Shown here one piece after another: positions 1 through 64,000 of a stretch of 64,000 bases of DNA (position 1 is its first letter; each line of letters opens with the position of its first letter). The translations under genes and the position numbers were made by a program. Origin of the DNA: Tubulanus polymorphus (lineage: Eukaryota; Animalia; Nemertea); contig NC_134029.1 of the NCBI RefSeq assembly GCF_964204645.1, positions 10,442,850-10,506,849 on the forward strand, written 5' to 3'. The notes under the pieces are model-generated. The model worked only from the letters and a program-made list of their open reading frames with translations, made no database searches and had not been told where the DNA came from.

Positions 1-59
1 TATGCAAATGAGGGCGACATTATGACAAAACCACAAAACTAAAATAACGCGACAAAACA

Positions 60-1280
60 TTATTTCGGTTTTATCGCCCGCGACAACTCATTATTTTGAT
101 CTTATCGCCCGCGACAATTCATTAATTTGGTTTTGTCACCCGCGACAAATCAATATTTTGGTTTTGTCGCCCACGACAATTCAATATTTTGGTTTTATCG
201 CCCGCGACAATTCATTATTTTGGTTTTATCGCCCGCAACAATTCATTAGTTTGGTTTTGTCGCCCGCGACAATTCAATATTTTGGTTTTGTCGCCCGCGA
301 CAATTCAAGATTTTGGTTTTATCGCCCGCGACAATTAAATATTTTGGTTTTATCGTCCGCGACAATTCATTAATTTGGTTTTGTCACCCGCGACAAATCA
401 GTATTTTGGTTTTGTCGCCCACGACAATTCAACTTTTTGGTTTTATCGCCCGCGACAATTCATTGTTTTGGTTTTATCGCCCGCGACAATCCATTAATTT
501 GGTTTTGTCACCCGCGACAAATCAATATTTTGGTTTTGTCCCCACGACAATTCAATATTTTGGTTTTATCGCCAGCGACAATTGATTATTTTGGTTTTAT
601 CGCCCGGAACAATTGAGTATTTTGGTTTTATCGCCCGCGACAATTCATTAATTTGGTTTTGTCACCCGCGACAAATCAATATTTTGGTTTTGTCGCCCAC
701 GACAATTCATTATTTTGGTTTTATCGCCTGCGACAATACATTGTTTTGGTTTTGTCGCACGCAACAATTCATAATTTTGGTTTTATCGCCCTCGACAATT
801 TTTTTTTGTCCCGGTTTTATCGCCTGCGACAATTCATTATTTTGGTTTTATCGCCAGCGACAATTCATTATTTTGGTTTTGTCGCCCGCGACAATCCTTC
901 TTTTTAGTTTTGTCGCCCGCGACAATTCATTATTTTGGTTTTATATTTTGTTTTTGTCGCCCGCAACAATTTTTTTTTTGGTTTTGGCGCCCGCGACAAT
1001 TTTTTTTTTGGTTTTGTCGCCCGCGACAATTCAATATTTTGGTTTTATCGCCCGCGATAATTCATCATTTTGGTTTTGTCGCCCGCGATAATTCATTATT
1101 TTGGTTTTATCACCCGCGACAATTCAATATTTTTGTTTTATCGCCCGCGACAATTCATAGTTTGGTTTTATCGCCCCCGACAATTCATTAGTTTGGTTTT
1201 GTCGCCCGTGACAATTCAATATTTTCGTTTTATCACCCGCGACAATTCATTAGTTTGGTTTTGTCGCCCGCGACAATTCT
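60..1280. repeat. 31-bp minisatellite array, consensus TTTTGGTTTTRTCGCCCGCGACAATTCAWTA
   Basis: Head-to-tail ~31-bp units, many with the hairpin TTGTCGC-CC-GCGACAA. The ORFs called here are translations of the repeat. Confidence 0.95.
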
Positions 1281-1284
1281 TTTT

Positions 1285-2383
1285 CAGCCCACTTGGGACT
1301 TTAGTCCCAGCGGGCTATTGCGTTCACTTTTCGTCCGTCCGTCCGTCCATAGACGGAATCCAGTTATTTCGGGAAGTTTTGAAGACGCTTCAAGGTAATG
1401 TCTTGATATTTGGTGTATACATGTATCTACCCTAGACACATCGTCAGCCCAAAAACTGGCCCTGTCAGATTCAAGATGGTCGACTGGCAGCCATTGTTGT
1501 TTGCCATAATCAGCACTTTTTAAACATTTTCGAAGTTTTCGTGGGAAATTTTGAAGACGCTTTGATCAATTACCTTGATCTTTCGTTTATATTTGAATCT
1601 ACCAAAGGCCCATCAGCATAAGAAAATTGGGTCGATCTGACTCTAGATGGCCGTCCTATGATGTTTTTAGTGCCCAAAAATGTCAATTTTGGCCAGAATT
1701 CTAGGTCCTGTAGCTTCCTACTGGTTTGCCATTTCTCATTGCAATTGCTGATGGGTATTCTTTAGAGAGGGATGTTTTATACCTGGGACAGGTATTTTGA
1801 TCAGACAATTATGACGCAATTGGCGGCCATCTTGGTGTCATCAGTACTCATTCGTAGGTGGGAAAAAGTTTTTCCACATTAAATTGATACCTAAGCATAT
1901 TGTGTTACTATATTCAATTGGAAAGTTGTAGCCCATAACGTGTTCTATGATTTTGGTGAGTTTCAAGGTCATTGGTTTTTGTATGTGGCCATCAGGGGGC
2001 GTTGAATAATACAATAACTTAGTATCGCTATATTATATTTGTACCAAGGCATATTTTGTTACCATGATCAATTGCAAAGTTGTAGTTCATGACATCATCT
2101 ATGATTGTGGTGAGTTTTTAAGGACATTAGTTATTCCATATAGTCACCAGGGGGCGTTGAATAGTAGAAAAGCTTAGTTTTTCCTTATTAGATTGGTACC
2201 TAGGCATAGTTTGTTATCACAATCAATTACAAAATCATAGCTGCTCACATGTTTTATGATTGTGGTGGGTTTCAAGGTCATTGGTTTTTGTATATGGTCA
2301 CTAGAGGGCGTTATGTATTTAAATTGTTAGATAGTTGAGCATTTGAAACCACTTCCCAAGTGAGCATGGTGTCCCTGGACCCC
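1285..2383 (+). mobile_element. Non-autonomous Helentron-associated (HINE/DINE-1-like) element, copy 1
   Basis: Starts after a T-run. 5' subTIR GCCCACTTGGGA with hairpin TGGGACTTTAGTCCCA, then (GTCC)4, ~153-bp internal repeats (~1947, 2100, 2255), 3' subTIR TCCCAAGTGAGC (2354-2365) and 3' stem-loop GTCCCTGGAC. Confidence 0.8.
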
Positions 2384-3584
2384 GCGACAATTCATTATTT
2401 TGGTTTTGTCGCACGCAACAATTCATTATTTTGTTTTTGCCGTCCGTGACAATTCATTATTTTGGTTTTATCGCCCGCGACGATTCAATATTTTGGTTTT
2501 AACGCCCGCGACAATTCATTATTTTGGTTTTATCGCCCGTGACAATTCATTATTTTTGTTTTGTCACCCGTGACAATTCAATATTTTGGTTTTGTCACCC
2601 GCGACAATTCATAATTTTGGTTTTGTCGCCCGCGACAATTAAATATTTTGGTTTTATCGTCCGCGACAATTCATTAATTTGGTTTTGTCACCCGCGACAA
2701 ATCAGTATTTTGGTTTTGTCGCCCACGACAATTCAACTTTTTGGTTTTATCGCCCGCGACAATTCATTGTTTTGGTTTTATCGCCCGCGACAATCCATTA
2801 ATTTGGTTTTGTCACCCGCGACAAATCAATATTTTGGTTTTGTCCCCACGACAATTCAATATTTTGGTTTTATCGCCAGCGACAATTGATTATTTTGGTT
2901 TTATCGCCCGGAACAATTGAGTATTTTGGTTTTATCGCCCGCGACAATTCATTAATTTGGTTTTGTCACCCGCGACAAATCAATATTTTGGTTTTGTCGC
3001 CCACGACAATTCATTATTTTGGTTTTATCGCCTGCGACAATACATTGTTTTGGTTTTGTCGCACGCAACAATTCATAATTTTGGTTTTATCGCCCTCGAC
3101 AATTTTTTTTTGTCCCGGTTTTATCGCCTGCGACAATTCATTATTTTGGTTTTATCGCCAGCGACAATTCATTATTTTGGTTTTGTCGCCCGCGACAATC
3201 CTTCTTTTTAGTTTTGTCGCCCGCGACAATTCATTATTTTGGTTTTATATTTTGTTTTTGTCGCCCGCAACAATTTTTTTTTTGGTTTTGGCGCCCGCGA
3301 CAATTTTTTTTTTGGTTTTGTCGCCCGCGACAATTCAATATTTTGGTTTTATCGCCCGCGATAATTCATCATTTTGGTTTTGTCGCCCGCGATAATTCAT
3401 TATTTTGGTTTTATCACCCGCGACAATTCAATATTTTTGTTTTATCGCCCGCGACAATTCATAGTTTGGTTTTATCGCCCCCGACAATTCATTAGTTTGG
3501 TTTTGTCGCCCGTGACAATTCAATATTTTCGTTTTATCACCCGCGACAATTCATTAGTTTGGTTTTGTCGCCCGCGACAATTCT
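2384..3584. repeat. 31-bp minisatellite array (continuation)
   Basis: Same unit as 60-1280. Confidence 0.95.
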
Positions 3585-3588
3585 TTTT

Positions 3589-4687
3589 CAGCCCACTTGG
3601 GACTTTAGTCCCAGCGGGCTATTGCGTTCACTTTTCGTCCGTCCGTCCGTCCATAGACGGAATCCAGTTATTTCGGGAAGTTTTGAAGACGCTTCAAGGT
3701 AATGTCTTGATATTTGGTGTATACATGTATCTACCCTAGACACATCGTCAGCCCAAAAACTGGCCCTGTCAGATTCAAGATGGTCGACTGGCAGCCATTG
3801 TTGTTTGCCATAATCAGCACTTTTTAAACATTTTCGAAGTTTTCGTGGGAAATTTTGAAGACGCTTTGATCAATTACCTTGATCTTTCGTTTATATTTGA
3901 ATCTACCAAAGGCCCATCAGCATAAGAAAATTGGGTCGATCTGACTCTAGATGGCCGTCCTATGATGTTTTTAGTGCCCAAAAATGTCAATTTTGGCCAG
4001 AATTCTAGGTCCTGTAGCTTCCTACTGGTTTGCCATTTCTCATTGCAATTGCTGATGGGTATTCTTTAGAGAGGGATGTTTTATACCTGGGACAGGTATT
4101 TTGATCAGACAATTATGACGCAATTGGCGGCCATCTTGGTGTCATCAGTACTCATTCGTAGGTGGGAAAAAGTTTTTCCACATTAAATTGATACCTAAGC
4201 ATATTGTGTTACTATATTCAATTGGAAAGTTGTAGCCCATAACGTGTTCTATGATTTTGGTGAGTTTCAAGGTCATTGGTTTTTGTATGTGGCCATCAGG
4301 GGGCGTTGAATAATACAATAACTTAGTATCGCTATATTATATTTGTACCAAGGCATATTTTGTTACCATGATCAATTGCAAAGTTGTAGTTCATGACATC
4401 ATCTATGATTGTGGTGAGTTTTTAAGGACATTAGTTATTCCATATAGTCACCAGGGGGCGTTGAATAGTAGAAAAGCTTAGTTTTTCCTTATTAGATTGG
4501 TACCTAGGCATAGTTTGTTATCACAATCAATTACAAAATCATAGCTGCTCACATGTTTTATGATTGTGGTGGGTTTCAAGGTCATTGGTTTTTGTATATG
4601 GTCACTAGAGGGCGTTATGTATTTAAATTGTTAGATAGTTGAGCATTTGAAACCACTTCCCAAGTGAGCATGGTGTCCCTGGACCCC
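3589..4687 (+). mobile_element. HINE-like element, copy 2 (within the duplicated block)
   Basis: Appears identical to 1285-2383. Confidence 0.8.
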
Positions 4688-4935
4688 GCGACAATTCATT
4701 ATTTTGGTTTTGTCGCACGCAACAATTCATTATTTTGTTTTTGCCGTCCGTGACAATTCATTATTTTGGTTTTATCGCCCGCGACGATTCAATATTTTGG
4801 TTTTAACGCCCGCGACAATTCATTATTTTGGTTTTATCGCCCGTGACAATTCATTATTTTTGTTTTGTCACCCGTGACAATTCAATATTTTGGTTTTGTC
4901 ACCCGCGACAATTCATAATTTTGGTTTTGTCGCCC
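4688..4935. repeat. 31-bp minisatellite array (end)
   Basis: Same unit as 60-1280. Confidence 0.9.
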
Positions 4936-4940
4936 GTGGT

Positions 4941-5320
4941 TTTGTCGGAACATTAAGTTTTTTGGTCGAACAGTGTGTTAAGGTCGTTTTGGAAATTTAC
5001 TCGGTCTGGAATATTTTGGATTACTGTGTATGTCATTTGTCAGGAGATTAAACAGAAGACGACTTAGGATACTACCTTGCGTGACTCCACTAGTCTGACC
5101 GTCTCATTCCAAGATGAGGCGTTCCGTTGATTTCGGTTTCAAGTTTCCGTTCAGAGATAACTGCTGAGCCATTTGGGCGACCTATCATTGATACTGTTTC
5201 CTAATAGCCTGTTTAGTAATGGCTGATGTTGAGCCTTATCAAATGCTTTGTTGAAATCCACCGTTGAACAGGATTCTAAGACTGTGCAGAAAACCCGTTA
5301 TCGCTGCTTTGCAGCTATAT
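4941..5320 (-). mobile_element. Dispersed repeat containing a degenerate CR1/L2-type LINE RT fragment
   Basis: Minus strand reads DFNKAFDK..H..LL...W.SSYL and, after a frameshift, SGVTQGSILSRLLF. A second copy lies at 18781-19142. Confidence 0.7.
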
Positions 5321-5387
5321 TTATAGTTTATTATTGCCAGGCTAAATAAAGATATAAAACGATATAATTCTACGCCCCGCTGTTTTA

Positions 5388-5765
5388 GCTTCCACGGCCA
5401 TACATTGGAAGAGGTTTCGTTTCCAAGACTTAATATTCAGCCACCCTCTGATATGTGACATCATATGAATTTTATTTGAATATTTTTTCATATTGTGAAA
5501 AATAATCTTTTGAAAATATAAAATAGTTTCCCTGCCGCACCTACCTGTACCCTACGAAATTTTGGATGGTGAACATAAACAAATGTTTATCTTTGGTCTT
5601 ATTTGACTACAAAATAATTCTTAAAGAAAGATAACATACAATATAAACTTCTAGTTGAAGTCACAAATTAAAAGGTTTTTTCAAGCAATGCCCTTAGAGG
5701 CCTACTCCAAACAACCTCTAGCTTTCAAGGTAAACCACACTTTGCCCATGGGCAATTTATTTGAT
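5388..5765 (+). mobile_element. Fragment of the repeat found inside the piggyBac-like element (41420-42370), lacking the MITE
   Basis: Colinear with 41421-41501 joined to 42086-42368. Confidence 0.75.
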
Positions 5766-7587
5766 TACTTGGAGCATGGATTCTCTGTAATTCTGCCAAA
5801 AACTTTATGATGAAGATTAGTAGGCGTATTTGTTTCCATTCATAATTCTAAAAAAGACATATTTTTCTAGATATTTTCCATCCTTATTTTCGATCTAATA
5901 AATTGTCTGTTAAAAGTCTGTCTTTTCCCATCATTTGAATTCAATCCAATAGTTTTCACTAATAGCTCCAATAGTTTTCGCTAACAGCTGATCGCTGTCT
6001 CCGCTGCTGTACCGGAGGGAATTTAGGGGTTTATAGGGGTATATTTGAAACTTCATGGAATAGTTACCAAGGTATCTGACACAGAAAATTTATATAGCAT
6101 GTTGTTGATAACTTTTGGGCCAACAATGTAGACATAAATAATTCGGATATAAGTGAACTTGAGGTCAAGGTCACATACTCCAAGATGGCCACCATGAAAA
6201 AAATTCACGATACAGTTTCAGATAAACTGCCCTGTCTCCCAGCAGAATGCACTGATCTATTCAATTCCAACTGATATTGTATGCCATATATCCTTACTTA
6301 ATGTAGTAAAAATTTCAAAGCAATAGAACCACTAACAAATTTATTTTTCCACTCATTTACCATGATATGTCGGAAGGCCAGATGTAAGGGGTTTCATTGG
6401 GGTATAATTTCAGACCTCAGAAAATTGTTACCTATGTATTTGACACTGATACATTGTATACCATGGTGTTGATAACCATTGGGCTTACAAATAAGACCAA
6501 TTATTTAGATATATGTGACCTTGAGGATGGACAGTTTCTGGTTCTTCATTTTTGTTATTGGTCTCCGTTGCCATGACAACCGTATCAACAGGGTCTAAAA
6601 AAATTGTCACTGATTTCATTCTCATCATCAAAATCATAGCCGGCACTATAAACCTATTTTCAAACGTTTTCGCTGAAGAAACCTCTAAAGAAACCTCTCG
6701 CTTTAATCCTAGGCCTTTCTAAACGCAGGGGTCTCAGTCGAACCTTACAAAGTTGCAGCTTGTGACATATTAGGCTATTTGATTGTGGTGTGTGTCAAGT
6801 TAACTGTGGTTTTTAGGCCAATCAGGGAAAAATAGCTTTTTCTCAAAATGTATGGATTACTTTGATATGCTAATTAGCCATGTGCTCAAAATGCAAATTC
6901 AATCAAATTTTATTCTGCTAAAAAACATCAAATCTATTTCAATTTTTACTTTAATGGACAAATGAAACATCAAATCCAATTTAATTTTGTTCTGCATTCA
7001 AATCAATAAGACTGAAGGGAAAAGATCACAGGGGCCTAACACAAGGTTTTTAACCCTAGTTTCCTGGTACTGAATCAGAGCTGCCAACGGAATTTCACCG
7101 TTTGTCCCGCTGTCCCGGGAAGCATTCAGATGTCATGGATTATTGAACAATTAGCTTTTGTCACAGAAATTGTGATGGCTTTTATTGATTTCAATGTTTT
7201 CAATGGGAAGTTGGCTCTTTTTTCGTTCGCAGTATATGTAATCTATACATGTCGCGAGTGAATATTATAAGGCAAGTCTTCACTGTGGTGCTAGCAGTCA
7301 GTACTCTTGGCATGATATAATCTGGCGAGTGAACACTGTTGCGCTAGCAGACGGTACTCAGGAATGATTTAATATGGAGAGTGAACTCTGTGGAGTTAGC
7401 AGTCAGTACTTGACTTTCCTGGAACATTGAGTTAGATTTCCTGTGTGTGAACTTTAAGAAACATGCATTCATGATGCCGCTCTCCTGACCTGGGCACAAG
7501 ATAAGTGCTTGATTTTAAGTTAAAAAGCTGAAATGCTGAAATTTTTGGATTTCCCTGAAAATTGATGGCTGTCCCAAAAAATTGGAA

Positions 7588-9260
7588 AGTTAGACGAGAC
7601 TTACCTGTAAGTTGAAGTTTGACTTGAATTCTATAGAGTGAGGTTAAGGTTAGAGATTAACATGGTTCCTTTGTAGTTTTCTCTTAATTAGTTTAATATC
7701 CTAACTCTTCTTGTAGGTCAATAGTGGCAGCCTTTTCCTTTTTTGACTGAATTGCGTGATATCAAAATTTGATCATCAATATACCCACTGATCGTGATCC
7801 CTGTGCTCCGTAGAAAAGCATGTACAGGTTTACAGATTTTTGTGTAAATTCTAGGACCAGAAGCCAAACCATTAGGCACGCATGTACATTGATACAATTT
7901 ATCCTTGAATCTAAATCAAAGCCATCTTCTATCATCAGGATGGATTGGCACTCCATAGGCCTAATAGGTGCCTTTTATATCGATGGATTGCATGTAACAT
8001 CCTTGATAAACTAATTTCAGTACAGTCCCAAAAGTTTCCATCTTAGAATGTCTATAAACAATATGTTCATTCAATTTGCTCAAATTCAAAATTAATCTAT
8101 ATGCACCTTTCTCTTTCTTGGAGCGAATGAATATGTTAGATATGAATTCGGGGTAGTCATGTCCAGTTTCTTCAATGACCCCTGTTTCTGCCAATGAATC
8201 CACCAATCTTTCAATGATCTGAATTTCAGTGGCATTAAATCTAATAGGTCTTGGGACCCAAGTTTGTATGGGTGGCAGCCCGTCCTTAAATTCGAGCCTG
8301 TACCCAGAAATAGCATCCAGCACTGTCTGATCAGAAGTTATCCTATTCCATTTATGAACATGCCTGCCCAGATTTCCAGCTGACCTATTTATAACAGATT
8401 GTCTTACCTCTAAACTGTCCTTGATTTCACTCCTTTCTTTAGGCGAAGAGGAAATCTGTATGAGGTACTGTGGCCGAGCATAAATGTGTAAATTCGGTTT
8501 TAAGTTCCGGTTTGAGGAATTCTCTCCTTCTCGCTATAGGTTATGGAACCCATTTCCCAGAAAACCTAATGCGTTTGACATTTCCTCAGAAAAATTAACG
8601 TCTCGGTTATTCAACATATTATCTGCTAATTGTGTGATACAGACACTGGCTTTAACCAAGTAGTCTTGGACAGATTGTTATCTAGCATCGATAATCTGAG
8701 CCTTATTAGAGACAACATCCCATAAAAGCTGGTTTACTTTCACCTTTGTTAAACGTTCACAGTTTTCGGGTCTAATGTAGGTTTTCCCGATTTCCTTATA
8801 GGCTGCTTCACTCATACCCTCCAAGAAGGCAGAATTAACCAACTGTGCAAGATTTGTATCCACTTTAGGTCCTGTTTTCTCCTTTTTAATAAACCTGTCT
8901 CGCACATTCGCAAATATACTTGTACTCGATTCATTTTGCCCAATTCTTACGCTTATTTAAGGGCTCCGCAGAGTAACTCTGTAACTCAGTTTCCAGCGAT
9001 CCTGACCCTTTAGTCTTTCTCGAACTGGTGTGACTCGGCTTCTTGATTTCCATTACTTCTGTAACCGTACTGACTTCCGTTGATTCATTGCCGTTAGCAC
9101 CCACAGTGCCGGCGACTGCCATTTTGTTTTTATCTTTCTGGCTTGACGACCTCGTCGTCTGCCGAACGCTCGGATTAACTGTAGGTGTAGCCGCCCCCTG
9201 CGGTTCACCACCAGGTTCCTCCTTCACTGAACTCATGATCAACCATAAACTACCACTCCA
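7588..9260 (-). mobile_element. DIRS-type retrotransposon remnant (gag and N-terminal RT)
   Basis: 8678-8905 has gag-like RPENC..L..VKVN..LW. 7961-8323 has GYRLEF..GVIE..FISNIF..KK..G.YRLILNL..LN....KMET..YMQSIDIK, typical of DIRS RT. Truncated before the catalytic DD motif; no tyrosine recombinase seen. Confidence 0.75.
7961..8323 (-). pseudogene. DIRS reverse transcriptase N-terminal fragment
   Basis: Motifs as in the DIRS remnant; premature stop. Confidence 0.75.
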
Positions 9261-10814
9261 TGAGTGATAAAAGAGTTTTATTATGCAAAATATACTCCGT
9301 ATAAATAATCACCTTACGAATTTTGTAATAGCACTTCAAGGCAACTGATGGCGCATGCGCGGGCATATCTCATGGAAATCTCTAACAACTTTACCGAAAT
9401 GAAATAGAATGGGGATGTTGGCAGCTTTGCTATATATATGAAAAGAATAGTTAGCAGCAGCTCTGCTGCCTCCCCAGCAGGGGCTGTATATTGCAATGGC
9501 TTTGCACTAAGATAAAATGCTATCAGCGAAAGTTCACTAAGCTGCTGTTAAAACAGCTGAGAGAAATTCAATTTCAAACACACAGTATCATCTTTAACTA
9601 GCGGTCCTTAAAATCTTGCGACAAAAGTTTTGCCCCAAGTCGATAAGCTCGATTAATGAGCCCCTTTTGTGCAATTCTTAAAATTAGCAAAAATTGCAGT
9701 TTTTTCACTGTGAGTGGTTATTATCCTGTAACATAGTGGTTTTTATCCTGTAACATGTACATGTCCAACATGTAGAAAATCATTCAGCATTTGGTGGCAT
9801 ACGTTGTATGGAAGATGTCTATTTGAGTCATTGGGGAAATCCCACTACCACATATATTCTTGATCTTGATTATGATACTGCGTCATCTGCGTATTGGTGA
9901 TGCATGGAGTGGGTTCTTATTGTTCAGCGGTGCAATGGGGTGTGGCGCAGGTAAGGTGGATCTCATTCTTAGTACTCTGATTCCACTGGCTGACTCTAGG
10001 AAAGCATGAAAATTTGAATTTGTCGGTATTCGCACTGAACACTCTGAATTTGGTACTGTTTGTAGATCTTGTAAGCGTGTTTCCTGGTTTGAGGTACTCC
10101 TCTACTTGTACAGCGACTGTTCCGGAATCGATCTCAGTCTTAGATTCCTTCGTCGGGATTCTAGGGATGATGAGTCGTGTGATTATAACATGTAATCATA
10201 GAACTCATGAGTTCTATGTTGTAATGTGTGCTGAGATCGTTTCATTTGATGGATTTTCATAGAACTTCCAGGAAAATTTCTTGGTTCAAGTGAAGACAGG
10301 CTTTTAACTACTTGAAGCATGGATCCCCCTCTGAAATTCTGCCAAAACACACGTTGAAAAAATGTTTTTTCACCATTCATATATAATTTTGAAAAAAAGA
10401 ATCTTTATCTTGATATTTCCGTTTAATTCAAGTTTCTGCAAAAAAGTCATGTAAATGATTTAAAAGCCTGTTCGTCGAGCATCCCAAGTATGAAATTGAA
10501 GCCCAGGTCTTTGAGATTTTATAATTTGTGAAGTTGCCGCGTCAAGCCCCATGGGGCTCTTGTTATATATAGTACCTAGGATACTGGGGTCAAAAAGCTT
10601 TGTGTCAGGCCCCTGTGGAAAAGATTGACCCGAGTTATTTGTTCCTGCCAGATCCCTGTCGGTGGTACTTATGAAAACAGGACTGTGTGAATTATAGGTA
10701 TTGTCTCTGAGCTTGGAGTGTATTTTGACAAATAAGACCCACACAGAATGCATCATTTGCCATTTTAAGAAAAGCTGACAGGCTGGCCATAGTGCCCCTT
10801 TGGGCTTTTGTTTT

Positions 10815-11067
10815 ATATAGTCACCAGGGGATGTTAAAGAGCTGAGTAACTTAGTATTTTCATATTGTATTGGTCCATAGGCAAATTTTGTTACCTCAAT
10901 CCATTGTGAAATTGTAGCTAGTGATATTTTGTATGATTGTGGTATGTTTCAAGGTCATTTCTTTCCTAAAATTCTCACCAGGGGCATTGAATATTCAAAT
11001 TTCCTGATTATCGAGCATTGTTGAGCATTTCAAACCACTTTCCTAGTGGGTGTCCCTGGACCCTAGT
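10815..11067 (+). mobile_element. 3' fragment of the same HINE family as 1285-2383
   Basis: Matches the internal repeat and 3' end (GAGCATTTCAAACCACTT...GTGTCCCTGGACCCTAGT). Confidence 0.7.
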
Positions 11068-11131
11068 ATTGCATGGTTAACCATATCAACTTATTCAGAT
11101 ATTTTCATAATTTAGATATTTACTTTTTCAG

Positions 11132-11232
11132 TGCCTCAACTCGTGCACCATGGGAAAATAGACTTTCTTGTTTTTGATTACCTATCGGAAATCACCATGT
11201 CGCTTCTTACAGCTGTCAAAGCAAAGAATTCA
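11132..11232 (+). CDS. atuA: Internal exon of a host AtuA/DUF1446 (acyclic terpene utilisation)-family gene
   Basis: Acceptor TTTTTCAG and donor GTGAGT bound a 101-bp exon encoding (V)PQLVHHGKIDFLVFDYLSEITMSLLTAVKAKNS. This matches the AtuA N-terminal motif QLV..G.LDYLVFDYLAE.TMS. Confidence 0.8.
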
Positions 11233-12063
11233 GTGAGTAGTACATGTATTTTAAGTATGAACAATACATCCAAGGGACGTGTATTGTGTACTAACGTCCA
11301 GGTTTTAACTATTCTGGTGATAGTTTTTGTGATAATACACAAATGAATTTTATGAAACAAAGTCAAAGTATATACAAAATGAATGCTAAGGTTCAAAGGA
11401 CATTATAAGCAATTGCAATTATCATTTAAGTAACAGTGGCATTTGATGGTGATCATAAATATATAAATGCACATAACTGATGATTATAATAAAAGATGAT
11501 GATAATAATAGTAATGATAATAACAATGGTGAATTATAACAATAGTAGTAAATACAGCTGCAAAGCAGCGATAACAGGTTTCTGCCTTGCTGGGGTCAAC
11601 TCAGCATGGATATGTTGACCCACATGTTCACTTTGTACAAAGTACTAATGTACCAAGTTTAGTGGAAATAACATCAAGAATAATGTTGAAAATGTGTTTT
11701 TACCATTCCCTAGTGTCAGTTGTTTGAACTAATGCTGGTTAGCGTACTATACATATGTATATGTTTATACACTAGGTTTATGATTTCTATAACTAAATGA
11801 CTGAATTTAACACAAAAAAATGGATGCTAGAATGAGTTTTCAAAATTTAGGCCCTCTAGTTGTTAGAATAGGAACTAACTAGGTGAGGGATTCGTTGTAT
11901 TTAGTAACCAGGTACATGTGTATCAATTTTAATGGACTTTCACTGTAGCGAAGTCCATTTTGCTATCGCATATAACACTTTCTTCCTTTGGTACAAAATA
12001 ACTTTCAAATGAGGCTTAGTTTCTTTTCAGAACTTTCAAAACATTCATTGCAGTAATAAAATC

Positions 12064-12237
12064 TGTTGTTACAAAGTAAAGTAACGCAGCTACCAAGGAA
12101 GAACGCAAAAAACAACGGACGTCTATCTACTTCGACTTTTTATTCTCGACTAACAAAAACAGATACATAAAACATAAGGTTATTATAAGGTGACCTATTT
12201 TCGAGTTTTACAGTAGAAATATTACTTTTTAACAACA
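12064..12237 (-). repeat. Copia 3' LTR
   Basis: Direct repeat of 15956-16149 with one ~20-bp indel. Confidence 0.95.
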
Positions 12238-12252
12238 CTCCAACTTAATATT

Positions 12253-14470
12253 TTACTCAAGTCCCATTTTAATTCTAAGTGTATCAAATTGAACACGAGG
12301 TACGGGTTTCGTGAGAATGTCAGCAACCATTTCTAATGTATGACAGTATTCAATACTAACAATTCCATCAGCGACAGCTTCACGAATGAAATGATGATGC
12401 AAATCAATGTGTTTTGTACGACAGTGTCCTACGGGATTTTTTCGATAACGCAATAGTGCCTATGTTATCCTCTGCTATAACGGTAGGTGTCGTCTGAGTC
12501 GCACCTAAGTCACAGAGTAAACGACGTAACCACACAGCTTCATGTGTTGCACTACTGAGCGCCATATATTCCGCTTCGGTCGTAGAGAGTGCAACAGTAG
12601 GTTGCCTTTTACTTAGCCAGCTAATTGCACTACTGGCAAGTATAAACACGTTGCCGGTCGTTGACCTTCGATCGTCGAGGTCGCTACCCCTATTCGCATC
12701 TGAATATCCTCGCAGACATTCATTTTCAGATTTCCGGTAAACAAGGGATAATTCCGCGGTTCCTTTCAAGTACCGCAACACACGTTTCGCAGCGGTCAGG
12801 TGCACTTCTGACGGATCACCACAATATTTCGATATTGTGCTGACAGCTTGAGCGATATCTGGATGCGTGGCTATGGCGGCATAGAGCAAACTTCCAACAA
12901 TCGATTGATAGAGAACTTTATTCACGGGTTTGCTCACGCCATCATTTTTGACTAATTTAACATTTGTATCCAACGGCATTGCATCACACATTTTAAACTT
13001 TTCGAGAAGGCGTTGTATATATTGATTTTGATGCAATTTAATTATGCCATTTTCTTGAACAACACATATTCCAAGACAGAAATGGAGTTCACCCATATCT
13101 TTCATTTGGAATCAGTTTGGAATCGGTTTGAAAGATCACCTTTCAAACTATTTAGCTCATGTAATGCACTGCTAGTGCCAGCAGAGTTCTAATAGATGAG
13201 AACTTTGCGACAGGGGAGAAGGTTTCTTCGTAGTCAATTCCATATTCCTGGGCAAATCCTTTAGCAACCAGTCGAGCTTTGTAGCGATCAACAGTTCCGT
13301 CTTCACCAAATTTTGCTTTGAAGACCCATTTACATCCAATAGCTTTTCTATTTGTTGGCAATTCAACTAATTCCCACGTGTCATTTTCAATTAGCGATTT
13401 ATACTCATTATCCGCAGCGGCTTGCCACTGAGCAGCTTCATCACTGGCCAGTGCTTCTTTCAAGTTGGTCGGTTCGAAAACACCGATTAACGCTACGTGT
13501 TCACACTGGTCGGTATCAAACGCCATATCAGCGAACTCATCAATCATGAACCGGGTCACGGGTTTTCTAGGTCTGTCGCTTCTTCTGAGTTCAGTCGGTG
13601 GTGGCTGATCACGTGACAGTTCAACATTAATCTCCCGATCAATTATTACAGTATCTTTGTTTAACACCTGTTCAGACTCACAGAGTCCGAAGTCATTCTC
13701 GTTTAAGGCCACATCACGCCGTTTGTAAACCATTTGTGTTTTATCTACGATCAGGCGGTAGCCTTTTGATTCACGATCATATCCGACAAAACGAAGTTTG
13801 ACAGCCTTATCATCCAGCTTTTTACGATTTTTATCGGGAATCATAGCATACGCGGTACATCCAAACACTTTCAAGTGACTAAGATCTGGTTTTCGTTCAT
13901 ACCAGACTTCATACGGGGTTCATTCCCATTGAGAGTTCTAGTCGGTAGTCAATTTTTCAAATACACAGCGGTGGCGATTGCTTCAGCCCAATACGATTTA
14001 GGCAATCCTGCATGAGCGACCATCGAGTGCACTTTTTCGCATACAGTACGATTCAACCTCTTAGCAACGCCATTTTGCTCTGGAGAATACGGCAGAGAGG
14101 GGTCATGATGTATACCATTCTCTTTCAAGTACATCAAAAACTCGCTCGAGATATATTCTCCGCCATTATCGGATCTCAGAGTGCCTATGCGATTTCGGCT
14201 AGCATTACACGCGACCACTTCAAACTCTTTGAATCTTTCGAACACCTCCGACTTTTCTCGCATGAAATACACAGCTGAACATCGACTGTAATCATCAGTG
14301 AATGTGACAAAATAACGTTTGCCTCAGAGAGATTCAGAGCTCATCGGGCCATATACATCACTAAGTACGATTTGCAACTTCCGTGTCGATTTAATTCCAC
14401 CTGTGGACTTAAATGGTATTCGCGCCATTTTACCTTTTACACAACCCTCACAGAATGACAATAACGGCTC
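12253..14470 (-). pseudogene. Copia integrase-RT-RNase H (frameshifted)
   Basis: RSDNGGEY/EQNG (integrase), CKWVFK..RYKARLVAKGF (RT), YSDA..STTG..EAEY and RTKHID..ADILTK (RNase H), split across several ORFs. Confidence 0.9.
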
Positions 14471-14474
14471 GGGT

Positions 14475-15752
14475 TTAGCGTTTTTTAACCCCTTTCACAA
14501 GAATGTCTTTCGCCACACGCATGAGTAGTTGAGGGTTGATATGGGCGAGTCTCTGATGCCACAGTTCCATCTCATTATTTAGACCATTAACTGAAAAAGC
14601 TGCTGTTTCATCACCAGCGGTAACACACTGCAGTTCAAACAGTTTATCAGCCAGTAAACAGATAGCTTTCACATGCCCCGTTTTATCCTGAAGATGACAC
14701 TTTGTGCTTTTGAACTCAACAGTAAAACCTTTTTTTATCACTGCTCGCACAGAAAATAGATTACAGGTCAAGTCTGGAACATAGAGAAAATATCCCATGA
14801 CCTCGCTCCCACTAGCTCCGTTTTCCAAGAGAGTCGTCAACTTAACTCTTCCATGATCTCGGGCACATATCGGTCGTCCATCGCCAAGACCCACTCGTTG
14901 CGGCTCATCGAATTCTACATAGTCCAGTAAGACATTTTTATTCCACGTCATGTGACTTGATGCGCCTGAATCAATCAGCCATTTGTGACTTTTCATTTGT
15001 TGTTCAGGTTTAGTCACATGGAATATGAAGTCGTCTCGGTCATCTCGGTCAGGGATTGCTGCTGCTTTCTCCACGTGACCAATTTTTTTCGCTGATCCGC
15101 GGTATGGGGACGTAGGGCAGTCACGGTGGAAGTGTCCACGTTCACCACACCCATAACATTTGGCTGGTGGCTTTTCCTTCCCTGGACGCTTGCAGCAATA
15201 TTTATTTGCTGCTCCCACTAGCGCTGAGGCCCTGCTGATAGCTGGCGTCTCGTTATTTTCTCTCAGGTTCATCTCCTCATGGATGAGGGCTTGCTGCACA
15301 GCCGACAATTTCAGCAGATCATTTCGCGCTTCAAGAGCTGTCACCAATGTTGCATAACTCCTGGGCAAGCTACCGAGGAGATTCACAACTTGATCTTCCT
15401 CGTCAATCGGACTGTTTATAGCTGCTAGTCTATCTGTTAGCTGTTTCATTTCTTTTAAATGCTCTTCGACTGACGTCCCTTCCTTCATCTCCATTCTGAA
15501 GTATTTTTTCTTCAGATAAATTCTATTGTTAAGGGAGTCTTTCTGGAAATGTTCTTCGAGTAATTTCCATGCTACTTCAGGTGACTTTGTCGAAGTAATC
15601 AAATAAATCTGCGACGGTGCAATTGACATTACAATTAAACCAAATGCTTTCGCCTTTTTCGATTCGAATTCATTCTTCGCACGGTCATTAGCGTCGTCTG
15701 CCAATTTTTCCGACCCATACACATATTTCCATAACTCACGTGAACGTAGCAT
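14475..15752 (-). pseudogene. Copia gag-protease (to pre-integrase domain)
   Basis: Zinc knuckle CYGCGERGHFHRDC, protease WLIDSGAS, WHQRLAH. Confidence 0.9.
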
Positions 15753-15955
15753 GTGCCGAGTCCTGAAAGCTCCATGTAGACCAGTTTTCTCCAGTCAGTT
15801 TTTCAATGGTCCACGTTTCTTCAGCCATCATAAAAGTTCGCAATTCAAACGAGTTTCAAGTTCACCTGAACAGACTGAGCGAACAACGTCAATTTGTGTA
15901 GCACCAAGACTTAGTCCTCAAACGCATTCAACCACTGTAGCCTGGGCCCATGGCC

Positions 15956-16149
15956 TGTTGTTACAAAGTAAAGTAACGCAGCTACCAAGGAAGAACGCAA
16001 AAAACAACGGACGTCTATCTACTTCGACTTTTTATTCTCGACTAACAAAAACAGATACAAAAAACATAAGGTTATACAAGGTTCAACTGTTCACCATCAC
16101 CATGACCTATTTTCGAGTTTTACAGTAGAAATATTACTTTTTAACAACA
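15956..16149 (-). repeat. Copia 5' LTR
   Basis: TG...CA ends, followed on the minus strand by PBS GGCCATGGGCCCAGG. Confidence 0.95.
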
Positions 16150-17639
16150 AAATCTCCAACCCTATTGAATTTGATCGGAATCTGCTGCTTATTTATTAGG
16201 GTTTTCTGTTACATCACAGAAAACCCTATTGAGATTCGCGTGTTTCTTCTTATTATTATTTTATGTCACACTATTTGCACTAAAAGAACTAAGGCTTTGT
16301 TACCTTGCCGCTGTTGTCGATACAATCCGTATGATATCGTTCAGCTCATTGAGATCTACAAATACTCCGCGTGTTTTTTCACGAATCATCGGTACAAAAG
16401 CACTGTCGGGCCGTAAACATCGAAAATTTAGCCCCATTCAATGGGGCGACATGTTTTTCGAGTCGTCATCTCGAAATCAACCCGCAGGCCGATTGTCACT
16501 TCGATTATCAATTCAAGTATAATTGAACTAATTTATTGCAGCAGACTTCACATTCAGCCGCGGTCTTCAAACAGTAATTTTAACAATAGCCCATTTCCTC
16601 ATCAAATCATATTACCGATACACAGGAGATTTACTACTTTAGATTTTAAAAGCACTGTCGATCCGTAAACATCGACGAATCGACGTGTATCACTACATCG
16701 TCGTTCCGGGGATCAGCTGCGAGTTTCTCCACATCATGAGAATCAAATCGAGTACAAATTAATTTATTACTTCCAGTGATTTGGCTGCGGGTTTCAAGGA
16801 GTTAGTTTAACAATACCTATTTTTCTTTACCAAATTAACCATGTATTTACTAAGATAAATCTTTAGTGTACCGGGGAGTCGTAGGCCTAAAGTAAACACG
16901 CCGAAGAGATATAGCGGAGAAAAGCTGTTATGTCAACGAGGTATCAAAATAAAAGAATATATTACTTTATTCGGCCGCGGGCTTCAACCTCTATATCAAT
17001 ACCATCAATACTCTATATTTCCTACAGTACATACCGATCATTGTCAAATGCACAAGGTATTTACTAAATACAAGTATATAACACTTCTATCCGTATGCTT
17101 TACTCACACTTGACATTCGGAGTAAGCGTTCGCTGTGGGGGAAAGGAGATCGTTCGCTGTGTCGCTTGAAGATTTTATCGAGTTTTACGCGACCTTAAGG
17201 CTTTAGGCCTACCGGTACTGAGCTTTACTGTCTCAAACAAACACAATATAATTGTTGCGTTTATTAACGAACTCATTGGATTGGACTTCAAAACAAAATT
17301 CACGATATTTAGGAGGGTTGTTATTCAATAGGCCTACGACCAATATGTCCGGATGTTAGGCCTACGTATATACATAGGCCTACATAGGCTAGTAGCCTCT
17401 ACTAGGTTAAAGCTAAGTTCACTGTCAAGGAGGAATCAGATTTATTAAAATGCATGTTAATTAGTGATTAACTGGTTCTGACTTGCAACGATCAATCACA
17501 ATTATCAATTTTATTGGCAAGAAAGATTTTTTTTTGAAAATTTCGTCTGAGCAGACATCTTTATAAGCCAGACTTTTCATCTGAGTTTTTTTCATCATAA
17601 ATGAAACTGGTATTTCATTAATTGCTAATGACTTCGTTC

Positions 17640-17954
17640 GAGCGGTGTGGGCGAGTGGTTAGAGCGTTCGACTCTGGGATGCCAGGTCGTGTGTTTGAAC
17701 CCCGTACATTACCGTAGTGTCCTCGGGCAAGACACTTATCCTCATTGCCTCTCTCCACCCGGGGGTAAAATGGGTAGATGACTCTTGAGCGCCTAGTAGC
17801 CGCTTGGATGTTACTTCTCCCTAAGGAGAGATGACTGATACATGAATAGAGTTAATGGCTGGGGGTAACAATACCGAAAAATTTGGAGCGCATTTGAACA
17901 GACTAGGTTTGGATACCTGCGTTATATAAATGACAGTTATTATTATTATTATTA
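17640..17954 (+). mobile_element. tRNA-derived SINE
   Basis: A-box-like TGGGCGAGTGG, B-box-like GTTTGAACCC, core GTGTCCTCGGGCAAGACACTT...CTCTCTCCACCC.GG.GTAAAATGGGTA, (TAT)n tail. Confidence 0.8.
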
Positions 17955-17958
17955 CTTA

Positions 17959-18286
17959 AGCCGGACGTAGGTCGGCTTTGCGACGGCTTGTGACTCACTG
18001 CGACGCCATTCACTGCGACCGCCAGCGACGATTGTGTCGCAACGACTCATCGACCTACGCTCCCTTGCGACGGGTTGCGACATAGCAACACCAGTCACAA
18101 GGAGTCGCACGTGTTCGACTTTCTTCGACGCGACACGACTGTCACAACTGACCTACGCGTTCTTGCAACTGGCAGAAACTATGGTCGCAAACAGTTGCTG
18201 ACAATCGTATCGCAACCGACTTGCACCGAAACTTGCGATGCAACGGAATGATTGCATCGCGTCGCGAGGCCAACCTACGTCCGGCT
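17959..18286. mobile_element. PIF/Harbinger-type MITE
   Basis: TIR AGCCGGACGTAGGT(C/T)GGC; TTA TSD on both sides. Confidence 0.85.
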
Positions 18287-18780
18287 TTAAGTTATTGCGG
18301 AGCCCCAGAAATATCTTTTTTTTCGTTCAAAAGACCTTTCGCTTGAAAATTCTTTCGTCGGAACAAAATTTATTTCGTTCGGACTAATAATATTCTGTTC
18401 GATTGAACCAATTTGAAACAATCGTTAGAACATAGCTGAACAAACTTTTTTTCTGTCCAAACAGGATCGGTTTAATTTGAACAGAATTTTCTTATCAGAA
18501 CATTTAAGTTTTTCATTCGAACAAGTATATTGTAAAAAGTTTCTGAACCAAAAGTATTAAGTATTTCGTTCAATCGAACAGAATTGCTTTCATTCAAACA
18601 TTTGTTCGAAATTGTTTTTGCTCAACCAAATTTTTTGCCGGGACAAAAAGTTTTTCATTTCAACAAAAACATAGCTTTTTATTGGAACACATTTTTTGTC
18701 AGAACGAAGAAAAGTTTTGGTTCAAACAAAAAGTGTATTGCTCGATCAAACAGAATTGTTTGCATTCGAACAAGATTTTC

Positions 18781-19142
18781 TTGTCGAAAAATTAAGTTTT
18801 TTGGTCGAACGGTGTGTTAAGGTCGTTTTGGAAATTTACTCGGTCTGGTATATTTCATTTGTCAGGACATTAAACAAAAGACAACTTAGGATACTACCTT
18901 GCGTGACTCCACTAGTTAGACCGACTTATTCCAAGATGAGGCGGTTCATTGATTTCGGCTACAAGTTTTCGTTCAGAGATAACTGCTGAGCCATTTGAGC
19001 GACCTATCATTGATACTGTTTCCTAATAGCCTGTTTGGTAATGGCTGATGTTGTGCCTTATCAAATGCTTTGTCGAAATTCACCGTTGAACAGGATTCTA
19101 AGACTGTGCAGAAAACCCGTTTTCGCTGCTTTGCAGCTATAT
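18781..19142 (-). mobile_element. Second copy of the LINE-RT-containing dispersed repeat
   Basis: Colinear with 4941-5320. Confidence 0.7.
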
Positions 19143-20171
19143 TCAATTTAGTTATTTATTTGTTGTTAGAACTACATTTCGTTTCGGAAGAACACATATC
19201 CTTTTACATATATTCATGCTTCGCACATGTGCGTGACATATACTCGCTGCTATGTGGTATATTGATCTGTGTATATATGAAAAAGGGCGCCTCGTGTGGC
19301 CTAGTCAAAGTTTTCTTGGAAACTGCAAATGATTCAACTGTCAGGGTTCGTCGCGGGCGGCCATGAAAAGCAGTGAATTTTATAGAAGGGCAGTAAAATT
19401 GGGAAAGGGGAAGGTGAATCTTGGAAATTGTTCAATTTACAAAAATAAATTGTCTAACAAACTTCTCACACAGTGTATGAAATAAATGAATTGTCACACC
19501 ATGAGTCATGTGGGAAAACCCACTACCATGTGTATTCATGATGAATCATCATGCAGTTGTGTGCAAATGCAAATAACCAAAGATTCAATCGATACGCTAC
19601 TTCACGGAAGATTATGCGCGCACAATCGAATAGGCCCAAACCTCGTGTATTGCCGCGATGATTGCTGATTAGATTTTGATGATGTTGTTCACCGAAATCA
19701 GCAGATTTTACCCATCCATGAAGTGTTCAAAGAAAACCTTAAAGATGCATCAATCAGATGGCGCCTATCCATTACAAAGATAACATTCTGCGCCGGAGAT
19801 ATTAAGATCCGTGGATCTCTTGTCTATTCCGTTTTTGGTCCAATTCAACGGACCTCCATGATCGTAACAAAGCTTATTTTAATGAATTCATTCAAGTTTC
19901 ACCTATGTATAAAATCAAAGTCATATAGCTTTTCTGTCTAGCAATATTTGAAAGCATCGTGAAATATATTGTGACAACGTATCGCTGGACCAGAATTGTT
20001 AAGAATGCTATGATGTTCGCACATGAGGACCAAAAACCGTTCGACACGTTGATGCAATGCTGTACGTACACATGAAAAGTGCAGTGTTCTGGGTTTTCCT
20101 GGCGTGCCTTATTGATCGGTTGCCTGTTGCAGCACGATTGATATCTTGAAGCAAAACAATTGAGGCGTTTG

Positions 20172-20348
20172 CAGTTGAAACTCGCTATAACAAACTCGGA
20201 TGCAATGATTCAGCGGATACAACAAATATAGAATTTCGTCCCAAGTATGAAAATATAACCAATTTCATAAATGGATATATATAACGAATTATCAGTTATA
20301 GATACAGGTTTTCTGGTCCCGCGAAGTTTGTTGCAACGAGGTTCCGTG
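20172..20348. mobile_element. Degenerate pogo/Tigger-like MITE
   Basis: Imperfect TIRs CAGTTGAAACTCGCTATAACAAAC and GTTTGTTGCAACGAGGTTCC. Confidence 0.5.
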
Positions 20349-20799
20349 TGAACACCGAATTCACGGTTTTCGGCCCATCGACCGACTCGCTCAAGATGGT
20401 GGCAGCAGCAGACAGAGATTTTTATGTGATCACCACAACTATCATCGTTTTACTAACATTTGATTTAATCGGAAAACCAACAAAACTCGATAGCAAAAAT
20501 ACTCTAAAACACCAGTGATCTTGACATCATTTATAATTAATGCAATTGTGTATGTAAAAATCAAACCAGTATCTCTTAAACTAAGAAGTCGTTAACACTT
20601 AAAAATCCATTTTTTTCAAATGAACTCCAATTCAGTTCATTGCGATTATCAACACTAATTCTAAGATTTGATTCAGGTTCATAAATTGTCAACAGTCAAT
20701 TTCATTTTTAAATTCATTAAAACAAAAATAATCAATAGTCAATGATCGATATTCAAAACACGGGTTGAAATACGTCAATCACGACGAGTCATTCAGATT

Positions 20800-22108
20800 T
20801 GCCTTTCCTCGTTACGATACCAACGTTTCAGTTCTTGGTATTCTTACTCGATCGCAGCTAAATCGCGGAATGTGAATGGATCGTGACCTTCGATTTTCAG
20901 CAGACCACAAAACAATGGTCTGTATTCAACAGTGGCCATGTCTGACCGCTTAGACCATGTAAAGTTGCAACCCGATATCCGATGCATAGATTTTAGATCC
21001 ACTTCAGCTTCACTTATGCTGACCACACGACCAATGTAATACGTTTTCTGATAGAAAACGGCATGATACTCGCCAACCTTAAATACAGAAAGAATAAGTT
21101 GACTTTTCATGTTAATATTTTCATGTTCGTACTTCTTACTAAATACGAGTAAAAATGGTGCTTATTGAGATTTTAAGATAAATAAAATGATTAAGAGTGC
21201 CTTTATTTCTGTTTTGTTTTCGTTTGTTTCTGTGTTTGTGTTTAGGGAATCATCCATTGGTAGGTCTATGACATCACCATTGTTTTCAATTGGTTGAGTG
21301 GCAACCAGAGCCGCTGTTGCGTCAACCTGGAAATCTGCTTCAGACGGTGGCTCATCTGTTTCAGACGATTCAGATGGTACGACAAGTTTAAGTTTGGTAT
21401 ATTTCCATGGCTCAACTTTCACGTTTTTACACGTGATATGCAGTGGTGCGGCGGCTCGAACGTAGGAGATACAGCCATCACAATAACAGCTAAAATTTCT
21501 GGTATACAATTCGTACGCTGCCCGCCCCTTTTTAACAGCATGAAGACGTCGGCTACCCTTTTAATGTTTGAACGTTTGTTTCGGGTCTCTCTCTAGGTAT
21601 TTTATTCGACCCCACGTAAATATAATCGCTTTTACTAAGGGTATCATTGAGCTTCAGATTTTGTACACAGTAATCATATAGATCGTCCCCGCCCGTAATT
21701 ACTAGCCCTCCACTTGATATTGCTCGATCAACTGCTCTGTTCATCACCCCGATTTCCCCATCCCCTTCCCCTTACCGTGTTCAGATCCATAGAAATGTCG
21801 CTCAATAGGAAGGGGTGATATGGATAGGTCAGCGAAAGTCCTCTTGCCCATGTACTGACTACTACATCCATCAGAAAACACTAGTATATTCGAAAACTTC
21901 ATTGAAATATCGTGCATCACTTTAAGTGATGCTAACTCAAAATAATAATTTACTGCATAAAAACCATGCGTTCGATCGTCCGATATAACCACAATCAAGT
22001 TTCTGACTATAGCATTTAAGTTCTGATGTTTGTAGAGAAACACACACGGATGTACTGTAATTTGCTTCTTTCCGAAGTACGCCGATTTTATTTCAGATTG
22101 GTACTTGA
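20800..22108 (-). pseudogene. Sola2-like DNA transposase remnant
   Basis: QSEIKSAYF..KQITVHP, VVISDD..H, FSDGCSSQY, FYGSEHGKG and RNFSCYCDGC; frameshifted and 5'-truncated. Superfamily assigned from remembered motifs. Confidence 0.6.
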
Positions 22109-22525
22109 CTTCCCCTCTTTTGTTGCGTATCGTTTTTGTGGCAACGTTCTGGAAATATCTTCCCTATGATAAAATTCTCTAATGTGCGCAACCTGACTGG
22201 AACTGAGACAGACCCATAAAACCAGAACCATAACGACTTCTTAGATGCAACGGGACTTTATTAATCAGCCATCTTAGAGTACCCACTATAGTCCGGATAC
22301 GGACTCAGGATAAATCACGGAACATCTCCCTCTTTATATATATTTTTTTTTTTTTTTAATGTTTGTTTATGAATACTTATACTAATTCACGATTAGAAAA
22401 AAAACCACACCATTATAGTCTGATCGTCTAATGTTTGTTTTGAATACTTATACTAATTCACGATTAAAAACCACCACCATTATAGTCTGATTGTCTAATT
22501 AAAGTTCCTTCAATTTATGCTGTGC

Positions 22526-24145
22526 TTATAATGACAATTTATTTGGAGGCTTGACCACCCGACCAGCACGCGTGACATAAGAAGATGGCTGTGGATCGGT
22601 GACCACAGGTAACGACGCAGACGGAGGAGGTATGTCGTCTGCCTTTGACGGGACCAGCGGTTGGTCAACAATGGTCTTATCATTCGCAAAGGAAATTCCG
22701 GGAGATCCCATCGGAGGATCGGTACCACTTCTGCTTGGAGCTTCGCGGACTCCATGTGGTTTCAATCGCAACTGTTGCCTATTTCGTCGCAAACGCGTAC
22801 CATTGGGTGTTTGAATCTCGAATGTCCTCTCTTTCAACCGTTTCACAACAGTAGCGGGTTGCCACGCTCTGTCGCCATGTTGTGTTGGTTGCACGCGCAC
22901 TACGTCACCACGTTGAAGGGGTTTTAACTCTTTCCGATTAGCATTCACTCTGGCAGCCGTTTCTATTTTCATATGTTGTTTCTTTCGGATCTCCCCCTCA
23001 ATAGAGGACGCGGAATTCGGTTTGAGCAATTCGGCTGTGGTGGGTATTTGAGTCTTAAGCCTAGCGCACATCGACAAAGCGACTGGAGACAACTAGTTGC
23101 TAGTGAGCGAGTACCCCGCGCACATCGAAAATTTAGTAAAAACCAGCAACTGCGTGGCTCATGCCGGTCGCTAGGTCCATAGCGCACACATCGACAGCGA
23201 CTGAGATGTGGCTTAGCAAATATTCTTGAGGGCATCACAAGTCACGTGACAAATAGCTTTGTTTTAGTCAGTTGCAACCATGTGTTGTTGATTATGGAGC
23301 GCTCACATCGACGGATATGAGAGCAACTGAGTACAACTAGTTGCTCAAAAGTAGAACATGAGCAACTGGGTGGAACTGGAGATAGATGGACGCTAACCAG
23401 TCGTAAGCTCGCTCACATCGACAAATTCGAGCAACTGATTGTATCCAGCCTGTTGCTCTCATGCGCCGAAAACTGCCTTGCAACTAGTTGTCTCCAATCG
23501 CAGTGTCGATGTGCGCTAGGCTTTAGTGCGACGTCCGAAGAGAATCTGCGCCGGGCTACTCTTCAATCCTTCGGACGGAGTATTTCGCACATTAAGAAGA
23601 CCAATGTAGGGGTTTTCATTACACAGAAACGACTTACGCATTAACCGTTTAGCTTGTTTTACGGCAGCTTCCGAAACTCCATTAGCTTTGGAATTTCCGG
23701 GACTCGAGAACTCATGTGAGAATCCCCAACTTTTCCCAAAGGTTTTAAACTCTGAGGAAGTATATTGAGGACCACCATCACTCACAAATGTGTCTAGTAT
23801 TCCGTGCCGAGCAAAGTGATGCTTGATCTTGGCGATAACATACTTGGCATCAGTCGACGGGAGATAATCAAGTTTAAAGAAACCGCTCAGGTAATCTGAC
23901 GTCACTAGATAATGTCTATCTTTATAAATGAAAAGGTCCGAACCGACCTTTTGCCACGGCCTGCATGGAACATCATGCATATACAACCGTTCTTCCGGTT
24001 GATGGTCAGCGTAGGTAGAACACGTGCTACACGATTCGATGAAATGTCGGACTTCTGCAGACATCATTGGCCAGTATCTCAACTCCCTAGTGCGACGAAG
24101 ACAGGAGTTGATGCCAAGATGTCTAGCGTGTAACAGATCTTTCAT
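22526..24145 (-). pseudogene. Gypsy integrase interrupted by a MITE
   Basis: Removing 23058-23522 plus one TTA restores FGRRTKTQIPTTAELLKP. Confidence 0.9.
23058..23522. mobile_element. PIF/Harbinger-type MITE in the Gypsy integrase
   Basis: ~43-bp TIR AGCCTAGCGCACATCGAC...GAGACAACTAGTTGC; TTA TSD (23055-57, 23523-25). Confidence 0.9.
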
Positions 24146-24173
24146 TATTTGGGATTATGACCCTTTCACCACG

Positions 24174-26054
24174 CTACACTATTCCATCTTGGACAGTGTA
24201 TTCATCCCGACAGTGATAGTACGGGACTAGATCCGCCGATAGATTGACCTTCGAATCAGGCCAACCCTTGATAATGGTCTGTTTTGACGAGGTAAGGGTC
24301 TCATCCAGCGCAGTAGCATCCCTTATCTGTTGCAAGCGATCTGGCTTGATTGGTGAGAAGTTAATCAAGTTCACAGATACGAGTTCATGATCCGGTTTCT
24401 CAGAGAGCAGTGCGTGAGACAATGCATCGGCTATTGGAATTTGAGTTCCTGGCTTATATGATAGCGAGAATCGATACTTCTGAGTATGGAGCAGCAAGGC
24501 CTGTAGTCGTTTCGGAGCCTTATGAAGTGGTTTGTCTACTATCGCAACGAGTGGTTTGTGATCGGTCACAATATCGATATCACGTCCGTACGTATAGTGA
24601 TGGAATTTCTCTAAACTGTAGACGACCACGAGCATCTCTTTTTCGATTTGTGCCCATCGAGTTTCGGTGTCAGATAGGGCACTACTCGAGTACGCAACAG
24701 GACGATCACCCTGTATTAAAACTGATCCAATCCCGTATTCGGATGTGTCATTTTCGAGTATCAGTTCCTTACTAGGATCATACATGGCTAACACAGGCGC
24801 TTCAGATATCAATCCTTTCACCTTTTCAAAAGATTCGATTTGCGACTGAGACCATACGAACGGCACGTCCTTCTTAAGTTGGTTTCGCAACGGAAAGGTC
24901 ACGGAGTTCAGATTCGGTATGAAACGAGACAGGTAGTTAGCAATACCGAGAAAACGGCGGAGTTCTTCAACATTGTTTGGAGTGTTGATTTCTTTCACGG
25001 CGTGAGTTTTTTCTGGATCCAGTTCCAACCCAGAGTCAGAGATACAGTGTCCCATGAACGTGATTCTTGGTAGCCTAAGTTCGAGTTTGTCTACGTTCAA
25101 TTGGATACCTTTATCACGACAACGTTTCAGGAATGCCTCAAGGTTTCGATCATGCGTTTCGGTATCCTTTCCGTGTACCACAATGCCATCAGCTATGCAT
25201 TCGACCCCTCCTAGGCCATCGATTGCTTCGAGAATCTTCATCTGGAAGATCTCTGATGACACTGATAATCCAAAAGCTAAACGACACCATTTATATCTCC
25301 CGAATGGCGTCTGAAAAGTGGTAAGTAGACTCGAAGGTTCATCCAACTCTACATGCCAGTAGGCAGAGCTGACATCTAATTTAGAGAACACCTTCGACCC
25401 AGCCATATTGTGAAGTGAGTCTTCCAACACCGGCAGTTGGTAATGTTCATGTTTTAGTGCGCGATTTAGGTTTCGAGGGTCTAGACATATACGTAGAGAT
25501 CTTCTTCTCCGCGACGACCATCTGATTCACCCACGGGGTGGGTTCATTGACCGGTTCAATTACGCCCATTTTAGAGAGGCGTTGCAATTCATCTTTCACA
25601 CGAGGACGAAGGGCTACAGGTATTCGCCGTGACGGAGAAACGACCAGTTCAACCGCTTCATCAACCTTCAGATGGACGGGCCCTGGCAGTTTGCCAAGTT
25701 TCTCCTCAAACACATCTGAATATTTATCGGTTACCCCGACACGGGCTACTGGTTCCATAAGGCTGTTGTTAACCGTTTCATCCCTTCAGCGGCCTTCAGA
25801 CCCAGTAAGGGTGATAGGTCTTCTTTTATTACGACAAATTCGACGGAGTAGCATTTCCGGTTCTTAGGGTTCTTAACAACAACACGGGATACACCGAGCG
25901 GTGTGACGACTTCCTCATTATACAACTTCAATTTGTGTATAGTAGGCTTCAGCTCACTATGTATAGCATAACGTAATGGTAGAATATTTACAGCAGCCCC
26001 GGTGTCCACTTGGAAAATGACCGGCTGTGTTCCTACCATCATACGACATCGCAC
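24174..26054 (-). pseudogene. Gypsy protease-RT-RNase H
   Basis: ORFs 25746-26054, 25447-25758 and 24174-25430; catalytic motif degenerated to IADG. Confidence 0.9.
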
Positions 26055-26569
26055 TTCACTCGAGGATTTACAACCCGAGGAAACACTGTTGATCTACCAT
26101 TTCTCTAAGTGACTACTTATATATACTATAGATCGTCAATAATGCTTAACTTAATTAAAATGGCCTTGTTCGTGAACACTTAATGATAAAGATATTTTGT
26201 ATTGTACAGTAGCTCTGCCCAAAACGGTAACGGTCTATTCGGTAATCCGTTCAAATTGGCAGAATGATAAAAAATATTTTCTGTCCACTGTTTGTTACCG
26301 TGTCTGTCGTATGTAATCGTGTTTCTACTCGGAAGCAATAAATCTGTATTGAATTGTCTATACCGGTAACATTTGTATGCTACTGTACATGAAAAGCATA
26401 TACCGATGTATTATGAAAAAAATCTAGGCCTTTTATTCTTCTACTTGATCTCACACGAACTGCCGTTTACCGCTGACCGTTAGACCCGATGTGCTATATA
26501 GTTCGCAATCTCGAGTATCCGGTATCCGGTATTTAGGTGTCCGGTATCCGTGATATTCGAACAACCATA

Positions 26570-27380
26570 TCATTAGGGTCATTTTCATTGTCATCGTGGG
26601 TATTAGATTGAGATTCAGCAATAGCCTCATGTCTTTCCTGTCCAAATTCCAGTGCCACTTGAGCCATGCATCCTCGTACTCATCATTTGTTTTCAACATT
26701 TCTTGCGCCATGTTGCATGTTTCAGTTTGTCTACAATATGCTCAACAGCTGTTAATGGTGCTGAACCTATACATACATGTCCTGTTTCATAGAAAACTTC
26801 GAATGTTTCAAAACCTGGTGGTTTTAATTGTTCATTACAACGATTTGGCAGAAATATTATAGACTTGTTTGATAATGTTGTTCAGGATGTTTTGTTTTTG
26901 AAAATCTAGCATACCTGACAACTGCCGGAGCTGTGTTGGTGAATTTTGCTCAATTTGATGATATTATCACCTGTTGGAATAAACTGAACTTTTCAGGATC
27001 CTTGCATAACTTTAAGGTTACAGACTCGATAGACTGCTTCTTGAGCTGACACCTCACGATTATGTAGATAAGTTGAACCTAAAGACTTAATGGCTTGTTT
27101 TGCGCTTTAATTATTATCTGCAGCCTCCACTCTTGTGTGTTTTAATAAAAGACCCATTTCTCGTTCACTCTTTGAGATATACGTTACAATGTACGCACAC
27201 GCTAAAGCATCAGTCACATACTGGATGTCCCTGCCAGGCTCTCAATAGTGCTGGATTGTATTGATTTACCCAACATTCGTTCTGTTCTCTTTTCAAAACA
27301 ACACAATTCTTGTGACAACAATAAGCTTCTTCAAACATAGCCTAGCTGTTGTGATACCAATTGATCTGAATAATTCTGTA
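26570..27380 (-). pseudogene. Helentron/Helitron2 RepHel fragment (downstream part)
   Basis: Minus strand reads LKR...ECWVNQYNPALLRAWQ / DIQYVTDA.AC.YIVTYISKSEREMG. Confidence 0.8.
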
Positions 27381-28174
27381 CCCAGCTTACACAAAAACGT
27401 TTGAAAAACATTTCCGAAATGTTACAGTTTAGTAGTAAAAACATTCGCCTGAAACGTTTAGAAAAGGTTATCTTGTGAACACTTTTGAACGTTATGTAAG
27501 CGTTTATGGGAAAAATCAAAACAACCCTTGAGCAACTAAAAGAACCATAATGAAACATTTTTTAAACGTTTCTTAAGAACATTTGTATATCGTTTCCTAG
27601 AAACATCCATGCAACATCCATGTAACCATAAAACCTCAAAGAAACGTTTTGAGAATGTTTCAGCAGTACGTTCCTCAAACGTCATGGATAAACCTCATAC
27701 AAAATTAACAAAACAATTAATTAGTTTTATCAATGAATTATGTGTATTTAATATAACAAATAGTAAGTAAATGCATGAAAGGAAATACAAAATGTTTTAC
27801 TGGTAGATCGAACAAGAACTAGTAAAACTATATCTGATGGCCACTAAAAATGGACTGATTTTAAACCGACTAATACGTTCAACTCAAATTTAAATGTTCT
27901 GGGATAAAACCATGTGGAAGCTAGACGCATAAGAATTCAGACCTGAAATGTCCTTTTTTTGTTCCAAACATATTCTGTCAAACTCGCTTAAAACATCACA
28001 GCTGTCATCGTTATTATCTTGACATATCCAAATGATGACTTGTAAACACTTAGTACCCGTGTTAACTGAATTGGAAACTCAAATACATATACACAAATTG
28101 CGACTCAAGAATGACGACTGAAATAATGTGATGACCCATGAGCTAATGATGACTAAACCAAGTTCAACTGTAAA

Positions 28175-28328
28175 GGGATCATTCATTTATTATGTACGCA
28201 TACAATTTGACTTTTTCCACCCCCTGTACACAAAATTGGCCATTTTTTATATACATTGAGCATTACAGTACGCAATTACACTTACCCCTCCCCTTCCCCT
28301 AATGCATACGTAATAAATGAATGACCCC
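28175..28328. mobile_element. Small MITE inside EnSpm
   Basis: TIR GGG(A/G)TCATTCATTTATTA(T/C)GTA(C/T)GCA. Confidence 0.7.
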
Positions 28329-29379
28329 ACACCTATATCATCTCAAGACAAAGCATCGACAAAACTGTACAAAGTGCAGAATTCAGTGAACAACAAAAGC
28401 CTTGATTCCAATTGGACAAGTTTTTTGTGGCACAGATGCATCAAGGGTAGGCAAAAACATATATATCAATATCAATACCATACATTAAATGATGATGAAA
28501 ACTTACAAAGGAAACTACATTCTATCTACAGATAGATGGACGTATCGGTTATCCGATGACCGCAATAGCCTGCTGGAAAAGTTCCAAGTGGGCTAAAAAA
28601 ATCTCTCCATTCTTAACAATCAGCAATAAATTCATAGAAAAAATATCTATATCAAAAATAAATCCTGCATATTTGATTGAAATTGACAATTACAAAAAGA
28701 TTATTAAACCCTACTTAATTGATTTAATAGGGGTCTAGGTACACCATGCCCACTAGGTACAGGCCGATTCAACAAAATCATTGAAATGTCAAACCATTTC
28801 TCCATAGCTTATCTCTATGGAAAGATGGCAGCACCAGTAAAACAGTGAAATGAAGTAACTTACGATACACCGCGCTGCAGTTGCAATGTAGATGCACTTA
28901 GGCATACCGCTTAGTTTATTCAACACACTAGGGTGGAATTTTGTAAATTTTCAAATTATCTCGAGCACTTTCGGGTAACAATAAGTCAGCACCGAAAGAA
29001 TTAAATAATTAGAATAACGTTCTCCCTTTCTTGATGCTGAAGAAGTACTCGGAGTCAATTTGTTAGGAATAGGCTTTGAACCATTCAAACTGTAAATCGG
29101 CGACTTTGGTAAAGGTGGTTGTTGCAAATTGTGTGCTGAATTAAAAAAATCGAGATACTGGAATCTAATTGCACCAATTGAATGATTTCAAACAAACTCA
29201 AAATACAATATGCCTATATTTGTCTATTAATACCTGGGTGGGCCAATGGTTTGTTTGGCTTCAACAGCTTACGCGGAGGAATCTCTGGAAAAGAAAAAGT
29301 ATATGTTCATCAAATTTAATGCAAAATGATTCTGCCAATGAATGCTGCCAATGAACAACATCAATAAGTGATATTTTAC

Positions 29380-30150
29380 CGTCTTCACTATCCTCACTGT
29401 CGTCGATGAAACGCCGATTGGGTTTTACTTTTCGTCCAATTCTTGATTCCAATCGAGGAGAGGTCATCTCTTCGCCACTGTCCAAATTTGATGTGTCTAA
29501 TGCATTATTAGACTTGGTTAATGCTTTCTTGAAATCATCTAGACAAAAACAATACATTTGTAAGTTTATACAGACGACAATTGAATTAATGTACAAGTGT
29601 AAGTAACATGTAGATCTTTAGCCTCCAAGGTCCCCAGTTACACAAGAAATAAAGAAACCAAATTGGTGCTGCCATAAGGTCATTGCGACTCAGTTGTTAT
29701 CAACTAAGGTTTTAGTTTGATTTTAGTAATAAAACGTTTCATTATTGTATCAAATGACTTATAATGAAAAATTATGAAGTAGAAATTGCAGGGGTGAAAA
29801 TAGAATTGTAACAGACCTTCAAATGAAAATATTCGTATCTTGAATATTGACCATTTTTACTTGTCCGGAATATCACCAGCCTTCGCCTTCCCCATCTGAT
29901 TGAACGACGGCCAATATGAATACGAAAGCTGTAAATATAATAAAAATCTATTGATTAAATGGGAATCGATACATTATAAATGTTTTCAGCTTTTAATTCC
30001 CTGATTATGGTTTGACAGTAAAGGTAATAGATAATAAAACAAGTATACAGTGTACCAAGCGTTGGTGGTTACCTTGTCTTTAGTAAAGATCCACGATGTA
30101 TGTACCACACTTACTGATCCTTCTTCAGTAAACTCTACTACTGCAAACAT
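29380..30150 (-). pseudogene. EnSpm accessory (ORF2-like) spliced gene, 5' exons
   Basis: Exons MFAVVEFTEEGSVSVVHTSW, ..YWP..W..F.IR and ..ALDTSNLDS..GRKVKPNRRF, with GT-AG-like boundaries. Confidence 0.6.
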
Positions 30151-30307
30151 CTAAAAAGTAAACAAACTGTACTTAAATATTCAAAAACATACAATCACAA
30201 ATTACCAGCTACATTTGAATATCATCAACCATATCAAACTTTATGCATACCATAAGACTCCATGTTGAACTGGATAATAAGAATCCTTTAGTTTTTAACA
30301 GTGGCAT

Positions 30308-32299
30308 TCAGAATTGGTGCAATATCGATAAAAAGATATCATTCGGTGTATGGATTGCAGGACTAAGGAGATCCCTTTTTAGCAGCCTTTTCATTCGAGA
30401 AGTCCGACTATTTCCTTTATAGATTCCAACTAAACGAGAGTCACATGGATTAAAAAATAACGGCTCGACTTCATAAACCCTACATAGAAGATGGTCATCG
30501 TGAACTTCCGTTATTTCACAACATGATTCATCGGTCAATATAAATGCATTGTTTGGTTTCCTTGCACTTATATGAAATTGTCTAGATGGTTCTTCGACAA
30601 CTGAAACAGTTTTTTCCGCCTCAGCCAGCCGTTTAACAACTTGAACTAATGGATTTGAAGGTGACCTCACCATCTTCTTCAATGTTTTCATATAATTTTC
30701 AAATGGAAAAGCACTAAAGTTGTCTAGACATCCAAGATTGTTTACATCTTCACATATGTGAAGAAGGCAATGTACATTGTAAATGATAAATTCTACTCCG
30801 TAAAGAACGCGGGCCTGTTTTACAAAGTATACCAGCAAATCATGGGCATATGCCACGTAACGTCTCGCAAGCTGTGGAGATACAAGTAGACGCATAGCAA
30901 CGAATAAGCTAAGAAAATGCTTGTAGAGTTCTTCCGGTAATAATCCCCTCAAAACAAGAGGTCCTGTATAAAGAAGGAACTGTCTAAATTCTGTAGCTTT
31001 CCATCTATCGATTTCTGACAACTTTCTTGGCTTTCGAGAAAAATACTTCGGGATTGATGTTTTTAATTCATTCAAGTTCATGCTTATGGTATTCACTTGC
31101 TGGTTCGACAATTTCACTCTATTGTTTCCTCGTATCCATGATAACAAGAGCTTTTTCATTACACCGAGACATGCTTGATGCATGTAGTCAATCGGAAAAC
31201 ATTTTATCATGTTAATGCTTGAGAGCTCACAAAATGGTGTCACTATATGATGATGTTCAGGCTGTGTTTGGTTTCGAAATGATTGATCAGTTCGCAACAT
31301 CAAATCATCAATATTTTGATAAGTAACGCGACCAATATATTCTCCTTTTTGCTCACACCGGTCACATCCATAATATCCAGAATATAGTTTGGTTCCTTTC
31401 ATTCAAGCTTTGGCTGGTGCATCACATATAACAGCCTTCAATCCCAATCTGAAGTCTTGATCTTTATATTTGAATCCATCATTAATGAGATGATCTAATT
31501 CATCTACAACATTACTGAGAAATTCTAAATCAGATGGCTTTGTACCGCATGTTAAGGATATTGGGAAAACAGTTTTCCTCCCTAAATTAACAATGGCGCA
31601 TAGAATCGGCCAAAAATTCACATTACTGCTTTTAAATAAGGGTAGTCCATCAATATTTAGCTGGATCTCTATCACATTCATGCTATCATCTAACGAATCT
31701 TGGTCATATTTATTAAGTGCATTCTCAAGTTGTTTTAAAACACCAAAATTATAAACTTTCATTCCAGACTGTTCGATTGTAGGAATTTTTCTACTTGTGT
31801 TCAAAAGAGTCCGAGCACAACTTGGTAATTCAGGATGGCTTTTTTTCAGGATCTTGAGAAGCCCATCAAGGGCATTTTGCTTAATGCCGAAAGAATTTTC
31901 CCAATCCACAAGGTCATCTGGAAGAGTCGTAACATCAATATCTTCATCATGATCAGAGTCTGGTAATATCACTGGTTCATTAACCTCCAAATCACTTCCA
32001 GAACTATCAACAATCTCAGAGTCTGAGTTCCCAAAATGTTCACGATGATGTCGATTTTCTTCTGGTATATATTCCTGAACTGCTTCTTCAATATCAAGAT
32101 TTTCGAAATCCTGATTATCCTCCTGCATATATTCACCAACATGTTCATCAACATGATTCTCCATATCACTATTTTCCTCCGATTCATAATCCCGACTTTC
32201 ATCCACGAGTAATTCCCGACCTCTTTGTTGGCGAGATCTGTTGAGCGACCGGATTGCTCGCATCCACCTTCTGCGGTATGAAGTTTGATCTTTTTCCAT
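30308..32299 (-). pseudogene. EnSpm/CACTA transposase with one in-frame stop (31403-31405)
   Basis: NIDGLPLFKSS..WPIL, CDAPAKA, GYYGCDRC, DYMH..CLG, WKATEFRQFLLYTG, YNVHCLLH and FPFEN; the two ORFs abut in the same frame. Confidence 0.9.
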
Positions 32300-33202
32300 G
32301 TTGGAGCCTTGAAAATCAAAACAGATTTATTTCAACATTATTTCAATATGGTTGCACCTGTTGAAACTTAGATTTTGAGAGTTTGATATAACGAGGTTCC
32401 ACTGTAGTGCTAACAAGAAATCCAAGACATCTACCTTCACAGCCATTTTGGAGAGTGAAAGACATGATTTTAAGGTGTTTACAATCCGTTGACACATCCA
32501 CCAACTTTAAACACTAGGGGTCCAACGTCCTCGCTTGCCAGGGTATGATCACCAACATGAACCCTGGCCACAAACCCTTCATTGGTCTATTACATTACCC
32601 AAGATTACTTGGGTGGATAGGTTGCCGCTAAGCTACCAACAGTCTATATTTCTAGCCAATCAGATGCGTAGCGAATGTGCCGGTGAAAAACAACTTATCT
32701 GATTGGGTTAATACATAGACTTGTGGTCGCTTAGCAGCGACATGTCCAAAAAAATTCTCGGCAATGTTAGACTGATGAAGGGTTTGTGTTGGAGTGATTT
32801 TCGGCTCTGGCAAGCGAGGATGGGGGTCCAGGGACACAATGTTTACAATGGACTTGACTGATCAGGGTTTGAACTAAGGAAAAAAATCTATTTCTAATTT
32901 CACTAGTCCGACTAAAAATCCACTAGTCCTATCTGAAATCAATGCATACAGTCTAGCAACACAAATACGCAGCGAATTGGGACACCAATTAAATGCGCTA
33001 GTCCGACGGGCTGGTAGATATTAAAATCCACTAGTCCAATCGTAAATTTAATAGTCCCAGACTGTCGGACTAGCACTTAGTTCGAACCCTATTGATAAAA
33101 ACCCACCTGACGTGTAGATGTTTCCCAAAGTATTGGAGTACCCATCAAAAATTTCAATGATTAATGTCAAACCATTAATAAAATATTGTTTGAAAAATAC
33201 TG

Positions 33203-34047
33203 AAGTTGAAAAATTGGTAGAGTGCGCAGGTATGCCGTCATGACGTGAACTTTGATGACTCTACTGCCGCTGTGGCTTCTATTAGATTCAAATCCCAAAG
33301 AGACATTGATCTTATAATTTCAAATTTGTTAATGTGTTTGTGGTCGCAATGGGCACGCAAACTAATAATGTCCTCTAAGGACCTCAGTATTGTGTTCCTG
33401 TCTAATTTATCTTTACGAAATAAAACTTCTAATAATAAAAAAATGGATACGCAAGTAAGTAGATAAATTATATAAATTATTTTCTGTTAAGTGCAGATAT
33501 TACTTTTTATTAAGATATCGCACTTTATGAGAATAAGTTAATCTTATTTTATGTTCATAAACAAGTGAATTATCGAAATAAATTGATTTTATTCATATCA
33601 TGCACATTGTTTTGTTGTTATTCAATCAATCAGGGACCTAGTTCCACAGATGTGAGTTATGAATTGATTAATTTTAACTCTTTTAACTTGTAGAACAATA
33701 TAAGTATTCTTAATTACACATTTGGGATTCGAACCTAATAGTGTACATTGGACCTATCAAAGTTCATTATTTCATATTTGGGATGCATTGTGATTAGAAC
33801 CTTATTACGTGGCAAACAAAATCAAACAGGAACACTTGGGTCAACAAAGTTCATCGAAACACTTATAATGAGATCAGTATTTTTCAGGATTCGAACCTAA
33901 TAGTGCCGCAAATAAAATTTCAAACCAGTGACACAGGGGTCATAATAAATTTGAAATAAACGGGAAACTACAGCGACACTGGAGTCATCAAACTTCATAT
34001 TTCACATTTCATGAATGCCTGTGCACTCTTACCGATTTTTCGACTTA
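33203..34047. mobile_element. Element with long imperfect inverted repeats inside EnSpm
   Basis: AAGTTGAAAAATTGGTAGAGTGCGCAGG...TTTGATGACTC is mirrored at 33960-34047. Confidence 0.6.
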
Positions 34048-34089
34048 GCCTTTTTACTGACCCCTACTAATGCGTATGTGTTAGAAATA

Positions 34090-34384
34090 AGCTGCGATCA
34101 CACGAAGACGATTTGGCCCGGGCCAAATTGGCACGGATAAGACTCGAGCCAAATTTTGCCTGTGTCTAATTAGAGATCGCGCTCACATGCAAACAATTCG
34201 CTCTATACTAAACAATGCTCAAACAAAGTAAAGTGAGTCATTTCCGGTACCAGTTGCAATTCAAACGCAATCATTTGACTCATGCTAAAATTTGGCTCGG
34301 GCCTAGTCTGACGTTTATGGTCGGGCCCATTTGGCACCCGTGTGAACAGTTGTTCCGGGCCAAAATGCTTTTGTGATCGCGGCT
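34090..34384. mobile_element. Harbinger-type MITE (family copy A)
   Basis: TIR AGC(T/C)GCGATCACA; 3-bp ATA TSD; related copy at 43245-43543. Confidence 0.8.
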
Positions 34385-35189
34385 ATAGAGGCATTGGAAA
34401 CATTATGGTTCTGAATCAAATTTTATTAAACCATCCATTTTTGGCTTTAAATCTGGGTGTTTGAACTTCGCTGAATCAATGAATACCGAATCGCTGATCT
34501 TTATGATGATTATCAGTCTTCTTTATTTCACTGATTTGTCAAATTATTGTAAAATAAACAATAGACTATCATATCAATGGCGCCATATTTCATATTTCAC
34601 AACAGTGGGCCTAGTGCTTTTGGAGTAGCTGCACAACAAGTGCATGCAGAATCACAAAGCATTGTTTGGATAATTTTCGTGAAACAAATGTTTTTAAGGG
34701 AATTCCGCTGAATTTTAAATGCACTGCTATCACTATTGATCGGTGATACGACAGCGACTGATATGGTTGCCTATGAGTTTCAATTTTATGTGTAAATGGT
34801 TACTGACACATAGTTGGGTAAATTCCCTTCGTCTAGAGAAGGGAATGCCGAAAATAAACAGCTACATCACCGGAAGTACCGGTGATGATCGCCGCAACGT
34901 CCTTTACCATATAGTTCAGCCGAATTTTTCTCGAATACCATGAAAAATTTCTAGATTCGATCAAATATGGGCCCACTTTGTAATTTTCTTCTGAATATGT
35001 AAAATTCACATGGATCCAGCGTATTTAAAAAAATTGATGATTAAAATAAAATTCAGCGTTTCATCGAAGTTCGCACCTGTTTTAATCCAATGTCTATTAT
35101 TTATGCGTGCCCTCAATTTTCTTGGGGATATTTCACTTAATTTTTTGAACACATTCTTAACCCTAACCTCGAATCGGTCTTAATACGAC

Positions 35190-35592
35190 CAGTGAAACTG
35201 TGCATTCTGAATAAACCATTGTCTTTATATCCATTTTACACTGTATTGAAGAATTGCCAAAAAGTCCTCATTTTCTCATGTTCAAATCATTTGAAATGGG
35301 TCCGTTCAAATGAGAAAAGCTCAGCCATTTTTGAAATTCTAACAATATATGTCCTGTGTTTCATTTAATCCATGCCTACAAACTTTTTAATGATTTGAAA
35401 ATAATTTGAAATGGTAGGCATGGAAACATAGACTTAGACTAAGTGTTAAAATTGATTTAGTTCATAAAGTGGAGTGCACTTTTTCTCTGATTCAAATTAG
35501 TTAAAGAAGTCTTTTAACAATCCTTCAATAAATACATTGATTGCAAAATGGATATAAAAACGATGGTTTATATTGAGACTACAGTTTCACTT
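35190..35592. mobile_element. MITE-like inverted-repeat element
   Basis: AGTGAAACTGT...AAACCAT..TTTATATCCATTTT is mirrored at 35542-35592. Confidence 0.55.
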
Positions 35593-36460
35593 GTTTGTCG
35601 GCTTTATTGACGACGTTATAAAAGCCCATTCAAACCACCTTTATACAGAATTGTCAATGAGAATCACCATTAGAAAGGCACCATTGTTAGGCCTACTCCT
35701 CGCTCGCTGTTAGCGCGCTGGGCCACCGACAATGAAAAGGACGAGCATTAAAAATGAAGGCCTATTTCTTTATATTCATTTGTAGTCTAGGCGCATATTC
35801 TACTATAAGACGATCAAGAAATCTTACCTTTAAAAATTCGTGATGATTTTGTCAATTAAGAGCTGAATAAACGGATGTAAAGTGATAAAAATTCAGTATT
35901 AAACGCAGTCTGTAATAACGAAGATATTTAATTGCGTATTTTGCGCATGTGCTTCATTGACCCACTGTCTCGTTGGCATACCTTAGAGTACACATCGGGT
36001 TCAAATCCCACCGCGGGATAACATTTTTATTTGAATATTTTGCGGTTCGATGTTCTATATTTTCGAGGATTTCGGGTTCAATTGACCTAGCTATATCGCT
36101 ATACCGGGCATGATAAATTTCCCGATAATTAAATATGTTATGAATTATAGTTTTCGGGAAGATTGTTTTGAAACGTTTGTCAAACGTTATAAGATAACTT
36201 ACTCATAAGGGTTCCGCTGTAACGTTTTTCAAACGTTCAACTGAACTTTGTTTCATTGAATTTATTCATGTTTATTGAATATGTATTTTCAATATTGTAT
36301 TTCTAAGTGTTTTAATACCACTCAAATGAATAAAACCAATATCTTAAAAATATCAAAAATTGTCAAACGTTTCGGAAACGTTTTTGTATGGTTTCGAATT
36401 AGCGCAACCAAAATAGAACCAAAGTGAAACGTTTCGGGAACGTTTTGTGTAAGCTGGGTA

Positions 36461-36890
36461 GTTGATAAATCAGTAGCATCTTTGTTCTTCCTACACATTC
36501 TGTAATATTTGTTATGCTTGATCTGGACTCATTGCATTGCAAGCTGCCTCAATTCGTGCATTTGATGGTTCATCATTATTCGATTCATCAGAACGTGGTG
36601 GTGGTGGTGGTGGTGGTGGGGTTCGTATTTTTGTTGAGTAAAAAATGTTTTTAATGAAGGATTCTTCAGGAAATTACACTTCCATTCGTACCTTTCTTAG
36701 TGCATGTTTTTGAGTGTCATATGCTTTGCATTTGGACACTGGTTACAGTTTTATGTAATTCAGGATCCTCAGATTCATCAGGTAATTTACAGGTGATAAA
36801 TCGATCTACAAATGAAGTGACATCAGCGTTGTCATCAATTCCTGATTTAGGTGCGTCTTTTACCCATATTAGTTTAAGATGTTCTGGTAG
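36461..36890 (-). pseudogene. Helentron Rep fragment (upstream part)
   Basis: HLKLIWVKDAP..D..VTSFVDRFITC.LPD...DPEL..V..VQ...HSKTC.KK; continues at 27380 once the EnSpm is removed. Confidence 0.8.
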
Positions 36891-38031
36891 TAGGCTATTT
36901 ATATATATGTATAAGGGCGCAGGGACAATACGTACGGCAGGCGAACTAGTGGTAATTTACGTACTAGGCTACATGCATGACAAACTAGGGGTTACTACAA
37001 CTATTCAACGTAGACACATTTTCACTCATCTGCACTCTTCCTTCAAACATCATAACAAAGAAGGGGTAATTTTTATATCTCGTGAATCATATGAACAATA
37101 ACTTTAGTGCATGTTGTTAATGATTTTTGAAAAAGAAACTAACTTTAATGTAATATTATAATTGTTCGTTATCTAATACAAATTGTGATGATGCAACAAT
37201 TTGCTACGTACATGGACCGGATAATTGAATAAAAGGCCACGCAAAATAAGAAGCTTAATATTTATACGACCCTTTCTTTAGAAAAGATAGAAATGATTAA
37301 AACCCGTATTAGTTTATTAGAACTGAACTGCTCGTAGCTGCTATTCAAAACCAGTCACGAGAAGGTCACGATTGTATGAATATATAGCTTTAAAAATGTT
37401 GCGTCAGTAGACCTATTTTGTGGCCGTCTGTTATCAAAACCGACACTGTCTCGCCGTAAGCACTGCGTTTTCTTAAAAGGTTTTCAGAATAAATACTAGG
37501 AGTCTCGTTTTGCTCACGTTTAAACGGCAAATATAGGTCACGTCAATTCGTTAAAAAAACGCAAAACGTTGTACATCGCAACCTACATAATGTATCGTAT
37601 CATTGATTTTATCATTGGTTTTTCCCATGTACCGTATATAGCGCAAAACATATTCTAACTCTTGGTGAGTAGATTTCAATTACTCGGTCGAGTGAGATTG
37701 CAAAATTGGATCTGTCACTCGGCCGTGTAAACAACTTTTTAAAATGATGCTGAGTGGACCGCCGAATTCTATCGTTTACTCGGCCGAGTAAAGGAATTAC
37801 TATACTGTTAGCTCGGCCGAGTAGACCGCCGAATTTAACCACTCACTCGGCCGAGCAAATACCTTCTTCACTTATGCTCGGCCGAGCAAATGCCCGAGTA
37901 ACTTGTCAATTTAGTGACTATTATATACCTGAAACTCCTTCCACCGTGAAAACATGAAATATTGAGTTTCACCGCGCAAAAATGTCCCATCACTGTGTAG
38001 TGATGGCTAGATATGTGATCCGGATACATAG

Positions 38032-38600
38032 TCATTCACGAAAGATATATTCGTTAATTTTTTCATCATAATCACGTGGTTTTTCAGTATCGGCGGAGAA
38101 AATGTTTGCACTAGTACCGTCATCTGCGAAATCAAAACAATCGTCGTCAGTTACATTGTATGCAAATCCAAGCACAGAATCTTTTGAAATTTGAATCGGT
38201 TCATTAGTAGGATTCACGATAGTAGCAAAAATTTTACCGTCCGCGATTTTGCATAATGTTTTACCTCCACCTAAACATTTATTCAATAACTTGTGGTTGT
38301 ATGGTTCAAAAACAACCAATTAACCTTCCGCCAACGTATCGACACTTATCTGAACTATTTGTTTAGTATTTGGTGAGATAACTATCTTGTTAACCGTTTT
38401 AGCTTTATTTCTGTACAGCTCTCGTTTATTCCTAAGAATCTTAAATGGAATTGAAACATTAGATTCAATTGTGCTTGATGCAAGGTCAATGTTTAGATTG
38501 TTTTCCTCCAAAAAGTCCAGTCCTAGAATAGCATCTGTGTGTAGCCTGTACATGAGCAATATTATTTTCATTATTGGATACTAACTCTCATTCTGAGAAT
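38032..38600 (-). pseudogene. Degenerate Gypsy-like protease/pol linker fragment
   Basis: DAILGLDFL....IDL followed by a beta-rich segment (..IVNPTNEPIQI). Confidence 0.5.
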
Positions 38601-40647
38601 GTGTGGTAGGAGCTGAAGCAGCCATCTTGTCTGGGGGTGGCTGGTCCACAGATGATTTTGACACTATTGATGGTCTTTCTTCCGAATCATTGTTCTCAGG
38701 CTCGCCAAGTTCATCAAGTGACTGCTGTAGTTGTAGACGTGGGTGCTCTTGGTCAACTACAAGAAGAATATTGTTGAAAAATAGAATAGGTCTAAGTAGA
38801 ATTTGCCAGCTTTTGACAGGATTCTGAAAATTTACTAAAATTGAGCAGAATCCTCACCTCTATATCACCTTTAAACCAGTTGAAATTCAGATTTGGTTTA
38901 ACGATAGTGCAGGGGGCTAAAATGTGAAAAATTTTGAAAAGGTGGACTGGGTCACTTTGTCTTGGATGTGGAAGAACGATATAATTTATTTTTTTGCTAA
39001 CTTTGGTCGAGAAAACAGGGCCTAACGGCCGACGGCACATTTTGAAAGCCCTGCTTCTTAGTGTCATCAGTTCAGGCGTTACTGGTTTATTATGATTACT
39101 GCGGGGCAGTGATGAGATCACTGCGCATGGAAAAATAGGTACGTCTGCGTTTCCTTTGAATTCTTGTTTTCAATTGCTCTTTTTTAGGATTTTGGTTATT
39201 GTCCAGATTTTGTGCATGCAGCCATCGGACCATTTGTAAAAGATATAAAATCAAAAGGTAGGCTATATCATTTTTACCAATAATTTGTCTGAAGTAATGC
39301 TAATGCGCGCTCAGAAAGTCATTTTACGCCAAAATGACATCATGTCTGATATTCGTTCAAGAAAAAATCTTCCTGTATCTAATTATATGTGATTAATGCC
39401 TGGTTTAAAACCAATCAAAATGAACACATTGAACCATGATTTTAATGGTCCGTTGCATTGGTGAGATCTGATGTTTTCAACAGCTATCATATGCTATCTA
39501 TTTTATGAAAATGAAAATTTCTTATAAATCCGAACTCGATTTTTGTGAAGATATGCCAAAATTGAAGCAAATTGCTGTTCTTTTTGTTTGCAGTGTTTCT
39601 GTGAAATCAAGATAGACCCGAACTGCTAGCTAGTACTATGAAATTTTTGGTGTCGTTAATACATTTTTCAGATAATTTTTCGCTGAAAAACATCCAAATT
39701 TACTCCTAGGCCTCTCTAAACCAGGGGTCTCACTCGTACCTAACTCAAATAAGGTGGCCTTTGGACTAATGTTTCTTAGATAGATCCAAGAAATATGGTA
39801 GCTGATTAAGAAAATTTCAAGAAACAAGTTTTTATGGCATGTGCCAGGTGCTTGATTTTATTTTTGAATTTGACCCAATTGGACAAGGTAGAATTTTATG
39901 ACAGAATTTCATTTTTCTGTTCACTACAGACAGTGTGCACTCCCTTCATTGGCTGGTGTATTTACACAGTATTTCTGCTCATTGAAATTAAGATTTTCTA
40001 TGAATATGAATACAACTACCACTGCCTCAATTCATCAGAGTGGAAAATGATCACAAAATACTACTACAAAAAAAATACATTTCAATTTATATACAACAAA
40101 ACTTCTGATATGATAAGGCCTAGCCTTCCATTGTATCTTTTATATGAATTTATTATCTAATAGATCAGAGTTGCCGTTTGATTTTGTTTGCTCAGGTTTG
40201 AAAGGCAATGTCTATATTGATCTTCCTCTAACCACCGTCTACAAGATCAGTGTCTAATCCATAAACCTAACATGACCACAAGTCTAAACTGTGTAGGCCT
40301 ATTACTTAATGGTCAGACGAGAGTTACTTAATGGTCAGGGCAGTCGATTGGTCTTTTATTTTTCTTTTATATACGATTATTATCACAACTTTTAAATCCA
40401 TACGTAATTTTGAACTCTAAATTATATATCAGCACAAATGTATAATTGCCATATTTAGCGTTTGTGAAAAATAACATTTGAAAACTTTAGCAAAATAGAC
40501 CCCAGCCTGAGGGCATGTTTCTTTTCTCAAACTGTTTTGAACATTCAATTTTCTCAACAAAGTCACAAGGTCCATGGACCTCTTGTATTACTTCAATTGT
40601 TGGAGCTCTTATTCCATCGCGGAGGAACATCATTGACAGTGGTTTAA

Positions 40648-43069
40648 CTCTTTCAGTGCCCAGTCGACTTTCATTGCTTAATTGATTGGCAGGGCCTATT
40701 AGTTTGTTTTGTGGTGTTGCAAGAAACCATTTTACAGTTGCTAGCCACCATTTTTGGTTTACCTTTGTCAGCGATATGATGTTGGCATTGCGCCAATTCA
40801 TGTAAAGTCGCCGTACGTTTTTTTATGTGAGCATTTGTTTCATTGGTTCTCGGTTAAACGACGTATAATCGATGCGATTGAAGACATGGCGAACCATTGT
40901 TTTTGGCGGGAAAATTCTTAGCTCTCGCGTATAAAATTTTAATGACCTCTATTGGGGATGTCGGCTCTACGTAATGGCGTATGTTTCATTGGACTAGGTG
41001 TGAATTTCAAATGCTCATTGCTGGTGAGGATTTAATTATTTCACACATCCGGTATTGTTTCATTTTGATACCCGGTGATTGTTTTGATTGACATTGAGGT
41101 GTAAGCGAATATTCACTTACACGAGGCCTCCGCGTGCGTGCGGAGTGCTACACGACATACACACAAGCTCGTACAGTACACTACCGTACTAAGGGTGATG
41201 CTGTAACGCGTTCACGTTTGACATGAAAATAGGCTGAATAATCGTAGCAGAAGATGAGCGCTGTGTTTTCTGTTCGATAATTTGTAATAAATTATAATTT
41301 CTTGTGACCTGAAAATACTAAGCAGCAAACTATAAGGTATGTCGAGGTCTGAATATTGTAGTGGTAAATTCCAGGATTTAAAAAGATCTAATAGCCGATT
41401 TCTTCTGTACCGGTATTCAAGCTTCCGCGGCCAACATTGGAAGAGGTTTCCAAGACCCAATATTCAGCCACCCTTTGATTTGTGACATCATGTGAATTTT
41501 AGGCCATCCCAAAATAATGGTCTATTTGCCGTAACCCGACCTACACCACTTCAAAGGTACCGAGTGAAAACTTTTTTCTGGGATTCATTGAAATAAATTT
41601 TATTTTCGATAAAAACAGCCGGCCGACCCACTGCCGACGTATGAGCTACGTATGTTTGAATTCAAGTGTGCATCGTGTGAAAACATGCCTTGACATGTGG
41701 CCTAGATTAAGTTTTCCGGGAAACTGGCAGTGTTCCAATAAGCTGCCATTCATTCTAATGGTGACTATATTAAAGCTGGTTACGTAATAGCGCGCACATA
41801 TTCAATGTACTGTTTGTACTGTAACACAGAGATGACGCTCTGGACGAAGTTATAATTTTAGAATAATTCTTGAAATCTAGGCTAGGAAATTAGACAAATT
41901 TCCCGTGCACAACGTAGATAATTTTTTTGCGATATTTTTTCCATGTAAAAAAGCCCAAAGGTGAAAAATTTGTTTTTTTTTGCCCAAAAACTTTGCAAAA
42001 AATAAATTTCTACCTACCTACCGACTTATCCTGAAAAGTTGAGTCGGTGTTACGGCAAACAGACAATTATTTTGGGATGGCCTTATTTGAATATTTTTTC
42101 ATATTGTGAAACTTATTTTTTTGAAAATATAAAAAGTTTCCCTGCCGCGCCTACCTGTACCCTACAAAATTTTGGACGTGGACCGTAAACAAATGTATAT
42201 CTTTGGTCTTATTTGACTACAAAATAATTATTTAAGAAAGATAAAATACAATATAAACTTGTGGAACTTTAAATTCATGAATTAAAAAGATTTTTCAAGC
42301 AATGCCCTTATTCCAAACAACCTCTAGCTTTGAAGGTAAACCACACTTTGCCCATGGGCAATTTATTTTAAGGTACTTATGTCCTGTATTGTTTGGTCAT
42401 TTTTTTTCTCTTTTAAAAACCATTCGTGGTGCGTGTTTTTCCAAAATGGCGGCTAGCAACTGTAAAATGGTTTATTCAAAATGTTTGAGTTTTACAATGT
42501 TGATAAAATATTCCATTGTCAGCTCTTTTTTTATCTTAAAATAGGGATTGTCCCTGTTATTTATTTGGTTGGTAAATTTCATTCGATTTTTTGATTGTGT
42601 GTCTCCCTTACAGACCCACCACACCTGCCGGGATCGAAACAGGGGGTTTGATTACGAAATCAGAAATCGAAGTACAGATATAGTTGTGGGATCAGCGGTC
42701 AAGTTTACAGAATGTTTTGTTAAAATTGAAGTACATAATTGGGAAATTCAGGCCATTGTCAGCTCTTAGCTGAGGCTAGATACCCAATTTGTTCATGTTC
42801 ATACCTGAAATTTAGGGAATTATCAAAGAAATAGGTCATCAACTATTATTTAAGCAAATTAGCTCATTTCCATAAGATATAGGCCACTTTCAGTAAGAAA
42901 AATTATGAAAGGGTCATAGCTTACAAACTTATCAATTACCTTTAAGCTCTATCTCTTACAGTTTTCACTGTATAGAGCCCAAAAGTTACTACTGATTTTC
43001 CTACTTTTTAGTAAATGATGACGGGCACTCTCAGGGTTTTTCTCAAATCACACATGAGCACTGAAAGAG
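40648..43069. mobile_element. Non-autonomous piggyBac-like element
   Basis: TTAA|CTCTTTCAGTGC ... GCACTGAAAGAG|TTAA. Confidence 0.8.
41502..42082. mobile_element. PIF/Harbinger-type MITE nested in the piggyBac-like element
   Basis: ~38-bp TIR starting GGCCATCCCAAAATAAT; TTA TSD; matching empty site at 5472-5474. Confidence 0.92.
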
Positions 43070-43244
43070 TTAATTTCTTCTACTGCGCTGTAGTGATAAT
43101 ATTACTGTGCATTGGCACAGTCACTTTATGAATGTCCATACCATATGTAACACAGTGATACACTGCTGTGGATCGCCTCTCTTAACAGCATACCTGGACA
43201 CGATTCCAAAAATTTTCTTTGAATATCTGTGGCAGGCGAAATAT

Positions 43245-43543
43245 AGCCGTAATCACACAGAAGCTCGGGCCAAATTTGGCTAATTAGAGAGAGCGTTCAC
43301 ACGCAAACCATTCACTAGATACTAAACAATGCTCAAACAAAGCGAAGTGGATCATTTCAGGTGCCAGTTGCAATTCAATCATTTGTCTGGTGCTAAAGTT
43401 TGGCTCGGGCCTGGTCCGATGTTTTTGGTTGTGCCAAATTTGGCCCGGTCAAACAGGGTCGGGCCCATTTGGCACCCGTGTGAATAGTTGTTCAAATTAG
43501 GCCAAATTAGGTACGGACCAAAAATGCTTGTGTGATCGCGGCT
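43245..43543. mobile_element. Harbinger-type MITE (family copy B)
   Basis: Homologous to 34090-34384. Confidence 0.75.
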
Positions 43544-44143
43544 TTTGTTGCTCAGCATATCAACAATATTCACTATCAACTACAATGTTGACAAAGTTTT
43601 TGAAGTCAAAAACGTCAACAGACCTAGTTTGCCACTAAATCGTTGGCGGTAAGCTATTATATTATATATTATAACAGATAACTATCTAATTATAATAATC
43701 AGATCGGCCTATTGTTTTAGGCTACCGCGTAAATATCCTACCGAGGTACTGTTAACCCTGACATACTCCAACAACTGACCTATATAGTAGTGGCGACCAT
43801 ATCTTTATCATAAACTAGACTGGTTTAGTTTTGTGCTCTCCTAAAAAAGGGAAGAGCTTAACCAGCTGCGGATTGAATTATGCCATCAAATTAATTTGCA
43901 ATGAATTTTTTTTCAACGCAACTTTGATAGTCGAAAACAATTATGGTGATAATTTTAAGAACATGGTCCCCGTAGTGCGGCAAAAATATAGATTTGAAAG
44001 TGCCCTCTGCAACAATTCGCGCTAGTCAACTTAGTTCCAATTTTGGCCGCACGGGGCGCTAAATTTGACGTCATCTTTGACAATGCGTCAAAATCATCTA
44101 CATGATAAAGCAATAAGAAGCACTCTAAAAACAGTTGTAGAAA

Positions 44144-45184
44144 ATGTCAAACAGCAGCGATGACAGCGAAACTTTGGATTTTGAATACGGACATTCAGGA
44201 GAAATTAAACCGTATTTGTTTGAGCCGATTATCAGTGACGTTACGCAACAAACTGATGATTTTGACGCGAGTGGCAGCCAAGTGGGTCATAATGAAGCAT
44301 CTGCTATTTCAAATGAATCCGAGCCTTCTGAAGACGATATCGACAGCGAGGAAGAGTACCATCAACGTCAAGATAATAAAGACTGGTAAATCAAAATATA
44401 TATTGAAACCGGCATGTAAAGCGAGGCCGTCTTGTGATACGGGCATTGCCAGTACAGTAGTACAATACAGTTCAGTAGGCCTACGTATGTGTATACGTTG
44501 CGACCCTCGCCGCACGTGCACTGCTGTCAGGTGTAGCCAGGCTCTTATCATTCACAACCATGTCGAAATTAAAGACATGTTATTGAGAGTAAGACTTGAG
44601 TAGCGGGTACTGCAAAGATATAGTAAGGTACTGTCTCAATCACATATTTTAGATTTTCTCTACCCATCGAGCCAATATCTTTTCAGGTGTTCCTGTAGAA
44701 ACAGTTTGACCAATAATTACAACTGTTCACCTATGCAGACCCCTAGAGAATGTGTGTGCTGCAAGGAATTTGGGAACCTCGTCGATATCATCAATGAAAA
44801 CCAATCAACTTGCATCACTGAAATTCAAGGCTTTAGAGTAAACTGCCTCGATCCAGAAGTCCTCAGAGTGTCCTTTTTGAACTAGCAGCACAAGAAGGCC
44901 CTTACGATGACGACGAACCGGTTTTTAAGTAAATAAAATGATGAACTTTTCTTATATATATTTATTTACATTTTACAGTTGAATGATTAACTAAATAGAT
45001 TCTAATTTATAGACTATACAGATACATAGCCTACACAAGATTTTGTAGATGGGCATGGGGACGCCTGGGCAAGAGAAATAGAAGAATCCTGCCATCCTGC
45101 GTAGTGTCAATAATTAGACTAAAGTGGCCGGCACCAGACAATATATATACCGGTTTCCAGTGTCCTACAATTCCAGATAACTGA
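44144..45184 (+). pseudogene. KolX / P2X7-ballast-like Cys-rich protein, 3 exons (44144-44385, 44687-~44928, 45013-45184)
   Basis: PYLFEP, WCSC..C.PM....ECVCC.E, CIT...GF..NCL, YRYIAY.RF.RW.WG.LG..NRRILPSC.V..IR..P....YTGF; one frameshift near 44880. Confidence 0.8.
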
Positions 45185-45286
45185 AACCTTGTTTTAATTC
45201 ATTTTATGTGTACATTCTTCATTTTATATCTGTAATTAAACTTCAATAATACTAATTTTAGATTCAGTTACTCGCTACTTTTTAGT

Positions 45287-46690
45287 TTACAGTCTTTTCG
45301 CAGATTTCTGTCGCTTTGCTATTTTATCCCCAGAAGCAGTTCTTTTAGTCGGAAGGTTGAACCTGCTTACCTGTGCCAAAACCACATCTTCTTTCTGGAT
45401 TTCGGATCTGTCATAAGCATCAGCAACAAAGCCCTTTTCTCTTCCTTTACTGGTCTCTAGCCGGCGATCCATTGCATCGTCCATCTTTGGTATAACTTTG
45501 CGAATATTCCATACTTCTTGAAGACAATCAGACAAATAATCTGCAAATATAACAATCATTTACTTTTAGGTTTTTATTCAGTTTCATTATGTATGCAGCT
45601 GCATTCACTTCATTTGAAAAGATGTTTTGAATAGATTTTTTAAAATTGGAACACCATGGCCAACAGATGTATGTTGTCGGAACTTTCACCTCTTTTGCCA
45701 CAGGCATACCCTTCTTCCACTTAGGGTAAAACAGCTGATATTGAAGTGTTCCATCCCTGGTACAAGCTTGGTCCCTTCCACGATTTTCATTGCAATGCAA
45801 CGCCGACAGTTGCAATCTATAAACAGAAAACATGTGTCAAAAAAGAGTACAGTAATACTGATTATCCACCGCCCTTGAACACTGACACTCAAATCTTGGT
45901 ACATGTATGTAATTGAAGGTGGAAGTGAGTGTTAAACAACCAAAAGTTAAGAGTACAGAATCCCATTATTTATTTTAAGACAAAGCTAAATGAACTACTC
46001 TGAATTACCTGGCATTCATTGAATCGTAAAAATAATGTAATGATTTTGGAGCGAAGTAAATCACTACTCTGTGGAAGGACTCCAATGATGATGTCTGCGC
46101 TCTTGGTGAGATTTTTCCGACATCTGCTTGTAGGTATTTGTTCAGCACAATCCCTTTCAAAACTTAGTGCACAGCAGATCCTAAAAGTTAAAGTTATTAT
46201 TTGTTAGCTAGAGGGAGACTTATGCGCTCTAAATTCAAACGAAATTTAAGGCCATTACCTTTTTTGATACAGTGTCTTGCTTCAAGAGCCCCATGGATAC
46301 AATTCTTAAAAATGTTTCCCTTCATAGCCTTCATGCACATCAGAAACGTGATTGACGATCGATTTCCACTTGTCAATTACAACATCTGCCTGTCCATCAC
46401 TACTTGCCGCACACCAGTACATGTGATTGCTGACTGACCGTGACCATTCTACCAGGATTTGAAATTTTTTCTTCTTTGCTTGCAATTCAATCTTCTTAAA
46501 CACAGCTGAAAATTTCCCATGTGATCTTTTTATTGAAATCAATATGAGTTCACAACTGGAGTCACAAAATTAAATATGATTTTTACCTTTAGCAAGATGC
46601 ATACACATTTCTTCTCATCACAAAAGCCTGGTGGGTTTTTTAAGATTGTCTGTCCTTTTAATCTCTTCATTTGGGTTTTGACCTGTAAGA
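45287..46690 (-). pseudogene. Kolobok-type transposase, 3' exons
   Basis: W.RSV.NHMYWCAASS..KW.S..NH..DVH, SP.AQTSSLESFH.V..FAPK..YF..M.AR and LSALH.NEN..R.Q; convergent with the KolX-like gene. Confidence 0.75.
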
Positions 46691-46955
46691 TTGGGGTGTG
46701 ATAACTCTTTATCGTCAAAAAGTTTCTGTCTATATTATGTCTGGTTTAATTACTCCGCAGTTTATTGAATTGGAAACATAAACATTTGAAAACCACCCTC
46801 TTAGAAATCGGTTACTATTTAAGAGTAGACACTAGTAATAGTCACTCTTATAAGTAGCCGTTTTGACAAAGGTTACTAATAGTTACTATCCATTTGTAAA
46901 TGTATGGTTCCCATAGTCTACCTTTTCTAGAATGTACACTTTCAAAACTACACTG

Positions 46956-47265
46956 TTCAGAAAGTATACTATTTCAGAGTATACGGTACGAATCGTAGAC
47001 TCTGAATACCACATGTTTTACAACCAGAGACTTTCGAAAACCAACCGTTTCAGAAAGTATACTATTTAAAAGTGTACAATACGAATCGTAGACTCTGAAT
47101 ACCACATGTTTTACAACCGGAGACTTTCGAAAACCAACCGTTTCAGAAAGTATACTATTTAAAAGTGTACAATACGAATCGTAGACTCTGAATACCACAT
47201 GTTTTACAACCAGAGACTTTCGAGAACCAACTGTTTCAGAAAGTGTACTATTTGAAAGTGACTAT
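46956..47265. repeat. 93-bp tandem repeat, ~3.3 copies
   Basis: TTCAGAAAGT(A/G)TACTATTT recurs at ~46956, 47049, 47142 and 47235. Confidence 0.9.
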
Positions 47266-47664
47266 TCTAAAACATATACTACTGGAAAAGTGGCTGATAT
47301 CATTAATTGCTTATTGTTCTCAAGTGGCTACTAAGTAAAAGTAGACGTTTTAGCTCAAAAGTGGGATAGACATGTTCTTGGATTCAGCCTTTCATTTATC
47401 ATAAAAGCAGCATTTTTGGGATTTGATGGCATTTGCCTTTTAAGAATTTGTAACGCATTACCTCTCAGGAGTTTTACTGTGTATTGCCTATCTTTCCTCT
47501 GAAATATCTGGGAAAAGCCTCATTTATCATGATACAGAATAGCCTATTTCCAGTTGATTTTTATCAGTTACAAGTTTGTGTGATTTTTTAGTAAACGCAA
47601 AGGGCTCTCGTATGATGTAACATTTGATGAAGTGCACTAACGAAATCATGACTTTTTGACCCTT

Positions 47665-48077
47665 TATAGCATCGAAAATCCAACAGACGATACCAATAAT
47701 AACCAGGACGTATTTCGCTCTTGATATATGCTCGATTTCGTTCCTTTATTTGTTCCAAACAGTACAGTTGTTCCAACCAATTGTAACACTAACAGTAATG
47801 GTACACACAGTAGCTCCACATACAAAACACTGCAGCCGCTGTTTACATTATTCAAGCTCCGAATATCGAGATTTCTAGAAAAATACAAAATGACCTTAAA
47901 AATCCGAAAGGTTTAACATCTTTAAATCTCAATATAATCTAAAATAAACTTACAAACATGATACGATCTCCTGGCTCATATAACTTCAGAAAAAACAACA
48001 TGTTCTGCCCTGCAGCTATACTTCCGGAGCAGGGAGCACCATAAAAGGGGGCGCCACCATACATTTTGGCATCAACA
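47665..48077 (-). repeat. BEL 3' LTR
   Basis: Direct repeat of 63038-63451, adjacent to the PPT. Confidence 0.95.
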
Positions 48078-48332
48078 TACCCTCCCCCTTATGGGCACCC
48101 AGTCCCTTAACACTCAAAATCCTAAATTGATTCTACCATAATAACTAACACACATTTACCAAAGCGCCACCTTTCTTAAGTAAAGGAAACTTATCATTGC
48201 CCCTGAAGTGCTTATAAATCATTTGATAAAAATGAACAATACAACAAAAAACTAAAATTTAACATACTAGAACAACTAAATGCAATTACAGTGGAAAACA
48301 ATCAACCCGGTTATACATAAATGCGTATGCAA

Positions 48333-49413
48333 TTATTCATCCAATTCAAGTAATACTAATTTGTCCACAGGCCAGATCAACTCATTATCCTTAGTTTTTA
48401 ATAATACGCTTCTTACTAATCCGTCACTACCAAGAAACTCTTGAATTACTTTGCCTAACGGCCAGTTACACCTAGCAGCAGTATCATCTTTGATTAACAC
48501 AATATCGCCAGTGACTATATTTCTCCTGGGATTATGCCATTTTTGACGTTCTTGCATGAGGGGCAGATATTCCTTATTCCACCGACGCCAAAAAATGTTA
48601 GCTAAGTATTGTACCTGTCGCCATCTGCGACGCACATATATATCTGTATCAATGAAGATACCAGGTGGCAAGGTTTCACCAGGGCACAGTAATAAGAGGT
48701 GATTAGGTGTTAAAGCATGTATATCATCTTTGTTATCAGAAACATGGGTTAATGGACGGCTATTGACAACACTTTCAACCTCGCACATAAGCTTCTGCAA
48801 ACTTTCATCAGTCAACGTCTGCTGACACAGCAGAGCACCCAGTATTTTCCTTATGGATGCATCTTCCGGATGCATCTTACCCAGACGCCACCTAAATGGC
48901 TACCAGCAGGCGGGTTAAACTTCCAATTTATTTCCCGCTGAAGCAAGAAATTGGACACTTCCTGTTGATTCCAATTTGAAATACAAATCTTGAGTTCTCT
49001 CTCAGCCCCCACAAAATTAGAGCCGTTGTCACATCGGATCGACTCCGGTGAACCTCTACGGGCAATAAATCTCATCAAACCGTTTATAAAGGAAGGTGTA
49101 TCCATACTATGCAAAACTTCAATATGTATTGCACGACAAGCCAGACAAGTAAAGATACAACCGTACCGTTTTAACTGACTGCGACCGATTTTGACCATAA
49201 AAGGTCCGAACAGATCTACACCGACATTAGTGAATGGAGGTTTATCGGGTGTTACCCTGTCAGCGGGTAAATTAGCCATCTTTTGACCATGCACTGCACC
49301 TTGTCGTTTAATACAGTCTACACAACTACACAAGGCAGATCTCACTAGTGAGTTACCACGCGTTATCCAGAATTTCCCTCTAATAGCCGCCAAAACATGA
49401 TTCCTACCAGAAT
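48333..49413 (-). pseudogene. BEL integrase core and C-terminal domain
   Basis: VGVDLFGP, CIFTC..RAIHIE, DNGSNFVGA, NSRPLT..LTPNHLL, FWRRW..EY, WPLG. Confidence 0.92.
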
Positions 49414-49948
49414 CACAGGGACTTGTCACGATTGATAATGGATGAGACCAATGATGGGGGTACCAGTATCCCTGCAACTGTATAATAAAATAACAAGGGT
49501 GGCAAAAAATTTTCAATCTGACAATGACTTCTCCACTTCAATCGACTGTACTTCCAAAAATTCTCATCCGATTCGCATGAAATAAGCTTTAATACAACCT
49601 AGAAGACTTTCTGTTTCCAACGAGCCTTTAAACACCACTCTACGACAATTATCTCACAACGAAATCATCGTTTTTTGATGAGAGATAGCTCAAAATGGAG
49701 GTGTACCGATTCTGTGGTGGACAGCTAAATGGCAGTTTTTTTCACTTCAAACGATGATTTCTATGTGAGATCTTAGAGATAACCCCCACAAACCATACAT
49801 TTTTTAAAACTACGCGGTCATACCTGGACGCTAATCTCATTTATTTGTTTAATCCACGCGATGGGTGAGCTCACAAGCTCAAAATCGAAAATGAGGACGA
49901 ACACGGCGTTCAACTTGTCATCAACTGGGCGGCCATTAATCACGTGAT
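49414..49948 (+). repeat. Left long TIR of the P-type element
   Basis: Inverted copy at ~57713-58249. Confidence 0.9.
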
Positions 49949-50301
49949 ATCGTAGTAACGGGCTGAATATTTCACGCGCATTGATTGGCTTAGAGATTTC
50001 GAAAAAACATTACAAAATTTATTAACAAAGTTCTGATAATTAATAAAATATCCGTATTATGAAAATATAGTGCAACATTCGTCTGAGGGGTGGTATTATT
50101 TGCAAATATTTCCTTTTTTCAAGTCTACAGACGTAGACTTGCCGCGGTCTATCAACATAGCACGAAGTGTTCTCATTGGTCAGAAGTTTCAATGACGTCA
50201 TTACGCACGAAATTCAAAATCTGAAAATCGAAAATTCGTCACGCTGTTGGGCGATTGAGATGACTGCCTGACTACTACATGTTTGTAGATTATAAATTAT
50301 A

Positions 50302-53300
50302 ATGACATCGGCTATAGTTTCATGGTCAGTATAATCTGAAATATAATGACTTAGCAGGCCTCTAACTTGGCCTAGGCCTAATAAAAAATTATCAGTCCAA
50401 ATTTGTGCAAATTAAAAACATAATACGGTACACAAGCAACGCCAGTCGCGGTGCGTGGCGGGTGTAGGGCCTACCTGAAATAAAAGCAGGGTGCAGAGCC
50501 TAAATGTCTATTTCAACTTGACTTGGGGAAAGGACTTTAGGTGGCCCAGCTCAGTCAGTTTTTTACGTGGTAGGCCTACATCAGGCAAACCTGGTCTTTA
50601 GACAACTTTACTTTTAAAGGAACAGGAATGGACTGGCAGTTGTAAACTAAAACATTGTTTTTAAATAGGCCCACATTTTACACTGTAGTAGTAAGGCCGG
50701 CCTAGCCCAAGGATTGCAAAAAGGACTTCTTCATCGAATGGGGTTGATTGAATAAAGAAAAGTGACTCCATGATTTGAATGTTTAACAACGTGTTTCCAT
50801 TCCATACCTAACCATGATTAGGCCTAGGCCTAGATGAAAATAGCTTCAGTTGGTAGGCGCGGCATGGAGGCATAGGCCTTTAACCACCTGCGGCTGCATC
50901 AGGTAGGCTATTTACCGCCTTACGTATGCAGACCTGCCACCTATGACATTATATGACATTATTAGGCCTTTAGGCCTAGGCCTAGATAATTTTGTCAAAA
51001 TAGGTAAGAAAAATAGGCCTAGACCTAAATGATCCAGGATCACCATTTTGGGAAGGCCTAATATTTGATTCAATATAAGTTCTTTTTTATATTCTAGGTT
51101 ATCACTAAATCTGATTGAGGATGAAACTTCACCAGGAGTACCAGTGCAAACTGTATACTTGCATTATCAAGAAAGCTGCCTGTCATCTGGTACATCGCCG
51201 GTCAATGATATTACATTCGGGAAATACATTCACGGATTATTCGGAGTTACCAAAAAACGAATTCGAGACTCAAAAGTTTCCAGAGTATTCATCTATCCAG
51301 GAATTTCACTAAGAGAAGAAAATGACTCGGATGAACGCAGCTTAAACGAATTAATTGACAATGCTACATTGGATCATACATGTATTGCATACAAAAGAAA
51401 GGACTTGTATGTAATTGAGATCGATTCAGGATATGCAGTGAACAACAATTCTGTGATGAAAAAAGTTATCTTAAATGGCACGGATTATACCTGGCAATTG
51501 ATGATCGGTACAACCCCAATAGAACTACAGTTATATGGAATATCAAATAGATATACACGTACAGTTCACTCGATCTCATCAATCATTCTCATTGTGAAAA
51601 AAATCAGACTTTGCCTGGGAAAAGTTAAACCGTTTATATCCATTGTGAAAGATATCTTCGTGGAGACAATATCCGATGGAAACAACTTTTCTACAGTGTG
51701 TCTACGTATGAAGACATGTGAACGTATCCTGACATTTATCAAAGACAGTAAATCATCGTCATATAGGAAATGCAATGATATAACACTATGTGAAAAGCCT
51801 AAACGAAATTCAATCGAAATTCGAGATAGTGGTGACATGTCAAAAATTATGGATGCAATATTCCCACACGCAACAAGTAAGTTTTATTTCATAAAAAATG
51901 GAGTCTAATTTTTTTTAGTATCTACTAAATTTGAACTTCTTCTTTAGGTGAAATGAAAACTCTGATGGAGCAACAAAGAAAGATGCTGGCTACATCAGGT
52001 GTCAACAGTCATCGCTGGGATAGAAAATTAATTGCTCAATGCCTGTCGCTTTGGGCAAGGAGCCCTGATTCGTATCGTAACCTTAAAGAATCAGGTTATT
52101 TGATTCTACCATCCGAACGTTTACTTAGAATGTATAAAAATTCAGTTCCACAAGAGTCGGGCTTGAATACCGAAACCCTGGAATGGATGATAAACGTAGC
52201 AACGAGGCGGAAAATTTCAAAAGAGGGATTCGTTGGAGGATTGTTGCTCGATGAAATGTCAATCGAAAAAAAACATCGTGACAGTTGGAGATGGAGATCG
52301 ACTACGTCTTGTTGGCTTTGTAGAATCTGGGCCAGAGGCCAATGACCTGGAAATCATAAAGAGTAACACCAGAGAGCAATCATTGGCTTCGCACGTATTG
52401 CAATTCGAATTTGTTGGATTTACAGGATTCCGCTTTCCTATCTGCCACTTTCCAACAAAGCAAGCATCAGCAACTGATATATATGTAATGTTTTGGGAGA
52501 TCGTATCAATCTAGACGGCGCAATTACAAATCGTCAATTTGTGAAATTACACTTTTCCGGTAACCCTTCTGAAGCAGTTTTCTCAGTACAAAATGATGAC
52601 AAAATGTTCTTTATAATGGACATCAAACATACATTTAAAAAGATCAGGAATAGTTTATTCGCCAGTTCACCAAGTAGCAGGAAACGCCATATCTTTATTA
52701 ATGGACAGCATTTCGAATGGAAAATGTTCAATAGTTTCAATAAGAGACGACCGCATAAAGAAACTAATTGCAATATTGAAATGGTTTAATGATTGGGAAA
52801 AATCTGTTATAAATGACAGCAATCTTCAACCTACCAATAAATTTCTGATGACTGCAGAGTGCAGAGAAGATTTAAAGTCATCCTTGCTGGGATTCATATC
52901 GTTGTGTGAACATAGGTAAATACACAAACATTAAATGACAGCTTTTCAAAAGATATTTCAATACCTGATATGGTCGTACATCTTGGGGCTAATATGATAG
53001 AATTTAGTTTAGAACCTTAAATATAGCTTACTAATCTAAATTATATAATGACAAAGATAAATGTCCCTGTTCTACATTCTTAATTGTTTCTTTCAAACAA
53101 TGAGTCTAGGGTTATTTATCGAAAATAATAACAATCCAAAAATGTTCAAGGACTACTGTAAATCTATGTTGCCACCAGTTACAACCCAATTTGTTTGAAA
53201 GAATAACCTATTTTATGAGAATGTCATCCATAAAATTCATTTGTAATGCATAATTTCAGGTTCAACGACAAGTATGACACAAGTAATAAATCCCAGCCGC

Positions 53301-53552
53301 CTTAATTCCGATGAGATTGAGAACCATTTCTGCCAACAACGTAGCTTAAATGGGAATAAATCCAATCCCACGTATGCCGATTATAAGAAGTCAGTGAACA
53401 CCATAATACTAACGCAGAAAACAGTTTCACGTAAATCGAACGCGGCAAATAATAAACAATCGGCAGATCCGTTTTGTTTCCGAACGGACAGACCATTGAA
53501 CCCTCGACCATCTAAAAGAATTGCGCTGATGGATATTTCCAATCAAAGGTAA
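50302..53552 (+). pseudogene. P-element/THAP9-family transposase with N-terminal RFX-like winged helix; exons 50302-50324, 51098-51876, 51948-52915, 53260-53552
   Basis: RW...I..CL.L..RSP..Y..L...LILPS.R.L, LLLDEMSI, DGA..NR, D.KH.FKKIRN, LNSD.IENHFCQQRS..G...NPT. The first two introns are phase-consistent. Frameshifts at ~52270, ~52505 and ~52735. Confidence 0.85.
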
Positions 53553-53875
53553 ATTAAAACCTCTATTAGTATCTATTACAAGATCTCCACATTTAAATAA
53601 TACAGCGATAATTATAAAAACATGAAAAGGCTAAAAAATGATACCTTGGTTCTCTGCAGTGGCCGAGTCACTTTCGTCAACTCCAATAAAATTTGTAATC
53701 AGTTCATTTCTATAGCAGCCGGGTCTGTTATGGTAAAATTGATCACGATTTTTAAAAGTAATGTACAGGGTAGGTAGGCGGCCGGCAGCGTAAAATTTTA
53801 AGCTCTGTAGACTGAGAAACAAGGTATCAATTTTTTTAGCCTAATCATTGCATAATGTTACCTACCGCTGATTTA

Positions 53876-56800
53876 TCAGCAATAACTACAAATAAATTCT
53901 TCATCCTTGTTTCCATTTAGAAATTCCCATTCATCGTCATCGAATAGTTCGGCACAAAATCGGTAGAACCACCGATCACACCTATCACATGCAATCCATT
54001 CCCACTGTTTTCAGACCACGGCTGTTGACATTCAGGGCATATGTACTGATTTAGTGGCCGAGCACGTAAGGTTTTGTACTACATGTACTAGTAACATTTT
54101 TAGCGGATGATGTTGATGCTTCAAATGCATCCCTTATATTTGGCATACACTCTAGATTTACAATCTCAATAGATAATCTGGATATAAGAGCCTTCATTGT
54201 GTCAAGCTGCATATAGGGCACATTATATGCTACACACAGCTTCTGCAATTGTTCTTTCTTTAATTTGGGGAAATCTGACGACTGGATAGCTGCAACAAGC
54301 CTTTTGTGAGAAATTTCTTTCCCCAACGAAATGTCATCGAGTATTGATTGAAAATCAAAAACATATTTCGTAGATTTCTTTTCACGCTGTGCTCCTTGGC
54401 TACCAACAAGAACTTTGGTCCGATGCACCAAATCTTTTTTCTTCTTAATTTCGTTTAAATAGTCCGAGTGTAATTGTTTCACAGTGACACGAGAATAGAG
54501 TGTTACGATTTCTTTGTAAAGTCTGCAAAGAATAACCTTTTCACTCTCCGAATAATCAGAGTAAAGCTTAAGAAACAAATCCTCCATGTCACTATCCAAC
54601 ATTAATGTTCTAATGAGTATATGGTGGTACCGTTCTCCATGCGCATTCAAATTTTCTATTGACTGGAACTCAACAACAGATTTGCATAAATAGACAAAAA
54701 ATTCGTTCACTGAATCTGTGATATGTACAAGACTTTGTCGTACATTTTGACGACGAGAAGTCTCATTCAATGAGTTAAAGTCACAGCTTTCAATCTGGCT
54801 CTCCGTTCTGTAAGCCGTGAAATCAATTTAACAATGTTCATTTCAAAAACCAGACTGAAATAAAATAACTAGGACTTATAATATCTATAAATAGAATAAG
54901 AATGTTTTTGTCTTGATAATTTACAAAAATTACTTACTATCGATTTTTGACGATGTTGGGCAAACTGTATCTGCAAGTCGAGAAACGACAATTTTTCGTA
55001 CTTCGACATACAATTCATACGTAACATACGATTCTCCTTCTGAACAACAATGAAGTGATGAATATAGTTTACCGCGATGAAGTTTAAAATCCAGTCCAGT
55101 TGAAAACTGATGCAGTTTTTGATACGCATTCGTTAAATTCATTTGTGAATGTTCACTTTCACTGACAGTTTCTGTAAAAATACTTTCGACAGACATCAAA
55201 GTCCAAGCAAGAAAATTGTCCAGCTTTTCTCTGTCCAAGTTATCGATAACTGAATTTACAGATCGCTGAAAATCCGTAATAATCTTATTGAAACGAACAG
55301 CTGCCAAAACTTTTTCAAATCCGGGGGTAAGTGATGTACAGTTTCTGATTCAATTTCAATTATTCTATTTATTTCGTTTAGATTCTGAATCAGCAGACTA
55401 TCATCGTCATCGCGTGCTTCTGCAACTGGTTCTGCTGTCGCTTCATCATCTTTCGTGCAAACTTTATTCCGACAACAAGATGAGAAATAATGTTCGAACG
55501 GCACTCGTAAAATTTATCAATCGAACACGGCTGTTTGATGATGCATTGTTCAGAAAAGTTTATCAATCGCAATCCATCCGAATTTGTAACTCTTCCAATC
55601 GCAACACCAAGTTGTCCAGGACGATTAATGGGAGTGCAATCAACCGTGACACTCGAACAAGTCATGCCCTGTGCCTTATGGACAGTAAATGCAAAAGCCA
55701 GCGCAATGGGGATTTGCAACCTCTCGGCGATTATACGGTCTTGTGATGGATCGAAGACTGAAAAACAATGTTTGCATTTTGTACTGAATTGTGATTCGTG
55801 TATTGATTTTTGTGCTATTGATAATTACAGTCATAGTGCAATCTTGATTAATATGAGCAAAGATAACTATATTTTAATTTTAATTTTAAATCTTTAATTT
55901 TTCAACAGTTTTAAAATCATTTTCAGTTTATTTTAAGTTATGTTTCTTGTTATTAAAGCCAGCTCTATGAGCTGTATATATCGTCATAGATACAAAAGAA
56001 TGTGTTACACGTTGTTATCTTTATTGACTCACTATTGACCCCAATGAACGATTGGTCCCTCATCAGTAAAGTCCTTGACATAGCCAAGGGATCCATTGAC
56101 CAGATTATCTGACAAGTTGACCAACAACATTACTGGGCAATTTCGCTTCAAATGCAGTAGCTTGGGCGCTTGAAAATTTGTTTTCCTATGTCCATGGTCT
56201 GTAGCTTTGTACGTCATAAGATCACCTGCCATCTGAAATATGTCAACATCGTAACAGTTAGTAGAATGTAGAAAACTAAGAAAAGGATACGATTGCCTTT
56301 CAGACATTATACTCACATTGAATACGCTTTCTGAACTTTCAACTTGTGCTTCAGTGTTGGTGGCAGTTTCACTTGAGTTTTGAGGCTTTCCTTGCACGAA
56401 AGTCCCTTTAAAAATCGATTGCCTCAGTTGAGCAACAGCCTTTGCTGACTTCATTTACAACCTATTATAGTGAAATCATTTTCAAGTAATAATAGGTATG
56501 GTATGTATCAAAATAGACAGTTTTATAAACTTCTTGGGCTACCTGACCGAAGAAATTGTCCTTTTGTCTCATTACTGTGACAAGTTTAATCGTGTGAACA
56601 ATTGTCTTATCCCATATAACTGACTCGAACGCCATTTTTCCATCGTCGTTGTACAACGCATTTTTTACAGGGGGTAACTGGTAAAAGTCGCCTGTTTAAA
56701 AAAGATATGCTTTTTATATGGTTTTTCAAGTTCATAGTATTGATTCACGCATACACATGATGGTTATCTTACCAGCAACTATTACTTGTATGCCACCGAA

Positions 56801-57425
56801 ATACAAATCCGATTTCCTGGTACGCCGTATTACTTCTTCTATCAATTCGAAAATCTTGGTAGAAATCATTGAAATTTCATCAATGATCAATACATCACAA
56901 CTGACCATTCGTTCATGGGTTTTTTTAAAATCATCTTGCGTCCATAGCATTTCGACGACCTTTTGCGCTTTGTGCCGTCCATTGTTAATCCCTGTCCATC
57001 TATTAGAAAAAATGCAATATGTAAATTTTACGTTACTCACAGGGCTCGTGCCTCATGACCAAAAAATTTCATGAGGGTCAACAAAAATTGTGTATTGGCC
57101 AGACTATCCTCAATAGCATACAAGTCCAAAAATGATATAATCGAATAGGCCCCATTTCATTCAAGAGTTATGATTTTGGAGAGTACTTAAATTTTTAAGA
57201 GCCGTACCTGTGTATAGTCATGGGACGAGGTTATACTGCTGAATACACCTGGCAAGCTTTACCCGTAGATCCAGTGAGGTGAACATTTTTCCCTCTTTCC
57301 TGCAAATTCTTTACAATACTTTTTATCGTGTATGATTTACCGGTCCCTGCTTGACCACAGATGAAAATGTTATGGCCTGCAACAGCGAGATCTATTGCAG
57401 CACGTTGCTCCACGCTGGGCTCCAT
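53876..57425 (-). pseudogene. Spliced Pif1-family (SF1B) helicase with C-terminal SAP-like and PHD domains, transposon-borne
   Basis: GQAGTGKS, TIHR|WTGI, IIDEISM, FGGIQVIVA|GDFYQLPPV, VMRQ.D, L.LK..CPVMLLVNL...LVNG, QIP..LAFA.TVHKAQGMT, GQLGVAIGR. PHD: CPEC..WIACDRCDRWFYRFC..FICSYC. Contains stops and frameshifts. Confidence 0.88.
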
Positions 57426-57712
57426 CTTGAATTTCACAACAAATCTTAATCTCATCATCTCACCAGGTGGTGGTGATGAATATCCTAATTATCATGCACG
57501 CTCTAACCACGTGCTCATTGTATGTACACATTGTTTATATTTTTCTGACACACCTCCCGATAAACCAATCAACGCATAGCCACCTGCTTCCTGTTTATAT
57601 TTTACTCGCACGTCACCGGGTGAGCCAATCAGCGCGTTTGTTGTGTTTACGCTGTCACCTTTCACCCGGTAGCCAATAGACGAACGTGAAATCTTTAGCC
57701 CGAACCTATGCA

Positions 57713-58249
57713 TGTCATGTGATTAATGGCCGTCAGTGCGATAGTGTGAGGTGACTTTTTCGTATATTTGTTCGATTTTGAGCTTGTGACCTCACCCATC
57801 GCATGGATTATACACATAAATGAGATAAGCGTACAGGTATGACGGCGTAGTTTTAAAAAATGCATGGTTTGTTGGGGTTATCTCTAAGATTTCACATAGA
57901 AATCATCGTTTGAAGTGAAAAATACGACCATTTTGCTGTCCACCATAGAATCGGTACACCTCCATTTTGAGCTATCTCTCGTCAAAAAAAGGTGATTGCG
58001 TTGTGAGATAATTGTCGGAGAGTGGTGGTTAAAGGCTCGTTGGAAGCAGAAAGTCTTCTAGGTTGTATTAAAGCTTATTTCATGTGAATCGGTTGAGAAT
58101 TTTTGGAATTACAGTCGATTGAAGTGGAGAAGTCATTGTCAGATTGACAATTTATTGCCACCCTTGTTTTTTATATTATACAGGGATAGTGGACCTGGTC
58201 ATTGATATTGGTTTTATTCATTCACTATCAATTGTGACAAGTCCCTGTG
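57713..58249 (-). repeat. Right long TIR of the P-type element
   Basis: Inverted copy of 49414-49948. Confidence 0.9.
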
Positions 58250-61200
58250 ACCAGAATGCCCAACCACATACCTATGGTAGTACGTAACTATCAACCTAGT
58301 AACATAAGAGCCCTTTGGCAAGATTATAGGGTGCTTACTACTATAAGGCAAATTGGAATTTGTGAGACGTCCTTTACTCTAAGAACCCATCTTCAAATAC
58401 CGGGTCCAACCTTTTTATGGGGCTAGTCTGTTTCAAAGTCTTCCTCCTGCAAGCGCCAGAAAGAATTCTCATTTCGTAACTGTAATATTTCGATTGCACA
58501 GCCGGCAGTAATACTTTCTCTGCATGCCTGATTTCAGGTACGGTCATAAACCCTGTATACCTTTGTACACCTTTATCATGTTTAGCGGTCACTGCCGCTT
58601 TCAGATTTCTGACGAAACGTAGGACCCATGCGGTAACAGCCTTAAGCTTATACCAAGAAGAGAATTTGTTAGCCATATTTAATAACATGTAACCGGTATC
58701 GTCAGCAATGACATGATTTTCACTTTTACTCTCGGAATCTACCTTCTTGACACTCGTCTGAAAGGAAGAAACCTCTTTTACCTCAGGGTCCTCATGTATT
58801 TCAAGGTTATCCAACCCTTTAGGCCAATCACATTCTGGTAAACGCAAAAATGATGGACCAGAGACCCAGTCAGCTTGAAGGAACTCCTGAGCAGAGACGC
58901 CTCGGGACACAGCGTCAGCCGGGTTCATTTTAGAACGAATGTAGTGCCATTGATCTGGATTTGAACCTGCGTGAATCATGGCCAAACGATCGGCTACTTA
59001 AGTTTTAAACCTCTTGTCAGCATTATTGACATACTTTATCACGGTTGTACTATCCGACCAGAACTGTGAATCGTGAATTTCAAATTCAAACTCATTACGC
59101 AATGTTTGATCATTCTTTACTGCTAAGGTTGCAGCAGCTAACTCCAATCTGGGGATGCTGACCGCTTTAAGCGGAGAAACTCTAGATTTAGAGTTTACTA
59201 ACGTTGTATGAACCTTATCATTATCGTCGCGCAGCCGCAAATAAGTAACAAATCCGTAGCCGTCCTGAGACGCATTGGCGAAATGATGTGACTGAGCATT
59301 AATTACCTTGAACCCGGGGGGTTTGATACACCTGGGAATAGATACCCTGACAATATCAGGTAAACCTGACTTCCAATTTTCAAATCGAGTCACATACTCG
59401 AGGGGTAACTTGTCATCCCAACCGCAGCCCATTTTACACAACTCCTGCAAAATTATTTTACCCGGTAACAAAGCAGGTGAAGCGAACCCTAACGGATCGT
59501 AAATGCCAGTAATAGTGGATAACATTCCACGCCGTGTTGCTGGACGGTCCTTTAAATTAACACTGATTTTGAATACATCCTTGTCCATATCCCACCATAT
59601 ACCTAGTGTTCTTTCGCCAGGGAGTCCAGGACCAATTTCCCTTAATTTGTCAGCTCAATCCTCCAAGGGGATGCTTCCCAATACTTCCTTAGAATTTGAG
59701 GTAAACTTGGTCAGTTTAAAGCCACCCAAGGCTAAGAGTGCTTAAACGGCTAACCATTTCTGCTGTCATGGGAACAGATTCCAAAGATTAAAGGCAATCG
59801 TCCACGTAAAAATTATTATATACAGTATTTACAACCGAACTACTGAACAGGTGAATATTATCCTCGGCGGTCCGGTGTAGAGCAAAATTACACACACTAG
59901 GTGACGTTACCGCACCAAAGATATGTACCAGCATACGATAATCTACCGGATCCGAATCAAGATCTCCGTCAGGCCACCAGAGAAAACGGAGTGCATGAGC
60001 ATCTCTGTCAGGCACCCTGACTTGATGAAACATGCATTTTATGTCAGCAGTAAATGCAATAAGCTCCTGACGGAAGCGACACAAAACACCCACTAATGTA
60101 TTAGTAAGGTCAGGCCCTTGATATAAAGAATCGTTCAGGGAGACTCCCTCATATTTAGAGGAGCCATCGAACACAACCCTAAATTTATCAGGTTTTTTCT
60201 CATTGAATACTGGGTGGTGGGGTATGTACCACGTAAATCCGATACCCTCATTAACCTGTTGCTCAGTTAATCTTTCAGCAAAGGCCGATGAGACTAAGTC
60301 CCTAACATATTCGTCATACTTTAATTTTAAATCTTCATTCCGCAACAGCCTTTGCTTTAGATATAGCAACCTACGTTCTGCCGAAATACGGTTATTGGGC
60401 ATACTAGGTGGGCATGACCTCCATGGAAGGCCGATCTCATAATGACCACTAGACAATACTACAGAATTTTCGAATAAGCCTATAGCTTTCTGGTCATTTA
60501 CAGACCTAGTCTTATCACAACAAACTTCGTCGTCATTAAACTCGCGATTACAATAATCTTGGAACAAATCGTTCAACCGTTGGTCAGTTTAAAAGCTCCT
60601 ACACGTTTACAGTTTTCCTTTGTATTAATACTCATACAACGTTTAAGCGGGCCATTTATTGTCCAACTGAAAACTGTCTTAACCGCAATCGGACCTTTAC
60701 CTCTACCTTTACGCACTTCAAGCGGTTCAAGTGCTTCACAATTGTCGTTGCCTATTAGAATCTCAACACCAGAATTTATAAGTTCAACCTTTACATCGGA
60801 CAAATGTGGCCACTTATCAATGTCTACCTGTTTTGCTATGTCGTCGACTGATATGGGCAGATTCGAAACCGATATTACATCACGGAGGGGCACGCTAGAT
60901 TGCCCGTTAAGGTCCGACACAGTTAAGTCTACCTTAGTACTAATGATTTTCTCATCTTTACCTAACGTACACAGCTTAAATTCAGTTTTAACTCCAGAAA
61001 TTCCTAAACCTTTAATAAGACTTTCAGTACAGAATGATGCTGTAGAACCATTATCAAGGAATGCATAAGTTTCAATAACTTTGTCACCGATAACTCTAAC
61101 GGGTACGATAGGCAGACCAATAACGGAATCTAAGGTACTACTAGTGACAAACCCGCTCTTAGCAGACTTATCAGCCTCTTCGTTGTTAGGAGGCCTCTCC

Positions 61201-62941
61201 GATTCAAAGTGTAACAATGCATTATGAGACTTACTACATTTTAAACACGATAACTTGCTACGACACTGTTAAGCTCTATGATTAGGCTTAAGGCACAACC
61301 AACAAAGACCTTTATTTAAAACATAATCCCTCCGTTCTTCAACAGATTTTGCTTTGAAAATATCACACTTATCTGTCCAGTGCTCACTGTTACTACAATA
61401 TTGACATTTGACAAAATTCGAAACAGGACCTGAACTTTCATGCTTTACGGCATGAACAGATTTTCTAAGGGTATTTCCCCTTTCATAACTTTGTGGAGGT
61501 TTTTCCACTTTACGATCGCTAAAAACTTTCCCAAAAACGGGGTGATTTAACACACGCGCCTCCTTGGTAATAAATGAAGCCATATCTTGGAAGCTAATTT
61601 CTCGACCCGCTTCCTCAGAGATCCGATCTGCAGTTACACGCCAGCGTTTGCGTGCATCATACGGTAGTCTTTCGCTCAGCTTCCGCATTGTCTCCGGATT
61701 TTCAACCTTGGACAGATATCCAATATCGCGAAGGGTATTAACGCAACTCATCGCAACGACCGACAATTTCTGCATTCCTGCGCTATCTTCCGCCTTTATG
61801 GGTGGTCCGCTGACCAACTTATCCACGAAGCTGCAAGTGATCTTGTAGCTCTGACCGTACTGTTTCTTCAGTGCTGACAACGTGTTATTTAATCCGCTCA
61901 ACGACTCCAATGAACAAAAACTTTTTACAAGTTCATTCGCATTTCCAGTAGTGCACTGTAGCAAGAGATAAAACCTAGTCCCATCATTAGACGTTTTTCG
62001 ATCTATCAGGGTATCATATGCTCTCATAAAACTGTAGAATTCACACGGATCGCCATCAAATTTGGGCATTTCAGTTTGTGGTAAAGTCAAGGCCATTGTG
62101 GTTTCTATTTGCCTGGACAATAGGTTTTCCAGGTTATATGATGGATTTACACTGACATGACCATATTCAGGTGTGAAGGACACGGCCTCCGGCCTAAGCG
62201 TAGTACCTGCCGCTACTGTCGATTCGAATGGCGGCTTGTCAATCGTAACTGCGTTTCCATTAGATACTGGAGCGGCAGGTGTGTAACCCCTTTCGGCAGC
62301 TGTAGAGGAATATACCTGTTCGTCTTTTCGTGCTGACGTAAACGACGGATCATCTCTTACTGACGACGGAAACGACAGATCATGTCTAACTGTAGACGGA
62401 TACGCACGATCATCTCTTACTGATGACGGAAACGACGGATCATGTCTAACTGTAGACGGATACGCACGATCATCTCTTACTGACAACGGAAACGACGGAT
62501 CATGTCTAACTGTAGACGGATACGCACGATCATCTCTTACTGACGACGGAAACGACGGATCATGTCTAACTGTAGACGGATACGCACGATCATCTCTTAC
62601 TGACGACGGAAACGACGGATCATGTCTAACTGTAGACGGATACGCACGATCATCTCTTACTGAGGACGGAAACGACGGATCATGTCTAACTGTAGACGGA
62701 TACGCACGATCATCTCTTACGACGGAAACGACGGATCATGCAATTTCAACGAGTTATCGACTACAGACGATTTCCAGTTCCGTTTGGTAAGCGATTGAAC
62801 TTCGACCTCCAGTTCCTTAATTCTATTTTCTAAACGACCTAGATACTCCGACTGGTTTACACTAGGCCTACTACAATCACTATAGTCTTCATCCACAGTC
62901 AAGAAGGAACTAACCCTCTTCATAAATTCTGCATACTCCAT
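58250..62941 (-). pseudogene. BEL gag-protease-RT-RNase H (decayed)
   Basis: gag FDGDP and Cys knuckles; protease FLDNGS; RT YIPHH, GPDL, ADI..MF.QV, YVDD; YDPLG, SIPRLEL, WSDS, NPAD. Confidence 0.92.
62341..62740 (-). repeat. 60-bp (2x30) coding tandem repeat in BEL gag, ~6.5 copies
   Basis: Unit encodes SVRDDRAYPSTVRHDPSFPS. Confidence 0.95.
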
Positions 62942-63037
62942 GATCAGCTGATGATCATACTAGCATAGCAGCTAGTCACACGTAATAACTTCAGAACTAA
63001 AACAGCAGTACTTACACGAGTCGCATGTTTAAATTAA

Positions 63038-63451
63038 TATAGCATCGAAAATCCAACAGACAATACCAATAATAACCAGGACGTATTTCGCTCTTGATAT
63101 ATGCTCGATTTCGTTCCTTTATTTGTTCCAAACAGTACAGTTGTTCCAACCAATTGTGACACTAACAGTAATGGTACACACAGTAGTTCCACATACAAAA
63201 CACTGCAGCCGCTGTTTACATAATTCAAGCTCCGAATATCGAGATTTCTAGAAAAATACAAAATGACCTTAAAAATCCGAAAGGTTTAACATCTTCAAAT
63301 CTCAATATAAACTAAAATAAACTTACAAACATGATACGATCTCCTGGCTCATATAACTTCCGAAAAAACAACGTGTTCTGCCCTGCAGCTATACTTCCGG
63401 AGCAGGGAGCACCATAAAAGGGGGGCGCCACCATACATTTTGGCATCAACA
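63038..63451 (-). repeat. BEL 5' LTR
   Basis: Direct repeat of 47665-48077, flanked by CCCTT. Confidence 0.95.
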
Positions 63452-64000
63452 CCCTTAAAGTTCATCCTTACCTATTTGAAAGAGTACTTACAAAATATGG
63501 TTTGTGGTAAAAAAATCTTGCTTTCCAGCTGTTTCTTAAAACGATTTTTACTCAAAATCTTTATTAAGAAATGAAGCAGTAATTTACCCTGGGTTTGGAT
63601 AGAACTGAGTGCTCTCCTGAATTTCAATTACCATATTTTCCAGTGTATAAGTCAAGTTTTCCGGACCAAAAATCATGTAAAAAAAAACGTAGGTTGACTT
63701 ATACACCGAATACACTATCAATATCGTTTAAACTGATGATGTTTAAGAGTTCAAGGTTGTTATGATGAAATGGAATATTGATTTATGTTAGGCTACACTT
63801 GTATACCAATTAGATAGCTTCTTATAGTTTGGAAATGGTTCAAAATTAACTGATGTTAAAAATCAAATGAGAAAGAAAAGTGCACGCGTGTATCATTGTA
63901 CAGCAGCGCTGGTATGGCAGGTGCCAATAATCAATAGGCCTACGTGTACAGCAGTCTATTCAGGCACGCAGCATTCAATGTATACACGATACATTTAACA

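Follow-up and report, generated by a model that had tools for sequence, protein, structure and literature searches.

The window, a stretch of 64,000 nt from Tubulanus polymorphus, contained a decayed copy, about 8.8 kb long, of a P-superfamily cut-and-paste transposon whose kin are widespread in marine invertebrates (Table 1). The element spanned positions 49414-58249 (8,836 bp) and carried two convergent genes, a transposase gene on the plus strand and a Pif1-PHD gene on the minus strand, both of which were broken. An exact 8-bp TSD, seen for the window copy only, bordered the element, and CACAGGGAC was the inward reading of both termini. The TIRs showed 85% identity across 591 columns and 93% identity in a core of 402 nt. 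The first-pass annotation had reported CACAG termini and TIRs of about 530 bp; the repeats were present, but were slightly longer, at about 577 bp. On either side of the element lay one half of a BEL/Pao integrase on the minus strand, which was interrupted within its zinc-binding region, in agreement with the earlier claim that the TSD splits this integrase. Domain matches to Integrase_H2C2 and rve were obtained in the left flank and to Peptidase_A17 further right, and the LTRs of the host retrotransposon (47665-48077 and 63038-63451) were 97.8% identical. No empty-site joint was found among the 15 of 171 joints listed.

Table 1. Features of the element and of its insertion site (positions in the window)
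Feature	Positions	Strand	Remarks
Host BEL/Pao LTR retrotransposon	47665..63451	-	integrase interrupted by the element
Left 8-bp TSD	49406..49413	.	ACCAGAAT
Left TIR	49414..49990	+	about 577 bp, terminus CACAGGG
Transposase exon, RFX winged-helix DNA-binding domain and linker region	51098..51876	+	PF02257 E 2.6e-8; family profile E 7e-29; AG/GT borders
Transposase core exon	51948..52916	+	HTH region, LDEM (first D), LDGA (second D), DIKH (DxxH)
Last transposase exon	53260..53552	+	catalytic E (DEIENHF), short basic tail, no C-terminal domain after
Nested high-copy MITE	53629..53842	.	about 214 bp, TIRs of about 30 bp (GGCTAAAAAA...); between the 3' ends of both genes
C-terminal PHD finger	53876..54051	-	frameshifted; at least 37 of 57 relatives match PF00628
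Middle domain (predicted P-transposase C-terminal domain), then weak SAP-like helix pair	54054..54855	-	first ~55 codons deleted here
Helical domain, helicase core to middle domain	54939..55340	-	family profile E 7e-18
Pif1-family SF1B helicase core	55489..57425	-	five exons, one stop and frameshifts
Right TIR	57671..58249	-
Right 8-bp TSD	58250..58257	.	ACCAGAAT, exact match to left TSD

For the plus-strand gene, the match to a profile built from 43 family transposases was strong (E down to 2e-36), and those to the TNP-like RNase H N and C profiles were weak (E 0.033 and 0.0044). The DDE residues of the P superfamily and the C/DxxH motif, which is defined as lying between the second D and E (excerpt of PMC9587614), were found as LDEM, LDGA, DIKH and DEIENHF in the window, and D, DxxH and E motifs were also present in relatives. 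The gene had been described as a P/THAP9-type transposase; its core was of P type, but its N-terminus was an RFX domain and not THAP, and no THAP-like motif occurred between 49950 and 51120. Any short exon upstream of 51098 was not located. The core exon was frameshifted, contained one stop and had lost about 90 codons from its GTP-binding insertion. The stop codons of the two genes were only 324 bp apart, so that there is no space for an exon encoding a C-terminal domain (CTD) in the window.

The minus-strand gene had been read as a Pif1-like helicase with a PHD finger, and both parts were recovered. The SF1B motifs and the 2B domain of the Pif1 family were found as matches to PIF1 (PF05970) and Pif1_2B (PF21530), with Walker A GQAGTGKS, Walker B IIDEISM, GDFYQLPPV, TVHKAQG and GQLGVAIGR, and a PHD-like finger formed the C-terminal end. 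The position of the PHD His ligand was occupied by Tyr in the window and by His in relatives. The ATG at 57425 lay inward of the TIR edge by about 245 bp, as the earlier description of a start just inside the TIR had implied. The frameshifts, stops and deletions of both genes had not been mentioned there.

All 20 scanned relatives of the transposase matched PF21787, while PF21788 and PF12017 were each matched by three, and PF21789 also occurred among their P-type Pfam matches. THAP was found in none of these 20 proteins and RFX in four, two of them above the cut-off. In the 36 of 43 family transposases that showed an E motif, 11-115 residues (median 66) followed the catalytic E, compared with 220 residues after E531 in the Drosophila P transposase, a protein of 751 aa (PMC10824691). 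A search of 78 proteins of the transposase family with a CTD profile gave no match (best E 0.22), and family transposases did not carry this domain on the polypeptide that contains the RNase H core; against this, exons may be missed in many relatives, which are gene calls of a single ORF.

A full HMMER search with the C-terminal region of the helicase yielded 162 clusters of relatives, and word-index protein searches in which the RFX exon and the C-terminal piece of the helicase served as queries gave no match among longer proteins. The helicase family was multi-copy across molluscs and hemichordates; in Pecten maximus four members at a level of at least 95% were found on four different long contigs. 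Searches of the ESM Atlas returned only leads below 0.9, comprising RFX clusters and viral and algal Pif1 clusters, and scans of viral contigs with the family patterns revealed no family member. In a quick tree of 16 family rows and 27 viral helicases, the latter obtained with a generic Pif1 pattern, the family rows were separated from the viral ones by a branch with an SH-aLRT of 99.8. Between the helicase of the window and diverged copies of it in the host, 13 of 16 coding differences were synonymous (p 2e-5, with an expected share of at most 0.29); the 16 were the coding ones among 40 of 437 variants listed.

The helicase might derive from host PIF1 captured once, or from a fragment of a Helitron that lies within an ordinary P element, and among solved structures a eukaryotic host Pif1 was indeed nearest to its core. 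Comparison by score with host-type and Helitron helicases, for which the first-pass annotation had recommended a tree, placed it much nearer to host-type Pif1, with 210 bits for yeast Pif1 (PDB match, E 4e-61) and 170 bits for human Pif1, but only 59 for Helraiser. Such an origin is barely credible given the wide, multi-copy occurrence of the family, exemplified by the four Pecten contigs, and the recurrence of helicase-transposase linkage in other genomes. Walker A was located at residue 22-26 in six of seven full-length members, so that neither a Rep nor a host N-terminal domain could precede it, and no Rep/Helitron domain was among the best five families listed for each of 57 relatives; the earlier statement that no HUH Rep precedes the helicase was borne out. 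Capture as a single event and derivation from a Helitron are already largely refuted.

Absence of the helicase from other copies had been named as a possible objection in the first-pass annotation. In favour of linkage, six of 22 metagenome loci of the helicase family also carried family transposase sequence, compared with none of 57 other loci at E<0.05. In locus L127, one of these six, both genes were enclosed by inverted repeats, with an unbroken core ORF of 544 aa (best PDB sequence match 6p5a_A, E 0.005) and with a TSD made unreadable by the contig edge. The TIRs of L127 and of the window did not contain the RFX X-box consensus. In public records, cluster P0003 of the helicase and cluster P0175 of the transposase shared four contigs identical in size to the base (four of six each), on which the copies showed parallel identities of 100/100, 99.7/99.6, 99.75/99.6 and 98.2/98.7%; the matching sizes indicate the same contig, not adjacency. 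Among transposases, P0175 also scored highest against the window (443 bits vs 440 for the next), and P0003, at 43%, shared the highest identity of the 15 helicases that scored best. The gene layout was convergent in the window and in L081, L107, L127 and L132, with other arrangements in L135 and L158; L158 lacked the N-terminal half of the helicase and L135 was chimeric, and the rearrangement of both counts against linkage. Also counting against it, no transposase was found beyond the helicase in six of ten family loci extending at least 0.8 kb past its 3' end, nor could one be aligned at 80% or more in two to three diverged host copies that carry the helicase, indicating that helicase-only derivatives exist. 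Co-phylogeny of the six linked pairs, which were short saturated pieces, gave no signal (Spearman -0.06, p 0.57). Pairing of the transposase with Pif1-PHD as a lineage, not as a one-off capture, is nonetheless supported: the dedicated two-gene P lineage proposed earlier was recovered as a multi-copy family, linked elsewhere to the same transposase family, and it withstood most of the refuting conditions listed with the first-pass annotation.

A relation of the middle domain of the helicase protein to the CTD of P transposases had been suspected from motifs before the fold searches were made. With a model of residues 277-469 of P0002, the top match of 48,161 chains was 6p5a_B, the Drosophila P-transposase CTD (residues 617-734), at Z 10.4 and rmsd 2.6 over 118 of 118 residues, and it was the sole chain at Z of at least 8. 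A second model, of the domain only and from another subgroup (L101), again returned 6p5a_B first (Z 9.7, rmsd 2.9; next row 6.5), values to which the tool's warning applies that Z below about 13 in helical domains may reflect a common arrangement. From these models the middle domain is predicted to fold like the Drosophila CTD, and the P C-terminal domain has apparently been transferred onto the helicase, a feature absent from the first-pass annotation. Were the middle domain an unrelated helical bundle with a chance likeness, the element would be a P transposon whose transposase is shortened and which has captured an ordinary Pif1-PHD gene. This is very unlikely, because the two models shared one top match, about 3 Z units over the next row and with the whole chain covered, and because the matched domain is exactly what the partner gene lacks; a chance likeness would nevertheless agree with a sequence identity of 14%, with a Z of about 10 for a helical domain, with the lack of Foldseek matches at E<=0.001 for both models, and with a middle-domain sequence profile that matched no P transposase chain in the PDB (6P5A unmatched) and no informative Pfam family.

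The arrangement is probably that of a split P transposase, in which the partner gene's CTD would anchor the Pif1 motor and the PHD finger in the transpososome; this binding, like the function, is putative. Gene 1 would provide an RFX-headed catalytic core ending soon past the catalytic Glu, with RFX in place of THAP for binding the long TIRs, and gene 2 a Pif1 helicase fused to the predicted missing CTD and the PHD finger. The CTD of Drosophila lies between the RNase H and GTP-binding domains, touches transposon and target DNA, makes many DNA contacts within the strand-transfer complex and is attached by a flexible, disordered linker (excerpt of PMC7776569). This linker would be a natural split point, and the position and DNA contacts of the Drosophila domain suggest that the helicase protein is a required transpososome subunit. 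The death of the window copy and the loss of its first CTD helix count against the split. On balance, the lineage would be old and animal-wide (molluscs, brachiopods, hemichordates, corals), with a two-subunit transposase of an RFX-headed core and a CTD-Pif1-PHD partner.

The helicase could also be a co-inherited, free-standing accessory, in which case its transposase-derived, CTD-like domain would only bind DNA, the core would act alone and the helicase would aid repair or copy number. The variable gene layouts (L135 and L158 are not convergent) and the helicase-only copies in the host would suit such a role, and RecQ accessory helicases are known in Kolobok, one of them on the complementary strand (excerpt of PMC9587614). 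It is quite unlikely, however, since none of the examined family transposases has kept a CTD, despite the many DNA contacts of this domain in Drosophila (excerpt of PMC7776569), and since motifs of the middle domain were conserved over the 162 clusters.

In a split transposase, the CTD would bring a 5'-3' motor driven by ATP to the junction of the looped-out transposon end and the target. Remodelling of the ends and stripping of the very stable strand-transfer complex, leading to gap filling, would tentatively be its most likely task; gap repair at the donor site, raising copy number, is a more doubtful one, and access to the target on chromatin would be rather improbable. The PHD finger may read chromatin in target choice.

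With Drosophila P and THAP9 (6P5A) the element shared an 8-bp TSD, TIRs beginning with CA, an RNase H core with DDE and DxxH, an HTH and a GTP-binding insertion. It differed from them in having RFX and TIRs of about 580 bp instead of THAP and 31-bp TIRs, and in a transposase that stops before the CTD and is joined by a second gene for Pif1, a CTD-like domain and PHD. Galileo, also of the P superfamily, has one THAP-bearing transposase gene and is not known to encode a helicase. Long TIRs around a P-type transposase are common to Galileo and the present element (excerpt of PMC3573991), and GTP dependence and 17-nt staggered cleavage are biochemical traits of the superfamily (excerpt of PMC7776569). 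Helitron/Helentron RepHel likewise places a Pif1-family helicase within a mobile element, whereas here no HUH Rep but long TIRs and an 8-bp TSD were found. The RecQ helicases of AcademH and KolobokH are thought to be free-standing accessories. Both are helicase-encoding cut-and-paste elements (excerpts of PMC9587614 and PMC10045372), but of other superfamilies and with RecQ (SF2) in place of a P-type core and Pif1 (SF1B); their TSDs are 9-10 bp in AcademH and TTAA in Kolobok (excerpts of PMC10045372 and PMC9587614), compared with 8 bp here. In KolobokH, RecQ is located downstream from the transposase domain, and the excerpts of PMC9587614 and PMC10045372 describe no case of a transposase domain that has moved to a separate gene for the helicase. 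None of the excerpts retrieved in a literature search dealt with P elements that carry Pif1 or RFX, which Repbase-derived supplements could list; in PMC8788227 the terms 'TIRs', 'P element', 'PHD' and 'DDE' do not occur.

If the split is real, a eukaryotic cut-and-paste transpososome would possess a built-in, ATP-driven helicase subunit, parallel to bacterial MuB, TnsC and IstB. MuB and TnsC are further dedicated ATPase subunits of transposases. IstB of IS21 is an element-encoded motor protein that partners the transposase (excerpt of PMC11208146); all three are prokaryotic AAA+ ATPases, unlike an SF1B helicase fused to a transposase piece. Helicases occur in several DDE transposon lineages, and where a helicase apparently bears part of the transposase itself, it is predicted to act physically and directly within the transpososome. 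This role is testable with young intact copies, since both genes have members that are 98-100% identical. The lineage also bears on the disassembly of stable strand-transfer complexes and on the swapping of DNA-binding heads, from THAP to RFX, and many invertebrate genes annotated as 'PIF1-like' or 'uncharacterized PHD' would belong to transposons.

A MITE, absent from the first-pass annotation, was nested between the 3' ends of the two genes. It was missing from diverged copies of the region, with a joint at 53620-53858 (run X1), and reached a depth of about 2,200 compared with about 7 (run X5).

The element was found to be a real feature, flanked on both sides by the exact 8-mer ACCAGAAT and with matching termini (CACAGGGACTTGTCAC). 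The terminal inverted repeats (TIRs) are 85% identical over 591 alignment columns, with a core of 402 nt at 93% identity. Separate translation of the flanks showed them to encode adjoining pieces of one BEL/Pao integrase on the minus strand, interrupted within the zinc-binding region; the exact boundaries, the 8-bp target-site duplication (TSD) splitting the integrase and the TIRs of the first-pass annotation were confirmed. The LTRs of the host BEL/Pao retrotransposon are 97.8% identical, indicating that the insertion is younger than this divergence. By catalytic core, TIRs and TSD the element is a member of the P superfamily.

Positions of features in the window and in metagenome-contig loci (L numbers)
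Feature	Position	Strand	Observation
31-bp tandem satellite arrays	15-1288; 2257 onward		part of a ~2.3-kb tandem duplication
Probable Kol0-type Kolobok element	44100-46600	+/-	P2RX7_C (KolX-like) gene on + (E 5e-9), facing transposase-like ORFs on -
P-superfamily element	49414-58249	+/-	transposase gene on +, helicase gene on -, convergent
First TIR	49414-49990
Second TIR	57671-58249
~1.3-kb derivative	49414-50148 + 57709-58249		internally deleted, non-autonomous; joins 50148 to 57709
Palindrome-rich region	50350-51040		upstream of RFX exon; TAGGCCTA-type palindromes
High-copy part of this region	about 50750-50800		opposite-strand joints in reads
Segments shared with diverged host copies	53527-53620; 53858-54067		helicase 3' end and last ~25 bases of transposase frame, then differing
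High-copy MITE	53629-53842		nested between 3' ends of both genes; ~30-bp TIRs; GG...CC termini resembling Kolobok ends
Helicase ATG	57425	-
30-bp tandem repeat	62275-62754		60-bp higher-order; in frame within BEL gag ORF
L127 inverted repeats	4-154; 11509-11657		at both ends, enclosing both genes
L135 chimera	3-887	-	transposase N-terminal region joined in frame to helicase middle domain
L158 RFX-bearing transposase exon	2947-3728		opposite strand, only ~150 bp from helicase ORF starting at 2B domain
L156 endonuclease-RT (LINE) ORF	636-4214		intact-looking; adjoins truncated middle-domain fragment

The transposase had been annotated as P/THAP9-type, of which the P-type core stood and the THAP domain did not. 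In its place the 5' exon encodes a winged helix of the RFX type (PF02257, E 2.6e-8), and the upstream stretch scanned (49950-51120) showed no THAP-like motif. The remainder contains LDEM, LDGA, DIKH and DEIENHF, i.e. a DDE triad and the DxxH signature common to P, hAT, MuDR, Kolobok and Dada (PMC9587614, accessible text). Frameshifts and a stop break the gene, which has also lost about 90 codons. An intact relative, P0164 from locus L127, had the Drosophila P transposase (6P5A) as its best PDB match (E 0.005) and retrieved 42 proteins as query. A domain scan of 20 relatives showed TNP-like RNase H N in all 20, RFX in four (two above cut-off) and THAP in none. Named hosts of the transposase family were Lingula, Mercenaria, Ptychodera, Oculina and Dendronephthya. 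Canonical P/THAP9 transposases carry THAP, and their C-terminal domain (CTD) in the same chain as the core, whereas the element lacks THAP and its transposase lacks the CTD. Only 11-115 residues (median 66) follow the catalytic E in 36 of the 43 proteins with an E motif, compared with 220 in the Drosophila protein (E531 by alignment; length 751, PMC10824691, accessible text).

The helicase gene showed the Pif1 motifs that were looked for and the PHD finger claimed for it. The order is Pif1 core, helical region, conserved middle domain, a weak SAP-like helix pair (PF18953, E 0.018, in one relative) and PHD finger. This gene is broken as well, its middle domain missing about 55 codons from the beginning. 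Searched alone against 1.84 billion representatives, the C-terminal piece of the helicase matched 162 clusters (E<=0.001). A domain scan of 57 mostly longer matches of the 150 listed, among the best five families shown per protein, revealed PHD in at least 37, PIF1 or Pif1_2B in 23 and Rep or Helitron families in none; P0049 was a false match. Six of seven full-length members have Walker A at residue 22-26, and the annotated lack of an HUH Rep before the helicase therefore held. The family core scored 210 bits with yeast PIF1 and 170 with human PIF1 vs 59 with the Helitron Helraiser; on these scores and the domain scan, Helitron identity was rejected. AcademH and KolobokH identities were rejected too, the helicase being Pif1 and not RecQ. 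In a quick tree with viral Pif1 as sole outgroup (27 of 53 recovered), the 16 family rows formed one side of a branch (SH-aLRT 99.8). Named hosts were Pecten, Argopecten, Tegillarca, Ptychodera and Glandiceps, Pecten having four members that are 95-100% identical and sit on four different long contigs. Thirteen of 16 listed coding differences to diverged host-read copies, drawn from the 40 best-supported of 437 variant rows, were synonymous (expected share at most 0.29, p 2e-5). Both members of one helicase cluster (P0060/P0242) have ITEISM at Walker B, not IDEISM, and, by this motif, possibly represent an inactive sublineage.

The middle-domain motifs RGKIRYIGGWC ... RKQN...GLTNISD were reminiscent of the P-transposase tail, and this likeness was set as a test before the fold search. 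An AlphaFold model of the relative P0002 (mean pLDDT 82.5) was aligned to 48,161 solved chains, of which only 6p5a_B, the Drosophila P-transposase CTD, reached Z>=8 (Z 10.4 over all 118 residues of the chain, at rmsd 2.6 A; residues 277-469 of the model). A model of the domain alone, taken from a different subgroup (pLDDT 90.4), again ranked 6p5a_B first (Z 9.7 at rmsd 2.9; the next row had Z 6.5). Identity is 14%, and for a helical domain a Z of about 10 does not settle the match. Foldseek and sequence profiles detected no link between middle domain and P CTD, and a middle-domain profile found nothing among 78 transposase-family proteins. The CTD is the one domain absent from the partner transposase gene, and the one matched by the middle domain.

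The probable reading, judging from the models, is a transposase split into two subunits, its CTD being carried by the helicase protein. In the Drosophila enzyme the CTD lies between the RNase H and GTP-binding domains and touches both transposon and target DNA (PMC7776569). If the split reading holds, the helicase protein would need to be part of the transpososome, and would bring a motor of 5'-3' direction (PMC9964779, accessible text) to the DNA strands there. Its job may most likely be to remodel the ends and take the strand-transfer complex apart; donor-gap repair and target access rank below this as candidate roles.

Linkage of the two genes in other copies was borne out in part. Metagenome contigs were scanned for the middle-domain motifs, and 79 loci resulted; 22 of them encode the helicase family, and six of these 22 also contain family transposase sequence. 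The transposase is convergent with the helicase in L081, L107, L127 and L132, upstream on the opposite strand in L158, and fused to it on the same strand in L135. In L127 (11.7 kb) the inverted repeats reach the contig edge, leaving the TSD unreadable. The other 57 loci, mostly prokaryotic-looking and hence a weak control, had no family transposase at E<0.05. Members of helicase cluster P0003 and transposase cluster P0175 lie on contigs of identical size (2,520,544; 1,455,022; 1,392,008; 398,428 bp), four of six contigs each, with parallel identities of 98-100%. Of the transposases, P0175 scores highest for the window; among the 15 best-scoring helicases, P0003 shares the top identity. These shared contigs, as distinct from adjacency, point to a young family whose intact genes move together. 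On the other side, no transposase followed the helicase 3' end in six of ten loci with at least 0.8 kb there, none of the six having much room upstream of a whole helicase gene, and two to three diverged host copies share the helicase 3' part with no transposase alignable at >=80%. Either these copies belong to a sister family or they are derivatives that kept the helicase alone. For six transposase-helicase pairs, a test of co-phylogeny gave no signal. The L135 chimera has the form expected after internal deletion of a co-oriented element, and a head-to-head order, nesting in an intron or rearrangement would each account for the L158 layout.

We regard the element as a new variant within the P superfamily. 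Neither literature searches, with subscription papers largely outside their scope, nor the accessible text of PMC8788227, PMC10799480, PMC10045372 and PMC9587614 turned up a P element that bears Pif1 or RFX. Repbase could plausibly list such families, without this being the expected case; an earlier description of the CTD transfer is less plausible.

Copy number was assessed in public reads labelled as the same species (runs X1, X2, X3 and X5). The interior stood close to single copy (depth about 35 in X1), and the TIRs were far deeper. The ~1.3-kb derivative, its junction covered by 109 reads in X5, stood at roughly at least ten times single-copy depth in X5, X2 and X3 (in X2, 158 vs 10-14 inside the element). 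The deep TIRs and this derivative indicate that the element ends were mobilised many times. Read depth of the nested MITE was several hundred times single copy. The minus-strand ORFs of the probable Kolobok element matched no Pfam family; KolX is described in PMC9587614 (accessible text).
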